DNA of 64,000 nt from the NCBI GenBank assembly GCA_037133555.1, contig JBAXNW010000011.1, positions 8,971 to 72,970 of the forward strand, given 5' to 3'. Source of the stretch: Bacteroidota bacterium (GTDB lineage Bacteria; Bacteroidota; Bacteroidia; Bacteroidales; JACABE01). Positions 1 to 64,000 of this stretch are shown here, in pieces. The notes under the pieces are model-generated. The model did not search any database, had not been told where the DNA came from, and worked only from the letters and a program-made list of their open reading frames with translations. How positions within the stretch are numbered: position 1 is the first letter of the stretch; each line of letters opens with the position of its first letter. The position numbers and the translations under genes were made by a program.

Positions 1-960
1 CGATCCATCGAAGGCATTCCTTCTATTTTGTCAGGGATACCTACTTTGATGAATGAAGCTTATATTACTTCCATGTATGCAGCTAATAAAATTAACAGTA
101 TTGCAAGTTTGTTGAAAGCCAAGGGGTATAATACTTCTTTCTTTCATGGAGGCACCAATGGAAGCATGGGATTTGATTCCTTTACTAAATTAGCTGGGTT
201 TGAAACCTATTATGGAAGAACTCAATATAATAACGAAAAAGACTATGACGGAAAATGGGGGATAGTGGATGAAGCTTTTCTACAAAACTATGCCAAACAA
301 TTAAATACAACACAACAACCTTTTTTGTCATCTGTTTTCACACTCTCATCCCATCATCCTTATACTGTACCCGAAAAATACAAAGGAAAGTTTAAAAAAG
401 GACATCTCGAGATTCAGGAAAGTATTATGTATGCTGATTATTCATTGAAGAGATTCTTTGAAACCGCCAGCAAAATGGCCTGGTTTGACAGTACTTTGTT
501 TGTGATTACGGCCGATCATACCTCAGAAGCTTATTTAGATTATTATCAGAATAATATTGGAATGTATGCTGTGCCTATTATATTTTACATGCCGAATACT
601 AATTTAAAACTCGATCATAATCAAATCGGTCAACAAATTGATATCTTGCCATCGATTCTTGATTTCTTGAATTTTGACAAGCCTTATTTCTCTTTTGGAA
701 ATAGCGTTTTTAATGCCAAAAAACCACATTTTAATATCTCTTTCATTAATGGTGAATATCAATTGATTAAAGATGATTACGTATTAAAATTTGATGGAGA
801 AAGTGCTGTATCATTGTATCAGATTAAAAACGATTCATTACTTAAAAACAATCTCATAAATAAAGAAGTTTCAAAAAGAATTGAAATGGAAAACTTTATA
901 AAAGCTGTTATTCAGCAATACAATAATAGAGTGATAAGCAACAAATTGCAGATTGATTAA
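1..960 (+). CDS. Sulfatase-fold / LTA-synthase-like (phosphoglycerol-transferase family) protein, C-terminal part; 5' end lies outside the window
   Basis: The frame is open from nt 1 (RSIEGIPSILSG...), so the TTG at 28 is not the real start. Motifs FFHGGTNGSMGFDSF, SSHHPY and ITADHTSE are typical of alkaline-phosphatase-superfamily LtaS/sulfatase enzymes. Confidence 0.6.
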   Translation, partial: RSIEGIPSILSGIPTLMNEAYITSMYAANKINSIASLLKAKGYNTSFFHGGTNGSMGFDSFTKLAGFETYYGRTQYNNEKDYDGKWGIVDEAFLQNYAKQLNTTQQPFLSSVFTLSSHHPYTVPEKYKGKFKKGHLEIQESIMYADYSLKRFFETASKMAWFDSTLFVITADHTSEAYLDYYQNNIGMYAVPIIFYMPNTNLKLDHNQIGQQIDILPSILDFLNFDKPYFSFGNSVFNAKKPHFNISFINGEYQLIKDDYVLKFDGESAVSLYQIKNDSLLKNNLINKEVSKRIEMENFIKAVIQQYNNRVISNKLQID

Positions 961-1849
961 ATCAGGAAAATTGGAAAAACAAAAAATCGTTTTTATTATC
1001 AATCCTATTTCAGGAGTTGTTAAGCGTAAGAATGTCGGTCATCAAATTGCTTTGTATATTGACAAAGAAAAATATGATTATCAGATCATGCATACAGAAC
1101 ATGCTCAACACGCTATTAAATTAACCGAACAGGCTGTTATTGAGGGGGCTGATGTGATTGTTGCTGTTGGTGGGGATGGCTCAGTAAATGAAGTTGTGAA
1201 CGGATTAAAAGGGAGTCAGGTAAAACTTGGCATTATTCCATTGGGATCTGGTAATGGACTGGCAAGATTCCTGAAAATTCCATTTAAAATTAAAGATGCC
1301 ATAGAAGTAATTAATAGAAATAATTATTCTTCGGTTGATACGGTTAATGTGAACGACAGGATTTTTTTAAGTATTGCAGGGATAGGGTTTGATGCATTGG
1401 TTGCTAAAAGATTTGCGAAATACAACAAAAGAGGGTTTTGGTCATATTTTACGATAGCTAGCAAAGAATACAGAATGTATAGTCCCAAAAACTATCAACT
1501 TACACTTAATGGTGAGGTAATCAAGAGAAGAGCACTGATGATTGTTTTTGCCAATTCCGATCAGTTTGGATACAATACATCCATTGCGCCTCATGCAAAA
1601 ATAAATGACGGATTGATTGATGTTTGTATTGTTAAAAAAATCCCGGTTTATAAAATGCTTTTTTTTATACAGTTATTGTTTCTAAAACAGTTGTATAAAA
1701 CCAACTATCTTGAAATCATTAAAACCAAAGAAGTATTTATAGAACGTAAACGTAACAGAGTCGTAAATATTGATGGTGAAGCTGTTAAGCTTACCAAGAA
1801 CCTTCACATTTATGTTAATCATTTAGCACTAAACGTAATAATCCCTTAA
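953..1849 (+). CDS. Diacylglycerol/lipid kinase family protein (YegS/BmrU-like)
   Basis: IVFIINPISG near the N-terminus, the VAVGGDGSVNEVVNGL catalytic-domain motif, and IPLGSGNGLAR. No ATG is available. The start is TTG at 953 (8-nt overlap with the upstream stop) or TTG at 971. Confidence 0.75.
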   Translation: MIKSGKLEKQKIVFIINPISGVVKRKNVGHQIALYIDKEKYDYQIMHTEHAQHAIKLTEQAVIEGADVIVAVGGDGSVNEVVNGLKGSQVKLGIIPLGSGNGLARFLKIPFKIKDAIEVINRNNYSSVDTVNVNDRIFLSIAGIGFDALVAKRFAKYNKRGFWSYFTIASKEYRMYSPKNYQLTLNGEVIKRRALMIVFANSDQFGYNTSIAPHAKINDGLIDVCIVKKIPVYKMLFFIQLLFLKQLYKTNYLEIIKTKEVFIERKRNRVVNIDGEAVKLTKNLHIYVNHLALNVIIP

Positions 1850-1851
1850 AT

Positions 1852-2187
1852 ATGTCAAAAAAAAATAATCCTGTCGGGATTGTTTATTCTACCAATCCAG
1901 ATTTTCAATATCAGTTTGATAAAGAAGAAATTCAAGATACCTTAATCCCCAAACAACAAGACCTAAGGGTTTTATTGGACAAAAAGCAAAGGGGCGGAAA
2001 AAAAGTCACCTTGATAACCGGTTTTATAGGTAAGGAGGATGATTTGAGTGATTTGGGGAAACTGCTCAAAACCAAATGTGGTGTAGGTGGTACCGCAAAA
2101 GATGGCGAAATATTAATTCAAGGCGACTTTAAAGATAAAGTACTGGATTTATTATTGAAACTTGGGTACAAAGCTAAGAAAGTCTGA
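1852..2187 (+). CDS. yciH: SUI1/eIF1-family translation initiation factor (YciH-like)
   Basis: 111 aa. RGGKKVTLITGF ... LLKTKCGVGGT ... ILIQGD matches the SUI1 fold pattern. ATG lies 3 nt after the upstream stop. Confidence 0.7.
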   Translation: MSKKNNPVGIVYSTNPDFQYQFDKEEIQDTLIPKQQDLRVLLDKKQRGGKKVTLITGFIGKEDDLSDLGKLLKTKCGVGGTAKDGEILIQGDFKDKVLDLLLKLGYKAKKV

Positions 2188-2192
2188 TATTT

Positions 2193-2711
2193 TTACTTTT
2201 CAGTAAAACGAATCCCATCCCCTACTCTGATGTTGTATTTATCTGTAAAACCTGCATTAACCTCTAATACATACATGGCATCTTTATAGGAAGGTAAAGA
2301 TTCTTCCGACAAAGGAATCGCCGATTTTTGAATCGAAACAATTTTTTTATTCTCAGCTATATATATAATATCCAGAGAAATATATGTATTTTTCATCCAA
2401 AAGGAACGAGGTGCTTCATCTTCAAAGAAAAACAACATTCCCTGCATTTCATCCATCGACCGACGATACATCAGCCCTTTTTCACGGGAATATTCATCTT
2501 TTGCAAATTCGATGGCAATCGTATTTACTACTGAATTATCAGCGCCTTTAATAAAAGAAAGCTCAGCCTGTTTGGTAAACATTGGTTCTTCCGTTTTGGG
2601 ACTTAAAGTTTCCTGTGGGTTTTGTTTTGTTTTGTTTGTAAAATAGACAATTGCAACGATACCCATTGAAAGTACAATTGCTGCTATGATAATTAGTTGT
2701 TTCTGTTTCAT
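2193..2711 (-). CDS. DUF192-domain protein with N-terminal membrane anchor
   Basis: 172 aa. TM/signal segment LIIIAAIVLSMGIVAIVYF. GLMYRRSMDEMQGMLFFF ... FWMKNTYISLDIIY ... YVLEVNAGF matches the DUF192 pattern. Confidence 0.6.
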   Translation of the reverse strand: MKQKQLIIIAAIVLSMGIVAIVYFTNKTKQNPQETLSPKTEEPMFTKQAELSFIKGADNSVVNTIAIEFAKDEYSREKGLMYRRSMDEMQGMLFFFEDEAPRSFWMKNTYISLDIIYIAENKKIVSIQKSAIPLSEESLPSYKDAMYVLEVNAGFTDKYNIRVGDGIRFTEK

Positions 2712-2716
2712 TTTTA

Positions 2717-2754
2717 GTTATTGGTTATTGGTTATTGGTTATTAGGTAATTAGG
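2717..2754. repeat. 7-nt tandem tract (GTTATTG x3, then decaying) abutting the DUF192 start codon
   Basis: GTTATTG GTTATTG GTTATTG GTTATTA GGTAATTA GG, starting 6 nt upstream (in gene orientation) of the ATG at 2711. Confidence 0.8.
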
Positions 2755-2834
2755 TTTTTGCATTGCATGTTTCAAAATTTTCTCTTTTATTCAGATATAT
2801 GATGTGAAATAGCAAGGTAATTCGAAATTAATTT

Positions 2835-3905
2835 TTATTCATAAATCAAATCCATATAAACAGGCAAATGATCGCTGTAGCCTCCACTATACCTGGAGCC
2901 GTTATATGTCCTAAAAGGTTTTACGCCCATATAGATTTCGTCATTTTGCAATAAAAACTCCGGTTTGAAAATAAAAGCACGTGAATTTTTCACCTGCCAT
3001 TTTTTTTTACTTTTAACCAAGGCGTTTGAAACGATCATTTGATCAATCAAGCTCCATTGTTCGCGATATTTATTACTGCCGATTTTTTCAGTAGCTTTCA
3101 ATTTACACATCAGATTGAACAAATCTCCTGAATGAATATCACTACTATCACATTTTGCTTTCAAATATTTCGTCATGCATTCATCCAAAGGTTCATCATT
3201 AAAATCGCCCATAACAATGACATTCGCATTAGGGTTGACATTCAACAAACTGTCGATTTTACTTCTTAAAAAGCCTGCAACATAATTCCTCTTTGGAATT
3301 GTTATCATTGCGCCCCCAAATTTGGAGGGAAAATGATTGACAAAGATATGCAAAGTATCCTTAGTAGTTGTCAAACCTTTCACATAAAGTATGTCTCTTG
3401 TTTTAGCTGTTGTATCAAAAGGAAAAACAATGCGCAAGGGTTGATGAAATACAGGAATAAATTTATCGGGACGATAGAGCAATGCCACATCAATCCCTCT
3501 GGGATCGGGCGAATCGTAATGAATGAATTTATAGTTAAATTTTCGCAATGGAGTTCCGCTGGCAATTTCGCTAACTACCCATTTGTTTTCAACTTCACAG
3601 ACACCAATAATTTCAGGGGGCTCCCATCCTCCAACACTTGCAATAACTTTGTAGATATTGTTCAGCTTGGCATTGTATTTTTCTTTACCCCAATGTTTCA
3701 TACCAAATGCTGTATAATCATCATCCTGAGTAATACTATCGTTATGCACATCGAAAAAGTTCTCTAAATTATAGAACATAATTCGCAAACCATATTTCCC
3801 ACGGATATCATCGTCAAAATCCTTAAACAAAGCATTTTCTTGAAGGTAAGCTTTCGATGGAAAAACCAAGAAAATAATTAGGCTTATGAATTTCAAAACC
3901 CTCAT
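2835..3905 (-). CDS. Secreted endonuclease/exonuclease/phosphatase (EEP) family protein
   Basis: Signal peptide MRVLKFISLIIFLVFPSKA. FYNLENFFD near the N-terminus, VMGDFND, and C-terminal YSDHLPV are characteristic EEP catalytic motifs. Confidence 0.65.
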   Translation of the reverse strand: MRVLKFISLIIFLVFPSKAYLQENALFKDFDDDIRGKYGLRIMFYNLENFFDVHNDSITQDDDYTAFGMKHWGKEKYNAKLNNIYKVIASVGGWEPPEIIGVCEVENKWVVSEIASGTPLRKFNYKFIHYDSPDPRGIDVALLYRPDKFIPVFHQPLRIVFPFDTTAKTRDILYVKGLTTTKDTLHIFVNHFPSKFGGAMITIPKRNYVAGFLRSKIDSLLNVNPNANVIVMGDFNDEPLDECMTKYLKAKCDSSDIHSGDLFNLMCKLKATEKIGSNKYREQWSLIDQMIVSNALVKSKKKWQVKNSRAFIFKPEFLLQNDEIYMGVKPFRTYNGSRYSGGYSDHLPVYMDLIYE

Positions 3906-4044
3906 ATTAAAGAATTTATATTATAATAATCAATGGATGATTTTTTTACTAAAATAAGAAATATATGAGGAAAAAGTATTTAATTTATGTGTTTATTAAA
4001 TAAAATGTAATTAATATTTTTGCAGACAAATTAATTAAAAAGAT

Positions 4045-6870
4045 TTATAAAACCTCTTTCAAATAAGGTGCTGTATAGCCTTTTTTCTGCTTTACGATTT
4101 CTTCGGGTGTACCTTCGGCTATAATATTGCCACCTTTTTGTCCACCTTCGGGGCCAATGTCGATGATATAATCAGCGACTTTAATCACATCCAGATTGTG
4201 TTCTATTACAAGGACTGTATTGCCTTTTTCAACGAGTTTATTAAGGACTTCCAGTAATACCCTGATGTCTTCAAAATGAAGACCGGTGGTAGGTTCGTCG
4301 AGGATATACAGCGTCTGGCCTGTATCTTTTTTTGAAAGTTCGGTAGCCAGTTTAATACGTTGAGCTTCTCCTCCCGAAAGGGTAGTAGATTGTTGGCCTA
4401 AAGTGATATAGCCCAATCCGACATCTTTCAAAGTCTGAATTTTAATAAGGATAGAAGGAATATTTTCAAAAAACTCAACTGCCTGGTCAATATCCATGTT
4501 CAAAACATCGTTAATGGATTTCCCTTTGAAGCGGATTTCTAAGGTCTCACGGTTGTATCGTTTACCTCCACAGGTTTCGCAAGGGACATACACATCCGGC
4601 AGAAAATTCATTTCAATGGTACGTAAACCGGCACCTCCGCAGGTCTCACACCTACCTCCTTTTACATTGAACGAAAAACGACCTGGCAAATACCCCCTTA
4701 TTTTGGAATCAGGTAAGTTGGCATACAACTTACGGATTTCATCAAAAACGCCTACATAAGTTGCAGGATTAGAACGAGGTGTTCTGCCAATGGGCGATTG
4801 ATCTATTTCAATTACTTTGTCAATATGTTTTAATCCTTCTACGGCTTTATAAGGCAATGGATTTTTATCGGAACGATAGAAATATTTGCTTAGAATTGGA
4901 TGAAGGGTTTCGTTGATCAGGCTGGATTTTCCGCTTCCTGAAACTCCCGTTACACAAACGAAGATACCTAAAGGCAATTTGAGCGTGACATTTTTTAAAT
5001 TATTACCACTCGCACCTTTTAGAATAAGAAAATTACCATTGGGTTGACGGCGGTTTAATGGGATATCAATTTTCCTAATTCCAGTAAGATAATCGCAAGT
5101 AATGGTATTGCCATGCATCATATCTTTAGGATGACCCTCTGCCACAATCTTACCACCATGTATACCTGCTCCGGGGCCAATATCTATGACATGGTCGGCA
5201 GCCAATATCATTTCTTTATCATGTTCTACTACAATTACCGAGTTGCCAATATCTCGCAAATCTTTCAACGCTTTAATCAGTCTCAGATTGTCTCTTTGAT
5301 GCAGACCAATGCTGGGCTCATCTAAAATATATAGAACGCCTACAAGTTTGGAGCCGATTTGAGTTGCCAATCGTATACGCTGTGATTCACCTCCTGATAA
5401 ACTCTTAGAGGAACGATTCAACGTAAGATAATCAATCCCGACGTCTAACAGAAAACTGATGCGAGTCTGAATTTCACGAACAATTTCGTAAGCAATTTTT
5501 TGTTTCCTTTCATCCAGAACATTATTGATATGTTCAAACCATTGATTGAGCACTATCATGTCCATATTGGAAAGTTCAGAAATATTTTTTTCGCCTATTC
5601 TGAAATGAAGTGATTCTTTTTTCAAACGACTGCCATTGCAATCAGGACAGGGAATTTTATTCATAAAATTGCTTGCCCATTTCTTAATCCCCTGAGGTGC
5701 TGAGTCGTTATTCTGGTTGCTAATAAAATTAATCACCCCTTCGAAAGTAATGGCATATGAAGTGGTAACACCTAAATAATCATTTTTAACTTTCAATACT
5801 TCATCGGAGCCATATAATATGCTGTTCATGGCTTCTTCGGGAACATCTTCAATAGGAGTATCCAGACTAAATTTATGTTTTTCGGCAATGGCTTCCAATT
5901 GTTTGAAAATCCAGCTTGTCTTATGAGCACCTATGGGTATAATTCCACCTTGATGGATGGATTTAGTTTTGTCAGGAATTATTTTATTAAAGTCCATTTC
6001 AGCGATTTCACCTAAACCATTGCAATGTGGACAAGCTCCATAAGGTGAATTGAAAGAAAAAGAATTAGGTTCAGGTTCACTGTAGGCAATTCCTGTAACA
6101 GGACACATGAGCAAGCGACTGTAATGACGCACTTCGCTGCTTTCGTTTTCCATTACCATCAACATACCTTTACCATGACGCAATGCAATCTGAACAGCCT
6201 GGGTAATGCGTTGGATAGCGTCGTTATTTACTTTAATTTTGTCGATGACCACTTCAATATCATGGATTTTGTAGCGATCAACCTGCATACCAAAGTTGAT
6301 TTCTTTAATTTCTCCATCTATACGGACTTTCAAAAAACCTTGTTTTCGCACTTGCTCAAACAAATCGCGGTAATGTCCTTTTCGTCCTTTTACCAATGGA
6401 GCCAATATAATGATGCCTTTCCCGGAATATCGTTCTTCGATAGCAGATATAATCTGAACTTCTGAATAACGAACCATTTTCTCACCACTGAGGTAAGAAT
6501 AAGCATCGGCCACTCTTGCATAGAGTAAACGCAGGAAATCATAAATTTCGGTAATGGTACCCACCGTAGAACGAGGGTTTTTTCCGGTGGTTTTTTGTTC
6601 GATAGAAATAACAGGACTTAAACCTGTAATTTCGTCAACATCAGGACGTTCCAGATTACCGATAAACTGACGGGCATAAGCTGAAAAAGTTTCCATATAA
6701 CGCCTTTGGCCTTCGGCATAAATGGTATCGAATGCCAATGACGATTTTCCACTTCCACTCAAACCGGTTATAACTACCAATTTGTCGCGTGGAATTCTAA
6801 CATCAATATTCTTTAAATTATGGGACCTTGCACCGTAAATTTCAAGGTTTTTAGCTTCGTTATCAGGCAT
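4045..6870 (-). CDS. uvrA: Excinuclease ABC subunit A
   Basis: 941 aa. Two Walker A sites ([18 protein letters not shown]), two LSGGE signatures, Zn-finger cysteines ([16 protein letters not shown]). Collinear with UvrA throughout. Confidence 0.97.
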
Positions 6871-6895
6871 TCAAATAGTTTTTCAAAAACGGCTG

Positions 6896-6903
6896 CAAAG
6901 GTA
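6896..6903 (-). promoter_or_regulatory. Candidate -7 promoter box for uvrA (TACCTTTG on the minus strand)
   Basis: The plus strand reads CAAAGGTA, the reverse complement of the Bacteroidetes sigma-A -7 consensus TAnnTTTG. It lies ~26 nt upstream of the uvrA ATG. Confidence 0.3.
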
Positions 6904-7103
6904 GGTATTATTTATGGATTTGGTGAAGGCGTGAATAGGAGAATCGTTGTTTTTTTGATTTTTTAATAAATAATTTATTTTATAAAATTAGCTGGTTCTC
7001 ATTCATTAAGATTTTCATCCCCTATTGTTTTACCAACACTAATTATGAATTTATTTTGTCGTTTTTCAAAGACTTTTCATTTAATCCATTTAATATTTCC
7101 TAA

Positions 7104-7120
7104 TAAATTTGTAGGTTTGC
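7104..7120 (+). promoter_or_regulatory. Candidate -7 promoter boxes for recG (TAAATTTG and TAGGTTTG in tandem)
   Basis: Both octamers fit TAnnTTTG and lie 12-28 nt upstream of the recG ATG at 7132. Confidence 0.4.
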
Positions 7121-7131
7121 AATAAAAAAAA

Positions 7132-9237
7132 ATGTCTTACAGTTTTGCCGAAACAGCAATTGAATATCTAAAAGGAGTAGGTCCTAAAAGGGCTGAATTG
7201 CTTCGCAAAGAATTGAATATACGTTGTTTTGGTGATTTGTTGCAATATTACCCTTTTCGTTATATCGACAGAACCAAGTTTTATAAAGCCAGCGAAATTA
7301 CCAGTGACTTGGTGTATGTGCAGATGAAAGGAAAGATAGTTTCTACTGAAACTATTGGAAAAATGAGGAGTAGTCGGTTTATAGCCAAATTTCAAGACGA
7401 AACAGGTAGTATCGAATTGGTATGGTTTCAGGGAGTGAAATGGATCAAAGAAAAACTCAGATTGGGTGAGGAATATGTTGTGTTCGGCAAACCTTCACTT
7501 TTTAACAGAACCTACAATATTCTCCACCCAGATATAGAGTCTATTGCCGAAAGTCAGAGTGAAATCACCGAAGGCTTGTATCCATATTACAGTTCTTCCG
7601 AAAAATTAAAGGCCCTTGGTTTTACTTCAAGAGGTATCAGTAAAATTACCAAGACCTTGGTAGGTGTTGCCAAAAGTAGTATACCCGAAACTTTGACAGC
7701 TGAAATTATCAGTCAATACAAATTTATTTCAAGAGAAGAAGCCCTCATTAATATTCATTTCCCATCTAATACGGATATACTTCAAAAAGCGCAATTGCGT
7801 ATAAAATTTGAAGAATTATTTTACCTCCAGTTAAGTTTGCTGATGATGCGTCAGATTCGTTTAACCAAAATACAAGGACATCGTTTTGGCACAGTGGGTC
7901 ATTATTTCAATACTTTTTACACCCAAAACCTTCCATTTGAGCTTACCAATGCCCAAAAAAGGGTTATCAAAGAAATCCGCAACGATTTAGGTTCCGGCAA
8001 ACAGATGAACCGTTTGCTGCAGGGAGATGTGGGAAGCGGAAAAACATTGGTAGCCCTGATGTGTATGCTGATTGCAGCTGATAATAATTTTCAGTCCTGT
8101 TTGATGGTTCCTACCGAAATACTGGCCAACCAACATTTTGAAACCATCAATAGAATGCTGAATGGTATGGGTGTTAAGGTTGAATTACTTACCGGATCTA
8201 GTAAAAAAGCAAAACGCAAACTCATTGATGAAGGTTTGCAATCGTCCGAAATACATATATTAATTGGCACTCATGCTTTGATTGAAGATACTGTACAGTT
8301 TGCCAATCTGGGACTTGTAATTATCGACGAGCAGCATCGTTTTGGAGTTGAGCAACGATCGAAACTATGGGAAAAGAACGAAAGACAACCTCATATTCTT
8401 GTAATGACAGCCACTCCTATTCCCCGAACGCTGGCAATGACACTTTACGGAGATTTAGATTATTCTGCCATTGATGAGATGCCCCCTGGCAGAAAATCAG
8501 TAAAGACTTTTCATTATTTTGATTCTGCCAGACTAAAAGTATTTGGTTTTATCAAGCAACAAGTCACTGCAGGCAGACAAGTATATGTAGTATACCCACT
8601 TATAAACGAATCGGAAACCCTTGATTTAAAAGATCTGATGGATGGCTACAATAGTATAACCCGCGAATTTCCACTTCCAGAATATGCAGTAAGTATAGTG
8701 CACGGACAAATGAAGTCTGCAGTTAAAGATTTCGAAATGCAACGTTTTGTAAAAGGCGAAACACAGATTATGGTTTCTACTACCGTTATTGAGGTGGGGG
8801 TGGATGTTCCCAATGCTTCTGTTATGGTAATCGAAAACGCCGAACGTTTTGGCTTATCTCAACTCCACCAGCTCAGAGGCAGGGTCGGACGTGGTGCCGA
8901 GCAATCCTATTGTCTTCTAATGACAGGAAATAAACTGACCTCAGATGGAAAAAAACGAATAGAAACCATGGTTAGAACGACAGATGGTTTCGAAATAGCA
9001 GAAGCCGATTTAAAACTCCGTGGTCCTGGCGATATGCAGGGGACCCAGCAAAGCGGTATGCTCGACCTGCACCTGGCAGATATTGTGAAAGATGAAAACC
9101 TTATTAAAATTGCCCGTAATCAGGCCATCGATATTTTAAAAGAGGATCCTTTGCTAGAATCCTTTAAAAATCAAAAGCTAAAGGATGAACTCCTGAAAAA
9201 GAAGAAAATAAGAGGAAGTTGGGAAAAAATTAGTTGA
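7132..9237 (+). CDS. recG: ATP-dependent DNA helicase RecG
   Basis: 701 aa. Wedge-domain N-terminus, Walker A GDVGSGKT, DEQHRFG, TATPIPRT and QLRGRVGRG helicase motifs. Confidence 0.95.
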   Translation: MSYSFAETAIEYLKGVGPKRAELLRKELNIRCFGDLLQYYPFRYIDRTKFYKASEITSDLVYVQMKGKIVSTETIGKMRSSRFIAKFQDETGSIELVWFQGVKWIKEKLRLGEEYVVFGKPSLFNRTYNILHPDIESIAESQSEITEGLYPYYSSSEKLKALGFTSRGISKITKTLVGVAKSSIPETLTAEIISQYKFISREEALINIHFPSNTDILQKAQLRIKFEELFYLQLSLLMMRQIRLTKIQGHRFGTVGHYFNTFYTQNLPFELTNAQKRVIKEIRNDLGSGKQMNRLLQGDVGSGKTLVALMCMLIAADNNFQSCLMVPTEILANQHFETINRMLNGMGVKVELLTGSSKKAKRKLIDEGLQSSEIHILIGTHALIEDTVQFANLGLVIIDEQHRFGVEQRSKLWEKNERQPHILVMTATPIPRTLAMTLYGDLDYSAIDEMPPGRKSVKTFHYFDSARLKVFGFIKQQVTAGRQVYVVYPLINESETLDLKDLMDGYNSITREFPLPEYAVSIVHGQMKSAVKDFEMQRFVKGETQIMVSTTVIEVGVDVPNASVMVIENAERFGLSQLHQLRGRVGRGAEQSYCLLMTGNKLTSDGKKRIETMVRTTDGFEIAEADLKLRGPGDMQGTQQSGMLDLHLADIVKDENLIKIARNQAIDILKEDPLLESFKNQKLKDELLKKKKIRGSWEKIS

Positions 9238-9300
9238 TTGTACCTATCCTTCAATTTAAATAAAACAATATATTTATCACTTTGTCAAATTACAAACTGA

Positions 9301-9948
9301 TTATGGTGCTATCCTTTTAATTTTCCAGTTTTTTGCATCTTTACTGCAGTATTTGATACGATCGTGTAAACGGTTCTCTCTACCTTGCCAAAACTCAATC
9401 CTTCTGGGTATTACACGATATCCTCCCCAGTTTTCAGGACGTTGAATGGGTTTATCACCCTGTTTTTTTACAAATAACTGATGAAGCATTTCAATATAAT
9501 TACGGTCTGGAATAGTAGCACTTTGTTCCGAAATGCTGGCACTAACCTGACTTTCGAAAGGCCGGCTTGAAAAGTAAGCATCTGATTCTTTGGTGGATAC
9601 CTTTTGCACTTCACCTTCAATACGTACCTGACGTTCCAGCTCCTTCCAAAAGAAAACCAAGGCTACATTGGGATTTTTTTTAATATGATTCCCTTTACGG
9701 CTTTCGTAATTGGAAAAGAAAATAAAACCCTTTTCGTCAAATCCCTTTAGTAAAACAATACGTGCCGAAGGAAATCCTTTGGTAGAAATAGTAGCCAAAC
9801 ACATGGCTGTGGGCTCATCTACTTCAGCCGCTATAGCTTCATTCAGCCATTTCCCGAACTGTTTGTAAGGATTGGAATCAATATTGCTTTCGATTAATTG
9901 AAATTTTTTATAATCTTTCCTTATTTTTGCAATGTCGTCTTGCATCAT
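9301..9948 (-). CDS. pdxH: Pyridoxamine 5'-phosphate oxidase
   Basis: Collinear with E. coli PdxH (RKDY..., PTAMCLATIS, RIVLLKGFDEKGFIFFSNYESRKG, RIEFWQGRENRLHDR, C-terminal RIAP). I place the start at the ATG at 9948 (MMQDD...). The track start at 9978 is a TTG that adds 10 unmatched residues. Confidence 0.9.
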   Translation of the reverse strand: MMQDDIAKIRKDYKKFQLIESNIDSNPYKQFGKWLNEAIAAEVDEPTAMCLATISTKGFPSARIVLLKGFDEKGFIFFSNYESRKGNHIKKNPNVALVFFWKELERQVRIEGEVQKVSTKESDAYFSSRPFESQVSASISEQSATIPDRNYIEMLHQLFVKKQGDKPIQRPENWGGYRVIPRRIEFWQGRENRLHDRIKYCSKDAKNWKIKRIAP

Positions 9949-9977
9949 TTTAATTTTTTTACAAATATACGCTATCA

Positions 9978-11204
9978 ATGCAAAAACTTAAAAATTTTCT
10001 TTCAATAATTGGTTTATTAATTATATTTCAACACGGCTTTGCGCAATCTTCAGCTATTATGTACAACGATGCGGTTGATCTGATGCATAAAAACAAATAC
10101 ACCGAAGCCATAGAAATATATAACAAAATTATCATCAAAAGTCCCTTTTATTATGAAGCTTACGCTGACAGAGGCAATTGTTATTTTGCCCTGGGCAAAA
10201 GCGCAGAAGCGTTGAAAGATTATAATACATCCATCTTAAAGAATAAAGAATATTATTTAGTGTATTATTACCGAGGTATATTTTTTTTAAATCTAAAAGA
10301 TTACAAAGCTAGTTTGAGCGATTTTAATAAAACAATCAGTATCAAACCCAATTTTGCAGCTGTTTATCAAAAGCGTGCCGAGATGTTTGCAGAAAGCAAA
10401 GAATACGAAAAATCGATTGCTGATTATACTAAATCTGTAGAGTATGATAAATCCAATGCCACTTTGTATTATGGCAGAGGGAAGATATATACCGAATTAA
10501 AAAAATATACCGAAGCAAGCAATGATTTTACCAAAGCCATTACATTAAAAAACGATTACTCAGAAGCCTTTCACGAAAGAGCCAAACTCAACTGGGAAAA
10601 AGGAAACCCTTTATTGGCCATAGGCGATCTTACTAAATTAATTGCCTTGAATTACAATCTAAAAGAAATTTTATTAGAAAGAGGAAATGCCTTTTATCAA
10701 ATAAAAAAATATACTGAAGCACTGAGTGATTATTCTCAATTGACGAATGTATTGAAATTTTCCTCATCGGAAGTTTTCCTAAAAAAAGGCGATTGTAATG
10801 CAGCATTAGGGAATTTTGACCTTGCCATTAAAGATTATTCAAAACTTACTACGTTAGATAGGGACAATGAAGAAGTCTGGGTTCAGCGTGGCGAATTATA
10901 TGTAAAAATGAACAAAGCCCCTCAGGCTATGGCAGACTTCCGTAGGGCTTTAATTATTAATCCTAAGAATATTTCAGCATTAAAGGGAAGAGCAAAAATA
11001 TATATGTATCAGAAAAGGTACGATTTAGCCATGGATGATTTGAATGAATCAATAAAAATCAAAAAAGATGGCGAAGCTTTTTATATGCGAGGTGCCATTA
11101 AAAGTATTCAAAATGATAAAAAAGGAAGTTGTGCCGATTTAAAAATGGCAGCAAGCCTTGGATATGAGGAAGCAATCGCTAAAGTTGACGAGCAATGTCC
11201 TTAA
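9978..11204 (+). CDS. Secreted tetratricopeptide-repeat (TPR) protein
   Basis: Signal peptide, then about 10 successive 34-aa repeats with the A..Y/A..A spacing (e.g. YEAYADRGNCYFALGKSAEALKDYNTSI). Confidence 0.85.
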   Translation: MQKLKNFLSIIGLLIIFQHGFAQSSAIMYNDAVDLMHKNKYTEAIEIYNKIIIKSPFYYEAYADRGNCYFALGKSAEALKDYNTSILKNKEYYLVYYYRGIFFLNLKDYKASLSDFNKTISIKPNFAAVYQKRAEMFAESKEYEKSIADYTKSVEYDKSNATLYYGRGKIYTELKKYTEASNDFTKAITLKNDYSEAFHERAKLNWEKGNPLLAIGDLTKLIALNYNLKEILLERGNAFYQIKKYTEALSDYSQLTNVLKFSSSEVFLKKGDCNAALGNFDLAIKDYSKLTTLDRDNEEVWVQRGELYVKMNKAPQAMADFRRALIINPKNISALKGRAKIYMYQKRYDLAMDDLNESIKIKKDGEAFYMRGAIKSIQNDKKGSCADLKMAASLGYEEAIAKVDEQCP

Positions 11205-11275
11205 ATCTTGCTTTTTAAACTGACATTCATCTTAGAAATACCCTAATGCAATTAGCAATGGTATCATTTTTAAAA

Positions 11276-12772
11276 CTAAGGATGAGAATAAATGAAAGTA
11301 TTATCGCGGTAGTTTGGATTGGTATCCCAATCGTAAAATAATGTACCATTACTGATAACCCAATCAATTAACTTTAAATAGGCAGATGTTACATCCGCTT
11401 TTTCAATTGGATATTGAAAACTTTCGTAAGTACGAATTGCCCAGGGTAAATTGGTTTTTGTTCTGTAATACCTTCCGATTCCAAGATTGCTATCGTCCTG
11501 AAGTGTTCCAAATAAGGAGAGATTAGCCAATGTAGTAGGCTTGTAATCGGACAGATGAACTTCTTTTCCTCTTATTTGATTTACAATGATGAATGGATTA
11601 AACGTATTTGAACCAAGTTGCGAAATGTTTATTGGACCTGCTGTACCCGGAACTCCATTTACGATAAAACTAAGTTTTACATTTACGATCTGAGGGGTAG
11701 CATAAGGAGCTCCAATGGTAGTATTGATACCTCCAACACTGCCTCCAGGATAAGCCAACACATCATAAACATTCCCAATAGCAATAATGCATGCATTGGC
11801 TTGTCCGTTTTCGGTTCCATTTGAAGCAATTGAATAAACGCTCCCGATTTTAATATTGGAACCCGTAACACTTCTTATAGCATTCGGATTAATATTTATT
11901 AATTCAAATCCAAACCCATTCCTAAAACTTGCACCCGTTGCTCTTACTTTAAACTGATAATTAATTTCAACTACCTGATTTTCTGGATTGGTTACAATTA
12001 ATGAATTATAATCAACTACGACATCGTTGAAATCATAATCCCCTTTTGCCGGCCATAAATCTTCAAATGCCAGGGTCGAAAAATGATTTTCGATAGGGAA
12101 ATACGATTTGTACGCTTTATAGGGATCATTAGGGAAAGCATCCTGGCTATCTTCAACGCCATCATTGTCTGCATCCTGCAAACTAGCTAATGGCATGCAA
12201 TTTTCTGCAGGGTTTGACCAATAATTGCCTGGTATTTGAAAATTATCAGCAATAATACTAGAATTTCCACCTGTTCCAACAAAACTGATTCTTATTTTGT
12301 AAATTTGATTTGAATTGGCAAGTAGGAGCGGAATTGCAGAAGTTAGCGTTTTAATATCCGTATTTATTGAATTCCAAGTACTTGAATCGAAAACAACAGC
12401 TGTAGATTCATAATAGGGAGGATGAAGTGAGTCGTAGGCAATATATGAAAAAATGATGCCTCTGTTGGTTCCGCTTACTTCACTTAATCTGGCTTTTAAT
12501 GAAATATTTCCTGTTCCTAGTTTCATCCAAGGAGTTTTAATCCAGGAGGCATCAGGAGCCGGATTCGTCAATTGGCTACTTTGAGTTGATAAATTTCCGC
12601 TAATTACCTGAGCAGTATTTACATAACTCACTCCTAAAAAACCCCAACAGGCATTTATTTCTGTTGATATATTTCCTGATTCACAGTTCAAGGTTAATTG
12701 TGCTTTTGAATGAATGCTGAAGGACAATCCAATAATTAACAGCATTCCTGTTTTAGCAACTAATTTTTTCAT
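11276..12772 (-). CDS. LruC-domain (DUF4842-type) secreted protein with a thrombospondin-type-3-like Ca-binding motif
   Basis: Signal peptide; DADNDGVEDSQDAFPNDP; FEDLWPAKGDYDFNDVVVDY, which I recognise as the LruC-domain hallmark. The N-terminal ~190 aa look like a separate jelly-roll-type domain. Confidence 0.6.
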   Translation of the reverse strand: MKKLVAKTGMLLIIGLSFSIHSKAQLTLNCESGNISTEINACWGFLGVSYVNTAQVISGNLSTQSSQLTNPAPDASWIKTPWMKLGTGNISLKARLSEVSGTNRGIIFSYIAYDSLHPPYYESTAVVFDSSTWNSINTDIKTLTSAIPLLLANSNQIYKIRISFVGTGGNSSIIADNFQIPGNYWSNPAENCMPLASLQDADNDGVEDSQDAFPNDPYKAYKSYFPIENHFSTLAFEDLWPAKGDYDFNDVVVDYNSLIVTNPENQVVEINYQFKVRATGASFRNGFGFELININPNAIRSVTGSNIKIGSVYSIASNGTENGQANACIIAIGNVYDVLAYPGGSVGGINTTIGAPYATPQIVNVKLSFIVNGVPGTAGPINISQLGSNTFNPFIIVNQIRGKEVHLSDYKPTTLANLSLFGTLQDDSNLGIGRYYRTKTNLPWAIRTYESFQYPIEKADVTSAYLKLIDWVISNGTLFYDWDTNPNYRDNTFIYSHP

Positions 12773-12791
12773 CTAAAATCTTATCTTAAAA

Positions 12792-13175
12792 TTAAAAATT
12801 ATTCAAATCAAATGTACAGTCAATACTGTTATTTTTTAAACTAACAGTCTTTGATATAGGTCCATATGTAACTATCACTTCATTAATTGAGAGGGGAATT
12901 TCAATTGTAGTTTCAACTTTAGATGCAGGTTTAACCAAGCTCTTGAAAAGAACATCTCCATTTGAAGTTTTAATAATGCATGTCATTACATGAGACCCTT
13001 GCAATTTTACTTTGACATATCTTACAGTTTGCCAACTAAAATCAAGGGTAGAAGTTAACTCTGTCATGCTATTCGGACGAAAAGTAGCAACATTGGTAAC
13101 AGGCTCATCTTTTTTACAACTAGATATTACTATTAAAAATATATAAAAGCCGTATAAAAAAAAACTTCGTTTCAT
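12792..13175 (-). CDS. Small lipoprotein of unknown function, likely co-transcribed with the LruC-domain gene
   Basis: 127 aa. Lipobox VISSC. 19-nt gap to the downstream gene on the same strand. No recognisable motif. Confidence 0.5.
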   Translation of the reverse strand: MKRSFFLYGFYIFLIVISSCKKDEPVTNVATFRPNSMTELTSTLDFSWQTVRYVKVKLQGSHVMTCIIKTSNGDVLFKSLVKPASKVETTIEIPLSINEVIVTYGPISKTVSLKNNSIDCTFDLNNF

Positions 13176-13309
13176 TCCTATTTATTTATTTTTTTGCTTT
13201 TCAATTTTGATCAGCTTAAGTCTTTAAGTTATACTTTAACAAAAAAAGGTATATTTTGATTGTAAAATCTTACAAAGAAGTAAATTATATTTAATGTTCT
13301 ATCGTTCGT

Positions 13310-14506
13310 TTATTCAATATACAGCACCAATCCTTTTAGATACTCACTTTCAGGATGGTAGATATTAATCGGATGATCAGCCCCTTGTGATAACTGATGA
13401 AGTATTTTTACTTCCCTTTTAGCTTGTGCTGCAGCTGTAAACACCATGGTTCTGAAATCATCTGATGATATAGCCTGAGAACAAGAGAATGTAAATAAGA
13501 TGCCCCCTTTTTTTATTTTATGAATCGCTTTATTATTGATATTCCTATACCCTTTTAATCCTTTTTCTTTTAAATGGAGGTGTTTAGCAAATGCAGGAGG
13601 GTCTAACACAATTACATCAAAGTCACTGTCCATTTTTTCCAGAAATTCAAAAGCATCGCATGCAAATGACAAATGAGCATCAGTAGCAGCAAAATTAAGA
13701 GCTATATTTTTATTGCACAAATCAATGGCTTTCTGAGAACTATCAACACTGTGAACCATTTGAGCACCACCTTTTAAAGCAGATACAGAAAATCCACCTG
13801 TATAGCCAAATACGTTTAGTACTTTTTTATCAAAACAATATTTCTCTAGTAATTTACGGTTTTCTCTCTGATCAATAAAAAAGCCCGTTTTTTGTCCTGT
13901 TTCAAAATCAACAATGAATTGATTATCATATTCTTTGATGATAATTTCAGCGGTTTTTTCATTCAGTAAATATCCATTGGCATTTTGCTTATTCTCTCCT
14001 TTGGCAAGGGTAGTATCGCTTTTATTGTAAATACTTTTTAAAAGATTGCCCAGTAATTCGCTCAGGACATTCACAAAGGTATCTTTCAATAAATACATTC
14101 CGAACGAATGAAATTGAATGACGACATGGCCATTATAATAATCAATAACAAGGCCAGGCATCAAATCACCTTCTCCATGCACCAACCTGAATGTATTGGT
14201 ATTTTGCGTATCGAACAAACCCAGGGTTTTCCTTAGGTTTATCGCTTTTTGAAGTTGCTGTTTCCAGAAATCTTCGTCAATAATTGTTTGCTTAAATGTA
14301 AAAATTCTAACAGTAATACTTCCTTCTTCCTGATAATGCCCCGTGGCAATGTATTCCTTTCTTGAATCATACACTTCAACGATTTCTCCATCCGATAATT
14401 CTTTAGTAACTGCTTCGATAGCACCTGAAAAAACCCAGGGATGAAAGCGTTGCAATGATCTTTCTTTACCTGGTTTTAGTATAATTTTTGAATATTCGTT
14501 CTTCAT
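13310..14506 (-). CDS. Class I SAM-dependent rRNA (cytosine-C5) methyltransferase, RlmI-like
   Basis: 398 aa. PUA-like N-terminus (LKPGKERSLQRFHPWVFSGAI), SAM-binding FGYTGGFS, VLDPPAFA motif. Same length and order as E. coli RlmI. Confidence 0.8.
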   Translation of the reverse strand: MKNEYSKIILKPGKERSLQRFHPWVFSGAIEAVTKELSDGEIVEVYDSRKEYIATGHYQEEGSITVRIFTFKQTIIDEDFWKQQLQKAINLRKTLGLFDTQNTNTFRLVHGEGDLMPGLVIDYYNGHVVIQFHSFGMYLLKDTFVNVLSELLGNLLKSIYNKSDTTLAKGENKQNANGYLLNEKTAEIIIKEYDNQFIVDFETGQKTGFFIDQRENRKLLEKYCFDKKVLNVFGYTGGFSVSALKGGAQMVHSVDSSQKAIDLCNKNIALNFAATDAHLSFACDAFEFLEKMDSDFDVIVLDPPAFAKHLHLKEKGLKGYRNINNKAIHKIKKGGILFTFSCSQAISSDDFRTMVFTAAAQAKREVKILHQLSQGADHPINIYHPESEYLKGLVLYIE

Positions 14507-14614
14507 ATTTTTTAAAATTTAAACCTCACAGATTTTATTAATTTAATTGATTTGATGCTTAAATCTTATACCATTTTTAAATCAAATCTGATAGGTTCTT
14601 GTTGAAAAGAAAAA

Positions 14615-15232
14615 TTAATAAATGTAAACAACTTTTTTGGTTTCAAAATAGTCTTCCTCAAAAAAGTCTTTGATATCAAAAACTTTATGTTTGCGATGGA
14701 TACCAGAGAGTTCTTCGGTTAAATCGCCTCCTTTTAGGTAGATAATACCATTTAAACGTTCGTTCTTTTGGACTTTAGATACCTTGCTGTATACCCATTC
14801 ATAAAATTCTGGCAACTTAGCGACCGCTCTGCTAACTACAAAATCAAAATTTGCATGCAACTCTTCAGCCCTTATTTTTTGAGCACTTACATTTTTTAAG
14901 CCCAATTCTGAAACAATTGACTCAACTACTGTTATTTTCTTGCCAATACAATCAATTAGATGAAAATGAGCTTCAGGAAATAGAATTGCCAGTGGTATAC
15001 CTGGCAAACCGCCACCTGTTCCAACATCCAAAATTGAACTTCCTTTTCTGAAATGAATTACTTTTGCAATAGCCAATGAATGAAGAATGTGATTAATTGA
15101 CAGATTATCAATATCTTTCCTTGAAATTAAATTAATCTTAGCATTCCATTCTTTAAACAATAGAATAAGTTTTTCAAACATTTCCATTTGCGCTGAACTG
15201 ATTTCAGGAAAATATTTTTTTATAATCACCAT
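14615..15232 (-). CDS. rsmG: 16S rRNA (guanine527-N7)-methyltransferase
   Basis: 205 aa. WNAKINLIS ..., DVGTGGGLPGIPLAI, VSRAVA. Classical GidB/RsmG pattern. Confidence 0.9.
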   Translation of the reverse strand: MVIIKKYFPEISSAQMEMFEKLILLFKEWNAKINLISRKDIDNLSINHILHSLAIAKVIHFRKGSSILDVGTGGGLPGIPLAILFPEAHFHLIDCIGKKITVVESIVSELGLKNVSAQKIRAEELHANFDFVVSRAVAKLPEFYEWVYSKVSKVQKNERLNGIIYLKGGDLTEELSGIHRKHKVFDIKDFFEEDYFETKKVVYIY

Positions 15233-15448
15233 TGTTGCAATATTTTAAAAAAGTTGTTTATAACATTCTATTGTGCAAAAACAATTTCAGTTTGCTGAAA
15301 TTTGAATCTGCAAAATTATACTTTTGTATTTAATTATCTTAAATTACTTTTTTGGTTTAAAAACTGATTTAGAGTATTGAAAAGAAACTTTCAAATACCT
15401 GAACTAACAATAAATGCTTAACAATATTTAAAGTAAAACAAGTATTTC

Positions 15449-15456
15449 TATTTTTG
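15449..15456 (+). promoter_or_regulatory. Candidate -7 promoter box (TATTTTTG) for the glucosaminidase gene
   Basis: Fits TAnnTTTG, ~59 nt upstream of the ATG at 15515. Confidence 0.3.
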
Positions 15457-15514
15457 CGAATAGATTTTTTTCTGTAAAACTCCAGTTTATTAATTTTTTA
15501 TATTTATAACATTC

Positions 15515-16474
15515 ATGAAATCTATACATATATTTATTTTATTATTCCTTATCAGCTCATTACAAGCTATTTATGCCCAAAATGAGAGAAAAAAAATTAC
15601 AGTGAAAGAATACATTGAATGCTATAAGGATATTGTTGTTCAAAATATGAAGAATTACAAAATTCCGGCAAGTATAACAATGGCACAGGGGATTTTAGAA
15701 TCTGCAAATGGGAATAGCGATTTAGCAATTATAGCCAACAATCATTTTGGCATTAAATGTACCAGCGATTGGCTGGGGAAAAAGTATTTGAAAGATGATG
15801 ATGCAAAAGATGAATGTTTTAGAATGTATGATGAAGCCCTAGAATCATTTAAAGATCATTCCAGCTTTTTAAGAACGAGAGAAAGGTATGCTTTTTTGTT
15901 CTCATTAAATATCACAGATTATCAAGCCTGGGCGCAAGGTTTGAAAGATGCGGGTTATGCCACTAATCCCAAATACCCTCAATTATTAATTAGAATTATT
16001 GAGGACAATAAGTTGTATGAGTTGGATAGCGTTTATCCTTCACAGAATAAAGTTCAGTTAGCAGTAAGCATTCAGCAAAAAAATGATATTGAGGATTTTG
16101 AAGTAGTAGGTTTTGGATTGATGAATCGAAAATTGCTTTTAAATAATAGTATTAAGTTTGTGCTGGCAAAGAAAACGGATAGTTTTGTTACAATCGCGAA
16201 TGAATTCGAGATGAAACCAGCTGAAATAATTCGTTACAATGAGTTCTCAAAAGATTATGTCCTAAAAGAAGGGGAAAAAGTTTATTTACAACCCAAGCGT
16301 CGCAAAGGGTCTGCTGAATTTCATACTGTAAAAGCCAATGAAACAATGTTCGATATTTCTCAATACTATGGAATTAAATTAAAACATTTGTACCGTAAAA
16401 ACAGGATGGAGAAAGATACTCAGGTTGGGGCTGGGACTAAACTTTGGTTGAGAAAAAAGAAACCATTATCATAA
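15515..16474 (+). CDS. Secreted N-acetylglucosaminidase-domain peptidoglycan hydrolase with two C-terminal LysM repeats
   Basis: Signal peptide. ITMAQGILESANGNSDLA ... NNHFGIK ... GYATNPKYP is the glucosaminidase (FlgJ C-terminal type) pattern. Two LysM-like repeats (FVLAKKTDSFVTIANEF..., HTVKANETMFDISQYYG...). Confidence 0.8.
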   Translation: MKSIHIFILLFLISSLQAIYAQNERKKITVKEYIECYKDIVVQNMKNYKIPASITMAQGILESANGNSDLAIIANNHFGIKCTSDWLGKKYLKDDDAKDECFRMYDEALESFKDHSSFLRTRERYAFLFSLNITDYQAWAQGLKDAGYATNPKYPQLLIRIIEDNKLYELDSVYPSQNKVQLAVSIQQKNDIEDFEVVGFGLMNRKLLLNNSIKFVLAKKTDSFVTIANEFEMKPAEIIRYNEFSKDYVLKEGEKVYLQPKRRKGSAEFHTVKANETMFDISQYYGIKLKHLYRKNRMEKDTQVGAGTKLWLRKKKPLS

Positions 16475-16513
16475 AACTGGCTCTTTAATAAATATTTGAA
16501 TTCTGAAATTAAA

Positions 16514-16570
16514 AATCGTTAATCGTTGTTCTAAAATCTAAAAAGAAATAGCGAACAACGACTAACGATT
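16514..16570. terminator. Long imperfect hairpin between convergent genes (18-nt arms, 1 mismatch, 21-nt loop)
   Basis: AATCGTTAATCGTTGTTC (16514-16531) pairs with GAACAACGACTAACGATT (16553-16570). The left arm is itself two AATCGTT heptamers. It sits between the + gene ending at 16474 and the - gene ending at 16593. Confidence 0.5.
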
Positions 16571-16592
16571 GATGAGCTAATTAGGCTGATGT

Positions 16593-16922
16593 TTATTCCT
16601 GGTATTTAAAAATAAATTTGAAATAAAATGTTTTCCCAATTACTTCATTGTCTGTGTTTACTTTTATCTTTTGCAGTTCTGTTTTAACGTAATCCATAAA
16701 CTCTTGGCTGATGGAATTGGATTGATTGACAATAATTTCACCATTTTCGTTAATTGAAATGCTGATATAAACATCTGCTTCCAATTTTTGATCTTTGGCA
16801 AAATCAGGATACTTAATTTGAGCAGCTACTGTTTGTTTGAAACTGAGCTCATCATTTTCTGCTTTTAATGCAACACTCACCAGTAAAAAGATGAATAAGA
16901 TTGCTAAGAATTTTGTTTTCAT
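16593..16922 (-). CDS. Small secreted protein, possibly a TonB-C-terminal-like fold
   Basis: 109 aa. Signal peptide. IKYPDFAKDQKLEADVYISISINENGEIIV resembles the YP..A....EG.V.V.F.V...G.V pattern of TonB C-terminal domains. Weak. Confidence 0.4.
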   Translation of the reverse strand: MKTKFLAILFIFLLVSVALKAENDELSFKQTVAAQIKYPDFAKDQKLEADVYISISINENGEIIVNQSNSISQEFMDYVKTELQKIKVNTDNEVIGKTFYFKFIFKYQE

Positions 16923-17005
16923 TTGTAAATCATTTAATTGTGTTAATATAATATTTTTAAATCATTTACAATTATGACGAAACAACTTTCAAAAAAGTTA
17001 CATAA

Positions 17006-17040
17006 AAAAGGCTGTCAAAAAATAAATTTGACAGCCTTTT
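17006..17040 (-). terminator. Intrinsic terminator downstream of the SusC/SusD-lipoprotein operon (bidirectional shape)
   Basis: Perfect 14-bp stem AAAAGGCTGTCAAA / TTTGACAGCCTTTT with a 7-nt loop. A-run on one side and T-run on the other. About 29 nt past the stop of the 17069..17509 gene. Confidence 0.8.
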
Positions 17041-17068
17041 TTTTTAACAGTAGTAAAAATAATATTTA

Positions 17069-17509
17069 CTATTCGAAACCAGTTTGACGTTTACCTTGGC
17101 ATACATAAACATCCCCAGGTGAAGAAGCCCATTCTACTTTCATATAAATATTATCGTTAGAAACAGAGCCCAATGTAACAGTAGTTGAATCATCATACAA
17201 TAAATCAATACCTTTTATGACTGAAAAGTTACTTCCGTTTAATGCTGCTTTCACTTTAAATGACCAAAATTGTTTATTGTCATCAATCCAGATACTGTCA
17301 CCTTTTGCTGTATTATAAAGAGAAAGGATGGTAGGACCCGGAGGATCTTGTAAAACACCATTTAAAGACCATGTAACATGATATTGTCCACAAACAGGAT
17401 ATGCACTATTGAAAGTCTGAAAATCTTTCCATTTATCGTCTTTTACGCAAGAAAGTGCAACAAATAATGTAAAGATAAACAGTATCCTAAAAATTATTTT
17501 ATTTTTCAT
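17069..17509 (-). CDS. Small surface lipoprotein of unknown function (last gene of the SusC/SusD locus)
   Basis: 146 aa. Lipobox VALSC. Same strand as SusD and 40 nt downstream of the neighbouring lipoprotein gene. No catalytic motif visible. Confidence 0.5.
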   Translation of the reverse strand: MKNKIIFRILFIFTLFVALSCVKDDKWKDFQTFNSAYPVCGQYHVTWSLNGVLQDPPGPTILSLYNTAKGDSIWIDDNKQFWSFKVKAALNGSNFSVIKGIDLLYDDSTTVTLGSVSNDNIYMKVEWASSPGDVYVCQGKRQTGFE

Positions 17510-17549
17510 TTTTATATATTTTAAATTTAAAAATTGAATTTATAACTAA

Positions 17550-18242
17550 TTACGGTTTTGGTTCCAGGAAGAAAGCAGTAGCAACAGCAGATCCACCAAG
17601 TGTTAACTTGTAAGTAAATTTACCGGCTACACTTACTGAACCAGTAGTCGCTGTCATAAAGCATGCGCCCCAGGGAGATGTAAAGTTTACATTTGCATTG
17701 TCGATCGTTTTGTCGGTATTAACACGAATAACTCCAGGACAGTGGTAAGCAACACCATACCCTCTCCATACCTCATAATACCTTGCAAACATATCTGAGC
17801 AGAAATAAACACCAGGGATGGATGTTTTTGATAAATAGACAGTACCATCACCCATCTCATTAGAATAAGATGTTCCACGTCCACCTTCATATGCTTTCGC
17901 ATAATTGATCGTTCCGTCACCGGTAACACCCACTATCCAAACCACTCTGATAGCTATTGATGGGAAACCATCCGCATTGACCGCTTTATAGCTTAGCTCA
18001 AACCTACCTGCAGTAGCAGTACTTAAAGTTGCTGGAGTAACAGTATATGGATCACCAGTACTTACTGTAACACCAGGGTCAACCCATGTTGATCCGACTG
18101 CAATAACTGTATCAGAAGGTCCTAGCATGGTCAAAACAGCATAAGTAGTTACTTTTGATACATCTTTGGTATCCTTTGAACAGCTCATTATTGAAACTGA
18201 TAGCAAAAGGATAACTATTAATATTATATTATTTTTTTTCAT
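17550..18242 (-). CDS. Surface lipoprotein with an Ig-like (DUF5011-type) N-terminal domain, function unknown
   Basis: 230 aa. Lipobox IMSC. GPSDTVIAVGSTWVDPGVTV ... AGRFELSYKAVNADG resembles the Ig-like domain common in PUL-encoded lipoproteins. Confidence 0.5.
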   Translation of the reverse strand: MKKNNIILIVILLLSVSIMSCSKDTKDVSKVTTYAVLTMLGPSDTVIAVGSTWVDPGVTVSTGDPYTVTPATLSTATAGRFELSYKAVNADGFPSIAIRVVWIVGVTGDGTINYAKAYEGGRGTSYSNEMGDGTVYLSKTSIPGVYFCSDMFARYYEVWRGYGVAYHCPGVIRVNTDKTIDNANVNFTSPWGACFMTATTGSVSVAGKFTYKLTLGGSAVATAFFLEPKP

Positions 18243-18269
18243 ATTAATTTTTTTTTAAGATTTATATAA

Positions 18270-19793
18270 TTAAAGTTTTGTATCCCACCAAACTCTTTTG
18301 TTAATTGATTCCAAAGCAGGTGTATTAGGATTTCTTCTGCGTTCAGATTCAGTAAACAATAAACGTTTTGGGTAGAGACTACCAGTAGCGCTGTTGACAG
18401 AAATAGTAAATTGGCCTTTAACATAAGCAGCAGAAGTTCCAGGAACAGCACTTTCTCTTGGATAATGCGTTCTGTTGTGTTCAAAGAATGCTTCTATGCC
18501 TTGATTGTTTACCATGGCCATCCATTTTTGACCAATAATTCTTTCGAGTTTTGCTTCAAATACACCAGCAGTTGGATATTCGTATTTACCACCTACTGCA
18601 TAGAAAGCTGCTGAACCTGTAGCACCCAATCTAGCGAAAGCTGCATCAATACCACTTTCATACATAGTTTTAGCATTTCCGGTTACACCATATCTTTCAA
18701 TTGCTTCAGCCTGTAAAAAATAGCTTTCTGCTTTACTGAAAAAGTAAACAGGATCAACACCAGTTAATACAGGGGTTGATAAATTTGAAATATTTGCACC
18801 TGTTGGGAAAGTTGTATTGAAATAATCTCCTTGAACCAAACATTTATAGACAGCTGGTGATTTTGCATTTTTAGCTATTAATAATGGTAAACGAGGATCC
18901 GCAACACTATCAAGTATTGAATAGATCGTTTGACTCATAGAAACATTTCCAGACAATCTGTCAATAAAAGTTTCATAGGCTGGGTTGCGTTTATTTTGTT
19001 GGCTGGCAAAAATGGATATTTTTGCGTCTTCAGCTAAAAAAGGAGCATTTGCCGTATACATCGCCTGAATTCCTGCAGATGCAACAGTAGGACGAGCATA
19101 AGCCTGACGTAAATAAATTTTTAATTTCAAAGTATTTACAAAACTTTCCCATTTATCCATATCGCCTGCAAAAATGATATCATCAGTACCTGGTTGAACT
19201 GCAGTTGCAGTTGGATTTGTGGCACTTTTGAAAGTTTTATAATCATGTGTAAGGGCTTCATTGAGCATTTTAATTAAACCGTCATACACTACAGAACCAT
19301 CATCGTATTTTGGTGTTAGGTTTCCGCTGGCACCTTGCAATGCTTCGCTGAAAGGAATTTTGTCGTATAAATCAACAAGTACTTGATATGTATATGCCTG
19401 CATGGCAGTTGCCATCAGATAGTAACTCCAGTTTTGTTTGCTGGCAGCTAATTCTCTCACATATTTGTAATCATTTAAAGCACCTGAATACATTTCACCC
19501 CATTGACGACCGTCAAAATCGCTGGTTTGAAGATTGTAAGAATCAATTTCTCTCCATTGAGGAGCTCCGATAGCTTGTGTCCAATGCTGTGACCAGAAAC
19601 CGCCTAATAATTGATAATAACCACCAATTACATAAGCAGAAGAGCCAACAGCTGCAGGAAAGGTTAGTTGAACGGTTGATTCTGAAGATCTACTGGGATC
19701 ATGGTTTACATCCATGAAATCTTTCTCACAACTGGCAAAAGTAAAAAGCATTATGAGAAGCATCCATTTGTTATATTTTAATATCTTTTTCAT
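18270..19793 (-). CDS. SusD/RagB-family nutrient-binding outer-membrane lipoprotein
   Basis: 507 aa. Lipobox FASC. Starts 20 nt downstream of the SusC-like gene. TPR-like helical composition with conserved W/Y-rich segments (FWSQHWTQ, QKWMAMVNNQGIEAFFEHNRT). Confidence 0.85.
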   Translation of the reverse strand: MKKILKYNKWMLLIMLFTFASCEKDFMDVNHDPSRSSESTVQLTFPAAVGSSAYVIGGYYQLLGGFWSQHWTQAIGAPQWREIDSYNLQTSDFDGRQWGEMYSGALNDYKYVRELAASKQNWSYYLMATAMQAYTYQVLVDLYDKIPFSEALQGASGNLTPKYDDGSVVYDGLIKMLNEALTHDYKTFKSATNPTATAVQPGTDDIIFAGDMDKWESFVNTLKLKIYLRQAYARPTVASAGIQAMYTANAPFLAEDAKISIFASQQNKRNPAYETFIDRLSGNVSMSQTIYSILDSVADPRLPLLIAKNAKSPAVYKCLVQGDYFNTTFPTGANISNLSTPVLTGVDPVYFFSKAESYFLQAEAIERYGVTGNAKTMYESGIDAAFARLGATGSAAFYAVGGKYEYPTAGVFEAKLERIIGQKWMAMVNNQGIEAFFEHNRTHYPRESAVPGTSAAYVKGQFTISVNSATGSLYPKRLLFTESERRRNPNTPALESINKRVWWDTKL

Positions 19794-19813
19794 TTTTTTG
19801 TATTTTTAAATTA

Positions 19814-22800
19814 TTAAAAGGTAAAACGTAAACTTGCACCAAAACTTCTGGTAGTAGGAGCTGCGCTAAATTCACCATAATCAGCATTTAAATCATTCCC
19901 GAAAGTAGTTAATTCAGGATCGATGAAATGATTATCTGATGGGGTAAATAATAATAGATTACGTCCGATTATACTTAAAGAAGCATCACCGAATGGAGTT
20001 TTAGCTAACCATTTTTTTGGAAAGGTATAAGTTAAAACCACTTCACGAAGTTTAATAAATGATTTATTAATTAAAAACTCACGGGCAAAATTTCCAGCAC
20101 CTCTGGTTTGATCATAATATTGATACAAAGTGGCTGATTGATGAGAAATGGCAGTTGTATTTTCGGTATAACCTGTAATGGCACCATTTGCATCATAAAT
20201 TGCCTGAACTGAATTAGGAATAATGAAAGGCTGACGATCATTGTAAGTTGTTTCAGGGGCAGTCCCTGCAAAATACATCATTTCTTTGGTACGTGAATAC
20301 ATTAAACCACCTTGGCGAATATCAAATGAAAAAGACAATGCCCAGTTTTTGTAGGTTAGGTTGTTAGAAATACCTGCCATCCAATCATACTGTGAACTTC
20401 CGAGTATTTGATTAACTGGATCTGCAACTGGTAAACCACTGCCATCAACTACAATATGACCATTACCATCTGTTAAAGCGACTGCTCCTTCAAACATACC
20501 TAAAGGTTGTCCTGGAACAGCTACAAAACCTAAACGGCTGGTTCCGCCTAAGTCAACTTTGGTAAGACTTGAATTTAATTCTTCAAGTTTATTGTTGTTT
20601 TTAGAGAAATTTACGGAAATTTCCCATTTAAAATCAGCATTTTTCAAAGGAGTACCTTTTACTAAAACTTCAATACCACGGTTTGAAATTTTACCTAAGT
20701 TCATCGTTTGATATTGATAACCACTTGAGTAGGCTAAAGGCACAGGGTAAATTAAATCGGTTGTGATTTTATTGTAAAAAGTAAAATCAATACCTAATCG
20801 ATTGTTCAAAAAACGCAAATCGGTTCCGATTTCAAATTCAGTAGTAATTTCTGGTTTTAAAGAAGGGTTACCAATAGTATTACCAACAGTTAAAGCATTA
20901 ATTCCACCCAAAGGCCAATCTAAACCACGATAACCATCGGCATAATTAGACTGTGTAAATGAATTGAAAATAAGATAAGGATTGGCATCATTTCCAACCT
21001 GTGCTAAACCCATTCTGATTTTTCCAAAAGGAATGATGTTTGTAATTTCAGGATAAAACTCAGTAAATACAAAAGACACATTGGCTCCTGGATAAAAGAA
21101 AGAACGATTTTCTTCAGGTAAAGTTGATGACCAATCGTTTCTGGCATTTAACTGTAAATTTAAATATTTTTTATAGTTAAAGTCGGCACTCATATAAACG
21201 CCATATAGTCTTCTCATCATAGTTGCTTCAGCTACAGAAGGAGTGGAAGAACTATTGGATAAATTGTAAAAATAAGGAATATTTAATCCAATTACTTGAG
21301 TAGACAAGGTTTTAGAATTTCTTTGGTTAACATTCCATCCTACCAATCCGCTGAATTCAATGTCCTGATTCAAACTACGGTTAAAGTTTAAAATAAGATC
21401 ACTGTTAAACTCACGGTTAAAATAGGTTTGTTCAATATCTGTTCCTGGATCATCACTATAATTATTTCTAACATAGTCGGTTATGGCACGCCATTCTTTT
21501 AACTGAGAATTAGCTACATCTGAACCCACTTTCCAGGAGGCATTCATCCAATCGTTAAATTTATAATCCAGTCCAATATTTCCAAAAACACGGTCTTCGT
21601 TAAAATCGTTTCCATGTTCATTCAATACATAATAAGGATTTGCAGCATAACCATTGTAATAATTGTCTAAATTATACCATTTGCTCTTATAATCCGCCTG
21701 ATCAACAATACTGATATCTCTTGGCGTTTGCATGATGTTATCATAAACAGATTGATCCTGACCGGTAGGAACAAATTTACTTTGTTTTTTAACATACGAA
21801 ATGGAACCAGAACTTGTAAAATTATTGTCTAATTTAGTAGTACCTCTCAATGAAAGCGTATTTCTTTTATAACTATCCGCATTGGTTGGGAAAATTCCAT
21901 CAGAATTAATATTAGAATAAGAAAAGAAGTAACTTGATTTTTCATTGGAGTTAGCAATTGAAATTGAATTATCAAATGTAGTTCCAACATCAAAGAAATC
22001 TCTTACGTTATTAGGAAGCGCAACATAATTTTTAATCTGTTGTTGGTTGTTTACAACATGACCCCAAACTCTAGGTACAGCAACGGCGTCAAATTTTGGG
22101 CCCCAGCTTGTATTTTCGATTACATCAGATTTACCATTAAAACCTTCGCCGAATTCATTTTGAAATGTAGGTAAACGTAAAGGAGTTTCTGCAAAAAAAG
22201 TGGTAGTAAATGTAATATCAGCTCCTTTTTTCTTTACACCTCTTACGAGATCTTTTCCTTTTTTAGTTGTAATAACAATTACACCATTAGCAGCTCTAGA
22301 TCCATAAAGAATGGTAGCAGAAGATCCCTTTAGGAAAGAAATACTTTCAATATCATCAGGATTAATATCATTTCCCCTGTTACCAAAATCGGTTCCACCA
22401 TTTAAACTTGTACTACCGATAGCTGAATTATTGATAGGTACTCCATCAACAACATATAATGCCTGATTGCTACCTGTTAATGAAGAGAAACCTCTTGAAA
22501 TAACTCTTGTAGAAGCACCAGGACTAGAAGAAGCAGTTGAAATATTTACCCCTGCTATTTTTCCTTGCAATGCATTCAGGGGGCTTCTGTCACGAGATTT
22601 CATGATTTCGTCAGAATTTACCTGAGTAGCAGAGTAACCAAGATTACGCTCTTGTTTTTTCACACCAATAGCGGTAACAACAACAGCATCAAGGTTCATT
22701 ACATCTGTAGCCATCACTACATCAATAATGTTTCTGCTTCCAATTTTCACTTCCTGGGTTTTCAAACCCACAAAAGTAAAAACTAATACATCTGATTTCT

Positions 22801-22996
22801 CAGGAACAGTTATACGGTATTTACCATCTATATCAGTGGTAGTGCCATGTAAAGTTCCTTTTACAACAATCTGAACACCAGGAATACTGGCTCCGTCATC
22901 TGCACCTGTTACCTTTCCTGTGATAACTTTTTGTGCTTGAATCACTTGCATTCCCATCAGTAAGAGGGCGACAAGTAGAAATGTAATTTTTCTCAT
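19814..22996 (-). CDS. SusC/RagA-family TonB-linked outer-membrane transporter
   Basis: 1060 aa. Signal peptide, carboxypeptidase-regulatory-like domain (KVTGADDGASIPGVQIVVKGT), plug (NALQGKIAGVNI ... RGFSSL), long beta-barrel ending in ...SLRFTF. Confidence 0.95.
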   Translation of the reverse strand: MRKITFLLVALLLMGMQVIQAQKVITGKVTGADDGASIPGVQIVVKGTLHGTTTDIDGKYRITVPEKSDVLVFTFVGLKTQEVKIGSRNIIDVVMATDVMNLDAVVVTAIGVKKQERNLGYSATQVNSDEIMKSRDRSPLNALQGKIAGVNISTASSSPGASTRVISRGFSSLTGSNQALYVVDGVPINNSAIGSTSLNGGTDFGNRGNDINPDDIESISFLKGSSATILYGSRAANGVIVITTKKGKDLVRGVKKKGADITFTTTFFAETPLRLPTFQNEFGEGFNGKSDVIENTSWGPKFDAVAVPRVWGHVVNNQQQIKNYVALPNNVRDFFDVGTTFDNSISIANSNEKSSYFFSYSNINSDGIFPTNADSYKRNTLSLRGTTKLDNNFTSSGSISYVKKQSKFVPTGQDQSVYDNIMQTPRDISIVDQADYKSKWYNLDNYYNGYAANPYYVLNEHGNDFNEDRVFGNIGLDYKFNDWMNASWKVGSDVANSQLKEWRAITDYVRNNYSDDPGTDIEQTYFNREFNSDLILNFNRSLNQDIEFSGLVGWNVNQRNSKTLSTQVIGLNIPYFYNLSNSSSTPSVAEATMMRRLYGVYMSADFNYKKYLNLQLNARNDWSSTLPEENRSFFYPGANVSFVFTEFYPEITNIIPFGKIRMGLAQVGNDANPYLIFNSFTQSNYADGYRGLDWPLGGINALTVGNTIGNPSLKPEITTEFEIGTDLRFLNNRLGIDFTFYNKITTDLIYPVPLAYSSGYQYQTMNLGKISNRGIEVLVKGTPLKNADFKWEISVNFSKNNNKLEELNSSLTKVDLGGTSRLGFVAVPGQPLGMFEGAVALTDGNGHIVVDGSGLPVADPVNQILGSSQYDWMAGISNNLTYKNWALSFSFDIRQGGLMYSRTKEMMYFAGTAPETTYNDRQPFIIPNSVQAIYDANGAITGYTENTTAISHQSATLYQYYDQTRGAGNFAREFLINKSFIKLREVVLTYTFPKKWLAKTPFGDASLSIIGRNLLLFTPSDNHFIDPELTTFGNDLNADYGEFSAAPTTRSFGASLRFTF

Positions 22997-23131
22997 AGAA
23001 AGTTAAGTTTAATTAATAAATGTTGTTAATTTTAAGTGGATGATATATAGAGGTTTAACTAATTACATCATAAAATTCTAAAGGTTTTCTCAAATTGTAT
23101 TGCAATGTTAATCATTTTTTTAAACGAAATC

Positions 23132-23139
23132 CAAATTTA
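23132..23139 (-). promoter_or_regulatory. Candidate -7 box (TAAATTTG on the minus strand) for the SusC operon
   Basis: The plus strand reads CAAATTTA, ~136 nt upstream of the SusC ATG. Confidence 0.25.
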
Positions 23140-23232
23140 TTTTAACTTTTTTTATCTTTTTTTAAATAAATTTAAAACATATTTTGCAATTATCTGTTTA
23201 TTACTAATTTATAGAAAAGATTATTTAATATT

Positions 23233-23248
23233 TATTTTTGTAATTTTG
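23233..23248 (+). promoter_or_regulatory. Candidate -7 boxes (TATTTTTG, TAATTTTG) for the TonB-dependent receptor gene
   Basis: Two adjacent octamers fitting TAnnTTTG, 39-54 nt upstream of the ATG at 23287. Confidence 0.35.
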
Positions 23249-23286
23249 CATCAATTTTATAGAATATTCTAATAAACCCTAGATTT

Positions 23287-25686
23287 ATGAACAGCATCCT
23301 CAGATACAACACAATATTTATTCCTATTTTTCTTACAATTATATTTGCAAACTCACTATTTGCTCAAAATGCTACTGTTAAAGGCAGAATTTTCAATTCA
23401 AAAAATAATGAGTCCATTCCTTTTGCCAATCTTATTATTAAAGGTACAAATATGGCCGTTTCATCTGATGTAAATGGCAGTTTTCAATTTACGAATGTTA
23501 AACCAGGATATATTCAATTGGCTGCAACATCTGTCGGTTTTGAAGGATTCATAAGTGCTGAATTCATGGCAACTTCAGGAAAAACTAAATTTATTGATAT
23601 TCCGATGCATGAAGTTGAAATCAGCTTAGCAGAAGTTGAAATTAAAGCTAAACCCTTCCAAAGGGATGAAGAAAGTCCGCTATCAATGAAAAGCATTGGT
23701 ATTGCAGAAATAGAAAAGAGCCCAGGAGGTAACAGGGATATTTCAAAAGTGCTGCAATCATTACCTGGCGTTGCTTCTACACCTGCCTACAGGAATGATA
23801 TCATTGTTAGAGGTGGTGGTAGCAGCGAAAATAAATTTTTTCTGGATGGTATCGAAATACCAAATTTGAATCATTTTGCCACTCAAGGTGCTTCAGGTGG
23901 CCCTATAGGTATTGTAAATATAGATTTTGTTAGGGAAATCGAATTTTACTCAGGAGCTTTTCCTGCCAATAAAGGAAATGCTTTGAGTTCGATACTTGAT
24001 ATGCGATTGATGGATGGAAATCCCGATAATTTAAAATTTAAAGCAAGCTTTGGAGCTTCTGATCTGGCTCTTACGCTTGATGGACCGATTCATAAAAAAA
24101 CGACTTTCATATTCTCTGCCCGCAGATCTTATCTTCAGTTCCTCTTTAGTGCAATTGGCTTACCATTTTTACCAACTTACAATGATTTTCAATGGAAATC
24201 CAAAACAAAATTTGACTTAAAAAATGAATTAACAATTATTGGAATTGGAGCCATTGATCAATTTAACCTCAATACCGGTATCAAAAACCCAAACGAAAGT
24301 CAAAAATACATATTGGGATACTTACCCGTATTTAAACAATGGAACTATGCAATTGGTGGCGTTTTTAAACATTATAGAACAAATTCTTACGATACTTATG
24401 TATTGAGCAGGAATATGCTAAGAAATACATCCTATAAATTTCCAGGCAATGATGAATCAAAACCTAAAATACTGGATTACACATCCGACGAAATTGAAAA
24501 TAAATTTCGCTTCGAAAGAAATACACATACAGTGGAATATAAAATCAATTTCGGAATGGGATTGGAATATAACCGATACAACAACACGACTTTTCAGAAA
24601 ATTCTGGCAAAAGACAGTTTGATTTTTATTAATTATAATTCCAAACTCGATTTGTTTGCATGGAATGCTTTTGGTCAAATTAGCAAATCATATTTTGGCA
24701 ACCGATTGACGATGTCATTGGGCGTTAGAATGGATGCAAACTCATATGACCCTAAGATGTCAAATTTACTCAATCAGTTTTCGCCCCGCATTTCAGCTTC
24801 ATATGGTCTGACCGAAGTTTTATTTTTAAATGCTAACGTAGGAAGGTATTACCAGCGACCAGCTTATACCACTTTAGGCTTTCGTAGTAATACCGGAGAA
24901 CTTGTAAATAAACAGCATGAAATCACCTATATTGCTGTTGATCATTTTGTTACAGGTTTCGATTATTTATTTGGAGAAAACGCCAAATTAACGATGGAAG
25001 GATTTTATAAAGTTTATCATAATTATCCTTTTTCAGTAAATGATTCGGTTTCTATCGCCAGCAAAGGTGCAGATTATGGTACTTTTGGTGATGAGGCAGT
25101 TACTTCCACATCCGAAGGAAGAGCCTATGGATGTGAAATTTATTACCGAAATATTAATCTGAAAGGGTTTAATATAATTCTTTCTTATACTTTTGTAAGA
25201 AGCGAATTCAAAGAAAAAACCCAACAATATATTCCTTCGGCATGGGATAATAAACATATCTTGAATTTTACGATCAAGAGAAACCTTGGTAGAAATTGGG
25301 ACATGGGTGCTAAATGGCGCTTTGTAGGAGGAGCTCCTTATACACCGATAGATATAGTAACATCTTCAAATCGTGCAATATGGGATTCAAAAGGAAGAGG
25401 CTATCTTAATTACAATGCTTTTAATTCAGAACGTCTGAGCTCTTTTAATCAATTGGATATTAGGATAGATAAACAATACTTCTTTAAAAAGTGGGCATTG
25501 AACTTTTACCTGGATATACAGAATTTACTAGCCTATAAATCAGAGCAACAACCACTTTATACGAATCTGGATATTAATGGGAACATTGCGGTTGACCCCA
25601 ATGATCCAACAAAATATTTATTAAGAAAGATAGAAGATTTTTCCGGAAATGTATTGCCAACAATAGGAATAATAGTGGAATTTTAA
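23287..25686 (+). CDS. TonB-dependent receptor with a carboxypeptidase-regulatory-like N-domain
   Basis: 799 aa. Signal peptide, ATVKGRIFNSKNNESIPFANLIIKGT, plug-like SPGGNRDISKVLQSLPGV ... IIVRGG, beta-barrel ending ...GIIVEF. Confidence 0.8.
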   Translation: MNSILRYNTIFIPIFLTIIFANSLFAQNATVKGRIFNSKNNESIPFANLIIKGTNMAVSSDVNGSFQFTNVKPGYIQLAATSVGFEGFISAEFMATSGKTKFIDIPMHEVEISLAEVEIKAKPFQRDEESPLSMKSIGIAEIEKSPGGNRDISKVLQSLPGVASTPAYRNDIIVRGGGSSENKFFLDGIEIPNLNHFATQGASGGPIGIVNIDFVREIEFYSGAFPANKGNALSSILDMRLMDGNPDNLKFKASFGASDLALTLDGPIHKKTTFIFSARRSYLQFLFSAIGLPFLPTYNDFQWKSKTKFDLKNELTIIGIGAIDQFNLNTGIKNPNESQKYILGYLPVFKQWNYAIGGVFKHYRTNSYDTYVLSRNMLRNTSYKFPGNDESKPKILDYTSDEIENKFRFERNTHTVEYKINFGMGLEYNRYNNTTFQKILAKDSLIFINYNSKLDLFAWNAFGQISKSYFGNRLTMSLGVRMDANSYDPKMSNLLNQFSPRISASYGLTEVLFLNANVGRYYQRPAYTTLGFRSNTGELVNKQHEITYIAVDHFVTGFDYLFGENAKLTMEGFYKVYHNYPFSVNDSVSIASKGADYGTFGDEAVTSTSEGRAYGCEIYYRNINLKGFNIILSYTFVRSEFKEKTQQYIPSAWDNKHILNFTIKRNLGRNWDMGAKWRFVGGAPYTPIDIVTSSNRAIWDSKGRGYLNYNAFNSERLSSFNQLDIRIDKQYFFKKWALNFYLDIQNLLAYKSEQQPLYTNLDINGNIAVDPNDPTKYLLRKIEDFSGNVLPTIGIIVEF

Positions 25687-25794
25687 ACACATCCCCTATT
25701 TCAAATCTGAGAAAATTGAAACTTTTATTCTTACACTGCCTTCTTAGTGTGTAGAGTACAAAAAGACATCTATTTATAAACTATATTTTTTCGT

Positions 25795-25822
25795 CAAGAA
25801 AAAATTAAATAATTTTTTCTTG
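25795..25822. promoter_or_regulatory. Perfect 12+12 palindrome, candidate TetR operator
   Basis: CAAGAAAAAATT-AAAT-AATTTTTTCTTG. It lies 20-50 nt upstream of the -7 box of the TetR gene. Confidence 0.4.
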
Positions 25823-25841
25823 GTATTCATAAAAATTATAT

Positions 25842-25849
25842 TAATTTTG
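25842..25849 (+). promoter_or_regulatory. Candidate -7 box (TAATTTTG) for the TetR-efflux operon
   Basis: Fits TAnnTTTG, 18 nt upstream of the ATG at 25867. A second in-frame ATG at 25894 is an alternative start. Confidence 0.4.
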
Positions 25850-25866
25850 CCATCTGGTTAAACTAT

Positions 25867-26505
25867 ATGATTAAACCATTTAATAAAACAAATATGAGCA
25901 CGCAGGAAACAGATACAGAACAGCTTATATTAAAAGCTGCAAAAAATGTCTTTTTTAAAAAAGGTTACGATGGAGCACGAATGCAGGAAATTGCTGATGA
26001 AGCTGGCATGAACAAAGCCTTGTTACATTATTACTTCCGCAGCAAAGATAAATTATTTGAAGCTATTTTTAAAAATGCATTTCAGCAATTTATTCCTGTA
26101 ATGGTTGAGAACATTTTATCTGGTATTTCGTTAGAAAAAAAAATTGAAATCTTTGTAGATAATTACCTGAAAGTACTTATAGAAAATCCACAACTACCAA
26201 ATTTTGTGCTGACTGAAATTAACAGAGACCCGGATAGAATATTTGAAATGTTCGGTAAAATGGGATTTAAACCTGAAATCGTGTTACAAAGCATCCAAAA
26301 AGATATGGATGAAGGGAAGGTGAAATCTATGGATCCAAGGCATCTGCTAATAAATATTATCTCCCTCTGCGCATTTCCTTTTGCTGCTAAGCCATTGATG
26401 CAAATTATGTTATTCAATAATGATGCCCAAAAATACAATGATTTCCTCGAAGAACGCAAAAAAGAAGTGAGTCAATTTATCATTCATTCTATTAAAATTA
26501 ATTAA
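25867..26505 (+). CDS. TetR/AcrR-family transcriptional regulator
   Basis: 212 aa. N-terminal HTH (ILKAAKNVFFKKGYDGARMQEIADEAGMNKALLHYYFRSKDKLF). Confidence 0.9.
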   Translation: MIKPFNKTNMSTQETDTEQLILKAAKNVFFKKGYDGARMQEIADEAGMNKALLHYYFRSKDKLFEAIFKNAFQQFIPVMVENILSGISLEKKIEIFVDNYLKVLIENPQLPNFVLTEINRDPDRIFEMFGKMGFKPEIVLQSIQKDMDEGKVKSMDPRHLLINIISLCAFPFAAKPLMQIMLFNNDAQKYNDFLEERKKEVSQFIIHSIKIN

Positions 26506-26508
26506 ACC

Positions 26509-27768
26509 ATGAAACAGTTTATTGTTATAGTAAGTTGGCTGTTAACGTTGAGTGTAAATGCACAAAACATTGACTTACAATTTTGTTATCAGAAAGCCCT
26601 TGCCAATTATCCTTTAAGCAGTCAAAAAGAAAGCATTCGAAGTATAGGAGAATTAAAAATTAAAAGTCTGAATACAAATTACCTGCCTCAGGTAAATATA
26701 AACGGACAACTGAGTTATCAGTCGGATGTTACCAAAATACCAATCAAACTTCCATTGATAAGCATACCTGAAGCCTCTAAAGATATGTACAAGGCAAGTT
26801 TGGATATCAATCAGTTGATTTGGGATGGAGGCATGATTTCTGCACAGAAAAACCTTGAAGATATAAGTACTCAGGCTGAACAGCAAAATCTTGAAACAGA
26901 ATTGTATAAACTGAAAGAAAGGGTAAATCTTTTTTATTTCAATATTCTGATGCTACAACAAAATACGGATTTACTGGAAATATCAAAAAAAGACATATTA
27001 GCCAAACTCCTCAAAATAGCTTCAGGGGTTAAAAACGGAATGTTGACAGAAAGCAATGCTGATAATTTAAAAGCAGAAATCATCAAGATTGATCAGAAAA
27101 TTATTGAAATAAAGAGCAGTAAATCAGCAAATATTCAAATGTTGAATGAATTATGCGGCATTGCAATCACGGATCTTTCAGTACTTACTTTGCCAGAAAT
27201 AGCAGTCAATACCACAGGTTTCGAAAACCTTAGGCCTGAACTGAAAATTTTTGAACTGAATAAAAACAAATTAACACTTACTTCCTCTATACTTTCCACT
27301 AAAATGATGCCGAAAATTTATGGATTTGGGCAATTGGGTTATGGACGACCAGGATTAAATATGTTATCCAATGATTTTCAATCGTTTTATATAGTAGGCG
27401 CCAAATTAAGCTGGAATATATGGAACTGGAATCAAACTAAAAATGACAAAAAAATACTTGAATTACAAAAAGATATCATCAATAGCAATAAAGAAGCATA
27501 TCAGAAAAATACAAAAATGGTTTATCAAAGAGATGTAGCAGAAATTGATAAATTTACAGAATTGATTTTAAAAGATTTGGAAATCATTCAATTAAGAACA
27601 AAAATTGCCAGCAATTCTTCCTCTCAATTCGATAATGGCTACATCACTTCATCTGATTATCTGAATGATGTGAATGCAGCAACCCAGGCAAAAATCAATT
27701 TTGAAATCCACAAAATTCAATTGCAAAAAGCTAAATGTGATTATCTGGTAAATTTAGGGAAGTTATGA
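26509..27768 (+). CDS. TolC-family outer-membrane efflux protein
   Basis: 419 aa. Signal peptide. Two-fold repeat of coiled-coil/beta segments. YLPQVNINGQLSYQSD and GFGQLGYGRPGLN are typical of OEP proteins. ATG lies 4 nt after the TetR stop. Confidence 0.85.
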   Translation: MKQFIVIVSWLLTLSVNAQNIDLQFCYQKALANYPLSSQKESIRSIGELKIKSLNTNYLPQVNINGQLSYQSDVTKIPIKLPLISIPEASKDMYKASLDINQLIWDGGMISAQKNLEDISTQAEQQNLETELYKLKERVNLFYFNILMLQQNTDLLEISKKDILAKLLKIASGVKNGMLTESNADNLKAEIIKIDQKIIEIKSSKSANIQMLNELCGIAITDLSVLTLPEIAVNTTGFENLRPELKIFELNKNKLTLTSSILSTKMMPKIYGFGQLGYGRPGLNMLSNDFQSFYIVGAKLSWNIWNWNQTKNDKKILELQKDIINSNKEAYQKNTKMVYQRDVAEIDKFTELILKDLEIIQLRTKIASNSSSQFDNGYITSSDYLNDVNAATQAKINFEIHKIQLQKAKCDYLVNLGKL

Positions 27769-27775
27769 AGAAAAT

Positions 27776-27838
27776 AGAGTACTTAGAGTACTTAGAGTTC
27801 CTTGAGTACTTAAAGTAAATGAGTGCCTTGAGTAATAA
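27776..27838. repeat. Seven tandem 9-nt units (AGAGTACTT consensus, decaying) in the TolC-HlyD spacer
   Basis: AGAGTACTT AGAGTACTT AGAGTTCCT TGAGTACTT AAAGTAAAT GAGTGCCTT GAGTAATAA, starting 8 nt after the TolC stop. Confidence 0.85.
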
Positions 27839-27874
27839 ATTAAAAAGAAGTTTATAAATTTAAAAAATAATACG

Positions 27875-28756
27875 ATGAAAAATAAATATGGATTGCTTAT
27901 TTTATTAGCTGTTACAGTCCTTTCATGTAAAAACAATAATGACAAATCGGATGCCTATGGTAATTTTGAAGCCACTGAAATCATTGTTTCTGCTCAGTCA
28001 AATGGAAAATTAATTGCTTTCGAAATTGTAGAAGGTGAAATTCTAAAAAATGGAACATCCTATGGTTTTGTGGATACAACTGATTTATTTCTAAAAAAGC
28101 AACAATTATTGGCTCAGAAAAATGCTGTTTCCTCAAAAATTAAAAACATCACAGCTCAGATAGAAGTTTTACAACAACAGAAACAAAATCTGGAAACCGA
28201 TAAAGACAGGATTGTAAAAATGAATAAAGATGGAGCTGCTAGCAAAAAGCAGTTAGATGATGTAGTCGGAGGTATCGATGTAATCAATAAACAAATCAAT
28301 TCGATACAGACCCAGAGCAGCAGTGTGCTGAATGAAATCGATGGCATACAGAAACAAGTGGAACAAATAAGTTCTGCTATTGGAAAATCCTATATTCTGG
28401 ATGAAACTGGCGGAACAGTTTTGGTAAAATATGCAGAACAGGGTGAAGTTACAGCTTTTGGGAAACCTTTGTACAAAGTTGCCAATCTCAACAATATGAT
28501 ATTAAAAGTTTATGTAAGTGGTGACCAACTTCCTAAACTGAAAATAGGTGCGAAATGCAAGGTTTTGGTTGATAAAAACGAAACAGAAAATACTACACTT
28601 GAAGGTATCATAAGTTGGGTAGCTAACAATGCTGAATTTACACCTAAAATCATACAAACTAAGAAAGAAAGAGTCAACCTGGTATATGCTGTAAAAATCA
28701 ACGTTAAAAACGATGGAAGTTTGAAGATAGGGATGCCTGGAGAAGTAATATTTTAA
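27875..28756 (+). CDS. HlyD-family membrane-fusion/periplasmic adaptor lipoprotein (YbhG-like)
   Basis: 293 aa. Lipobox VLSC. Long Q-rich coiled coil (ITAQIEVLQQQKQNLETDKDR...). C-terminal beta-barrel ending GMPGEVIF. Confidence 0.85.
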   Translation: MKNKYGLLILLAVTVLSCKNNNDKSDAYGNFEATEIIVSAQSNGKLIAFEIVEGEILKNGTSYGFVDTTDLFLKKQQLLAQKNAVSSKIKNITAQIEVLQQQKQNLETDKDRIVKMNKDGAASKKQLDDVVGGIDVINKQINSIQTQSSSVLNEIDGIQKQVEQISSAIGKSYILDETGGTVLVKYAEQGEVTAFGKPLYKVANLNNMILKVYVSGDQLPKLKIGAKCKVLVDKNETENTTLEGIISWVANNAEFTPKIIQTKKERVNLVYAVKINVKNDGSLKIGMPGEVIF

Positions 28757-28771
28757 AGCTTAGCCGGAAAA

Positions 28772-28813
28772 CAGAAGACCGAATACCGAAGACCGAAGAC
28801 GGGAGACGGGAGA
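28772..28813. repeat. Six tandem 7-nt units (CCGAAGA family) immediately after the HlyD gene
   Basis: CAGAAGA CCGAATA CCGAAGA CCGAAGA CGGGAGA CGGGAGA. Confidence 0.85.
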
Positions 28814-28857
28814 TAAAAAATTCATATCTGTTCAATTAATAATTTAAAATTAAAAAA

Positions 28858-29319
28858 ATGAAATGCATCAGATTATTTTTAAGCGTACTGACTTTAACTG
28901 TTATATCACCAAGTTTTGCTTCGGCCCAAAGCAGAAAAGCCGATGACATTCTCGGTAAATGGCTTACCGATAACAACGAAGCCAAAGTTGAAATTTACAA
29001 AATTGGCACTACATATTTCGGGAAAATCGTATGGCTTAAAGAAACCAACGATAAAGAAACGACAAAGCCAAAAAAAGATAAACACAATCCTGATTCTAAA
29101 TTAAGAGAGCGTTTAATAATGGGAATGAATTTCGTTCAAGGGTTTAAATTCGACGGGGAAGATGAGTGGGAAGATGGAACTGTATACGATATTAAATCAG
29201 GCAAAACTTACAGTGGAACGATTGGGTTTGATGACAATGGGAAATTAAAGCTAAGAGGTTATATCGGAAAATCTTGGATGGGATTAGGAAAAACAACCTA
29301 TTGGACAAGAAGCAATTGA
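28858..29319 (+). CDS. DUF2147-domain secreted protein
   Basis: 153 aa. Signal peptide. GKWLTDNNEAKVEIYKIGTTYFGKIVWLKE ... GTVYDIKSGKTYSGTI ... LKLRGYIG ... WTR fits the DUF2147 pattern. Confidence 0.75.
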   Translation: MKCIRLFLSVLTLTVISPSFASAQSRKADDILGKWLTDNNEAKVEIYKIGTTYFGKIVWLKETNDKETTKPKKDKHNPDSKLRERLIMGMNFVQGFKFDGEDEWEDGTVYDIKSGKTYSGTIGFDDNGKLKLRGYIGKSWMGLGKTTYWTRSN

Positions 29320-29383
29320 GTTCATAAAATTCTTAAAGTTTATAAAGTATAGAGAGGTAATTAAAGTTGAATGAAGCACGCAT

Positions 29384-29411
29384 TCTTCAGACTTCGGTCT
29401 TCGGTCTTCCT
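29384..29411. repeat. Four tandem 7-nt units (TCTTCGG family), the reverse complement of the 28772-28813 tract
   Basis: TCTTCAG ACTTCGG TCTTCGG TCTTCCT. The reverse complement reads AGGAAGA CCGAAGA CCGAAGT CTGAAGA. Confidence 0.85.
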
Positions 29412-29428
29412 ACTAAAAATAAATATCT

Positions 29429-30340
29429 ATGTCAGAAATAGCGATATCAGTTAAAAATATCAGTAAAAAATACGGTGATATAATTGCCATCAACAATCTT
29501 AGTTTTGAAATTAAGAAAGGAGAATTGTATGGCTTTATTGGTCCTGACGGTGGTGGAAAAACCACAGTTTTCAGAATTTTAACTACTTTGCTCACGCCAG
29601 ATAGCGGGACTGTATACGTAGCTGACTTTGACGTGGTTAATGATTATAAGAAAATCAGAAATATAACAGGCTACATGCCCGGTAAGTTTTCCTTGTATCA
29701 GGATTTATCGGTAGAAGAAAATCTAAAGTTTTTTGCCACCATTTTTGGAACTACCCTGGAAAAGAATTACGATTTGATCAAAGATATTTACGTTCAAATT
29801 GAACCCTTCAAGAAACGGCCTGCAGGCAAACTTTCGGGTGGGATGAAACAAAAACTGGCACTTTGCTGTGCCCTTATCCACAAACCCGAAATCTTGGTAC
29901 TCGACGAACCTACTACCGGTGTGGATGCAGTTTCGCGTAAAGAGTTCTGGGAAATGCTGAAAAGATTAAAAGAGAGTGGAATCACCATCATCATTTCTAC
30001 ACCTTATATGGATGAAGCAGGAATGTGCGATAGGGTCAGCCTGATACAGGGTGGCAACATCTTATCAACAGATACTCCGGCTAACATAATTAAAGGATTT
30101 AACAAACAGCTTTTTGCAGTAAAAACAGCGTCAATGTACTTAATGATGAATGATTTACGAAGCTGGAGCAATACAGAGAGCATCCATCTTTTTGGTCAAT
30201 ACGTCCATATAACATTGAATGAAGGAAATCAAAAAGATATTGAAAGCTATTTGGAAAGCAAATTGCATCATTCCATTGAAATAAAACAGCAATCACCAAA
30301 TATTGAGGATAGTTTCATGCGATTAATGGCAAAAAATTAA
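29429..30340 (+). CDS. ABC transporter ATP-binding protein (corresponds to the N-terminal half of YbhF)
   Basis: 303 aa. Walker A GPDGGGKTT, signature LSGGMKQKL, Walker B ILVLDEPTTGVD. Confidence 0.9.
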   Translation: MSEIAISVKNISKKYGDIIAINNLSFEIKKGELYGFIGPDGGGKTTVFRILTTLLTPDSGTVYVADFDVVNDYKKIRNITGYMPGKFSLYQDLSVEENLKFFATIFGTTLEKNYDLIKDIYVQIEPFKKRPAGKLSGGMKQKLALCCALIHKPEILVLDEPTTGVDAVSRKEFWEMLKRLKESGITIIISTPYMDEAGMCDRVSLIQGGNILSTDTPANIIKGFNKQLFAVKTASMYLMMNDLRSWSNTESIHLFGQYVHITLNEGNQKDIESYLESKLHHSIEIKQQSPNIEDSFMRLMAKN

Positions 30341-30344
30341 AGAA

Positions 30345-31073
30345 ATGGCCGAAACAGTTATTAAAGTAAAAAATCTGGTAAAGAAATTTGGTGATTTTGT
30401 AGCCAACGATCATCTTAGCTTTGAGGTATACAAAGGCGAAATCTTTGGCTTCCTGGGTGCCAACGGGGCTGGCAAGACGACTGCCATTAAGATATTGTGC
30501 GGATTGTGGAAACCCAGCTCTGGCGAAATCAATGTTGCAGGTTTTGATGGCTATCACGAAACCGAGAAAATCAAAAAGAACATCGGCTATATGAGTCAGA
30601 AGTTTTCGCTCTACGAAGATTTAACAGTAGTAGAAAACATCCGGTTTTATGGAGGCATTTATGGTTTGTCGCGAAAAGAGATTAAAGAGAGATCAAGACA
30701 ATTGATTGAAAAATTAAATCTTACCGAAGTCAAGGACAAATTAATCAAGGATTTACCATTAGGCTGGCGACAAAAGCTTGCTTTTTCAGTAGCCATTTTT
30801 CATCAGCCAAAAATAGTTTTTCTCGACGAGCCCACAGGTGGCGTAGATCCTATAACCCGTCGTCAGTTCTGGGATATGATATATGAAGCAGCTCACAACG
30901 GAATAACTGTTTTTGTTACAACTCACTATATGGATGAAGCAGAATACTGCAACAGGGTATCGATAATGGTGGATGGCAAAATTGCTGCCCTCGATACACC
31001 TGAAGCTTTGATGAAAACATATGAAGCTGAAAATATGGAAGAGGTGTTTTTAAAACTGGCAAGGATTAAATAA
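30345..31073 (+). CDS. ABC transporter ATP-binding protein (corresponds to the C-terminal half of YbhF), with an atypical signature motif
   Basis: 242 aa. Walker A GANGAGKTT, Walker B IVFLDEPTGGVD. The position of LSGGQ reads LPLGWRQKL. Confidence 0.9.
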   Translation: MAETVIKVKNLVKKFGDFVANDHLSFEVYKGEIFGFLGANGAGKTTAIKILCGLWKPSSGEINVAGFDGYHETEKIKKNIGYMSQKFSLYEDLTVVENIRFYGGIYGLSRKEIKERSRQLIEKLNLTEVKDKLIKDLPLGWRQKLAFSVAIFHQPKIVFLDEPTGGVDPITRRQFWDMIYEAAHNGITVFVTTHYMDEAEYCNRVSIMVDGKIAALDTPEALMKTYEAENMEEVFLKLARIK

Positions 31074-31109
31074 TTATGAATTAGGAATTAATTTAACTTC
31101 GGTATTCGG
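31072..31109. repeat. 7-nt periodic tract in the ATPase-permease spacer, ending in ACTTCGG TATTCGG
   Basis: AATTATG AATTAGG AATTAAT ... ACTTCGG TATTCGG. The last 14 nt are the reverse complement of CCGAATACCGAAGT, cf. 28779-28792. Confidence 0.7.
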
Positions 31110-31132
31110 ACATATTTTACAACTACATATCA

Positions 31133-32239
31133 ATGAAAAGATTTAAAGGTTTTGTTATCAAAGAATTTTACCACATTTTCAGGGATTACCGTACCATGGT
31201 GATACTGTTCGGGATGCCTTTTGTACAGATATTGTTGTTTGGCTTTGCAATAACCAACGAGATCAACAGTGCCGGTATTGCCATTTTGGATCATTCCAAA
31301 GATGTGCATACACAAAAAATTACCCAAAAACTATTATCGTCAGGCTATTTTCAACTGGAAAAAAATCTGAACAATTACAATCAGATAGAAGAAAGTTTCC
31401 GAAAAGGTAAAATCAAAGAAGTCATCATTTTTGAGAACGATTTTGCAGAAAAACTTGAAAAAGAAAAAAGAGTAGGTATCCAGATTATAGCTGATGCTTC
31501 CGACCCTAATACCGCTAGTTTGTTGAGCAATTATACCACATCTATCATCAATAATTACCAACAGGAAATCATGCAAAATAAAAAACTGCCGATGCAGATT
31601 GATACAGATGTAAAAATGTTGTACAACGAAGAATTGAAAGGGGTTTTTATGTTTGTTCCGGGTACCATTACCATACTTTTGATGTTGATTTCTGCCATGA
31701 TGACTTCCATATCAATTACCCGCGAAAAAGAGTTGGGCACCATGGAAGTGCTATTGGTTTCCCCACTCAAACCTATACAAATCGTTATAGGTAAAGTGAT
31801 TCCCTATATTTTTATTTCATTTATGATTGCTGTAATTATTTTAGTGATGGGATTCACTGTATTTGGAATGCCTGTGCAAGGTAGTTTGTTATTACTGATG
31901 GGCGAATGTTTGCTTTTCATCATCATGGCATTGTCTTTAGGAATTTTTATCTCGACGGTTACCAAAACCCAACAAACGGCGATGATGATTTCGATGTTTG
32001 CATTGATGTTGCCTACCATTCTCTTGTCCGGCTTCATCTTTCCGATCGAGAACATGCCACTTCCGCTTCAGATAATCAGCAACGTAGTCCCCCCACGATG
32101 GTTTATCATCATCATCAAAGCTATCATGCTCAAAGGTGTTGGGATTGCTTATATCTGGAAAGAAACAGCCATTATCGTTGCCATGACGCTTGTTTTTATC
32201 GGATTGAGTATTAAAAAATTTAAAGTAAGACTGGATTAA
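31133..32239 (+). CDS. ABC-2 type transporter permease (YbhS/YbhR-like)
   Basis: 368 aa. One N-terminal TM, a large periplasmic loop, then five C-terminal TM segments. Typical ABC-2 layout. Confidence 0.85.
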   Translation: MKRFKGFVIKEFYHIFRDYRTMVILFGMPFVQILLFGFAITNEINSAGIAILDHSKDVHTQKITQKLLSSGYFQLEKNLNNYNQIEESFRKGKIKEVIIFENDFAEKLEKEKRVGIQIIADASDPNTASLLSNYTTSIINNYQQEIMQNKKLPMQIDTDVKMLYNEELKGVFMFVPGTITILLMLISAMMTSISITREKELGTMEVLLVSPLKPIQIVIGKVIPYIFISFMIAVIILVMGFTVFGMPVQGSLLLLMGECLLFIIMALSLGIFISTVTKTQQTAMMISMFALMLPTILLSGFIFPIENMPLPLQIISNVVPPRWFIIIIKAIMLKGVGIAYIWKETAIIVAMTLVFIGLSIKKFKVRLD

Positions 32240-32248
32240 AATCGAAAC

Positions 32249-33358
32249 ATGAGAACAATACTATACCTCCTCCAAAAAGAATTTATTCAGATATTCCGGA
32301 ACAAAGCCATGCTTCCGCTAATGTTTGTCATGCCTATCATACAGTTATTGGTACTTTCGTATGCAGCAACCTTTGAAATGAAGAATATTAAAATTCATAT
32401 TATTGATATGGATAAATCTTCCATGTCGCGAGCGTTGATCAGTAAGTTTAATGGTTCTAAGTTTTATACCCTGGCGAATTATTCCGATGCTTACAAAACT
32501 GCCGAAAACGACCTCAAAGTAAACAAAGCTGACATGGTCCTTCAAATTCCACCTCATTTTGAACGAGATTTGATGCGCGATGACCAGGCCAAACTGCAGA
32601 TGACCATCAATGCCATCAATGGCAGTGCTGCAGGACTCATCAATGCCTATTCATTTTCAATCATTAAAGAATTTAACCGCAATGCAATCATTGAAACCTA
32701 TGGGACTCCATTAGAAATGCCCATAAAGACGACTACTTCTTTTTGGTACAATCCTCAACTAAATTACAAAACCTATATGGTGCCTGGAATTCTGGTGCTT
32801 TTGGTTACAATCATCGGTTTATTTCTTGCTGCTATGAATGTGGTCAGGGAAAAAGAAATAGGAACCATCGAACAAATTAATGTTACCCCCATACATAAAT
32901 ATCAGTTCATTGCCGGAAAACTCATCCCGTTTTGGCTTATTGCCATGTTTGAGTTGGCGTTGGGTTTATTGATAGCAAAGATTGTATTTTCGCTTCCCGT
33001 TCTGGGTAATGTAGGTATTGTTTTTACTGTTGCTTCGGTTTATATTGTAGCAGTTTTGGGAATCGGTTTACTGATATCTACCATCACCAATACCCAACAA
33101 CAAGCCATGTTCATTGCCTGGTTTTTCATGGTGATATTCTTACTGATGAGTGGATTATTTACGCCTATTGAAAGCATGCCAAGCTGGGCTCAGCAGCTTA
33201 ATATTATCAATCCCATTGCATATTTTATTAAGGTAATGCGGATGGTTCTGCTCAAAGGATCAGGTCTTATAGATATTATGCCACAATTCCTTTCGTTGAT
33301 AGTGTATGCATTGGCAGTTTTAACGCTTGCTGTAAGTTTATACCGAAAAAGAAATTAG
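32249..33358 (+). CDS. ABC-2 type transporter permease (YbhS/YbhR-like), paralog of the preceding gene
   Basis: 369 aa. Same topology as, and visibly similar to, 31133..32239 (e.g. REKE[LI]GT[MI]E). Confidence 0.85.
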   Translation: MRTILYLLQKEFIQIFRNKAMLPLMFVMPIIQLLVLSYAATFEMKNIKIHIIDMDKSSMSRALISKFNGSKFYTLANYSDAYKTAENDLKVNKADMVLQIPPHFERDLMRDDQAKLQMTINAINGSAAGLINAYSFSIIKEFNRNAIIETYGTPLEMPIKTTTSFWYNPQLNYKTYMVPGILVLLVTIIGLFLAAMNVVREKEIGTIEQINVTPIHKYQFIAGKLIPFWLIAMFELALGLLIAKIVFSLPVLGNVGIVFTVASVYIVAVLGIGLLISTITNTQQQAMFIAWFFMVIFLLMSGLFTPIESMPSWAQQLNIINPIAYFIKVMRMVLLKGSGLIDIMPQFLSLIVYALAVLTLAVSLYRKRN

Positions 33359-33380
33359 TAATAAAAGGGACAAAAAAAAG

Positions 33381-33410
33381 AAAGGCTGGCATTTTTCAAT
33401 ACCAGCCTTT
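33381..33410. terminator. Bidirectional terminator hairpin between the efflux operon and T9SS paralog 1
   Basis: AAAGGCTGG (33381-33389) pairs with CCAGCCTTT (33402-33410). A-run upstream and T-rich downstream. It sits between convergent stops at 33358 and 33435. Confidence 0.75.
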
Positions 33411-33434
33411 CTTATAAAATGCAGTATATAAAAA

Positions 33435-35345
33435 TTATCTTCTTACAATAATTAATTTATCTGTAGCTTGAGCTGATGGTGTTTTCAATGTATAGAAATA
33501 GGTTCCGCTGCAAAGAGCAGATAAATCTACATCAACAGTATAATTTCCTTTTGCTTGAAAGCCCTGATGGATTGTTTGTACAGTTCTGCCCATTATATCT
33601 GTAATAATGATTTCAGCTTTTTCGCTGTTTTTCAATTCATAAGAAATCTGGGTAGTAGTATTTGCAGGATTTGGCATACAAGAGAATAAGTTAACTGTCT
33701 TGTTAATTTCATTGACACCAACAATGTTATCGAAATGCGCGTTTGCATTAAAGAGTGAACGAATCATCACTGCAGGAACATTACCACTTGACCAAATATA
33801 CCAGGTATTTGCGGTTGGGTCAAAAAACAATGATGTTTGAGAATATTGTGGAATTCCTGTATTGTCAGTAGCAAATTTAACAGTATCTGTACCACCATAT
33901 ACTTGAATACCTACATAGTACAAAGAATCCTTTTGCATGGTATATCCAGCAGTAAAGGCAAGTGAAATTGATGGTGGATTTGCACCAGTAGCTGTAGGAA
34001 TATTTGCAGCAGTGATATAATAATTTGATGATTGAGCTACAATGGTTCTTGTTCCGGTTGAAGCAAAATATTGATATAGAACGGCTTTAATTTTTGAACC
34101 CACTTTTGTTTCAAGGTTAACAACACAATTTATTCCATATGACATTCGATCCTGCCCTACCTGATATCTGTTAGCTGCAGTATACGGATTGCTTAATCCG
34201 CTTGTTGAGCTTCTCCATCTTGAACTGTAATAATAATTGTTGTCCCTTGAATACATACAGGTATCACATACTACTTTAATATCAAAAGTGTCCTGAGCAA
34301 GCAAAAATGGAATCGAATCACTTGAAACATAAGAGAAAACTTTATACGTTCCTAATGTTGTAGGAGGCGTAAAAAAATAATTGTTAAGTTCCAGGGCTGT
34401 AATGTTTTGACCTGGGGTTAAAGTTGTATCAATACTAGTAGAATCGGCATGTGTAATCAATTCAACACCATGCAATTTTACATGGGTTTGAGTTTTCCCA
34501 CCCAAATTTGTAAAATCTCCATCATAATATAAAGACCTGCCAATTCCGGATGGAATTCTCGTATAACCATCGTACAAGGTAACTCTGTCTATTTGTATGT
34601 TATTATTAGCTGGTTCAAATAATTCTACGTCATCAATCGCCCAACCATATCCGCCACCATATTGAGAGCCACTTGAAGTAGAAGCAGGACCGTAAAATCT
34701 GAATCGAATCCAAACTTGAGCTTTGTTGGCTGCCCATTGAGAAATATTAAGTTCTTTAAATCCATAAGCATACGTATTAACAGCTACCGTTGGATTAACA
34801 TCAATGGTATGCCAATTGATATTGTCACTGCTAATTTCTAATAATGAAGAATCCTGATTGAAAGCTTTGTACAATTGATAGAATTTAATACTCACTGCAT
34901 TAAAACCCAAAGTATTGATAGCAACCGAATTGGTTAATGAAGAGTTAGCAACAGCATATATACCATTAATTAAGTTGGAAATACCATCAAAATAGAAAAG
35001 CCCGGATGTACAAGTAGGTGATTGCATATAAATATCAGGATGTACATATTGTTTAAATAGAGTTGAGAGATTAGAAGTATCTGATTTCCATTCCCATGTA
35101 TTTAAAATAGCAGCTTCCTGATCAGGCATTTTAGTTGCCACCCAATCAAGGGGATCTGTCATTGTAGATGACCATATCATAGCTTTTGTATTTGAAGCTA
35201 TAGGCTTGTTAAAGTATTGATCTAGATTTTGTGGACCATCAGCTTTGGCTGATTGAATAGTGGATGGCATAACACCTAAGTTTTGCCCAAAACTCAACGT
35301 ACTGCTAATTATAAGTAATACGATAAAAGATAAAAAATTTCTCAT
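33435..35345 (-). CDS. T9SS-sorted secreted protein, paralog 1 of 4 (MAM-like + CARDB-like + unassigned domain + Por C-terminal sorting domain)
   Basis: 636 aa. Signal peptide MRNFLSFIVLLIISSTLSFGQ. YGGGYGWAIDDVELF ends a MAM/choice-of-anchor-J-like jelly roll. C-terminal LFSCMPNPANTTTQISYEL...GTYFYTLKT...KLIIVRR fits the Por/T9SS CTD pattern (TIGR04183 type). Confidence 0.85.
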   Translation of the reverse strand: MRNFLSFIVLLIISSTLSFGQNLGVMPSTIQSAKADGPQNLDQYFNKPIASNTKAMIWSSTMTDPLDWVATKMPDQEAAILNTWEWKSDTSNLSTLFKQYVHPDIYMQSPTCTSGLFYFDGISNLINGIYAVANSSLTNSVAINTLGFNAVSIKFYQLYKAFNQDSSLLEISSDNINWHTIDVNPTVAVNTYAYGFKELNISQWAANKAQVWIRFRFYGPASTSSGSQYGGGYGWAIDDVELFEPANNNIQIDRVTLYDGYTRIPSGIGRSLYYDGDFTNLGGKTQTHVKLHGVELITHADSTSIDTTLTPGQNITALELNNYFFTPPTTLGTYKVFSYVSSDSIPFLLAQDTFDIKVVCDTCMYSRDNNYYYSSRWRSSTSGLSNPYTAANRYQVGQDRMSYGINCVVNLETKVGSKIKAVLYQYFASTGTRTIVAQSSNYYITAANIPTATGANPPSISLAFTAGYTMQKDSLYYVGIQVYGGTDTVKFATDNTGIPQYSQTSLFFDPTANTWYIWSSGNVPAVMIRSLFNANAHFDNIVGVNEINKTVNLFSCMPNPANTTTQISYELKNSEKAEIIITDIMGRTVQTIHQGFQAKGNYTVDVDLSALCSGTYFYTLKTPSAQATDKLIIVRR

Positions 35346-35385
35346 TTTTGCGTTAAATTTAATTAAACATTGTTTTTCTCATTTA

Positions 35386-35393
35386 CAAAAGTA
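35386..35393 (-). promoter_or_regulatory. -7 promoter box TACTTTTG for paralog 1
   Basis: The plus strand reads CAAAAGTA, 41 nt upstream of the ATG. The same ACAAAAGTAAT string is conserved upstream of paralogs 2 and 3. Confidence 0.55.
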
Positions 35394-35483
35394 ATATTAT
35401 TTTTAAGAAAAAGTAAAATATTAAGAAATATTAAAAAGATTTAACGTAGTTTGAAATTTAATGAAATTGTTTAATGCACATAA

Positions 35484-35515
35484 AAAAGGCTGACAGGTAA
35501 CACTATCAGCCTTTT
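35484..35515 (-). terminator. Terminator hairpin of paralog 2
   Basis: AAAAGGCTGA / TCAGCCTTTT 10-bp stem, ~21 nt past the stop at 35536, flanked by A/T runs. Confidence 0.75.
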
Positions 35516-35535
35516 AAAAATATATTTATTGAAAA

Positions 35536-37461
35536 TTATCGCTTTACAATAATTAATTTATCCGTAGCTTGAGCTGAAGGAGTTTTTAATGTATAGAAAT
35601 AAGTGCCACTGCAAAGCATAGACAAATCTACATCAACAGTATAATTTCCTTTGGTTTGGAATCCTTGTGCTAAAGTTTGAACAGTTCTTCCCATAATATC
35701 GGTAATAATGATTTCAGCTTTTTCACTGTTTTTTAATTCATAAGAAATTTGGGTAGAATTAGTTGCAGGGTTAGGCATACAAGAGAATAAGTTGATTGAC
35801 TTGGTTTTTTCGTTAATACCAACTGTAAAAGGGCCATTGTCAAAAGCATAATTGATATTAAACCCTGAACGGATCATCATCGCTGGTACTACTCCACTAC
35901 CCCATATATACCAAGTGTTTGCTGTTGGGTTAAAATAAAGTGATGTTTGAGAATATTGAGGAATACCTGTATTGTCAGTAGCAATTTTAACAGTATCTGT
36001 TCCTCCAAACACCTGAATACCTACATAATACATAGAATCTTTTTGTAATAGATATTCAGAAGTGTAATGTAAAGAAATGGAAGGTGGATTCACCATGGAA
36101 GAAGCAGGAATTTTATCAGCAGTAATATAATAATTAGCTGATTGAGCAACGATTGTTCTTGTACCCGTAGCTGAAAAATATTTATATAAAACAGCTTTGA
36201 TTTTTGATCCAACTTTGGTAGCATTGTTTACAACACAATTAACACCATAGGCCATTCTGTCCTGGTTAACCATAAATCTGTTAGCAGCAGTATAAGGATT
36301 GCTTAATGTACCTGTAACACCAGCCCATCTTGAACTAACATATGTATTATTATCTCTCGAATACATACAAGTATCGCAAACTACTTTTATATCAAAAGTA
36401 TCCTGTGCAAGAACAAATGGAATAGAATCACTTGAAACATAGGAAAAAACTTTATAAGTACCCTGAGTTGTTGGAGGAGTAAAAAAGTAATTATTAATTT
36501 CTAATCCAGTTACACTTTGTCCGGGAGCCAAAGTTGTATCACTACTTGTTGAATCAGCCTGAGTAGTAACTTCTTTTCCATGTAATTTCACATGGGTTTG
36601 AGTTAAGCCACCTAAGTTCATAAAATTGGCATCGTAATACATAGGTCTTCCCAATCCTGATGGTATTTTTGTATAACCATCATACAAAGTAGATGCATCT
36701 ACCTGCATAACATTATTATTTGGAACAAATAGTTCAACATCATCAATAGCCCAGCCATAGCCTCCACCATATTGAGCTCCACTTGTTGTAGAAGCAGGTG
36801 CAGAAAATCTGAATCTGATCCAGACTTGCGTTTTGTTGGCAGCCCATTGCGTAATACTAAATTCTTTCCATCCATAAGCGTAGGTATTTGCACTTCCAAC
36901 AGTAATAGTAGGATTTACCATGATAGTATTCCAGTTTATATTATCGGTACTTACTTCAAGTAAAGTAGAATCTGCATTGTAAGATTTGTACAATTGATAA
37001 AATTTAATATTTACTGCTGATTTCCCTGCAGTATTAATTGCAATTGCATTGGTTAATGTAGCATTGGATATTCCATAATTCCCAGCAACTAAATTAGATA
37101 TTCCATCAAAATAAAAAACACCTTGCATTGGAGAAGTAGAGCCCATATAAGGTCCAACATATTGTTTCCAATAGGTTGAAAATTGCGAGGTGTCAGATTT
37201 CCATGCCCAACTAGTTAAAATATTGCTGCTTTGATCAGCTAATTTTGCAGTAACCCATTGGCTGGCTGTAGCCATGTTTGAATACCAAATAGAAGTGGTT
37301 TTTGCATTTGAACCTAAAGACTTGTTAAAGTACTGTTCAAGATTTTGATTCTCGCCCTTTTGATCAAGTCGAACCGTTGAGGATATAACACTTAGGTTTT
37401 GTCCAAAACTCAACGTACTGCTAATTACAAGTAATACGATAAAAGATAAAATTTTTCTCAT
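35536..37461 (-). CDS. T9SS-sorted secreted protein, paralog 2 of 4
   Basis: 641 aa. Collinear with paralogs 1 and 3. Same signal peptide (SSTLSFGQN), YGGGYGWAIDDVELF, VVCDTCMYSRDNN, and T9SS CTD ending KLIIVKR. Confidence 0.85.
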   Translation of the reverse strand: MRKILSFIVLLVISSTLSFGQNLSVISSTVRLDQKGENQNLEQYFNKSLGSNAKTTSIWYSNMATASQWVTAKLADQSSNILTSWAWKSDTSQFSTYWKQYVGPYMGSTSPMQGVFYFDGISNLVAGNYGISNATLTNAIAINTAGKSAVNIKFYQLYKSYNADSTLLEVSTDNINWNTIMVNPTITVGSANTYAYGWKEFSITQWAANKTQVWIRFRFSAPASTTSGAQYGGGYGWAIDDVELFVPNNNVMQVDASTLYDGYTKIPSGLGRPMYYDANFMNLGGLTQTHVKLHGKEVTTQADSTSSDTTLAPGQSVTGLEINNYFFTPPTTQGTYKVFSYVSSDSIPFVLAQDTFDIKVVCDTCMYSRDNNTYVSSRWAGVTGTLSNPYTAANRFMVNQDRMAYGVNCVVNNATKVGSKIKAVLYKYFSATGTRTIVAQSANYYITADKIPASSMVNPPSISLHYTSEYLLQKDSMYYVGIQVFGGTDTVKIATDNTGIPQYSQTSLYFNPTANTWYIWGSGVVPAMMIRSGFNINYAFDNGPFTVGINEKTKSINLFSCMPNPATNSTQISYELKNSEKAEIIITDIMGRTVQTLAQGFQTKGNYTVDVDLSMLCSGTYFYTLKTPSAQATDKLIIVKR

Positions 37462-37496
37462 TCTAGAATTAAATTAAATTTATTTATTTTTTTTGA

Positions 37497-37504
37497 CAAA
37501 AGTA
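37497..37504 (-). promoter_or_regulatory. -7 promoter box TACTTTTG for paralog 2
   Basis: The plus strand reads CAAAAGTA, 36 nt upstream of the ATG at 37461. Confidence 0.55.
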
Positions 37505-37593
37505 ATGATTTTTTATAAAAAGGCAATTTTAAAAATAGGAAATCTTTATAAGACTTGATAAACGCACAAAAGAAATTGTATTGATCAAAAAAA

Positions 37594-37622
37594 AAAGGCT
37601 GATATTCATACTATCAGCCTTT
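37594..37622 (-). terminator. Terminator hairpin of paralog 3
   Basis: AAAGGCTGATA / TATCAGCCTTT 11-bp stem with a 7-nt loop, ~22 nt past the stop at 37644. Confidence 0.75.
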
Positions 37623-37643
37623 TAAAAAAATGTTTATTGAAAA

Positions 37644-39554
37644 TTATCGTTTTACAATTATTAATTTATCCGTTGCTTGAGCAGAAGGCGTTTTTAGTGT
37701 ATAGAAATAAGTACCACTGCATAAGCCAGTCAAGTCAACATCAAGTGCATAATTTCCTTTAGCCTGCATACCTTGATGAATGGTTTGAACAGTTCTACCC
37801 ATAATATCAGAGATTATAATATCTGCTTTTTCGCTGTTTTTCAACTCATAGGAAATCTGGGTAGTCGTATTAGCCGGATTAGGCATGCATGAAAACAAAC
37901 TGATGCTTTTATTTATATTATTGACATCACTAGGTGGAATTAGATTTGGGTTAAAAATTGTTCGTATCATCATTGCAGGAACGTTACCCTTAGCCCAAAT
38001 ATACCATGTATTTGCAGTTGGATCAAAATAAAGCGATGTCTGCGAATATTGAGGAATTCCGGTATTGTCAATAGCAATCTTTACTGTATCAGTTCCTCCA
38101 AAAACTTGAATACCAACATAATACATTGAGTCCTTTTGCATGGTATACCCTGCTGTAAATGGGAGTGAAATGGAAGGTGGATTAACACCAGTAGTTATAG
38201 GAACATCTGCCGAAGTAATATAGTAATTTCCTGATTGAGCAACGATGGTTCTGGTAGCGGTAGCAGCAAAGTATTTATACAAAACCGCTTTTATTTTAGA
38301 GCCTACTTTTGTAGCATTGTTAACCACACAATTAATACCATAAGCCATTCTGTCCTGGTTTACCTGATATCGGTTAGCAGCAGTAAATGGATTGCTTAAT
38401 CCATTTGTAGCACTTCTCCATCTTGAACTATAATAAGTATTGTTATCTCTTGAATACATACAAGTATCACAAACTACCTTTATACTAAATGTATCTTGAG
38501 CTTTAACGAATGGGATAGAATCGCTTGAAACATAGGCAAAAACTTTATATGTGCCAACTGTTGAAGGAGGTGTAAAGAAATAACTATTAATTTCCAAGCC
38601 TGTAACACTTTGACCTGGGGTCAACGTTGAATCACTGCTTGTTGAATCAGCCTGGGTAATTACTTCTTTTCCATGTAATTTAACATGGGTTTGAGTTATA
38701 GCACCTAAGTTCATAAAATCAGCAGTGTAATACATTGGTCTGCCCAAACCTTTCGGTGATTGCATATAACCATCAAACAAAGTAGCTCCATCTACTTGAA
38801 TAACGTTATTGTTTGGGACAAATAATTCAACATCATCTACAGCCCATCCGTAGCCACCACCATATTGGGCACCACTTGTTGTAGACGCAGGTGCAAAAAA
38901 TCTGAATCTAATCCATACCTGAGCTTTGTTTGCTGCCCATTGAGAAAGACTAAATTCTTTCCAGCCGTAAGCATAGGTATTTGCGCTACCAACGGTAATC
39001 GTTGGATTCACCATTATACTATGCCAGTTAACATTATCGGTGCTTACTTCTATAAATGTAGAATCGGCATTGAAGGATTTGTACAATTGGTAAAATTTAA
39101 TATTTACAGCCGACTTTCCTGTAGTGTTAATGGCAATAGCATTGGTTAGCGTAATATCAGTTACTCCATAATTGGCAGTTATCAGATTAGTTATACCATC
39201 GAAATAAAAAACACCTTGCATAGGTGTAGTAGAACTCATATAAGGTCCAACATAATTTTTCCAATTGGTCGAAAATTGAGAAGTATCAGATTTCCATTCC
39301 CATTGATTTAAAATATTGGAGCTATGGTCAGCTAATTTTGCAACGACCCATTGGCTCGAAGTGTTCATATTAGAATACCAGATGGATGTAGTTTTTAAAT
39401 TTGAAGCTAGATTCTTGTTAAAATATTGCTCAAGACTTAGATCTTCACCTTCTCGAATTTGGCTAATCGCAGAGGGTTTAACATTTACGTTTTGTCCAAA
39501 ACTCAAAGTACTGCTTATTGCAAGCAACACAATAAAAAATAAAAATTTTCTCAT
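37644..39554 (-). CDS. T9SS-sorted secreted protein, paralog 3 of 4
   Basis: 636 aa. By my residue count: signal peptide 1-21, linker 22-55, MAM-like 56-246 (YGWAVDDVELF), CARDB-like 247-361, unassigned domain 362-535, T9SS CTD 552-636. Confidence 0.85.
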   Translation of the reverse strand: MRKFLFFIVLLAISSTLSFGQNVNVKPSAISQIREGEDLSLEQYFNKNLASNLKTTSIWYSNMNTSSQWVVAKLADHSSNILNQWEWKSDTSQFSTNWKNYVGPYMSSTTPMQGVFYFDGITNLITANYGVTDITLTNAIAINTTGKSAVNIKFYQLYKSFNADSTFIEVSTDNVNWHSIMVNPTITVGSANTYAYGWKEFSLSQWAANKAQVWIRFRFFAPASTTSGAQYGGGYGWAVDDVELFVPNNNVIQVDGATLFDGYMQSPKGLGRPMYYTADFMNLGAITQTHVKLHGKEVITQADSTSSDSTLTPGQSVTGLEINSYFFTPPSTVGTYKVFAYVSSDSIPFVKAQDTFSIKVVCDTCMYSRDNNTYYSSRWRSATNGLSNPFTAANRYQVNQDRMAYGINCVVNNATKVGSKIKAVLYKYFAATATRTIVAQSGNYYITSADVPITTGVNPPSISLPFTAGYTMQKDSMYYVGIQVFGGTDTVKIAIDNTGIPQYSQTSLYFDPTANTWYIWAKGNVPAMMIRTIFNPNLIPPSDVNNINKSISLFSCMPNPANTTTQISYELKNSEKADIIISDIMGRTVQTIHQGMQAKGNYALDVDLTGLCSGTYFYTLKTPSAQATDKLIIVKR

Positions 39555-39594
39555 TTTTTTAAAGAATTAAATTAAACATTATTATTTTGTACTA

Positions 39595-39602
39595 CAAAAG
39601 TA
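39595..39602 (-). promoter_or_regulatory. -7 promoter box TACTTTTG for paralog 3
   Basis: The plus strand reads CAAAAGTA, 41 nt upstream of the ATG at 39554. Confidence 0.55.
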
Positions 39603-39694
39603 ATACATAATTTATTCAAAATAATATTTTTTAAAAAAATATTTTACTTTATTTTGTTAATTGAGATTTACCCCAAAGCCAATTAATCCAATTT

Positions 39695-39729
39695 AAAAAG
39701 GCTGATATTTAAAAAATACCAGCCTTTTT
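39695..39729 (-). terminator. Terminator hairpin of paralog 4
   Basis: AAAAAGGCTG(A)TA / TA(C)CAGCCTTTTT stem with one mismatch, ~22 nt past the stop at 39751. Confidence 0.7.
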
Positions 39730-39750
39730 GAATGTCAGTCTAAAAATAAT

Positions 39751-41577
39751 TTATCGTTTTACAACTATTAATTTTTCAGTAGCTTGAGCAGTTGATGTTT
39801 TTAACGTTACGAAATAAGTACCGCTTGTTAAATTTGATAAATCGATATCAAGCGTATAATTTCCTTTGGCTTTCATACCCTGATTCATCGTTTTGACAGT
39901 TCTGCCCATTATATCTGTAATATAAATTTCAGCCTTTTCGTTCTTCTTCATTTCATAAGAAATCTGTGTAGTAGTATTGGCAGGATTAGGCATACAAGTA
40001 AATAATGAAATATCTTTGTTTAATTCATTCATACCCACAATGCCATCCCAATGTTCATTCTGATTGAAAACTGTACGAATCATCATGGCGGCAACATTGC
40101 CACTTTGCCAGATATACCAGGTATTGGCAGTTGGATCAAAATAAAGTGAAGTTTGTTCCCATTGAGGAATTCCAGTGTTATCTGCAGCTATTTTAACTGT
40201 ATCAGTTCCACCAAAAACTTGAATACCTGCAAAATATAAAGAATCTTTTTGCATAGTATATCCTGCAGAAAAAGCAAGGTTAATAGAAGGAGGATTGACG
40301 CCGCCTGCTGCTGGGACATTTGCTGCAGTTATGTAATAGTTTGACGATTGAGCAACAATGGTTCTTGTACCGGTAGCTGCAAAATATTTATACAATACAG
40401 CTTTTATTTTTGAACCTACTTTAGTTTCATTATTAACAACACAATTAATCCCATAAGCCATTCTATCCTGATTTACCTGAAAACGATTCGTTGCAGTATA
40501 AGGATCAGATAAGGTTCCTGTTGCACCAGCCCACCTTGAACCATCGTAAGTGTTATTATCTCTTGAATATTTACAAGTATCGCAAACTATTTTAATGCTG
40601 AATGTATCTTGTGCTAAATGCGGGATAGAATCACTGGAAATATAAGAGGTTACTTTATAGGTACCTACTGTTGTTGAAGGTGTATAAAAATAATCATTTA
40701 AAATAAACCAGTCAGCAAGGCTTGTGTTTGAAAGTAAGGTTGTATCACTACTAGTAGAATCAGCTCCGGTAGTTAAATCGACACCATGTAATTTTACATG
40801 TGTTTGTGTAATAGCACCAAAATTTGAGATATCGGCATCACAATACATAGGTCTTCCTAATCCTTTTGGAATCTGGGTATAACCATCGTGGAAAGTAACT
40901 CTATCGGCAGTTAAATTGCTGTTAACCATGCTTCCAACAAAAACATCGTCAACATCTAAACTGGCACCATCTGAACCTTGGTATTGAAAAGCAACTTTAA
41001 AATTTGTACTAGTAGCATAATTGTTCAATAAAATTAGTTTTTGATAGTAGGTAAAACTTGTGAATGTACCAGCACTATCCTCTGTAAATACAGTAGTCCA
41101 GTTAGTACCTCCATCAGTACTGACCTTTACGCGGAAATCATAATTATTATATGGACTTACACCCCAATAATAACTCATATTCCACCAGAATTTCAAACAA
41201 GGATTGCTTATAGTGGATAAATTAATTGAAGGTGAAATCAACCATTCATTTTGAGGTGCCAAAGCAGGATCATATTCTACAAAAGCACTTTTGGTTCCGG
41301 TGTGTGCACCAGTTCCGACTTTCCATTGATAAAGAGCATTGGTTGTCCCGTTTTGCTTTACCCATCCAGTTGGAGGAAAAGTAGTCCCTTCAAATCCTTC
41401 GTTTAATAACACTGCTTTTGAGTTAGAAAGGATATTTTTTTCAAAGTATTGTTGAAGACTTTGACATTTCCCTTCCTGAATAGGATTTGTTTTTGAAGGC
41501 CTAACACTAACGTTTTGACCAAAGCTTAACGTGCTGCAAATTGCAAGCAATACAATAGAAGATAAAAACTTTTTCAT
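39751..41577 (-). CDS. T9SS-sorted secreted protein, paralog 4 of 4, with a different (canonical choice-of-anchor-J-like) N-terminal domain
   Basis: 608 aa. Residues 1-55 and ~225-608 are collinear with paralogs 1-3. Residues ~56-215 (EGFEGTTFPPTGWVKQNG ... VSTDGGTNWTTV ... LDVDDVFVG) are unrelated in sequence to the corresponding part of the others. Confidence 0.85.
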   Translation of the reverse strand: MKKFLSSIVLLAICSTLSFGQNVSVRPSKTNPIQEGKCQSLQQYFEKNILSNSKAVLLNEGFEGTTFPPTGWVKQNGTTNALYQWKVGTGAHTGTKSAFVEYDPALAPQNEWLISPSINLSTISNPCLKFWWNMSYYWGVSPYNNYDFRVKVSTDGGTNWTTVFTEDSAGTFTSFTYYQKLILLNNYATSTNFKVAFQYQGSDGASLDVDDVFVGSMVNSNLTADRVTFHDGYTQIPKGLGRPMYCDADISNFGAITQTHVKLHGVDLTTGADSTSSDTTLLSNTSLADWFILNDYFYTPSTTVGTYKVTSYISSDSIPHLAQDTFSIKIVCDTCKYSRDNNTYDGSRWAGATGTLSDPYTATNRFQVNQDRMAYGINCVVNNETKVGSKIKAVLYKYFAATGTRTIVAQSSNYYITAANVPAAGGVNPPSINLAFSAGYTMQKDSLYFAGIQVFGGTDTVKIAADNTGIPQWEQTSLYFDPTANTWYIWQSGNVAAMMIRTVFNQNEHWDGIVGMNELNKDISLFTCMPNPANTTTQISYEMKKNEKAEIYITDIMGRTVKTMNQGMKAKGNYTLDIDLSNLTSGTYFVTLKTSTAQATEKLIVVKR

Positions 41578-41604
41578 GGTAATTTTTTAAAGTGAATAAT
41601 TAAA

Positions 41605-41612
41605 CAAAAATA
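41605..41612 (-). promoter_or_regulatory. Candidate -7 box TATTTTTG for paralog 4
   Basis: The plus strand reads CAAAAATA, 28 nt upstream of the ATG at 41577. Confidence 0.35.
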
Positions 41613-41945
41613 AATAAAGATAAAGTTTATTTTAAATATATTAAGTTAACGGTTTCATTGAATCAGTTAACGGTAAAATCATAAAGACGAATTGAACTCA
41701 GTAAAAAAATTTCAAATAATTATTACCTCCCAAAAAAATTAATATATCTAAATATCACAATTTAAATTGCTAACCATTTAATTTTATTATATTTATCAAA
41801 ATATGAGGGTGAATAAATTTTAATACCACAAAGTTAGTATTTTTTTATAAATCACAACCATCTTATCTAAAAATTTTATCATCATTTTATATTGATTGTT
41901 TTTAGCAATTTCAAAATTGAGAGAAACTGAGCACAAATCAATTCA

Positions 41946-43652
41946 TTAACTTCCTGGAATTGAGTCTATCAGATTACGGGTATAATCCGAAGTAGGATTA
42001 TTATAAATACTATCCGCTTCGCCCATTTCTACAATTTCACCATTTTTCATCACTATCATTCGGTCCGACATAAATTTAACAACCGAAAGGTCGTGAGAAA
42101 TAAAGATATAGGTAAATTTAAAATCTAGTTTTAATTCATTCAGTAAATTCAGTACCTGAGCCTGTACCGATACATCCAATGCTGAAACCGATTCGTCGCA
42201 GATAATCAACTCAGGGTTCAAAGCCAAAGCACGTGCAATGCAGATCCGTTGTCGTTGCCCACCCGAAAATTCATGCGGATACCGCATAAAATGAGTTTCG
42301 TTCATATTTACCCTTTCGAGCAGTTCAATTACACGGGCTTTACGGGCTTTGTCAGTATCCAGAATGTGATGCACTTTCATAGGCTCCATGATGGCACTAC
42401 CTATACTTATTCGTGGGTTTAAAGAAGAATAGGGGTCCTGAAAAATAATCTGTAATTTTTGCCGGCAGGCCCTCATTTCGGCGGGTTTGAGCTGCGAAAG
42501 TTCTTTGCCTTTAAAAATAATTTGTCCACTTGAAGCATCTATCAAGCGCAATATACTCCTTCCGAGAGTAGTTTTCCCACATCCAGATTCACCCACCAAT
42601 CCCAATGTTTCGCCTTCGTAAACATCAAAACTGATATTATTTACCGCCCTGAAACTTGCTGTCACTTTACCCATCCACGATTTTCGGGTTGGGAAATCAA
42701 CATGAATGTTTTTTACCTGCAAAATAGGTGGGCGACTGTAGATAATATTTTGATTTTGAAATCTTTCACTGATTGTAATTTCGACAGCTTTAAAATGAGT
42801 TGAATGCATGAAGTCGTTCACGGTTGGTAAATGGGCAAGCCGGATATCTAATTTAGGACGACAAGCCAATAATCCCTGGGTGTAAGGATGTTGTGCATAA
42901 TGAAAAACATTGCTTGTTTTACCTTGTTCTACAATTTTACCTTTGTACATTACGGCTACATTATCTGCAATCTCGGCCACCATGCCCAAATCGTGGGTAA
43001 TAAAAATAATAGACATTCCATGTTTTTGCTGGAGCGTTTTTAAAAGTTCGAGTATCGTTTTTTGAACTGTAACGTCCAAAGCTGTAGTGGGTTCATCAGC
43101 TATCAACAAGGATGGCTTACAGGAAACAGCCATTGCTATCATCACCCTTTGCTTTTGTCCACCCGATAATTCATGAGGGTATTTATTGAAGACTTCATCT
43201 GGTTTAGGGAGCTGCACTTCAGCAAAGAGTTCAAGAGTTTTAAGCTTTGCATCTTTTTTAGAAATATTCTGATGTAATAAGATGGCTTCCATTACCTGTT
43301 TACCACATTTCAAAACTGGATTAAGGGAAGTCATTGGTTCCTGGAAAATCATGGCAATTTTATTACCCCGCCATTTTCGCATTTCTTTTTCAGTCAATTG
43401 CAACAAATCCTGATGATTGTTCTCAGAAATGTGAAAAATAATCTCACCCGAAGTGATTTTCCCGGGAGGGCAATTGATGAGCTGCATTATTGCCAACGAA
43501 GTAACCGATTTTCCTGAACCGGATTCACCCACAATACCTAGTATTTCGCCTTTTGCAAGCGAAAACGAAATATCATCTACCGCATTCTGAATACCATTAT
43601 CGGTTTTAAACTCAACCCTGAGGTTGTTGATTTGCAATAATTGCTTTTCCAA
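41946..43652 (-). CDS. Fused double ABC ATPase of the Opp/Dpp (oligopeptide/dipeptide, YejF-like) type
   Basis: 568 aa. Two Walker A sites (GESGSGKS, GESGCGKT), two LSGGQ(K/R)QR signatures, two Walker B sites, and the HPYT oligopeptide-type C-terminal motif after domain 1. The start codon is TTG at 43652, with an in-frame stop 9 nt upstream and no ATG available. Confidence 0.9.
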   Translation of the reverse strand: MEKQLLQINNLRVEFKTDNGIQNAVDDISFSLAKGEILGIVGESGSGKSVTSLAIMQLINCPPGKITSGEIIFHISENNHQDLLQLTEKEMRKWRGNKIAMIFQEPMTSLNPVLKCGKQVMEAILLHQNISKKDAKLKTLELFAEVQLPKPDEVFNKYPHELSGGQKQRVMIAMAVSCKPSLLIADEPTTALDVTVQKTILELLKTLQQKHGMSIIFITHDLGMVAEIADNVAVMYKGKIVEQGKTSNVFHYAQHPYTQGLLACRPKLDIRLAHLPTVNDFMHSTHFKAVEITISERFQNQNIIYSRPPILQVKNIHVDFPTRKSWMGKVTASFRAVNNISFDVYEGETLGLVGESGCGKTTLGRSILRLIDASSGQIIFKGKELSQLKPAEMRACRQKLQIIFQDPYSSLNPRISIGSAIMEPMKVHHILDTDKARKARVIELLERVNMNETHFMRYPHEFSGGQRQRICIARALALNPELIICDESVSALDVSVQAQVLNLLNELKLDFKFTYIFISHDLSVVKFMSDRMIVMKNGEIVEMGEADSIYNNPTSDYTRNLIDSIPGS

Positions 43653-43758
43653 TGGATTTTATTATTTAATATGTTTTAATTTAGCGCTGACAGGGTTTAG
43701 AACCCCCTGTCAGTGTTTAGAAAAGGTAAAATTAATAATATTCTGATGATTTAAAATT

Positions 43759-43792
43759 AAAAAGCTGTTTTGCAAAAACAAAACAGCTTTTT
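43759..43792 (-). terminator. Intrinsic terminator of the dipeptidase gene
   Basis: Perfect 14-bp stem AAAAAGCTGTTTTG / CAAAACAGCTTTTT with a 6-nt loop and a T-run on the minus strand. About 120 nt past the stop at 43914. Confidence 0.75.
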
Positions 43793-43913
43793 AAAATATA
43801 CAATCTGAATAATTTCTCAGGCAAATGTTGATTATTTTGACTATAATTCAAGACCTAATGCCTTATAAGTTATAAATCTATTGACAAATAAACTATATGC
43901 CTAATTCACCAAA

Positions 43914-45665
43914 TTAATGACTATCGTGTCCTTTGAATTTTAATTTTTCACCGGTTTGTTCTGCTATTTTTTTCAAATACCATTCAGGATAACCAGGTTG
44001 ATCGGGATAAGCTGGTTGGGTATAACCATTGCCCTGAAATTTACCATCTTTTTCCTTTTTGATATTTCCATCAATGTATTTAACCAATAAATATTCATAC
44101 AATTCTTTCCATTTTCCAAAGGTAAGATTGGCTTCCTGGTTTGAATAATCAGTTAGAATTGCAATGGCTTTGGCGTTATCTGCTTTGTAAACAGCATCTG
44201 CTTTTTTATCAATGTCGATTGATTTGGCAAAAAACCCATTTTCCAATTCACTTTGAACTTTTTGAATGTCTTTAATCATCACATTGTAGCGGGTATAACA
44301 AAAGTTAGAAACCTGATTGAATAACCAGAAAGCAGAAGTAGGAGAGTATTTTAACATATTGCCATTACCTACAGCAAAATTAGCTGGAATTTTATTAATA
44401 CCACAATACATAGGTGTGTAAACAGAAGAGTAACTATCGTCGACCCCAAACCAGAAAATACCACCAATTGGATTGGGTAACCATGAACGGGATTGAGCAA
44501 TAAAAGAAAATCCGGTTTGTTGGGTGGATATGGCTCTTTCATTTAAATAGGTAACACCATCTACTTTCCAAGTTAATGGACGCCAGCGGTAACCGCTCTG
44601 GTAAGGACCTGCACCTAAATCAGTGGTCATATCCAAAGGTGTGCCTTCAAAATGATCTCTCATCAGACCTATTACATCCTGTAACGAAAGTTTTTGATCG
44701 GGTTTTACCCATAAAGGCATGCGATGCGTGAGGTTTTCACCTTTTGCATAATCGATATAGTTGACCATATCTTTACAAACTTTATTAAAGCCTGACCAAA
44801 CCCTTGCTTCGCTAAAACGGGCACCACTAAAATCGAGGGGTGCATAAGTATTAGAAAAATCAAAATCAGCATCTTTACCGTTAAATAATTTCTGCTGACG
44901 TGCAAAGCTAATTACATCAAATGCATATACGGTCTCAATCCCGGGATTGAATATCTTTGATAAATTTTTACTAGAAATAGAAGTTTTTCCGTCTTCAAGA
45001 GGGAAAGTCGTGATACGGGCATGGTTGGCATGACCCGAAATGTAACCGTCAGGAATATGACGGGCTACCCATACGGCTCCTTTGCTATATTGCTTCATGT
45101 TTATTTTTCCGGTTTTGTCATAAACCGGTGAACCTTTTCCAATAATTTCAAAGATCCACACTTCGTTAGGATCAGAAATTGAAATAGATTCTCCAGTACT
45201 GTAATAACCATATTCGGCCACTAGTTCGCCCATTATCTTGATGGCTTCTCGGGCTGTTTTTGAACGTTGCAATGCAAGGTACATCATACTACCATAATCA
45301 ATGATAGCAGTAGTATCCTGTAAAACCTCACGACCAGTATAAGTAGTTTCACCAATGGCTACCTGATTTTCGTTCATATTGCCAACAACAGAATACGTAT
45401 GTAAAACCTGTTTAATTTTACCTAATGGTTTGCCGGTGTCCCATTCATAAATGTCCAACATGCTACCTGCGGGATAATCTTTAGCAGGACGATAATACAA
45501 CTCACCATATAAAGTGTGAGAATCAGCAGCATAAGTGATAAAGCAAGACCCATCTTTAGAAGCCCCTTTGGTGACTAAAAAATTGGTACATGCCTGGGCG
45601 TAAAAAAATACACCTGAAACATAGGCGATAACGCCTAATAAAGCGATCAATCTGAGTTTTTTCAT
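43914..45665 (-). CDS. Secreted C69-family dipeptidase
   Basis: 583 aa. The signal peptide is followed directly by the nucleophile Cys (YAQACTNFLVTKGAS), as in Ntn-type C69 peptidases. Confidence 0.85.
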   Translation of the reverse strand: MKKLRLIALLGVIAYVSGVFFYAQACTNFLVTKGASKDGSCFITYAADSHTLYGELYYRPAKDYPAGSMLDIYEWDTGKPLGKIKQVLHTYSVVGNMNENQVAIGETTYTGREVLQDTTAIIDYGSMMYLALQRSKTAREAIKIMGELVAEYGYYSTGESISISDPNEVWIFEIIGKGSPVYDKTGKINMKQYSKGAVWVARHIPDGYISGHANHARITTFPLEDGKTSISSKNLSKIFNPGIETVYAFDVISFARQQKLFNGKDADFDFSNTYAPLDFSGARFSEARVWSGFNKVCKDMVNYIDYAKGENLTHRMPLWVKPDQKLSLQDVIGLMRDHFEGTPLDMTTDLGAGPYQSGYRWRPLTWKVDGVTYLNERAISTQQTGFSFIAQSRSWLPNPIGGIFWFGVDDSYSSVYTPMYCGINKIPANFAVGNGNMLKYSPTSAFWLFNQVSNFCYTRYNVMIKDIQKVQSELENGFFAKSIDIDKKADAVYKADNAKAIAILTDYSNQEANLTFGKWKELYEYLLVKYIDGNIKKEKDGKFQGNGYTQPAYPDQPGYPEWYLKKIAEQTGEKLKFKGHDSH

Positions 45666-46030
45666 TTGTATGAATTTGTTTATTTTTTTCGAACGACAAA
45701 CCTACGTATTTTTTTTAATATAATAGCTAAAAATATGCTGGAAAAAATACGAAAGGAAAGTCAATTTAACTGAATTTCGGATTTAAAATCCAGAATTTAT
45801 TAATATTTTTTTCTAATTGCCCTAACTCTATTTTTAAAAAAAAATTTATTATGCTATGTGATAAAAATATTTACTTTTGAAAATGATATGTATATTAAAA
45901 AGGCTTTGAACTAATCGATATAAAATCATTTAAATATTGACAATCTACACATTAACAATTAATTTCAAGATTAGGTTTTTAAAATGATTATAAAATAATT
46001 TCACTGTATATTAATCAAATTTAATTAATT

Positions 46031-47200
46031 ATGAAGAATTTTTCGATGATTTCAAGAATTTTTTTGACGGGTATTCTTTTCCTGAGTTGTTCATTTAAGC
46101 TTTTTGCTCAACAAACAGAAATTAACAATTACACATCTGTATTGCAGGTACAACAATACGAAAGGGCAATTCATATCATGGCTATGCTATTGATTGGATT
46201 TGGATTTTTAATGGTTTTTATTAAAAAGTACGGACGTTCAGCACTTACTGCTACATTTTTGTTGGTAAGTATTTCAATTCCGCTTTATTTTTTAATTCAC
46301 ACTTCATTACTTTTTGGAGAAGCAAAAAGCGAAATTGAGGAATTGATTTTAGCTGAATTCAGTGCAGCCAGTTTATTAATTGCTGCCGGGGCTGTGTTGG
46401 GAAGGCTTAAAATGTTCCAATACCTTATTTTAGGATTGCTGTTTATACCTTTCTATATGCTTAACGAATGGATTATTATTGAAAATGGCTTAGGAATTAT
46501 TAAAGGTGGCTTTGCAGATACAGGTGGATCTATTGTTATTCATGCTTATGGTGCATTATTTGGTATAGCTGTGGCTATGTCAATGACTACCAAAAAGGAA
46601 TTAGAAGAACCAATTGAAGCTGATGCAACCAGTGACAGATATTCAATTCTGGGAAGTATGGTTTTGTGGGTATTCTGGCCAAGCTTTTGCGCTGCGCTGG
46701 TCCCAGTTGAAGCTATACCCCACACCGTTGTTAATGTATTTTTAGCTTTGTGTGGTTCAACTTTGATAACTTATTTCTTATCATTTAAAATTCGCGGGAA
46801 AATATATATTGCAGATATTGCCAATGCCACACTCGCTGGTGGAGTGGCTATTGGCTCTACTTGTGACCATGCAAGTCATCCTATTGCAATTTTAATTGGT
46901 GTTTTGGCAGGAACTATTTCAACAATAGGATTTGCAGTACTTCAAGACAAACAGCAAAAATTTCATCAGATTATTGATACCTGCGGAGTAACAAATTTAC
47001 ATGGATTACCAGGATTAATGGGTGGTTTCGCTGCAATTTTAGTGGTAGACGGTTTAAATGTATCCAGCCAGATTTCTGGAATTTTCATCACTATAATTTC
47101 AGCCTTAATCTTTGGTTTTCTTACAGGAAAATTAATTTCATTATTCGGGCACCGCAAAGAAGCATATATTGACGCTGAAGAATTTTTGGATGCAGATTGA
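46031..47200 (+). CDS. Rh-family (Rh50-like) ammonium/gas channel
   Basis: 389 aa, ~11 TM. LIGFGFLMVF, DTGGSIVIHAYGALFGIAVA (Rh-type D.GGS..IH.FGA.FG) and NLHGLPGLMGGFAAIL (Rh-type HG.PG rather than the Amt pattern). N-terminal signal-like segment. Confidence 0.75.
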   Translation: MKNFSMISRIFLTGILFLSCSFKLFAQQTEINNYTSVLQVQQYERAIHIMAMLLIGFGFLMVFIKKYGRSALTATFLLVSISIPLYFLIHTSLLFGEAKSEIEELILAEFSAASLLIAAGAVLGRLKMFQYLILGLLFIPFYMLNEWIIIENGLGIIKGGFADTGGSIVIHAYGALFGIAVAMSMTTKKELEEPIEADATSDRYSILGSMVLWVFWPSFCAALVPVEAIPHTVVNVFLALCGSTLITYFLSFKIRGKIYIADIANATLAGGVAIGSTCDHASHPIAILIGVLAGTISTIGFAVLQDKQQKFHQIIDTCGVTNLHGLPGLMGGFAAILVVDGLNVSSQISGIFITIISALIFGFLTGKLISLFGHRKEAYIDAEEFLDAD

Positions 47201-47232
47201 TAAGATGATGTAAAAATCTATCAGAAAGCTAT

Positions 47233-48504
47233 TTACCCAATCATCCCAACACCTACGGTTTCATTGGTAGCTTCGTCAATTAAAATCAGGCTACCAGTAA
47301 CCCGGTTTTCTTTGTAAGCATCAAAAATCAAAGGTTTGGTGGTTTTAATCAATACTTTAGCAATTGAGTTTAATCTTACTTCTTTATCTTCTGTAATTTT
47401 TTCTAAGGTATTCACATTTAATTTGTAAAGAACTTCCTTAACGATGCATTTTACTTCTTTGGTAGTATGCATCAGATTATACCTACCTCCAACATTCAAT
47501 GGTTTCTGATTCATCCAACACATTGTAATTTCAATATCCTGGCTAAGTGTGGGCATTGCATCTTCTTTTACAATCATATCACCGCGGCTGATATCAATAT
47601 CATCCTCAAGGGTTATAGAAACCGACATGGGAGGAAAAGCTGCTTCGAGTTTTTCTTCCATCAGATCAATGGATTTGATGGTAGTATGCAGGCCAGAAGG
47701 TAAAATACAGACCTTGTCTCCTTTTCTAAAAATTCCGCCGGCTACCCTACCTGCATAGCCTCTGTAATCGTGATGCTCGTCAGTTAATGGCCTGATTACG
47801 TATTGTACAGGAAATCTGGCATCTCTGAAATTATAATCGTTTTCGATGGGAATGCTTTCGAGTATTTGCATCAGGGTACCCTCATCGTACCAACTCATAT
47901 TTTTTGATTTATCCACCACATTGTCACCTTTTAATGCACTGATGGGTACAAAGCGGATATCTTTCAGATCAATGATGCTGGCAAATTCTGTAAAAGTCTT
48001 TTTAATCGTTTCATACACATTTTGTTTGTACTCAACCAGATCCATTTTATTGATACAAACCACTATATGAGGGATTTGTAACAAAGAAGCAATAAAAGCA
48101 TGTCGATGGGTTTGTTCGATAACGCCATTACGGGCATCAATGAGAATAATGGCAGCATTGGCAGTAGATGCTCCGGTTACCATATTGCGGGTGTATTGGA
48201 CATGACCCGGTGTGTCAGCTATGATGAATTTTCGTTTTGGAGTAGCAAAGTAGCGATAGGCAACATCGATGGTGATCCCTTGTTCTCTTTCGGAACGTAA
48301 ACCATCGGTAAGTAAGGCCAGATTGATATAATCGTTACCTTTCTGAATACTGGCTCTTTTAACTGCTTCCAGCTGATCTTCAAAAATAGATTTACTATCA
48401 AAAAGCAGTCGGCCAATAAGGGTGCTTTTTCCATCGTCAACACTACCTGCTGTAGTAAAACGCAGCAATTCCATATCTAAATATCCATTCTTTGAAAAAC
48501 TCAT
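47233..48504 (-). CDS. cysN: Sulfate adenylyltransferase subunit 1 (GTPase), no APS-kinase fusion
   Basis: 423 aa. G1 GSVDDGKST, G3 DTPGH, G4 NKMD. Collinear with CysN. Sits 12 nt downstream of cysD. Confidence 0.9.
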   Translation of the reverse strand: MSFSKNGYLDMELLRFTTAGSVDDGKSTLIGRLLFDSKSIFEDQLEAVKRASIQKGNDYINLALLTDGLRSEREQGITIDVAYRYFATPKRKFIIADTPGHVQYTRNMVTGASTANAAIILIDARNGVIEQTHRHAFIASLLQIPHIVVCINKMDLVEYKQNVYETIKKTFTEFASIIDLKDIRFVPISALKGDNVVDKSKNMSWYDEGTLMQILESIPIENDYNFRDARFPVQYVIRPLTDEHHDYRGYAGRVAGGIFRKGDKVCILPSGLHTTIKSIDLMEEKLEAAFPPMSVSITLEDDIDISRGDMIVKEDAMPTLSQDIEITMCWMNQKPLNVGGRYNLMHTTKEVKCIVKEVLYKLNVNTLEKITEDKEVRLNSIAKVLIKTTKPLIFDAYKENRVTGSLILIDEATNETVGVGMIG

Positions 48505-48516
48505 GCTCGCAATTTT

Positions 48517-49422
48517 TTAAAAATATCCTTCACGTTTTCGATCTTCCATTGCAGCTTCCGAACGTTTATCGTCGGCTCTGCCACCTCTTTCGGTAACACG
48601 GGTAGCAGCAATTTCTTCAATAATTTCTTCCAGCGAATTGGCTTCGGAAAGAGTAACGCCTGTACAGGTAATATCACCTATAGTCCGGCATCTTACGGTT
48701 TTTACCTCTGCTTTTTCATTTTCTCTCAGTTTCATAAAAGGTGCGGTTGCCAACCAGGCTCCATCACGGCAAAAAACTTCACGTTGATGGGTGAAATATA
48801 AGCTTGGCATTTCTATGTTTTCCAATAAGATGTATTGCCATACATCCATTTCGGTCCAGTTGCTGATAGGAAAAACCCTGAAATGTTCGCCCATGTTTTT
48901 CTTACCATTGAAAATATTCCATAGTTCCGGACGTTGGTTTTTAGGATCCCATTGTCCGAATTCGTCACGGTGAGAAAAAAAACGTTCTTTGGCACGGGCT
49001 TTTTCTTCGTCGCGACGGGCACCGCCCATAGCTGCATCAAACTTATATTTTTCTAACGTATCGAGTAAAGTTATGGTCTGCAATACATTCCTACTGGCAT
49101 TGTAGCCATTTTCTTCAACAGCTTTCCCCTGATTGATAGATTCCTGCACAGAACCAATGATTAGTTGAGCCCCAATTTTCTTAACCAAATCGTCTCTGTA
49201 ATCGAGTGTTTCCTGAAAATTATGACCCGTATCGATGTGCAATAATGGAAAAGGTAATTTTGCAGGATAAAATGCTTTTCTTGCCAGATGGGTAATTACA
49301 ATAGAATCTTTACCTCCTGAGAAAAGCAAAACAGGACGTTCAAACTGAGCTGCCACCTCTCTTATAACATAGATTGACTCAGATTCAAGTTCCCTTAGAT
49401 GATTTAAATGGTGGTTATTCAT
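48517..49422 (-). CDS. cysD: Sulfate adenylyltransferase subunit 2
   Basis: 301 aa. LLFSGGKDS PP-loop, ...RDEEKARAKERFFS..., C-terminal KREGYF. Classical CysD. Confidence 0.95.
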   Translation of the reverse strand: MNNHHLNHLRELESESIYVIREVAAQFERPVLLFSGGKDSIVITHLARKAFYPAKLPFPLLHIDTGHNFQETLDYRDDLVKKIGAQLIIGSVQESINQGKAVEENGYNASRNVLQTITLLDTLEKYKFDAAMGGARRDEEKARAKERFFSHRDEFGQWDPKNQRPELWNIFNGKKNMGEHFRVFPISNWTEMDVWQYILLENIEMPSLYFTHQREVFCRDGAWLATAPFMKLRENEKAEVKTVRCRTIGDITCTGVTLSEANSLEEIIEEIAATRVTERGGRADDKRSEAAMEDRKREGYF

Positions 49423-49463
49423 TGTAGTATTGTATCGCTAATTACTCATTTTGAATGAAAGTG

Positions 49464-49471
49464 CAAAATTA
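49464..49471 (-). promoter_or_regulatory. Candidate -7 box TAATTTTG for cysDN
   Basis: The plus strand reads CAAAATTA, 42 nt upstream of the cysD ATG. Confidence 0.4.
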
Positions 49472-50040
49472 TAAATTTATTTGAACAAATCAATATTGAA
49501 ATCAGAAGCAAGATTTTATTGATTTATGCATACCAAGAGTGAATCATCATTATATTTTTTTGTCCGTTAGGGCATAAATGTCAATAGAAAAATGGTATAA
49601 AATGTATCTTTTGTCGGTAGGACATTGTGAATTATTGATTTTAAATGCAAAGTATATTCCCTAAGGGAAATAATTCATGATCCTGATTTTTTTATTGAGG
49701 TAATTCTCCAACAGAGAAAGAATGAATTCATTAATTTTCATGAAATTAGCTAACCAATATTTATAATACAAATCGTTTTAAATCTTTATATTGAACATAA
49801 TTATCATAATTTTTTGTTTTAATAAGCCAAAACTCATGCTTTGATTCGCATGATTTAAATTTTTATAAGCTTGAATAAATTTGTATTTTTAAGAACTCGT
49901 ATTGAAAGGTAATACTGTTTTCTATCGTTTTACTTTAACCTTTATATCAAAATTATTTAAAATAAAGATCAAAGCTAAGTTAAAATCTTGTTAATTATCA
50001 AAATTTAATTAGCTAAACCGATTTAGCGTAATTTTATTCG

Positions 50041-50048
50041 TATATTTG
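50041..50048 (+). promoter_or_regulatory. Candidate -7 box TATATTTG for the giant gene
   Basis: Fits TAnnTTTG, 48 nt upstream of the ATG at 50096. A small palindrome GCTAAA-CCGA-TTTAGC (50012-50027) lies just upstream. Confidence 0.4.
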
Positions 50049-50095
50049 TAAACTAAAAATATCAGCACATTTTAATAAAAATAAAAACTTTTATC

Positions 50096-53000
50096 ATGAA
50101 AAAATTATTCTTTCTTTTGATTTCGGTATTGTTTACGGTATATTTACCAGCGCAGACTGTTGTTGTTTTACAGGAAAATTTTGAATCGACTTCAGTTAAT
50201 CTTACATCTTCTGCCGATTCTGCCGGGTTTTCAATAACCAATTTCCAGCCTTGGGCCGCATCAACTTATTTGTACAAATCAGGAGTTAAGGCAGATTCAA
50301 ATATACTACAATCTGGAAAAACAATTTATTTAACCTCACCATCATTTTCTACCATCGGTAAGACATTCGTAATACTTGAATTTGCTCAAATATGCAAATT
50401 ATATTATACTGATGGTGGTGTTGTTCAGGTTTCTATTGATGGTGGTACTAGCTGGACTTCATTACTTCCAGGCCAATATTTAGGAAGTGGTAACTTAATT
50501 TTGAACGGGGCTGATTATAAATTTTCCGAAAGTGCTTACTCTACCTGGAACTTGGGCGATACCCTCACAAAGCCCAGCAATAACTGGTGGAAAAATGAGG
50601 CGTTTAATATTTCATCTATTGCAGCAAACCAAGCCAGTGTAAAAATCAGATTCAAATATACAAGCTCGGGAAACCCACTAGGTTTGGGGAGATATGGCTG
50701 GCTCTTAGACGATGTTAAAGTAACAGCTGCAAATAATGAAATTTTTCCTCCAAAGATTACATTTGTTGCTCCTGTTCATAAAGATTCAGTTTATATTACT
50801 GGCCCAATAAGTATTAGTGCATGGGTAAAAGACTCGTCTGCTATTGGGAGTGTAAATTTGATTTATTCTGTCAATGGAGGTAGCAATATTACATTGCCAA
50901 TGACCAATGTGAGCGATTCTCTGTACAGAGCCGATTTAGGTTCTTTTCCCTATAATACTGTTATTTGTTATAGTATTCAGGCAGCAGATATTTATAATAA
51001 TGTTTCAACATTACCTGCAACTGCTTGCCAGCAGTTTATCATAACCAAAGGCATTCCAACTATTCAGGTAGGCACTGGTGTATCAAGCGGAACAACTACG
51101 CCCATATATACAGCAACTACAGCAGGACCTTATTATAGCTATTATGCTACGATATTGACAAAGAGCCAGGTTGTATCCGGTGGAACTATTGAATCGCTCG
51201 CATTTAATAAATTGGATGCAAATGGTTATAGCTTAAATAACGGAGTAATGCGGATTTATGCAAAAACAGTCGCAGATTCCATTGCTCCTATAACATGGGC
51301 AGCTTATTCAGCTGCAAAAGCATCAGCAACAAAAATATATGAAAGTACAACACAAAATATAAATACATCAGCAGGTTGGCAGACATTTAGCTGCAACACC
51401 GGTTTACCTTTCCAGTATTCAGGAAGCGATCATATATTATTGTTTGTGGAGTTTTATCGTCCCGGTGCTATGACTGGTACAGCTGCTTTCCAATACACAA
51501 CAGTTACTAATCAGGCAAGTATTTTCTATGGCACCGCTGCCGTTCCAACTACAACAAATACAGCAGGGCTTAAAGCCAATGTAAAGATAAACTTTGAATC
51601 AAGTACTCAGGCTGTTGATACCAAGGTTTCATTATTTACAAATCCACTTGGAAGTTCAACAGTAATTGCTAACACAAGCATTCCTGTATCTGTAAAAATT
51701 AAGAATTTAGGAACTACAGCAATAACCTCAGCCAATGTTGGCTGGTCAGTTGATGGTGTATATCAGACTACAGTGCCATGGAGTGTAACAACAAGCTTAT
51801 TGCAGGATTATATTTCTTTAACAAGTATAAATTTGGGTAATTACAGTTTTCCATTGGGACCTCATACTATCAAAGCATGGACAAATATGCCCAATAACCT
51901 TGTTGACCAGAATCCTGCCAACGACACATTATCTATTAACATTTACAGTTGTCAGAATTTAAATGGAATAATTACAGTAGGTGATCTTACTTCTGATTTT
52001 CCAACTTTTGCAGGTTTATTTACTGCATTGGGCAATTGTGGCGTGAATGGTCCTGTTACAATTAAAGTTAAATCTGGTACCTATAATCAACAATTGACAA
52101 TACCTTATATTGCCAATGTATCAGCAATCAACACCATAACCTTCCAGTCAGAATCAGGTAACCTGACTGATGTTATATTCTCTTATGGTGCAGCAGGTAC
52201 TGCCGATAACTGGGTGTTAAAGTTTGACGGCTCACAATATATCAAAGTGAAGAATATGACTTTTAAAGCAACCGGTGCCACCTATGCATATGTTGCATTA
52301 TTAGCTAATGCAGCAAGTTATAATACAATAGAAGGATGCCGCCTGGAAATGAATGCAGGAATTACTTCCACTTCTTCAGCTGGAGTTTACAATGCAAGTA
52401 CCTATAATGAAAATTACAACACTATTAAAAACAATACCATTGTTAATGGCTATTATGGGATTTATTTATATGGTTCATCAACCACATCTCCAAAAGAAAC
52501 AGGTAATGTTATTGATGGCAATACCTTATCGGGAATTTACTATTATTCAATTTTTTCTTATAGTCAGGATAGTATTACTATAAAAAGTAATTCGACTCAA
52601 AATATGTCTAGTGCATCTTATGCCTATGGTATATATTCATATTATAATAGCAACTTAATATATATTAAAAATAAATTTGTCTGCAATGCAACAACCTATA
52701 ATTATTGCATGTATGTAAATTATCCAAATAATACAACCGGTACAGGTTTGATTGCAAATAACATGGTTAGTCAAGCAACAGGAACTTCAACTACCTACGG
52801 ATTATACCTATATTCTGGAAATAATGTAAATGTTTATAATAATTCTGTCAATATTACCGGAGTTTATACATCTGGTTATGCAATGTATATTTATGCAGGT
52901 TCAAATAATAATATTGTAAATAATATCTTCAGTAATACAGGGGGTGGTTATGCTTTATATGGATCTTCCACAACAGGTATTAATATTTGCAATTACAATG

Positions 53001-56000
53001 ATTGGTATACTACTGGAGCAACGCTTGCCTATTGGGGTGCTGCAAGAACTAATTTAGCAGCGTTACAGACTGCAAGTGGCAAAGATGTAAACTCAATAAG
53101 TATTAATCCTCAATTTACAGCCTGGAATAATTTACATATTAATAATAGTTATTTATTCAATTTAGCAGCTAAGGGAACTTCATTACCTCAGGTTACAGAT
53201 GATTTTGATGGTGAGCCAAGAGCTAGTATTCCTTTTATAGGTGCTGATGAATTTCCTTTCCCCCAGAATGACGCCGGATTAGTTGCTATTACTCAGCCTC
53301 CAACAATGCTACCTAGTTTAACTCAGGACATAAAAGTAAGCATACAAAATATCGGACAATTACCTTTAACTTCAGTAAGCATTAAATGCCTTGTAAATGG
53401 TGTATTGTTACCGAGTGCTACCTATACAAATACTATCGGTTTAGCTCAATTCGGAGTAGATTCATTGGTAATTGCCCCTGCTTATACATTCCCTGCAGGC
53501 TATTCACAAATAAAAGTATATACACAATCACCTAATAATGTAGCTGATACCTATAATGGAAATGACACTTTATATAAATCAGTCTATGCCTGTACTGGAA
53601 CCTTATCAGGAACATACACCATTGGAGGCACAGGCGCAAATTACCCAAGTGTTGATGCAGCTATTGTTTCATTACAATGCGGTATTTCAGGACCGGTTGT
53701 TTTTAATATTAATCCAGGCACCTACTCAGGAAGTTATATTTTGCCAAATGCAACAGGTGCTTCGGCCTCAAATACCATTACTTTTAAATCCGCTAATAAT
53801 GACAGTACAAGTGTGATCCTTCAGTATAATGCTGCAGGAACAGCTGACAATTTTGTATTGAATATTAATAACGTAAGTAATTATATTTTTAAAGGGATTA
53901 GTTTGAAAGCAATCAATGCTACCAATGCGAACGTGATTACATTGGCTGGTACTTTATCCAATATCAGTATTCAAAATTGTATACTGGAAGGAACACAAGC
54001 TACAAATACTGATGATAATCAAGTACTTATCCGTTGCAATACATTGACTCAGATTACTGGGTTTAACCTGATTTCAAACAGGATGAATTATGGCAGAATG
54101 GCAATTAATTTTACATCTACCAATCCATCAACCGGAGTTGTGATGAAGTACAATAATATGTATAACCAATCAGCCAGACCAATGTATCTGGCTAAAATCG
54201 ATGCATTAGATTTTGGATACAATAATTTGTTCAGCGATGCCACCAAAACAGGTAATGGTGGAATATTTACCAATGCCCTAACCGGAGCTTTCAAATTTTA
54301 CAACAATACACTTATCAATTTAGGCGGTGTCCGTGTATGGGAAGGCTGGACCTATGGTGGTACAACTGCTGGTAGTGAAGCTTTGGTTTATAACAATTAT
54401 TTATATGGAAGTCCGGTTTCAAGTTATGTATTTGATGGAGGTGGTGCTGTAAACAATATTAAATTCTATCATAATACTTTCGTAGGAAATTCAACTTCAA
54501 GAACTGTAAACTTTAACAACTTTTATGGAGCAAATGTAAATTTGACATTTAAAAATAATATAATGGCGTCAACAGGTCAGTTGTTGTATTTTACAGCTCA
54601 GCCTACTGCACCATTTGTAATTGATTATAATGATTATTATTCAACAGGAGCTAGTTGGGCCTATTTTTGGGCAACCACAGCTACTAATTTAGCAACTGTA
54701 AAAACAGCTTCAACACAGGAATCGCATTCTATGTCAATAAATCCACAATTTGCAGGAACTACTGATTATCATATTACCAATTATGCATTAAAAGGATTAG
54801 CATCTCCAGTTCCTGAAGTATTAACAGATATTGATGGACAACTAAGAAGTCTTACAGCTCCAGATCCTGGATGTGATGAATTAATGGTGTATAGTAATGA
54901 TGCCAGTATTGCTTCATTTGCTCAGGGAACCATTTGTCCCGGACTTACCAACGTTACTGTTAAGCTTAAAAATCTTGGTTCAAATGCATTAACTACTGTT
55001 AATGTAAACTGGAGTATTAATGGTGTTGTTCAAACTCCTGTTGCTTATTCAGGTTCTTTAGCGACTTTGGCTGATTCCAATATATTTTTAGGGAATTATA
55101 TTTTCTTATCCATGACTCCTTACAATCTGAAATTCTGGTCATCTTCACCTAACGGAACTAATGATGGTAATACAGCTAATGATACTTTATCATTTAATAA
55201 TATGTATACCGGCCTTGCTGGAGGAAGTTATTTAGTTGGAGACTCAACTTCTGATTTTTTGAGTTTGACTACAGCTATTAATTTTATTTCTTCGAACGGA
55301 ATTTGTGGCCCTGTAGTTTTCAATATCAAACCGGGTACTTATACAGGAAGGTATACCATCCCGGCTATTTTAGGTAGTTCAGCTGTGAACACTATAACCA
55401 TAAAATCTCTTGCCAACGACAGTAATTCTGTAACTTTGGCAGCTACAGCCAGCGGAACAACTGATAACTGGATCGTCAAATTGAGTGGTGCAAAATATGT
55501 TACACTGAAGAATCTTAAGTTTACTCCTTTAAATACAACTTATGCCAATGCTATCTTAGTCAATAATACATCAAAATTCAATACTATTGTTGGAAATTAT
55601 CTTGTTTCAACAGCTGTAGCATCCGGATTTGAAGTATCATTAATCCGTATTGATGATAATAACAGTTCTGATAATTATGTTATAGGAAATCACACAGTTG
55701 GAGGTGGTTCAGGAATTTTAATCAGAGGAAGCAGCACAACTGCCCGGATTGACAGAATTACAATTTCGAAGAATATTATCGAAGGATATGCACAATGGGG
55801 TGTCCGCTCAGAGTATGCCAATTCTCCGATTATTGATTCAAATGTAATGACTTCTAATATATCATTGATCGAAAAGCATGGTGTATCATTAAGTTATAAT
55901 TACGACACTATCGTTGTAAGCAGAAACACAATTTATTTATCAAATTATACCAATTTAAGAGGTATTGATATGGGTAATTGTACATCATCTGCATCAACTA

Positions 56001-59000
56001 GATCTTTGTTAAAAAATAATTTTATTACATTATCTGGTGCTTCAGGATCAACAAATACTTATGGAATCCGACTTTATCCTGCGACAACATATTGCAGGGT
56101 TCTTAATAATTCAATCAATGTTGTTGGAACCAACTTAACTGATACCAGAGGAATAAACCCTGCTGGTACAAGTACTAATATTGAAGTGATAAATAACAAT
56201 GTTGTTTGTAATTATTATCCCAGTTTCTATGAAAATACAGTAGTAACCTATGCTGATTATAATAATTATTATTCTACAACAAGTATTTATGCATATAATA
56301 ATGGAACGTCAAATCTAACATATGCCTCACAAGCTTTATTAAATGCAGCTACCTTAAAAGATACGAATACTTTATCAATGGATCCTCAATTTACCAGCTT
56401 TACTGATTTGCATGTCAATAATATCAGTTTATATGCTATGGGAAAACCCTTGTCACAAGTTATCAATGATATTGATAACCAGCCAAGAGCAGCAATTCCA
56501 TGTATAGGTGCAGATGAATTTACTGTATTACCAAATGATGCTAAATTAAGAGCAGTATATACTTTAGGTAGTTTGCCAAAAACTGCAGGATCACCGCATA
56601 ATGTTAAAGCTATTGTTAAAAATGTGGGTTCTACAGTTTTAACCAATGTTGTTGCAACATTAAATATAAGCGGCAGTAATAGTTTTACCAATACTAAAAC
56701 TATTGCCAGCATGATTATTGGAAGACAGGATACCGTTACTTTTGATGCATTTATACCAACTAATTTTGGACCAAATACAGTTAAAGTTTCATTAAATACC
56801 GATAGTGATACTACCAATAATGTGTTGAATTATGCTCAAACTGTTACTGATACTGTTTTTGGAATTGCTGATACTTCAAAACCAAGCGCTTATGTAGGAT
56901 TCGGAACAGCTTCTGGTAAAATGTATACAAAATATTTTGTAAACGGGACCAAAATACTCCATTCCATCAGTGCATATATCTCTAAAGACAATACGATAGG
57001 CAAGCAATTGTATGCAATTGTTTTAAATTCAAATGGAGTAGCCGTTGATTCTTCAGCTATAAGAACAATAACAGCCAGTGATACGAATACCTGGGTTCAA
57101 TTTAATGTATTAAACCCGCCTTCAACCTCAACGGCCAATAATTATTTCTATGCTGGGATTGCTCAGATAGCCAATGCATCAACATTTAATCCAATTGGAA
57201 GTCAGACTGAAAATCCCGCCAGACCAGGTGCTTATTATTCTTCCGCTATCAATGGCAGTGGATTAACACAAAGAACGGACCTTGGAAGACTCATGATCAA
57301 TGCTAATATTGGGGATCCGACCAATAAAGATGCTTCAACAATCAATATATTATCTCCAATATCCGGTTGTGGTTTAACAGCAAATGAAACAGTAAGTATT
57401 GTCATTCAAAACAAAGGATTGGATACCATTTATGGAGGACAAAATGTATTAATGGCCAGATATGGCAAAAAAGTAAATGGAAATATTATAAATATTGTAT
57501 CTAAACAAATTACGGACACCATATTTCCTTCAGCCACTAAAAACGTAAGCTTCAGTGTACCGGTTAACGTTTATGCTCCTACAGCGGATTCAACCTATCA
57601 TTTAGTTGCATGGGTTGAATTAGCAGCAGATCCATTTGCAAGCAACGACTCCATCAATTTTGACATTCTATCTAAATATACACCTTCGGCTCCTTCATCA
57701 AATAATGTATCCATTGCTTATGGTTTTCCTGCAACATTAACTGCTGTTTCAAATGATACAATTAATTGGTATCACCAGGCTATCGGAGGAACTAAAATTG
57801 CTGCCGGACCTTCTTATACAACTCCATATTTGTTTGCCTCAGATACCTTATGGGCGGAAGCGATTACTAAATTTTCAGGTACTACTATAATTGGAACAGG
57901 AATTACGACATCTACTTCAGCAGGTTATACTCCATTTTATACTTTATACAGAGATAGTAGAAACCAAATTTTATTTCTGGCAAGTGAATTACTGGCAGCA
58001 GGTATTGTTCCTGGAAATTTAACAAATTTGGCAATTAATGTTTCTTCAATAGGCAGTCCTGCAATGACAAATTTTGAGATTGCAATAAAAAATTCTACGG
58101 TATCTGCACTAAGCACAACTTATGAAACAGGATTTACACCGGTTTATTCTAATGCTGCCTATACTCCTGCAAGTATAGGCTGGCAGGATTTTATTTTTAG
58201 TTCCCCTTTTTATTGGGATGGTACTTCAAACCTAATCGTTCAGATGTGTTATGGTGATAATGCCAGCTATACTTCATCATCAGGAGTTTATTATTCAGCT
58301 ACAACTTTCAATAGTCATCATTATGGATATATGGATGCAGGCACAGGTTGTACAATGACGGCTCCAACTTATAATTATATTGGCACTTATCGACCAAATA
58401 TCAGATTCAATTATTCAAAAGATGGATGTACAAGTCCAAGAACAAAAGTTGTGGTTACTGTTGCAGCTCCACCAGCCAATGAAGTCGCAATGGTAGCATT
58501 TACAAGTCCAACAGGGCCGGTTCCTGCAAATACCACAACACCCATCAAGGTTAAAGTTAAAAACACAGGATTACTTCCATTAACATCAGTTAAAGTGAAC
58601 TATATTGTTAACAGCGTTTTACAACCACAATATCCTTGGACCAATACAACTACTCCTTTACAACATGATTCTATTATGGAGTTAACCATTGGTTCATTCT
58701 CATTACCGGGTGGTTTAGATACTATTATTGCCTGGACTTCGATGCCAAATAATATTGCGGATCCTTATCCATTGAATGATACAACTAAAATCTATTTCTC
58801 TACATGTATGTCTGGTAATTATACCATTGGTGTTGGGAAAAATTTCCCAACGTTTACTGCTGCTTTAAATGCAGCAACATTGGCAGGTGTATGCGGGAAT
58901 ACGGTTTTCCTTGCTGATTCCGGTTTGTATGAAGAACGATTGTTCCTGAATCCAATACCTGGTGCAGGTCCTAATGCAAGAGTTAGTTTTACCTCAGCAA

Positions 59001-62000
59001 GTGGTGACAGTACAAAAGTTGTCTTACATTATACCCTTTCCAGTGCAGCTGCATGGGCGATGAAATTCATAGGTTCTTCTTATATTACTTTCTCAAAAAT
59101 GACCTTGTCGGTTTCGGGAAGTAATACCTGGGGTCGTATCATGGAATTAGGACCCAATGCAAATCATATTGAAATCTCAAACTGCGTGTTGGAGGGTATG
59201 CAAGGTGGTACTACGAGTAATTATACTTTAATCTATATGAGTGGTGCCGGGATAAATTACAATACGATTAAAAACAACTTAATCTTAAATGGTTACCAGG
59301 TACTCTATCTTTACGGTGTAAGTGGAAACACAAATATTAAGAATACTATCAGCAATAATAACATCAAAGATTTTACTTATTATGCAATTTATGCTGCCTA
59401 TCAGGATAGTATTTCAATCATTGGTAACAACATTCAGAATATTGCAGGTGCTTCTTATGCTTACGGTTTGTATTCTTATTATTGTAACAATTTTAGTTAC
59501 CTGAAAAATAAAATTAATATAAACGCTACCTATAATTATGGGATGTATTTATATTACAACAATAATACATATGGTAGCGGTTTAGTAGCCAACAACTTTG
59601 TTAGTCAGTCGGTTGGTACTTCAACTACTTATGGTATTTATGCCTACTATAGCAACAATGTGAATTATTATTACAACTCTATTAATATTACCGGTGCCTA
59701 TACCTCAAATTACGCATTCTATATTTATGGAGCTACAGCTGCCAATAATAATATTGTCAACAATATCTTTAGCAATACAGGAGGTGGATATGCTTATTAC
59801 GCATCGTCTACAACAGGTGTAAATATAAGCAATTACAATGATTTGTATGCAACAGGAACTAATCTAGGGTATTGGGGTGGTGCAGCAACTTCTTTAGCTG
59901 CATTTAAATCACTCAGTGGTAAAGATGCCAACTCCATTTCAGTAAATCCTGGATTCTTCTCATTAACTAATTTGCACATGGTGAACTTCATGATTGATAA
60001 AATGGGAACACCTATTGCAGGAGTTACTGATGATATTGATGGCGATGTTAGAAATGCAACATTGCCTGATATGGGAGCTGATGAGTTTAACCTGCCTGAT
60101 AACGATGCCGGTATTACTGCGATGACTTTACCTGTAAATCCAACAACAACGGGTGTTCAAGATGTAAAAGTTTTATTGAAAGACTGGGGTGTGCTTAATT
60201 TAACTACAGTTACTATCCAATGGAGTGTAAATGGAGTCATGCAATTGCCTAAACTTTGGACTGGGAATAAACTTTCAGGTGAAGTGGATACTGTTCTTTT
60301 AGGTACCTATAATTTCACAGCAGGTCAATCAGCTATGAAATTCTGGACTTCGATGCCAAACAATGTGGCAGATCAGTTAAATATCAATGATACGCTTTTA
60401 ACGAGTGTTTTGGTCTGTAACGGAGCTTTAAGTGGCAGCTATACATTAGGCGGATCTTCAGCTAATTATGCTACATTCAACGGAGCTCTTCAGGCTTTGC
60501 AGATGTGCGGAATTGCTGGTCCTGTGACGTTTAATGTGGCACCTGGATTTTACAATGAACAATTTGTAATAGGTAATTTAACAGGAGTATCAGCAAGCAA
60601 TACCGTTACTTTTAAGTCGGCCAATGGCGATAGCACAAGTGTTGTTCTTGGATTCAACTTTACGCAAACCAATAACAACTATGTCATCCAATTTGGTGCC
60701 GGTGCCCAGTATATTACCATTAAAGGTATGACCATCCGACAAACCAATACAGCAAGTGGAAGAGTCATTAACTTTACAGGTTCTCCATCTAACATTACGA
60801 TAGCCAATAACAGAATTGAGATGCCATTTAATTCAGCTGGTACTACTGCCGGCGTTGTAACTTTAAGTTCTGATTTTGGTAATGATAATAAAATTCTGAA
60901 TAATAATATTTCTACTGGTTATAATGGTATTGTAGCACAGGGTTCTGCAGCTACACCAGCATTGAGAACTTTGATAAAAGGAAATATTATAACAGGTTTC
61001 TATAATTATGGTATACAATGTACCTATTTAAATTCTCCAATTATTGATTCTAATACTGTTGTTTCAACAGTCAGTGGTTCAGGTACTCGAGTTGGAATAT
61101 ATATGAGTAGTGTAACGGATTCTATGAAAGTTAGCAAAAACACTATTGTCTTATCAAATTCAACAAATACTTATGGAATTCAGTTAGAAACGGTTACAGG
61201 AACACCAATATCTAAAGGATTGCTTGCAAATAATTTTGTAAGCATCTTAAATGGGACCACATATACTTATGCATTAAGATTATATCCAGCAATTAATTAT
61301 GTTGTAATTGCAAATAATTCTATTTATGTCAATGGGACAAGTACTACCGATACCAGAGGTATAAACGTTGTTGCAGGAAGTAATATTGAAGTATATAATA
61401 ACAATGTTGTTTCTAAATATTTCCCGACTTTATATGAAGGTAACTTAACTCCAATATTAGGATCTAATTACAACAACTTCTATTCTCTTTCAAGTACCTA
61501 TGCATACTTCAACAATGTTTCAACACTTACTTACAATTCATTGGCTGCTTTAAACGCTGTTATCCATATGGATACCAATTCAGTTTCAGTAGATCCAGAT
61601 TTTATAAGTACAACGAACCTACATGTATATACTTCTGCAGTTAACAATTTAGCTAAACCATTACCTTATGTCACTGATGACATTGATGGACATCCCAGAA
61701 ATGCTACAACACCAGATATCGGAGCCGACGAATTTTCTCCTTTGCCTGTTGATTTGGCTGTAACTGCATTTATAGAACCTTCAAATTTCTATGCTCAGGC
61801 AGGTGCTACAATTCCAATCAAAGTTAAAATCAAGAACTATGGTGCTGATAGTGTTGCTAACTTCAATGTAGTATGTAAAATTGGAAATGCTACACCTATT
61901 GTACAGCTATATACGAATTATTTCCACTCCAACCAATTGGATTCAGTTTTATTCACCAGTATCACAGTACCTTCCGGCGCTTTCGAAATTAAAGTTTACA

Positions 62001-63802
62001 CCTCAGATGCCAATGATGGGAATCATTTGAACGACACCTTAAAAATGAATTATTTTGGGGTGCCTATTAAAAACATTCCTTATGCTGAAAACTTTGACAA
62101 TACGGTTCAAGAATGGTTTTCTCCTGAATCAACCAGCCTTTGGGAACATGGTATTCCAATTGCATCGGTGATAAATACTGCGCACAGTGCTCCTAATGTA
62201 TGGGCTACCAAACTGAATGGCAACTACACCAACAGCAATATCAGTACGCTTTATTCACCTATCTTCAACATTGCCGTTTTCAGAGCTGATACCTTGAAAT
62301 TCTGGCATTGGGTAGATGCAGAAATCAACAAAGATGGTGGTCATATTGAATACCTGGATAATATGGGTAACTGGGATGTATTGGGTCATATCACACCGGC
62401 AGATACAAATGCTGCTAACTGGTACAATGGCTCAATACTGAATATGTGGACAGGATACAGTGCTGGATGGTACGAATCAAAATACAAGGTTAGCAATCTA
62501 ACAAATCTTGGTAGCACCGTACAATTCAGATTTGTATTTGCTTCGGATGCAACAAATAGCAGTTATAACGGATGGGCCATTGATGATTTTGCATTGACTT
62601 TAGCTCCTATTCCAGCTGATGCAGGCGTAATTGCAATCACTTCACCTGCTGCAACTTCTCTGGTTGGCGATTTGGTTACCGTAAGTGTTACCGTTAAAAA
62701 CTTTGGTACCGATACTTTGACTAACATTCCTGTTAAATATCAGGTGGGTAGTTTAGCTGTTGTTTCAGGCATATTGGCCGGTCCACTGGCTCCATTGGCA
62801 ACTAGCAACTATACCTTTAGCCAGCAAGTGCAGGTTGCAAATATAAATTATACTATCTGTGCTTTTACAACTGTTGTGGGTGATATTTATACACAAAACG
62901 ACATTAGTTGTAAAAATATAATTGTAAATCCTGCACCCAATGATGTAGCGGTTACCGAAATACTTCAACCCGGTGCGAATGTCAGTGGTTCTACTACTCT
63001 TATTAAAGTTGTCATCAAAAACTTTGGAACGCTTACTCAAACCTCTATTCCTGTAACTTATCAAAGAGGAGCCCTCACTCCGGTGAATGCCATTTGGACT
63101 GGTAGTTTAGCTTTCGGTGATACGGTTCAATTTACATTCCCAAGTCCTATGAATATTCCTTCAGGTGTTTCATTCAGTTTATGTGGTTTTACTAAATTGG
63201 TCAATGATGCTTATATTCATAATGATTCTTCATGTAAGTCAGTTGTGATTTGTACAGTTGCTCAGGCAGGTATTATCAGTGGACCTACAAGTGTAGGAAG
63301 TGGTGCTACAGGTGTTGCATATTCTGTACCAACTATTTTGAATGCTACCACTTATGTTTGGACCTATACTCCTTCAACTGGTGTTGTTATTCATGGAAAT
63401 GGAACATCTTCAATCACCATCGATTTTGGTGTAGGTTCACTTAATGGTGTTTTATCAGTATATGGACAGAGTTCAGTTTGTTCGGGTTCTCCTTCATCGA
63501 TAAATATTGCAACCAATGTTGGTATCAACGACATCGATGGAAGTAATTTCTGGTTAGGTCAGAACACACCCAATCCAACTACAGGGCTTACCAATATTGA
63601 ATACAACTTGCCGCTGGCTGGTGAAGTTAAATTTGATATCGTCAACCTTTACGGTCAAAAAGTCTATACTTCTGATGAAAAAGTAGAAGCAGGCACACAT
63701 AGGATTGACTTAAACGTAAATGATTTAGCTGCCGGTGTATATTATTATACCATTGAATTCAAAGGCAAACGCCTTGTGAAGAAGATGGTGGTAAATAAAT
63801 AG
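50096..63802 (+). CDS. Giant (4568 aa) T9SS-sorted multidomain surface protein: MAM-like domains, ~10 CARDB-like modules, 5 parallel-beta-helix supermodules, Por C-terminal sorting domain
   Basis: Uninterrupted 13.7-kb ORF with an ATG start and signal peptide MKKLFFLLISVLFTVYLPAQ. Repetitive N/G/T/Y-rich beta-helix rungs (e.g. NNIVNNIFSNTGGGYA). C-terminal NPTTGLTNIEYNL...GVYYYTIEF...KKMVVNK fits the T9SS CTD. A terminator hairpin lies 20 nt downstream. Confidence 0.9.
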   Translation: MKKLFFLLISVLFTVYLPAQTVVVLQENFESTSVNLTSSADSAGFSITNFQPWAASTYLYKSGVKADSNILQSGKTIYLTSPSFSTIGKTFVILEFAQICKLYYTDGGVVQVSIDGGTSWTSLLPGQYLGSGNLILNGADYKFSESAYSTWNLGDTLTKPSNNWWKNEAFNISSIAANQASVKIRFKYTSSGNPLGLGRYGWLLDDVKVTAANNEIFPPKITFVAPVHKDSVYITGPISISAWVKDSSAIGSVNLIYSVNGGSNITLPMTNVSDSLYRADLGSFPYNTVICYSIQAADIYNNVSTLPATACQQFIITKGIPTIQVGTGVSSGTTTPIYTATTAGPYYSYYATILTKSQVVSGGTIESLAFNKLDANGYSLNNGVMRIYAKTVADSIAPITWAAYSAAKASATKIYESTTQNINTSAGWQTFSCNTGLPFQYSGSDHILLFVEFYRPGAMTGTAAFQYTTVTNQASIFYGTAAVPTTTNTAGLKANVKINFESSTQAVDTKVSLFTNPLGSSTVIANTSIPVSVKIKNLGTTAITSANVGWSVDGVYQTTVPWSVTTSLLQDYISLTSINLGNYSFPLGPHTIKAWTNMPNNLVDQNPANDTLSINIYSCQNLNGIITVGDLTSDFPTFAGLFTALGNCGVNGPVTIKVKSGTYNQQLTIPYIANVSAINTITFQSESGNLTDVIFSYGAAGTADNWVLKFDGSQYIKVKNMTFKATGATYAYVALLANAASYNTIEGCRLEMNAGITSTSSAGVYNASTYNENYNTIKNNTIVNGYYGIYLYGSSTTSPKETGNVIDGNTLSGIYYYSIFSYSQDSITIKSNSTQNMSSASYAYGIYSYYNSNLIYIKNKFVCNATTYNYCMYVNYPNNTTGTGLIANNMVSQATGTSTTYGLYLYSGNNVNVYNNSVNITGVYTSGYAMYIYAGSNNNIVNNIFSNTGGGYALYGSSTTGINICNYNDWYTTGATLAYWGAARTNLAALQTASGKDVNSISINPQFTAWNNLHINNSYLFNLAAKGTSLPQVTDDFDGEPRASIPFIGADEFPFPQNDAGLVAITQPPTMLPSLTQDIKVSIQNIGQLPLTSVSIKCLVNGVLLPSATYTNTIGLAQFGVDSLVIAPAYTFPAGYSQIKVYTQSPNNVADTYNGNDTLYKSVYACTGTLSGTYTIGGTGANYPSVDAAIVSLQCGISGPVVFNINPGTYSGSYILPNATGASASNTITFKSANNDSTSVILQYNAAGTADNFVLNINNVSNYIFKGISLKAINATNANVITLAGTLSNISIQNCILEGTQATNTDDNQVLIRCNTLTQITGFNLISNRMNYGRMAINFTSTNPSTGVVMKYNNMYNQSARPMYLAKIDALDFGYNNLFSDATKTGNGGIFTNALTGAFKFYNNTLINLGGVRVWEGWTYGGTTAGSEALVYNNYLYGSPVSSYVFDGGGAVNNIKFYHNTFVGNSTSRTVNFNNFYGANVNLTFKNNIMASTGQLLYFTAQPTAPFVIDYNDYYSTGASWAYFWATTATNLATVKTASTQESHSMSINPQFAGTTDYHITNYALKGLASPVPEVLTDIDGQLRSLTAPDPGCDELMVYSNDASIASFAQGTICPGLTNVTVKLKNLGSNALTTVNVNWSINGVVQTPVAYSGSLATLADSNIFLGNYIFLSMTPYNLKFWSSSPNGTNDGNTANDTLSFNNMYTGLAGGSYLVGDSTSDFLSLTTAINFISSNGICGPVVFNIKPGTYTGRYTIPAILGSSAVNTITIKSLANDSNSVTLAATASGTTDNWIVKLSGAKYVTLKNLKFTPLNTTYANAILVNNTSKFNTIVGNYLVSTAVASGFEVSLIRIDDNNSSDNYVIGNHTVGGGSGILIRGSSTTARIDRITISKNIIEGYAQWGVRSEYANSPIIDSNVMTSNISLIEKHGVSLSYNYDTIVVSRNTIYLSNYTNLRGIDMGNCTSSASTRSLLKNNFITLSGASGSTNTYGIRLYPATTYCRVLNNSINVVGTNLTDTRGINPAGTSTNIEVINNNVVCNYYPSFYENTVVTYADYNNYYSTTSIYAYNNGTSNLTYASQALLNAATLKDTNTLSMDPQFTSFTDLHVNNISLYAMGKPLSQVINDIDNQPRAAIPCIGADEFTVLPNDAKLRAVYTLGSLPKTAGSPHNVKAIVKNVGSTVLTNVVATLNISGSNSFTNTKTIASMIIGRQDTVTFDAFIPTNFGPNTVKVSLNTDSDTTNNVLNYAQTVTDTVFGIADTSKPSAYVGFGTASGKMYTKYFVNGTKILHSISAYISKDNTIGKQLYAIVLNSNGVAVDSSAIRTITASDTNTWVQFNVLNPPSTSTANNYFYAGIAQIANASTFNPIGSQTENPARPGAYYSSAINGSGLTQRTDLGRLMINANIGDPTNKDASTINILSPISGCGLTANETVSIVIQNKGLDTIYGGQNVLMARYGKKVNGNIINIVSKQITDTIFPSATKNVSFSVPVNVYAPTADSTYHLVAWVELAADPFASNDSINFDILSKYTPSAPSSNNVSIAYGFPATLTAVSNDTINWYHQAIGGTKIAAGPSYTTPYLFASDTLWAEAITKFSGTTIIGTGITTSTSAGYTPFYTLYRDSRNQILFLASELLAAGIVPGNLTNLAINVSSIGSPAMTNFEIAIKNSTVSALSTTYETGFTPVYSNAAYTPASIGWQDFIFSSPFYWDGTSNLIVQMCYGDNASYTSSSGVYYSATTFNSHHYGYMDAGTGCTMTAPTYNYIGTYRPNIRFNYSKDGCTSPRTKVVVTVAAPPANEVAMVAFTSPTGPVPANTTTPIKVKVKNTGLLPLTSVKVNYIVNSVLQPQYPWTNTTTPLQHDSIMELTIGSFSLPGGLDTIIAWTSMPNNIADPYPLNDTTKIYFSTCMSGNYTIGVGKNFPTFTAALNAATLAGVCGNTVFLADSGLYEERLFLNPIPGAGPNARVSFTSASGDSTKVVLHYTLSSAAAWAMKFIGSSYITFSKMTLSVSGSNTWGRIMELGPNANHIEISNCVLEGMQGGTTSNYTLIYMSGAGINYNTIKNNLILNGYQVLYLYGVSGNTNIKNTISNNNIKDFTYYAIYAAYQDSISIIGNNIQNIAGASYAYGLYSYYCNNFSYLKNKININATYNYGMYLYYNNNTYGSGLVANNFVSQSVGTSTTYGIYAYYSNNVNYYYNSINITGAYTSNYAFYIYGATAANNNIVNNIFSNTGGGYAYYASSTTGVNISNYNDLYATGTNLGYWGGAATSLAAFKSLSGKDANSISVNPGFFSLTNLHMVNFMIDKMGTPIAGVTDDIDGDVRNATLPDMGADEFNLPDNDAGITAMTLPVNPTTTGVQDVKVLLKDWGVLNLTTVTIQWSVNGVMQLPKLWTGNKLSGEVDTVLLGTYNFTAGQSAMKFWTSMPNNVADQLNINDTLLTSVLVCNGALSGSYTLGGSSANYATFNGALQALQMCGIAGPVTFNVAPGFYNEQFVIGNLTGVSASNTVTFKSANGDSTSVVLGFNFTQTNNNYVIQFGAGAQYITIKGMTIRQTNTASGRVINFTGSPSNITIANNRIEMPFNSAGTTAGVVTLSSDFGNDNKILNNNISTGYNGIVAQGSAATPALRTLIKGNIITGFYNYGIQCTYLNSPIIDSNTVVSTVSGSGTRVGIYMSSVTDSMKVSKNTIVLSNSTNTYGIQLETVTGTPISKGLLANNFVSILNGTTYTYALRLYPAINYVVIANNSIYVNGTSTTDTRGINVVAGSNIEVYNNNVVSKYFPTLYEGNLTPILGSNYNNFYSLSSTYAYFNNVSTLTYNSLAALNAVIHMDTNSVSVDPDFISTTNLHVYTSAVNNLAKPLPYVTDDIDGHPRNATTPDIGADEFSPLPVDLAVTAFIEPSNFYAQAGATIPIKVKIKNYGADSVANFNVVCKIGNATPIVQLYTNYFHSNQLDSVLFTSITVPSGAFEIKVYTSDANDGNHLNDTLKMNYFGVPIKNIPYAENFDNTVQEWFSPESTSLWEHGIPIASVINTAHSAPNVWATKLNGNYTNSNISTLYSPIFNIAVFRADTLKFWHWVDAEINKDGGHIEYLDNMGNWDVLGHITPADTNAANWYNGSILNMWTGYSAGWYESKYKVSNLTNLGSTVQFRFVFASDATNSSYNGWAIDDFALTLAPIPADAGVIAITSPAATSLVGDLVTVSVTVKNFGTDTLTNIPVKYQVGSLAVVSGILAGPLAPLATSNYTFSQQVQVANINYTICAFTTVVGDIYTQNDISCKNIIVNPAPNDVAVTEILQPGANVSGSTTLIKVVIKNFGTLTQTSIPVTYQRGALTPVNAIWTGSLAFGDTVQFTFPSPMNIPSGVSFSLCGFTKLVNDAYIHNDSSCKSVVICTVAQAGIISGPTSVGSGATGVAYSVPTILNATTYVWTYTPSTGVVIHGNGTSSITIDFGVGSLNGVLSVYGQSSVCSGSPSSINIATNVGINDIDGSNFWLGQNTPNPTTGLTNIEYNLPLAGEVKFDIVNLYGQKVYTSDEKVEAGTHRIDLNVNDLAAGVYYYTIEFKGKRLVKKMVVNK
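50159..50728 (+). other. N-terminal MAM/choice-of-anchor-J-like domain of the giant protein (approximate bounds)
   Basis: LQENFES... VQVSIDGGTSWTSL ... VKIRFKYTS ... YGWLLDDVKVTA parallels the YGWAIDDVELF domain of the four paralogs. Confidence 0.6.
51950..53254 (+). repeat. Beta-helix supermodule A (aa 619-1053)
   Basis: Begins C..LNGIITVGD...FAGLFTALGNCGVNGPVTIKVKSGTY and ends ...DDFDGEPRASIPFIGADEF. Collinear with and clearly similar to module D. Confidence 0.7.
53591..54883 (+). repeat. Beta-helix supermodule B (aa 1166-1596)
   Basis: Begins CTGTLSGTYTIGGTGANYPSVDAAIVSLQCGISGPVVFNINPGTY and ends ...DIDGQLRSLTAPDPGCDEL. Confidence 0.7.
55202..56521 (+). repeat. Beta-helix supermodule C (aa 1703-2142)
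   Basis: Begins MYTGLAGGSYLVGDSTSDFLSLTTAINFISSNGICGPVVFNIKPGTY and ends ...DIDNQPRAAIPCIGADEF. Confidence 0.7.
58805..60088 (+). repeat. Beta-helix supermodule D (aa 2904-3331), a copy of A
   Basis: CMSGNYTIGVGKNFPTFTAALNAATLAGVCGNTVF ... NNIVNNIFSNTGGGYAYYASSTTGVNISNYNDLY ... DDIDGDVRNATLPDMGADEF. Long stretches align residue-for-residue with A. Confidence 0.7.
60416..61735 (+). repeat. Beta-helix supermodule E (aa 3441-3880), with a B-like head and C-like tail
   Basis: The head CNGALSGSYTLGGSSANYATFNGALQALQMCGIAGPVTFNVAPGFY...SASNTVTFKSANGDSTSVVL matches B. The tail ...YLNSPIIDSNTVVS...TDTRGINVVAGSNIEVYNNNVVSKYFPTLYE... matches C. Confidence 0.65.
62078..62606 (+). other. Second MAM-like domain of the giant protein (approximate bounds)
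   Basis: PYAENFDNTVQEWF ... WATKLNGNYTNS ... DGGHIEYLDNMGNW ... VQFRFVFASDATNSSYNGWAIDDFALTLAP. Confidence 0.6.
63540..63799 (+). other. Por/T9SS C-terminal sorting domain of the giant protein (approximate bounds)
   Basis: SNFWLGQNTPNPTTGLTNIEYNLPLAGEVKFDIVNLYGQKVY...LAAGVYYYTIEFKGKRLVKKMVVNK. Confidence 0.8.
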
Positions 63803-63821
63803 GATCATTAATTCTTTAAAA

Positions 63822-63849
63822 AAGGGCTGTTATTGATTTAGCAGCCCTT
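63822..63849 (+). terminator. Intrinsic terminator of the giant gene
   Basis: AAGGGCTG / CAGCCCTT 8-bp GC-rich stem with a 12-nt loop, followed by a T-rich tract. 20 nt past the stop. Confidence 0.7.
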
Positions 63850-64000
63850 CTTTATTTATAATCAATTGATTAAAGAATTACTTACAGCAAAAATGCAAAA
63901 TTTGATGCTATATTTAAATCTAGTGCATCATAAAAAAAACTATATTTGAAAAAAATTAAAAGGAATTTTCAATGTATTTAAATCTAGCTACCAAATCAAT

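Follow-up and report, generated by a model that had tools for sequence, protein, structure and literature searches.

The reading to which we give slightly better than even credence is that a locus in a 64,000-nt stretch of Bacteroidota DNA (the window, meaning the whole stretch analysed) holds four genes that are transcribed independently and form an old tandem array, and that the products are non-enzymatic, surface-displayed binding proteins belonging to a large unnamed Bacteroidota family of type IX secretion system (T9SS) cargo. The evidence comes from gene layout, sorting-domain searches, structure prediction, the distribution of the family and the divergence of the copies.

A four-gene array with promoter-like boxes and hairpins

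ORF calling placed all four genes on the minus strand, with starts spaced 2116, 2093 and 2023 nt apart, and both the lengths (Table 1) and the spacings agreed with a preliminary description of this DNA. The window derives from an uncultured freshwater Bacteroidales lineage.

Table 1. Positions of the genes, promoter-like boxes, terminator hairpins and paralog 3 domains in the window.
Feature	Position (nt)	Strand	Remarks
Paralog 1	33435-35345	-	636 aa; signal peptide, linker, type-A head, Ig-like domain, lectin-like domain 3, type A CTD
Paralog 2	35536-37461	-	641 aa; layout as in paralog 1
Paralog 3	37644-39554	-	636 aa; type-A head layout
Paralog 4	39751-41577	-	608 aa; head at residues 57-214 of the choice-of-anchor J type; Ig-like domain, domain 3 and CTD as in the others
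Box of paralog 1, TACTTTTG	35386-35393	-	-7-type; within conserved ATTACTTTTGT
Box of paralog 2, TACTTTTG	37497-37504	-	
Box of paralog 3, TACTTTTG	39595-39602	-	
Box of paralog 4, TATTTTTG	41605-41612	-	
Second candidate box of paralog 4, TAACTTTG	41829-41836		
Hairpin after paralog 1	33378-33413	-	Then U8 tract; dG -24.9 kcal/mol, z -6.6; terminator scan agrees
Hairpin after paralog 2	35484-35515	-	dG -18.2 kcal/mol, z -6.0
Hairpin after paralog 3	37593-37623	-	Then U10 tract; dG -15.7 kcal/mol, z -6.2; terminator scan agrees
Hairpin after paralog 4	39695-39729	-	Weaker U tract; dG -18.1 kcal/mol, z -7.0
Paralog 3 signal peptide	39495-39554	-	
Paralog 3 disordered linker	39390-39494	-	
Paralog 3 type-A head	38817-39389	-	
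Paralog 3 Ig-like domain	38502-38816	-	
Paralog 3 domain 3	37935-38501	-	
Paralog 3 CTD	about 37647-37919	-	

The TA(C/T)TTTTG box reported for each gene was found at four sites, 28-41 nt 5' of the ATG in all units, and ATTACTTTTGT was identical across three of them; the region upstream of paralog 4 is non-homologous to those of paralogs 1-3. The consensus of the -7 box and its position (-12 to -5) have been described previously (PMC9723704). In a related MAG, ATTACTTTTGT was kept in one of two intergenic spacers, while the second reads ATTACTTTTAT, with a box of TACTTTTA in which the final G is broken, and the sequence around the box has diverged in these spacers. Across the window, TAnnTTTG was not enriched (125 found versus 103 expected); the support for promoters therefore comes from the conservation of the boxes in position and across genomes, and not from enrichment.

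Each gene also has its own AAAGGCTG...CAGCCTTT hairpin, as had been claimed, and all four are stable (dG -15.7 to -24.9 kcal/mol, z -6 to -7). A U run of at least six follows three of the four, the hairpin of the 608-aa gene being followed by UUUUUAAAUU only, and both spacers of the related MAG have kept the hairpin. These results support the view that the units are self-contained, the box and hairpin having been duplicated together with the gene; the boxes are promoter-like by sequence, and they and the hairpins would act as promoters and terminators at the array.

Secretion signals

A Por_Secre_tail domain was found at the extreme C-terminus of all four paralogs (E 1e-10 to 1e-15; residues 558-633, E 6.8e-12 in paralog 1). 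The scores, 40.6-55 bits in Pfam (cut-off 27) and 40.9-48.2 bits in NCBIfam (cut-off 23), place every protein above both curated cut-offs, and the Por sorting domain named in the preliminary description is thereby confirmed. The type A CTD was also above cut-off in 76-77 of 79 typical relatives, and sorting-domain membership supports the assignment of the four proteins as probable type A CTD (T9SS) cargo. Another CTD protein is encoded inside the window (50096-63802); no T9SS component genes were found among the ORFs checked there, which were a minority of its ORFs.

At the N-terminus, a Sec/SPI signal peptide without a lipobox Cys was read from the sequence (MRKFLFFIVLLAISSTLSFG, followed by Q), and Gln21, directly behind this hydrophobic segment, is at least 90% conserved. 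A Q-rule of Bacteroidetes signal peptides has been described (PMC5837995, PMC10653852). Sec would export the pre-protein, which signal peptidase I would cut between LSFG and Q, and cleavage by the Q-rule would leave an N-terminal Gln that may be converted to pyroglutamate. The T9SS, recognising the type A C-terminal domain, would then carry the protein across the outer membrane, after which the PorU sortase is expected to remove the CTD and the protein to be attached to the surface or released. The predicted mature protein, of ~520 residues, would begin with a flexible linker of ~35 residues and continue with the jelly-roll head, the Ig-like spacer and domain 3, a lectin-like beta-sandwich. 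Both the route and the surface attachment are inferred from these signals.

Domain layout and fold

The layout of the array proteins is supported: a signal peptide and a disordered linker are followed by the jelly-roll head, the Ig-like domain, an unassigned beta-sandwich and, last, the CTD. The linker motif L.QYF.K...SN.K, noted earlier, is invariant in all four. The full-length AlphaFold2 model of paralog 3 (pLDDT 81) is all-beta with four domains, residues 17-53 and 541-550 being disordered.

The heads are of two types. Only paralog 4 matched choice-of-anchor J (NF038128; 57.7 bits, cut-off 30), while paralogs 1-3 gave no match to NF038128 at E<=1 and their type-A head had no database match. 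The head of paralog 4 is 21-23% identical to those of the other three, cross-searches of type-A and type-J head HMMs gave no mutual match, and hhalign of the two gave E 0.13. MAM (PF00629) reached 15 bits in paralog 4, below the cut-off of 26.4, and did not match paralogs 1-3, and the full-length model aligned to meprin beta (4gwn, 4gwm) with TM of only 0.21-0.25. In the wider family, 7-10 of 79 members matched choice-of-anchor J or Reelin-B. The MAM-like jelly roll of the preliminary description holds only at the fold or wider-family level, and not as a database match of the heads of paralogs 1-3. Its motif YGWA(I/V)DDVELF, ascribed to every protein, occurs in only three of them, the 608-aa protein having a different N-domain; the position of the head and its terminal ...DD(V/I) strand are common to all. 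In trees built by domain, each head type holds together across genomes with a bootstrap of 100, and paralogs 2 and 3 group together in both the head and the Ig-like domain (bootstrap 87-100).

The Ig-like domain (residues about 247-351) had been described as CARDB-like. CARDB (PF07705) had no match in any of the four proteins; it was matched in one of 30 close relatives (E 0.034) and nine of 79 distant ones (best E 2.8e-5), and the resemblance is therefore one of fold or wider family only.

Domain 3 (~190 aa) had no sequence match in Pfam, NCBIfam or the PDB, and its model from paralog 3 is a confident beta-sandwich (pLDDT 90, pTM 0.86). The best solved structures found by Foldseek were Cwp84's lectin-like domain (4ci7_B and 4d59_A; E 7e-4 to 1.3e-3, TM 0.50-0.52, rmsd 4.2-4.4 Å over ~170 columns), the PHR domains of MYCBP2 and BTBD2, and phage capsid, baseplate or fibre proteins. 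Among predicted viral structures (BFVD), phage minor tail and tail-fibre proteins were matched (E 1e-6 to 1e-3, TM ~0.5). These matches form one fold class. The Cwp84 lectin-like domain resembles the PHR domain (PMC4089489), and phage 812 has a tripod leg domain that resembles the Cwp84 domain (PMC13433997); the function of the Cwp84 domain itself is unproven (PMC4089489). The lectin-like assignment rests on a TM of about 0.5 at 9-14% identity, and the modelled likeness to Cwp84 is a similarity of fold class and not proof of homology. Pfam Lectin_like (PF18560) was weakly matched in four of 46 family members (best E 7.8e-4) and in none of the four window proteins, and hhalign of domain 3 with one Lectin_like sequence, the lectin-like region of P0076 (see below), gave a probability of 0.5%. 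Residues 362-535, which the preliminary description could not assign to a family, remain outside the well-characterised families after both sequence searches and structure prediction with Foldseek.

The full-length model also weakly matched multi-beta-sandwich proteins including the S-layer protein 7ptp_A, which, together with a consensus-like box and a stable hairpin per gene (with a weaker U tract in paralog 4), as expected of highly expressed genes, might suggest structural coat or matrix proteins, i.e. abundant surface-layer-like or biofilm-matrix components kept in several copies for dosage rather than specificity. We consider this very unlikely: dosage predicts homogenised copies, yet the distinct head types are each conserved across genomes, the S-layer and macroglobulin matches lie at TM below 0.25, and there was no sign of self-assembly or repeat features.

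A large family with protease fusions

The core formed by the Ig-like and lectin-like domains, the HMM of which matched paralog 1 with E 2.6e-148, defines a large family that has no name and numbers 1265 clusters at 50% identity. Two copies of the core are found in P0068, an M6 peptidase of 2597 aa, and one, together with the head, in P0076, a papain-type protease carrying a lectin-like domain; in these T9SS proteases it has the appearance of an accessory module added to a catalytic domain. The Cys clusters VVCDTC.YSRDNN and G(I/V)NCVVN, described as invariant, are so among the four paralogs, but they are lineage-specific and lost in the wider family, where Asp370, Tyr478, Trp517 and Arg531 (paralog 3 numbering) are the invariant residues.

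These four residues could have a structural or a catalytic role, and being polar or aromatic they would suit a different explanation, in which the proteins are unrecognised enzymes, the core with its SRD(N) motif and invariant Tyr, Trp and Arg being a new catalytic domain, e.g. a glycan- or protein-modifying one, and the head binding the substrate. T9SS cargo is rich in hydrolases, and the core has no annotated family. Nevertheless, we hold this to be quite unlikely, as the beta-sandwiches nearest in fold to domain 3 (lectin-like, PHR, phage fibre tips, TNF-like) are non-catalytic, the core stands beside a genuine protease domain in P0068 and P0076, as accessory modules do, and there is no conserved nucleophile-type motif, the Cys residues being lineage-specific. 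Pfam and NCBIfam searches likewise found no enzyme families in the four proteins or their typical relatives, in line with the earlier remark that no enzyme motif is visible.

Age of the array and selection

All-vs-all alignment gave identities of 58-79% at the amino acid and 64-79% at the nucleotide level, paralogs 2 and 3 being the closest pair (79% aa). With dS between copies at about 1 or more, synonymous sites are saturated; the duplications are old and the array is diverged, and the copies are not near-identical as had been stated. Selection is purifying in every domain, with dN/dS of 0.1-0.3 (0.13-0.27) for whole genes and 0.08-0.57 per domain and pair, the highest values falling at saturated dS.

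These data bear on the proposal that the array is a set of variable adhesins or antigens, varying the surface by differential or phase-variable expression or by recombination between copies, and so escaping phage, grazers or immunity. Several observations are compatible with it: every copy has a promoter-like box and a terminator hairpin of its own, the syntenic locus holds 4, 3 and 2 copies in related MAGs, the closely related MAG binchicken_co2_45 has a fifth copy at another site (L011), and the sorting domains, unlike the head types, cluster by genome with a bootstrap of 84, a hint of gene conversion in the past. We nonetheless regard it as unlikely. The low nucleotide identity and longest repeat families that are at most 85% identical leave little substrate for ongoing recombination, and both the dS values and the low dN/dS argue against it. 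No convincing inverton-like inverted repeats flank the promoters, and no recombinase was found among the ORFs checked around the array. Moreover, two strain-level assemblies share 98-100% identity per 500-nt bin over the array, as against 81-95% over the adjacent operon. The pattern of variable antigens anticipated in the preliminary description was therefore not borne out.

Possible function of the array proteins

Under the favoured reading of the array as a set of surface-displayed binding proteins, ligand binding is inferred, and the likely ligands would be glycans, or particulate or cell-surface material of the environment. The head is the diversified part, an unnamed type A in paralogs 1-3 and choice-of-anchor J in paralog 4, and it is carried on a conserved stalk of Ig-like domain, domain 3 and CTD. 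Since the head types differ on this shared stalk, the array may offer several binding specificities on one scaffold. As a tentative suggestion, appreciably short of an even chance, domain 3 and its Ig-like partner may constitute an unnamed Bacteroidota glycan- or surface-binding module, related to the Cwp84 lectin-like and PHR domains too distantly to be recognised by sequence, that serves as the stalk of T9SS adhesins with swapped heads and as a targeting module of T9SS proteases. Under this suggestion, such arrays would represent a small repertoire of ligand specificities, with type-A and choice-of-anchor J heads, and this repertoire would determine the particles or cells to which the freshwater Bacteroidales concerned become attached.

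Comparison with known systems

The distal domains of phage minor tail, tail-fibre and capsid decoration proteins are among the top matches of domain 3 in BFVD and the PDB (9jwb_Z, 9euj_G, 8zdp_v); identity is 9-20% with no sequence-level homology, however, and the context of the array is cellular, not viral. The choice-of-anchor J proteins, related to the MAM and Reelin subrepeat B jelly rolls, are matched by the head of paralog 4 but not by those of paralogs 1-3, and neither of the two head profiles, type A and type J, picks up the other. To our knowledge, the choice-of-anchor J domain itself has no known function.

Known T9SS type A CTD cargo (TIGR04183 / PF18962) includes RgpB and HBP35 of P. 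gingivalis and surface proteins of Flavobacterium and Cytophaga. The array proteins resemble it in three ways: a sorting domain of ~75 aa at the C-terminus passes the curated cut-offs, a Sec signal peptide with Gln directly behind it stands at the N-terminus, and the passenger consists of several beta-sandwich domains. They differ in that the passengers of three of the four have no characterised domain, and in that the array belongs to an uncultured freshwater Bacteroidales lineage.

With regard to the Cwp84 lectin-like (PF18560; 4CI7, 4D59) and PHR (MYCBP2, BTBD2) domains, the four window proteins have no PF18560 match and the profile comparison was negative, yet domain 3 as modelled resembles their class of twisted beta-sandwich (TM 0.39-0.52), is ~170-190 residues long and, in P0076, adjoins a papain-type protease, as in Cwp84.

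Organisation of the array

The array is a real feature, mostly correctly described beforehand: four minus-strand ORFs, here called paralogs 1-4 by rising window coordinate, were found exactly at the positions and start-to-start spacings (2116, 2093 and 2023 nt) previously claimed. On balance, and with some reserve, we infer four independently transcribed genes whose products would be exported by the Sec and T9SS pathways, attached to the surface or released, and would act as non-enzymatic binding proteins, in which the jelly-roll head has diversified and the stalk of Ig-like, lectin-like and sorting domains is conserved. The TonB-dependent receptor and SusD genes of the window look like a nutrient-uptake locus, for which no connection to the array was established. 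The array's core module (the Ig-like domain plus the following ~190-aa beta-sandwich, domain 3) was absent from the 4568-aa ORF by HMM search.

Features of the window (coordinates in nt; aa, amino acids)
Feature	Position	Strand	Remark
SusC-like TonB-dependent receptor (1060 aa) paired with SusD-like lipoprotein (507 aa)	18270-22996	minus	
Second TonB-dependent receptor-like ORF, 799 aa	23287-25686	plus	near the SusC/SusD pair
ABC-2 transporter operon	29429-33358	plus	flank, unrelated to the array
Paralog 1, 636 aa	33435-35345	minus	ORF
AATGTTTAATTTAATT-like motif	~35355-35370	minus	
Paralog 2, 641 aa	35536-37461	minus	ORF
AATGTTTAATTTAATT-like motif	~37470-37485	minus	
Paralog 3, 636 aa	37644-39554	minus	ORF
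AATGTTTAATTTAATT-like motif	~39565-39580	minus	
Paralog 4, 608 aa	39751-41577	minus	ORF
Oligopeptide-type ABC ATPase and C69 dipeptidase	41946-45665	minus	flank, unrelated to the array
4568-aa ORF	50096-63802	plus	further T9SS type A sorting-domain cargo; Por_Secre_tail at residues 4492-4566; also CARDB, PKD_6, Ig_7, right-handed beta-helix region

Promoter-like boxes and putative terminators

The three internal spacers are mutually homologous, each holding the TAnnTTTG-containing string ATTACTTTTGT and a AAAAGGCTG...CAGCCTTTTT hairpin ~20 nt 3' of the stop codon. The sequence 5' of paralog 4 lacks homology to these spacers and bears a separate TATTTTTG box 28 nt ahead of the ATG. Folding energies of the four hairpins as RNA lie between -15.7 and -24.9 kcal/mol, and their z-scores relative to shuffled sequences between -6 and -7; long U runs follow three of them, and the paralog 4 hairpin is followed only by UUUUUAAAUU. 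TAnnTTTG is the Bacteroidota sigma-A -7 box, located at -12 to -5 from the transcription start (PMC9723704). By itself the 8-mer is not enriched in the AT-rich window (125 observed versus 103 expected), and a scan for sigma-70 promoters, the wrong type for Bacteroidota, gave no signal above chance. Comparison of five spacers (three from the window and two from a related MAG) showed no change in the hairpin stems or the downstream motif, nor in the box of four of the five (TACTTTTA in the fifth), and drift in the sequence between them. It is this conservation, not 8-mer counts, that lends good comparative support to the earlier proposal of a promoter-like box and terminator for every unit, from which each gene would be transcribed separately.

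Downstream of the -7 box and just ahead of the ATG, in what is predicted to be the 5' UTR, a AATGTTTAATTTAATT-like motif is also conserved in three units of the window and in both spacers of L002, a locus of the related MAG (9843-10000 and 11909-12066). Bacteroidota are a phylum without Shine-Dalgarno sequences, and the motif could have a role in translation initiation or regulation.

Sorting domain, signal peptide and heads

HMM searches bore out the C-terminal sorting domain proposed for each protein: in all four paralogs the type A T9SS domain exceeds the curated cut-offs of both Pfam PF18962 (40.6-55 bits, cut-off 27) and TIGR04183 (40.9-48.2 bits, cut-off 23). The predicted signal peptide ends in ...LSFG directly before Gln21, which is at least 90% conserved and fits the Bacteroidetes Q-rule (PMC5837995, PMC10653852). 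The adjoining linker (residues 22-55; window 39390-39491 in paralog 3) is predicted to be disordered, with pLDDT below 50, and contains an L.QYF.K...SN.K motif that is invariant in the four paralogs and close relatives and is not conserved across the wider family; a role as propeptide or recognition motif is conceivable.

The choice-of-anchor J model NF038128 matches paralog 4 only (57.7 bits, cut-off 30, residues 57-214), the MAM score of which is 15 bits, below cut-off. The head of paralogs 1-3 has no match in Pfam or NCBIfam, and CARDB matches none of the four proteins in either database. These two heads, termed type J (paralog 4) and type A (paralogs 1-3), occupy the same position and have a common closing ...DD(V/I) strand; they are 21-23% identical, and neither profile detects the other (hhalign E 0.13; HMM cross-search negative). 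Because of this negative comparison, choice-of-anchor J or MAM as a name for the heads of paralogs 1-3 was dropped. Profile searches of PDB gave no match for either type. In the wider family, the consensus head opens with 'WSxDFxxPxxWT', resembling the choice-of-anchor J opening 'EGFEGxxFPPxGWT', and 79 typical relatives include matches to choice-of-anchor J (7), Reelin subrepeat B (10), MAM (2) and CARDB (9). Since relatives match these models, the labels 'MAM-like' and 'CARDB-like' of the preliminary description are fair at the superfamily or fold level, but do not denote membership for the four proteins. A literature search found no functional study of choice-of-anchor J.

Sequence and fold of domain 3

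Neither the 300-aa core nor domain 3, searched as single sequences and as profiles (alignments A3 and A5, respectively), gave anything significant in Pfam, NCBIfam or PDB sequences. The full-length AlphaFold2 model, built from a 51-sequence alignment, is all-beta with four domains (mean pLDDT 81, ~90 in the core) and disordered linker residues 17-53. Foldseek with this model matched nothing but generic multi-beta-sandwich proteins (for example complement C3/A2M, GH2 N-terminal regions and meprin), all at TM below 0.25, which says no more than 'all-beta, multi-domain'. Domain 3 modelled alone (paralog 3 residues 352-542; pLDDT 90, pTM 0.86) gave moderate matches only in the PDB (best E 4.5e-5, TM ~0.5): a cyanophage capsid protein (9jwb_Z), the phage 812 baseplate (9euj_G), the mycobacteriophage Douge central fibre (8zdp_v), the PHR domains of MYCBP2 and BTBD2 (3gbw, 3hwj, 3no8), and Cwp84's lectin-like domain (4ci7_B, 4d59_A; rmsd 4.2-4.4 Å). 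Among predicted viral structures, minor tail proteins and collagen-repeat tail fibres were matched.

These matches agree with one another. The Cwp84 lectin-like domain, whose function is unproven, has been described by Bradshaw et al. as similar to the MYCBP2 PHR domain (PMC4089489), and the tripod protein of phage 812 has a leg domain described as Cwp84-like and as a possible receptor-binding site (PMC13433997). Pfam Lectin_like matches 4 of 46 family members weakly (best E 7.8e-4) and DUF4082 matches 3 of 46; an hhalign comparison of domain 3 with the Lectin_like region of one metagenomic relative, P0076 (one sequence), was negative. Hence sequence searches and structure prediction agree with the earlier description of this region as not assignable to a family: domain 3 lies outside any well-characterised functional family and represents a new sequence family whose predicted beta-sandwich fold is similar to the lectin-like/PHR class. 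Its two Cys clusters (CDTC and NC), reported as invariant, are so only in the array's lineage, but are replaced by PLAGA, NAET and others in distant relatives. The residues invariant family-wide are Asp370 (of the SRD(N) motif), Tyr478, Trp517 and Arg531, joined by Gly487 only within closer family alignments. That the four proteins represent an unrecognised enzyme is in our estimate improbable, and we retain their reading as binding proteins.

Breadth of the family

A word-indexed search yielded ~57 relatives, all from uncultured Bacteroidales or Bacteroidota, with 'T9SS type A sorting domain-containing protein' as the best annotation. The exhaustive search with the core profile gave 1265 cluster representatives (50% identity) at E<=1e-3 and 529 at E<=1e-10, most of them ~600 aa long with the core at residues ~230-520. 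Genome matches include Bacteroidales MAGs, Fluviicola and marine single-cell Bacteroidota. Members sampled for names were all 'hypothetical', and no named, cultured or characterised relative was found, the members being 'hypothetical protein' or 'T9SS type A sorting domain-containing protein' from MAGs or single cells.

Two metagenomic relatives are large protease cargo proteins: P0068 (2597 aa) has two cores in an M6 (InhA-like) peptidase with GEVED, BACON and PKD domains, and P0076 (1442 aa) carries a type-A head and core behind an N-terminal papain-type protease with a Lectin_like domain. Since it is present in such cargo, the core behaves like an accessory binding or targeting module. A structural coat or matrix protein is a quite improbable role for the array products, for which binding remains the preferred function.

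Evolution of the array

Contrary to the earlier statement, the copies turned out not to be near-identical. Paralogs 1-3 share 73-79% protein identity with one another and 58-59% with paralog 4, nucleotide identity is 64-79%, and the longest nucleotide repeat families are 68-85% identical. Whole-gene synonymous divergence is ~1 or more between paralogs, with values of 0.5-0.7 only over the signal-peptide/linker segment of paralogs 1-3, and whole-gene dN/dS is 0.13-0.27; hence the duplications are old, and purifying selection acts on all copies.

Related loci, retrieved with the four paralogs as query, come from lake MAGs (Lac Pavin, Loclat, Deming). The window is matched exactly by contig NODE_202 of ENA assembly ERZ4224321 and is highly similar to the MAG 'uncultured Bacteroides sp. 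binchicken_co2_45'. Next to the ABC-2 permease, at the syntenic locus, three copies are present in the Lac Pavin MAG and two in the Deming MAG, and one or two copies occur in different contexts in other genomes. A fifth family member, ~55% identical, was observed as a single copy outside the array on another contig of binchicken_co2_45 (L011, 7645-9561), and clusters with single-copy genes from other MAGs (L009, L012). Neighbour-joining trees built domain by domain show a mosaic pattern. Head types are conserved between genomes, with bootstrap 100 both for the type-J clade and for a third type common to two MAGs. The pairing of paralogs 2 and 3 (bootstrap 87-100) speaks for an extra duplication in the window's genome, and the sorting domains of paralogs 1-3 cluster by genome (bootstrap 84), which suggests older homogenisation of the 3' part of these genes.

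Comparison of window 25836-42539 with L003 1-16659 of binchicken_co2_45 revealed a sharp identity break at the 3' end of paralog 1. From 42539 down to ~33540 (array and ABC ATPase), identity is 98-100% per 500-nt bin, and within the array at least 99.4% in all but two bins; from 33539 to 25836 (ABC-2 operon) it is only 81-95%. Either recombination between strains, with its breakpoint here, or chimeric co-assembly would account for the break.

The array had been interpreted as a set of variable adhesins or antigens, which we consider unlikely. No inverton-like repeats flank the promoters, no recombinase was seen in the ORFs checked nearby, the copies are too dissimilar to allow frequent gene conversion and evolve under purifying selection, and it is the array that lies on the nearly identical side of the break and the adjacent operon on the divergent one. 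Stable functional specialisation of the heads of these binding proteins fits the pattern better than antigenic variation.

Significance

T9SS cargo makes up a large share of the Bacteroidota surface proteome and is mostly annotated just as 'T9SS type A sorting domain-containing protein'. The locus reveals one such group as a coherent and very large family with a modular head-plus-stalk design, a ~190-aa domain not covered by existing models and a head type likewise not covered. As the type-A head and domain 3 currently have no models, the main value is in annotation: domain-family models for both would better annotate thousands of proteins and would also provide a defined target for binding studies. 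The array overturns no current view and opens no long-standing question. We see it primarily as one more uncharacterised family of T9SS cargo, in the form of an old paralog array, a relative of which, P0076, has its papain-type protease and Lectin_like domain in the order known from Cwp84.

Follow-up and report, generated by a model that had tools for sequence, protein, structure and literature searches.

We identified, in the 64,000-nt stretch of DNA analysed here (the window), a single 13.7-kb open reading frame (ORF) whose 4568-residue product is probably a non-enzymatic, adhesin-like cell-surface fibre. [quoted passage not shown] A surface adhesin or fibre is the best-supported reading, whereas several alternatives considered below are less probable. 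The product is an ordinary kind of protein that leaves the current understanding of T9SS cargo and adhesins unchanged; its family is so far undescribed. In uncultured Bacteroidales, much of the coding capacity goes to giant surface proteins, which probably dictate the attachment targets of the cells in anoxic lake water and sediment.

The ORF (50096..63802, plus strand) starts with ATG, has zero internal stops and encodes a protein of ~477 kDa, in line with the first-pass annotation, which had read it as one gene. That annotation had also named mis-assembly of shorter paralogs as the finding that would overturn it. The gene is indeed internally repetitive, but its DNA repeats reach at most 72% identity over 244 nt, making repeat collapse unlikely. 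P0074, a 4558-aa ortholog from an independent MAG, aligns collinearly over its full length (residues 1–4568 against 1–4558, 70.2% identity) and has the same domain counts. Two further orthologs are syntenic, the one from Lac Pavin being open throughout; a contig from the same species is collinear with the gene across 10,990 nt; and the identical protein is recorded on two contigs (50–200 kb), one of them 104 kb long with 43x coverage. In the closest relative, an apparent 580-nt frameshifting deletion, which might have signalled pseudogenisation or mis-assembly, proved to be a 100-N scaffold gap within module A. This gap and the internal repetition are what speak for paralogs joined via repeats; given the collinear orthologs and the identical-protein records, such an artefact has next to no probability. 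The 4568-residue gene is real, with no mis-assembly.

Downstream of a signal peptide, we resolved 24 domains. A MAM-like jelly roll, Big_7 and the X1 domain are followed by three CARDB and beta-helix pairs; the middle part runs CARDB, J, CARDB, Ig_7 and X2, then two further CARDB and beta-helix pairs; and the C-terminal part comprises CARDB, a second MAM-like jelly roll, two CARDB, PKD_6 and a type A T9SS C-terminal sorting domain (CTD). The features, all on the plus strand, are as follows.

50096..50155 (+), Sec signal peptide, aa 1–20, MKKLFFLLISVLFTVYLPAQ, read by eye from the sequence
50156..50743 (+), JR1, MAM-like jelly roll, aa 21–216; sub-threshold Reelin_subrepeat-B, NF038112 region
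50744..51043 (+), Big_7 Ig-like domain, aa 217–316; PF17957, E 2.2e-5, 25.4 bits, cut-off 24.1
51044..51613 (+), X1, jelly roll of an uncatalogued family, aa 317–506; by homology to X2
51614..51946 (+), CARDB-like 1, aa 507–617; PF07705 22.7 bits (equal to the cut-off), own HMM 107 bits
51947..53260 (+), beta-helix A, aa 618–1055; Beta_helix 7.6e-11, NosD, AF2 model
53261..53590 (+), CARDB-like 2, aa 1056–1165; own HMM and Pfam comparison
53591..54889 (+), beta-helix B, aa 1166–1598; self-comparison
54890..55210 (+), CARDB-like 3, aa 1599–1705; own HMM 98 bits, individual Pfam match absent
55211..56527 (+), beta-helix C, aa 1706–2144; self-comparison
56528..56845 (+), CARDB-like 4, aa 2145–2250; own HMM and Pfam comparison
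56846..57346 (+), J, ~167 aa in a CARDB–CARDB 'slot', aa 2251–2417; ortholog alignment
57347..57673 (+), CARDB-like 5, aa 2418–2526; own HMM 83 bits
57674..57874 (+), Ig_7 (CHU_C-associated Ig-like), aa 2527–2593; PF19081, 4.2e-9, 37 bits
57875..58465 (+), X2, second X jelly roll, aa 2594–2790; homology to X1, AF2
58472..58801 (+), CARDB-like 6, aa 2793–2902; own HMM and Pfam comparison
58802..60094 (+), beta-helix D, aa 2903–3333; self-comparison
60095..60415 (+), CARDB-like 7, aa 3334–3440; own HMM
60416..61741 (+), beta-helix E, aa 3441–3882, the most strain-divergent segment; self-comparison
61742..62062 (+), CARDB-like 8, aa 3883–3989; own HMM and Pfam comparison
62063..62608 (+), JR2, second MAM-like jelly roll, aa 3990–4171; HMM and family-level profile
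62609..63253 (+), CARDB-like 9 and 10, aa 4172–4277 and 4279–4386; own HMM, copy 9 PF07705 25.3 bits (above the cut-off)
63254..63505 (+), PKD_6, aa 4387–4470; PF19408, 3.4e-10, 40.6 bits
63557..63802 (+), type A T9SS CTD, aa 4488–4568, with the stop codon; PF18962, TIGR04183

This map, which can now steer segment-wise structure and binding studies, recovered with tools each element that the first-pass annotation had named by eye, and that annotation's layout was essentially right. The domain HMM scan and segment-wise structure prediction that it had proposed gave matches to Beta_helix, CARDB and Por CTD but not to Pfam MAM, and confident AF2 models of module A (pLDDT 92.8) and X2 (pLDDT 91.2). 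The annotated N-terminal signal peptide and Ig-like domain (now Big_7) held up, as did the ~180-aa 'IQVGTG' domain followed by a CARDB-like module (X1 and CARDB-like 1) and the terminal PKD-like module and Por CTD. The ~750-aa central block does contain the predicted Ig-like module (Ig_7), but is not a single block: it resolves into CARDB, J, CARDB, Ig_7, X2 and CARDB. Across the whole protein, Pfam matched CARDB, PKD_6 (4389–4468), Por_Secre_tail (4492–4566), Ig_7 (2530–2591), Beta_helix and, weakly, Big_7. The NCBIfam scan of the whole protein returned zero matches at E <= 0.01 because length affects the E-value filters; the isolated CTD passes TIGR04183. Neither scan of the protein matched an enzyme or toxin family, in agreement with the earlier statement that no catalytic or toxin motif is evident. 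A polymorphic toxin was rejected, as the C-terminus is a CTD and a toxin domain is absent.

The predicted signal peptide, MKKLFFLLISVLFTVYLPAQ, combines, when read by eye, a basic n-region with a hydrophobic core and an A-Q cleavage context, and this N-terminus is kept in the orthologs L041 (97% identity) and L042 and in a downstream paralog. At the other end, the CTD scores above both curated cut-offs (PF18962, 38.5 bits against 27, aa 4492–4566; TIGR04183, 43.1 bits against 23), which bears out the annotated T9SS sorting signal. We found no match to a type B CTD (TIGR04131 or CHU_C) in the protein. The window encodes at least five proteins with a type A CTD, which lends indirect support to a T9SS in the genome. 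Not all type A cargo stays anchored; some is released. As described in PMC9143113, type A cargo loses its CTD and becomes covalently linked to A-LPS.

By our own HMM, each of the ten CARDB-like modules is homologous to the others. Taken singly, two of the ten reach the PF07705 cut-off of 22.7 bits, seven match at E <= 0.015 and three are unmatched, while the whole protein scores 58.2 bits. The annotated CARDB-like separators and the two modules near the C-terminus were all recovered with our own HMM. Self-comparison also supported the five supermodules, each ~435 aa and each with the conserved head and D.DG..R...GADEF tail first described by eye. Modules A and D form one pair by likeness, and C and E another.

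AF2 predicts module A as a right-handed parallel beta-helix. Its closest solved structures in Foldseek are carbohydrate-active enzymes, namely GH136 lacto-N-biosidases, a PL9 pectate lyase, CE8 pectin methylesterases and PL6 lyases. It is therefore conceivable that single modules bind a substrate or even catalyse a reaction. Extended to the whole chain, this likeness would make the protein a multi-catalytic polysaccharide-degrading mega-enzyme, with the beta-helices as lyases, hydrolases or esterases and the CARDB and jelly-roll domains as carbohydrate-binding modules. The JGI label 'pectin methylesterase-like' on the homolog P0052 and the frequency of stand-alone versions of the module as T9SS cargo point the same way. 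The structural matches are generic, however (TMq 0.25–0.57, 8–14% identity), with the adhesin PfbA and phage tailspikes among them; what the enzymes, PfbA and CBA120 TSP3 have in common with module A is the right-handed parallel beta-helix fold, with zero shared catalytic residues. No HMM of a beta-helix CAZyme family (PL1/3/6/9, GH28, GH136, CE8) matched, leaving the generic Beta_helix, NosD and TIGR03804 repeat models. Among 87 modules, the helix-body columns conserved at >= 85% hold only N (an Asn ladder), G, S and Y; no conserved acidic or basic residue occurs in the helix body across these 87 modules and 37 stand-alone homologs. The conserved charged residues of the 87 modules are confined to the C-terminal cap, as an H/D/D/R/D/E cluster. 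On the absence of a CAZyme family match and of conserved catalytic residues, we rejected a CAZyme array and regard the mega-enzyme as improbable.

The jelly rolls are the candidate binding domains of the fibre. JR1 and JR2, annotated as MAM-like, do not match PF00629 (MAM). Among 47 copies of the JR family, 16 match InhA-like_MAM, 18 Reelin_subrepeat-B and 2 MAM, and the JR profile finds Reelin (2e-11) and InhA (8.5e-6) in the PDB. By these profile matches, JR belongs to the InhA-MAM/Reelin jelly-roll superfamily; 'MAM-like' is right at that level, and not for Pfam MAM. The 'IQVGTG' domain recurs as X2, which is homologous to X1, a relationship that had been missed on first reading, as had the J domain. 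The X domain has zero Pfam or NCBIfam matches. Word-index searches with X2 alone or with a 58-sequence slot alignment found one fragment, P0062, and exhaustive HMMER searching was needed to recover the family: 5826 cluster representatives at E <= 1e-3, with up to six full-length copies in one protein among the matches listed. A domain so widespread, yet lacking a model in either database, deserves one.

X2 is predicted to be a jelly roll. Its best BFVD match is the phage protein A0A6J5NL19 (TMq 0.74, rmsd 2.4 Å, 22% identity), itself uncharacterised, with weaker matches (TMq about 0.45–0.5) to phage proteins named collagen-repeat, pectate-lyase-superfamily and minor tail. We group A0A6J5NL19 and the weaker collagen-repeat and minor-tail matches as jelly-roll domains of phage tail-associated proteins that resemble X2 in fold. 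Against the PDB (TM <= 0.47), X2 resembles phage baseplate proteins, ConA-type lectins and CBM6. J has zero matches in Pfam, NCBIfam or the PDB; twelve orthologous copies share 42–80% identity, and hhalign detected no kinship between J and X (probability 0.2%). PDB profile searches with slot alignments A1 and A2 were uninformative because both mix unrelated jelly-roll domains, and cleaner profiles of X (A5) and J (A7) gave nothing meaningful against the PDB. An IcmE/DotG match from the X and J profile searches lacked a significant stretch and was discarded. It is the fold resemblance to lectins, CBMs and phage proteins (PDB TM <= 0.47) that suggests the jelly rolls may bind ligands.

From these elements we propose the following assembly of the fibre. 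The protein would be exported via Sec, fold in the periplasm into 24 globular domains and cross the outer membrane through the T9SS, guided by its type A CTD. The CTD would then be cleaved off and the new C-terminus joined to anionic LPS. Such a linkage would place the cassette of MAM-like domain, two CARDB and PKD_6 next to the cell, and the MAM-like domain, Big_7 and X1 at the distal tip. The five capped beta-helices, ten CARDB and three Ig-like domains may serve as rigid spacers, and the jelly rolls JR1, X1, J, X2 and JR2 as lectin-like binding heads. Heads mounted on spacers in this way could bind glycans, particles or other cells multivalently. Such a fibre might reach a total length of roughly 100 nm.

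Uncultured Bacteroidales have a family of giant, recombining paralogs to which the protein belongs; this multigene family with swappable slots, and its mosaic divergence, had gone unnoticed on first reading. Genomes carry several such paralogs, in some cases in tandem, and GEVED, MAM, LTD, F5/8-type-C, DUF7402, Cleaved_Adhesin and CBM domains occupy equivalent slots, a pattern to be expected if a fixed scaffold carries exchangeable binding heads. A dN/dS of 0.15 shows purifying selection on the gene and, together with the full-length orthologs, indicates that the chain is maintained over its entire length. Even so, the gene has diverged in a strongly mosaic way within a 99%-identical genomic background: module E has 78% amino-acid identity to the MAG of the same species (dS 0.69), and its part at 61101–61700 is nearer to the Lac Pavin ortholog. 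The family behaves as a cassette-swapping, recombining repertoire.

Multiple, partly tandem paralogs, domain swapping and mosaicism would also suit a protective or variable surface coat, a dense layer of paralogs that diversifies against phages or grazers or acts as decoys. The phage homolog of X and its weak fold likeness to phage tail-associated proteins fit such a coat too. Against it, every domain has a dN/dS of 0.04–0.22, so positive selection is not seen at this resolution, and the mosaicism could be due in part to strain-mixed metagenome assemblies. A coat in place of an adhesin seems rather unlikely to us, although the two are compatible and not mutually exclusive.

The surroundings of the gene offer candidate regulatory signals and the start of a further gene.

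50041..50048 (+), TATATTTG, candidate -7 promoter (Bacteroidota TAnnTTTG), 48 nt 5' of the ATG
63822..63849 (+), intrinsic-terminator-like hairpin with T run, 20 nt 3' of the stop; 1 found, 0.1 expected
63973..64000 (+), start of a TPR sensor histidine kinase gene (MYLNLATKS...), truncated by the window end

The upstream neighbour is cysD, and TATATTTG lies in an AT-rich intergenic region of 673 nt. It is weak evidence for a promoter because TAnnTTTG occurs 125 times in the window, where 103 occurrences would be expected, and is too frequent to be informative; a sigma-70 scan is unsuited to Bacteroidota. On the source contig, the downstream order is a histidine kinase (671 aa), a LuxR response regulator (220 aa), a REC protein (152 aa) and a second giant paralog (4312 aa), and the two giant genes occupy about 27 kb. 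The first-pass annotation had missed both the two-component system and the second giant gene. The adjacent two-component system may regulate the 4568-residue gene.

This arrangement raises a broader and more tentative possibility, to which we give about one chance in a handful: that the gene and its tandem partner form a recombining 'lectin-display' fibre repertoire. Its conserved scaffold would read JR, Big_7, slot, [CARDB-BH]n, [CARDB-Ig_7-slot]n, JR, two CARDB and CTD, and paralogs and strains would trade binding heads as well as entire segments with one another. The TPR kinase and LuxR regulator, encoded between both giants, would select which fibre is made, and X would be a large uncatalogued lectin-like family that phages carry as well. 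If true, anoxic freshwater Bacteroidales would possess a programmable surface-recognition system.

The proposed surface fibre invites comparison with several known systems. SprB and RemA of Flavobacterium johnsoniae are likewise giant surface proteins that Bacteroidota secrete by the T9SS, and they too have multiple paralogs, a likeness that could suggest a mobile adhesin moved by the gliding motor. Their CTD is type B, whereas that of the present protein is type A, neither type B nor CHU_C; Pfam finds zero SprB repeats in it, and cysD upstream and the histidine kinase downstream leave no adjoining PorP/SprF-like gene. We therefore rejected an SprB homolog and consider a gliding adhesin very improbable. 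Closer relatives of single modules are stand-alone right-handed beta-helix T9SS cargo proteins (450–790 aa) of Bacteroidota, Ignavibacteria and Calditrichia, which share the module at 25–52% identity, including its N-terminal head and its DLH...D(I)DG..R...GADE(F) tail. They consist of one module and a CTD, whereas the 4568-aa protein strings five modules and CARDB spacers into one chain.

Fibrillar adhesin-like proteins provide the parallel to the chain as a whole. By the PMC8286594 definition, the protein has an anchor (a signal peptide and Por_Secre_tail, which is on the anchor list of PMC8286594) and a stalk (ten CARDB-like modules, Big_7, Ig_7, PKD_6 and five beta-helices). The adhesive region of such proteins is usually terminal, and in Bacteroidetes putative binding domains also lie mid-chain (PMC8286594). 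In the present chain, the candidates JR1 and X1 are N-terminal, and J, X2 and JR2 are internal. A domain-based screen would miss the candidate adhesive domains X and J because neither is in any Pfam family. Fibrillar adhesin-like proteins likewise have a very long extracellular chain, a rod of repeated Ig-like or CARDB domains and terminal and middle putative binding domains. The stalk described here differs in that it is no series of near-identical repeats but alternates ten CARDB modules with five complete, capped beta-helices of ~435 aa.

Giant 1 (50096..63802, forward strand) is a single open frame of 4568 codons with an ATG start and no internal stops; this frame and a full-length ortholog confirmed the 4568-aa single ORF of the first-pass annotation. 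Its GC content (~35%) equals that of the flanks. T, N, S, G and Y are abundant in the protein and charged residues scarce; the mature chain has a computed mass of ~477 kDa and a pI of 5.5. Pfam searches of the whole protein identified CARDB, PKD_6, Por_Secre_tail, Ig_7 and Beta_helix, with a weak Big_7 match. Together with segment scans and HMMs made from the internal copies, they recovered the domain order below, supporting the earlier interpretation of a T9SS-sorted beta-helix/CARDB mega-protein.

Domain map of giant 1 (BH, beta-helix supermodule; JR, MAM-like jelly roll; X, jelly-roll domain X; CTD, T9SS C-terminal sorting domain)
aa 1-20, signal peptide
aa 21-216, JR1
aa 217-316, Big_7
aa 317-506, X1 (window 51044-51613)
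aa 507-617, CARDB 1
aa 618-1055, BH-A
aa 1056-1165, CARDB 2
aa 1166-1598, BH-B
aa 1599-1705, CARDB 3
aa 1706-2144, BH-C
aa 2145-2250, CARDB 4
aa 2251-2417, domain J
aa 2418-2526, CARDB 5
aa 2527-2593, Ig_7
aa 2594-2790, X2 (window 57875-58465)
aa 2793-2902, CARDB 6
aa 2903-3333, BH-D
aa 3334-3440, CARDB 7
aa 3441-3882, BH-E
aa 3883-3989, CARDB 8
aa 3990-4171, JR2
aa 4172-4386, CARDB 9 and 10
aa 4387-4470, PKD_6
aa 4488-4568, CTD

Comparing pieces of the protein with the whole revealed five ~435-aa supermodules, A resembling D and C resembling E, each closed by G(A/C)DE(F/L). The CTD is of type A (TIGR04183, 43.1 bits; cut-off 23). All ten CARDB-like copies are mutually homologous (75-115 bits with an HMM of the copies themselves); scanned singly with PF07705, seven reach E <= 0.015 and two the gathering score. 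The jelly rolls had been labelled MAM-like. Pfam MAM does not match them in giant 1, but among 47 family copies InhA-like_MAM matched 16, Reelin_subrepeat-B 18 and MAM 2, and a JR profile picked out of the PDB both Reelin (2e-11) and the MAM domain of InhA (8.5e-6); the label is therefore right at the superfamily level.

A frame of this length could have been mis-assembled from shorter paralogs, the outcome that the first-pass annotation had named as refuting its reading. Several results rule this out. DNA repeats inside the gene reach at most 72% identity over 244 nt, too divergent for collapse or mis-joining to be likely. P0074 (contig JBBRCQ010000025.1), encoded in another MAG and 4558 aa long, aligns over residues 1-4558 with residues 1-4568 of giant 1 at 70.2% identity, with the same domain counts (5 BH, 10 CARDB, 2 JR, 2 X and one each of J, Ig_7, Big_7 and CTD). 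In a Lac Pavin MAG the reading frame of the syntenic ortholog (L042 and L007) is open along its whole extent, and a same-species MAG (contig CAZCBG010000046.1) is collinear with giant 1 along 10,990 nt, with flanks 99.25% identical. The identical protein is recorded on two contigs of 50-200 kb, one being ENA ERZ4224321 NODE_202 (104 kb, 43x coverage). An apparent 580-nt deletion in the same-species gene proved to be a 100-N scaffold gap.

Given 61 homologs as alignment, AlphaFold2 modelled module A (pLDDT 92.8, pTM 0.93) as a right-handed parallel beta-helix that is capped by a helix at its N-terminal end and by a loop-rich region at its C-terminal end. These homologs are chiefly stand-alone 450-790-aa proteins bearing Por_Secre_tail, from Bacteroidota, Ignavibacteria and Calditrichia, and their sole name is 'right-handed parallel beta-helix repeat-containing protein'. 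In the PDB, Foldseek matched module A to GH136, PL9, CE8, PL6 and GH87, as well as to phage tailspikes and to PfbA, a pneumococcal adhesin; with TMq of 0.25-0.57 and identity of 8-14% throughout, the likeness is at fold level only. Across 87 family modules, helix-body columns conserved at >= 85% hold only Asn (as a ladder), Gly, Ser and Tyr; the conserved charged residues (H1014, D1036, D1038, R1042, D1051 and E1052) all lie within the C-terminal cap, and conservation over these modules revealed no conserved catalytic site. The beta-helix modules are probably rigid, non-catalytic rods.

X1 and X2 have no sequence match in Pfam, NCBIfam or the PDB. Searched exhaustively with HMMER, 1.84 billion representatives yielded 5826 proteins at E <= 1e-3, of which 3374 reach <= 1e-10; the best 149 of the 5826 have a median length of 2450 aa. 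Top hits mostly carry two to six full-length copies (maximum six), and X immediately follows the signal peptide in 37 of 154. Shorter proteins join X with PKD, GEVED, CarboxypepD_reg and Por_Secre_tail. Members with a source name stem from Lentimicrobium, Ignavibacteria and Cloacimonadota, and their annotation reads either 'hypothetical' or 'T9SS type A sorting domain-containing'. The X2 AlphaFold2 model is a jelly-roll sandwich (pLDDT 91.2). In the PDB it shows weak similarity (TM <= 0.47) to proteins of phage baseplates and central fibres, ConA lectins, CBM6 and an accessory domain from a polyvinyl-alcohol esterase. In BFVD it comes closest to a Caudovirales protein that is itself uncharacterised (TMq 0.74, rmsd 2.4 A, 22% identity), whereas the weaker matches (TMq ~0.45-0.5) include proteins annotated as collagen-repeat, pectate-lyase-superfamily or minor tail proteins. 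The analysis thereby exposed, as a by-product, a large uncatalogued domain family with no Pfam-A/NCBIfam model and a candidate for a new entry. Domain J (167 aa, 12 orthologous copies) showed no relatives in the PDB and no relation to X.

Searching with the C-terminal cassette yielded 40 loci in MAGs of uncultured Bacteroidales, among them MAGs from Loclat and Lac Pavin lakes, with several loci within one genome and a majority of open frames exceeding 3000 aa or extending past the fetched DNA. The common frame is JR, Big_7, slot, [CARDB-BH]n, [CARDB-Ig_7-slot]n, JR, CARDB x2, (PKD_6), CTD. Slots, positions of ~150-210 aa behind Big_7 or Ig_7 and between CARDB pairs, hold jelly-roll families that vary by paralog: DUF7402, LTD, F5/8-type-C and MAM behind Big_7/Ig_7, and GEVED (13/33), MAM, Cleaved_Adhesin and CBMs between CARDB pairs. 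The arrangement looks like a constant scaffold bearing interchangeable heads. Behind the giant type A gene at two loci (L002 7746-9776, L003 12238-14451) lie 680-740-aa type B (CHU_C) cargo proteins with a legume-lectin or Reelin-subrepeat-like domain and PKD domains.

Measured against the same-species MAG, dN/dS is 0.15 overall and 0.02-0.22 by domain, indicating purifying selection throughout. dS is 0.1-0.2 for aa 217-1598, 0-0.06 for aa 1706-2902 and 0.27-0.69 for aa 2903-4568. Identity is 99.25% in the upstream flank, 99% in flanking housekeeping genes and 99-100% over window 55100-58900, and falls abruptly near the CARDB 6/BH-D boundary to 83-92% over 58900-63800. Over 600 nt (61101-61700), the Lac Pavin ortholog, from a different species, is closest, not the same-species contig. 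This mosaic points to recombination between alleles or paralogs. Strain-mixed metagenome contigs could be the source of part of it.

Upstream and divergent lie cysD and cysN, then genes for an ammonium transporter, a C69 peptidase and an ABC-F ATPase, and past these four tandem type A CTD paralogs (33435-41577, reverse strand; 636, 641, 636 and 608 aa). Pfam found no domain besides the CTD in these four; the fourth (39751-41577, reverse) has a choice-of-anchor J domain (NF038128). Homologs of the tandem paralogs are also present close to giant genes at L032 and L042. Further away, adjacent ORFs of 1060 and 507 aa (18270-22996, reverse) match a SusC/SusD-like pair in size; homologs of the 1060-aa ORF occur in L002 and L007. 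The 673-nt spacer upstream of giant 1 holds TATATTTG, a candidate promoter motif on weak evidence, 48 nt 5' of the ATG, and a terminator-like hairpin lies 3' of the stop codon.

The gene starting at window 63973 matches the TPR histidine kinase downstream of the ortholog. The source-contig order is giant 1, TPR histidine kinase (671 aa), LuxR-type response regulator (220 aa), REC protein (152 aa) and giant 2 (4312 aa), the segment from the kinase to giant 2 spanning window 63973-64000 and L044 23877-33707. Giant 2 shares 50% identity with giant 1 across its initial 1639 aa and a nearly identical signal peptide. The kinase/regulator pair again adjoins giant genes at four further loci (L001, L005, L013 and L019). 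Between giant-gene terminator and kinase gene, an insertion of ~1.4 kb that is absent from the window is present in the same-species MAG (L001 12122-13495, reverse); by eye its product is ~300 aa long and shows a signal peptide, a motif resembling GEVED ('DWGETEDY') and a tail like that of a CTD.

Giant 1 has a Sec signal ahead of 24 folded domains, ends in a type A CTD and is conserved over its full length. For the T9SS it is established that type A cargo, once across the outer membrane, has its CTD removed and is joined to anionic LPS (PMC9143113, PMC10202324). The C-terminus would then be the cell-proximal end; beta-helices, CARDB and Ig-like domains may serve as spacers in a fibre of ~100 nm, and the jelly rolls as lectin-like heads for multivalent attachment. 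By fibrillar-adhesin-like criteria (PMC8286594), giant 1 has the secretion, stalk and anchor features, and its jelly rolls are candidates for the adhesive region. It belongs among the giant T9SS-anchored adhesin-like surface proteins, an already known kind, and its own multigene family is an undescribed, recombining one.
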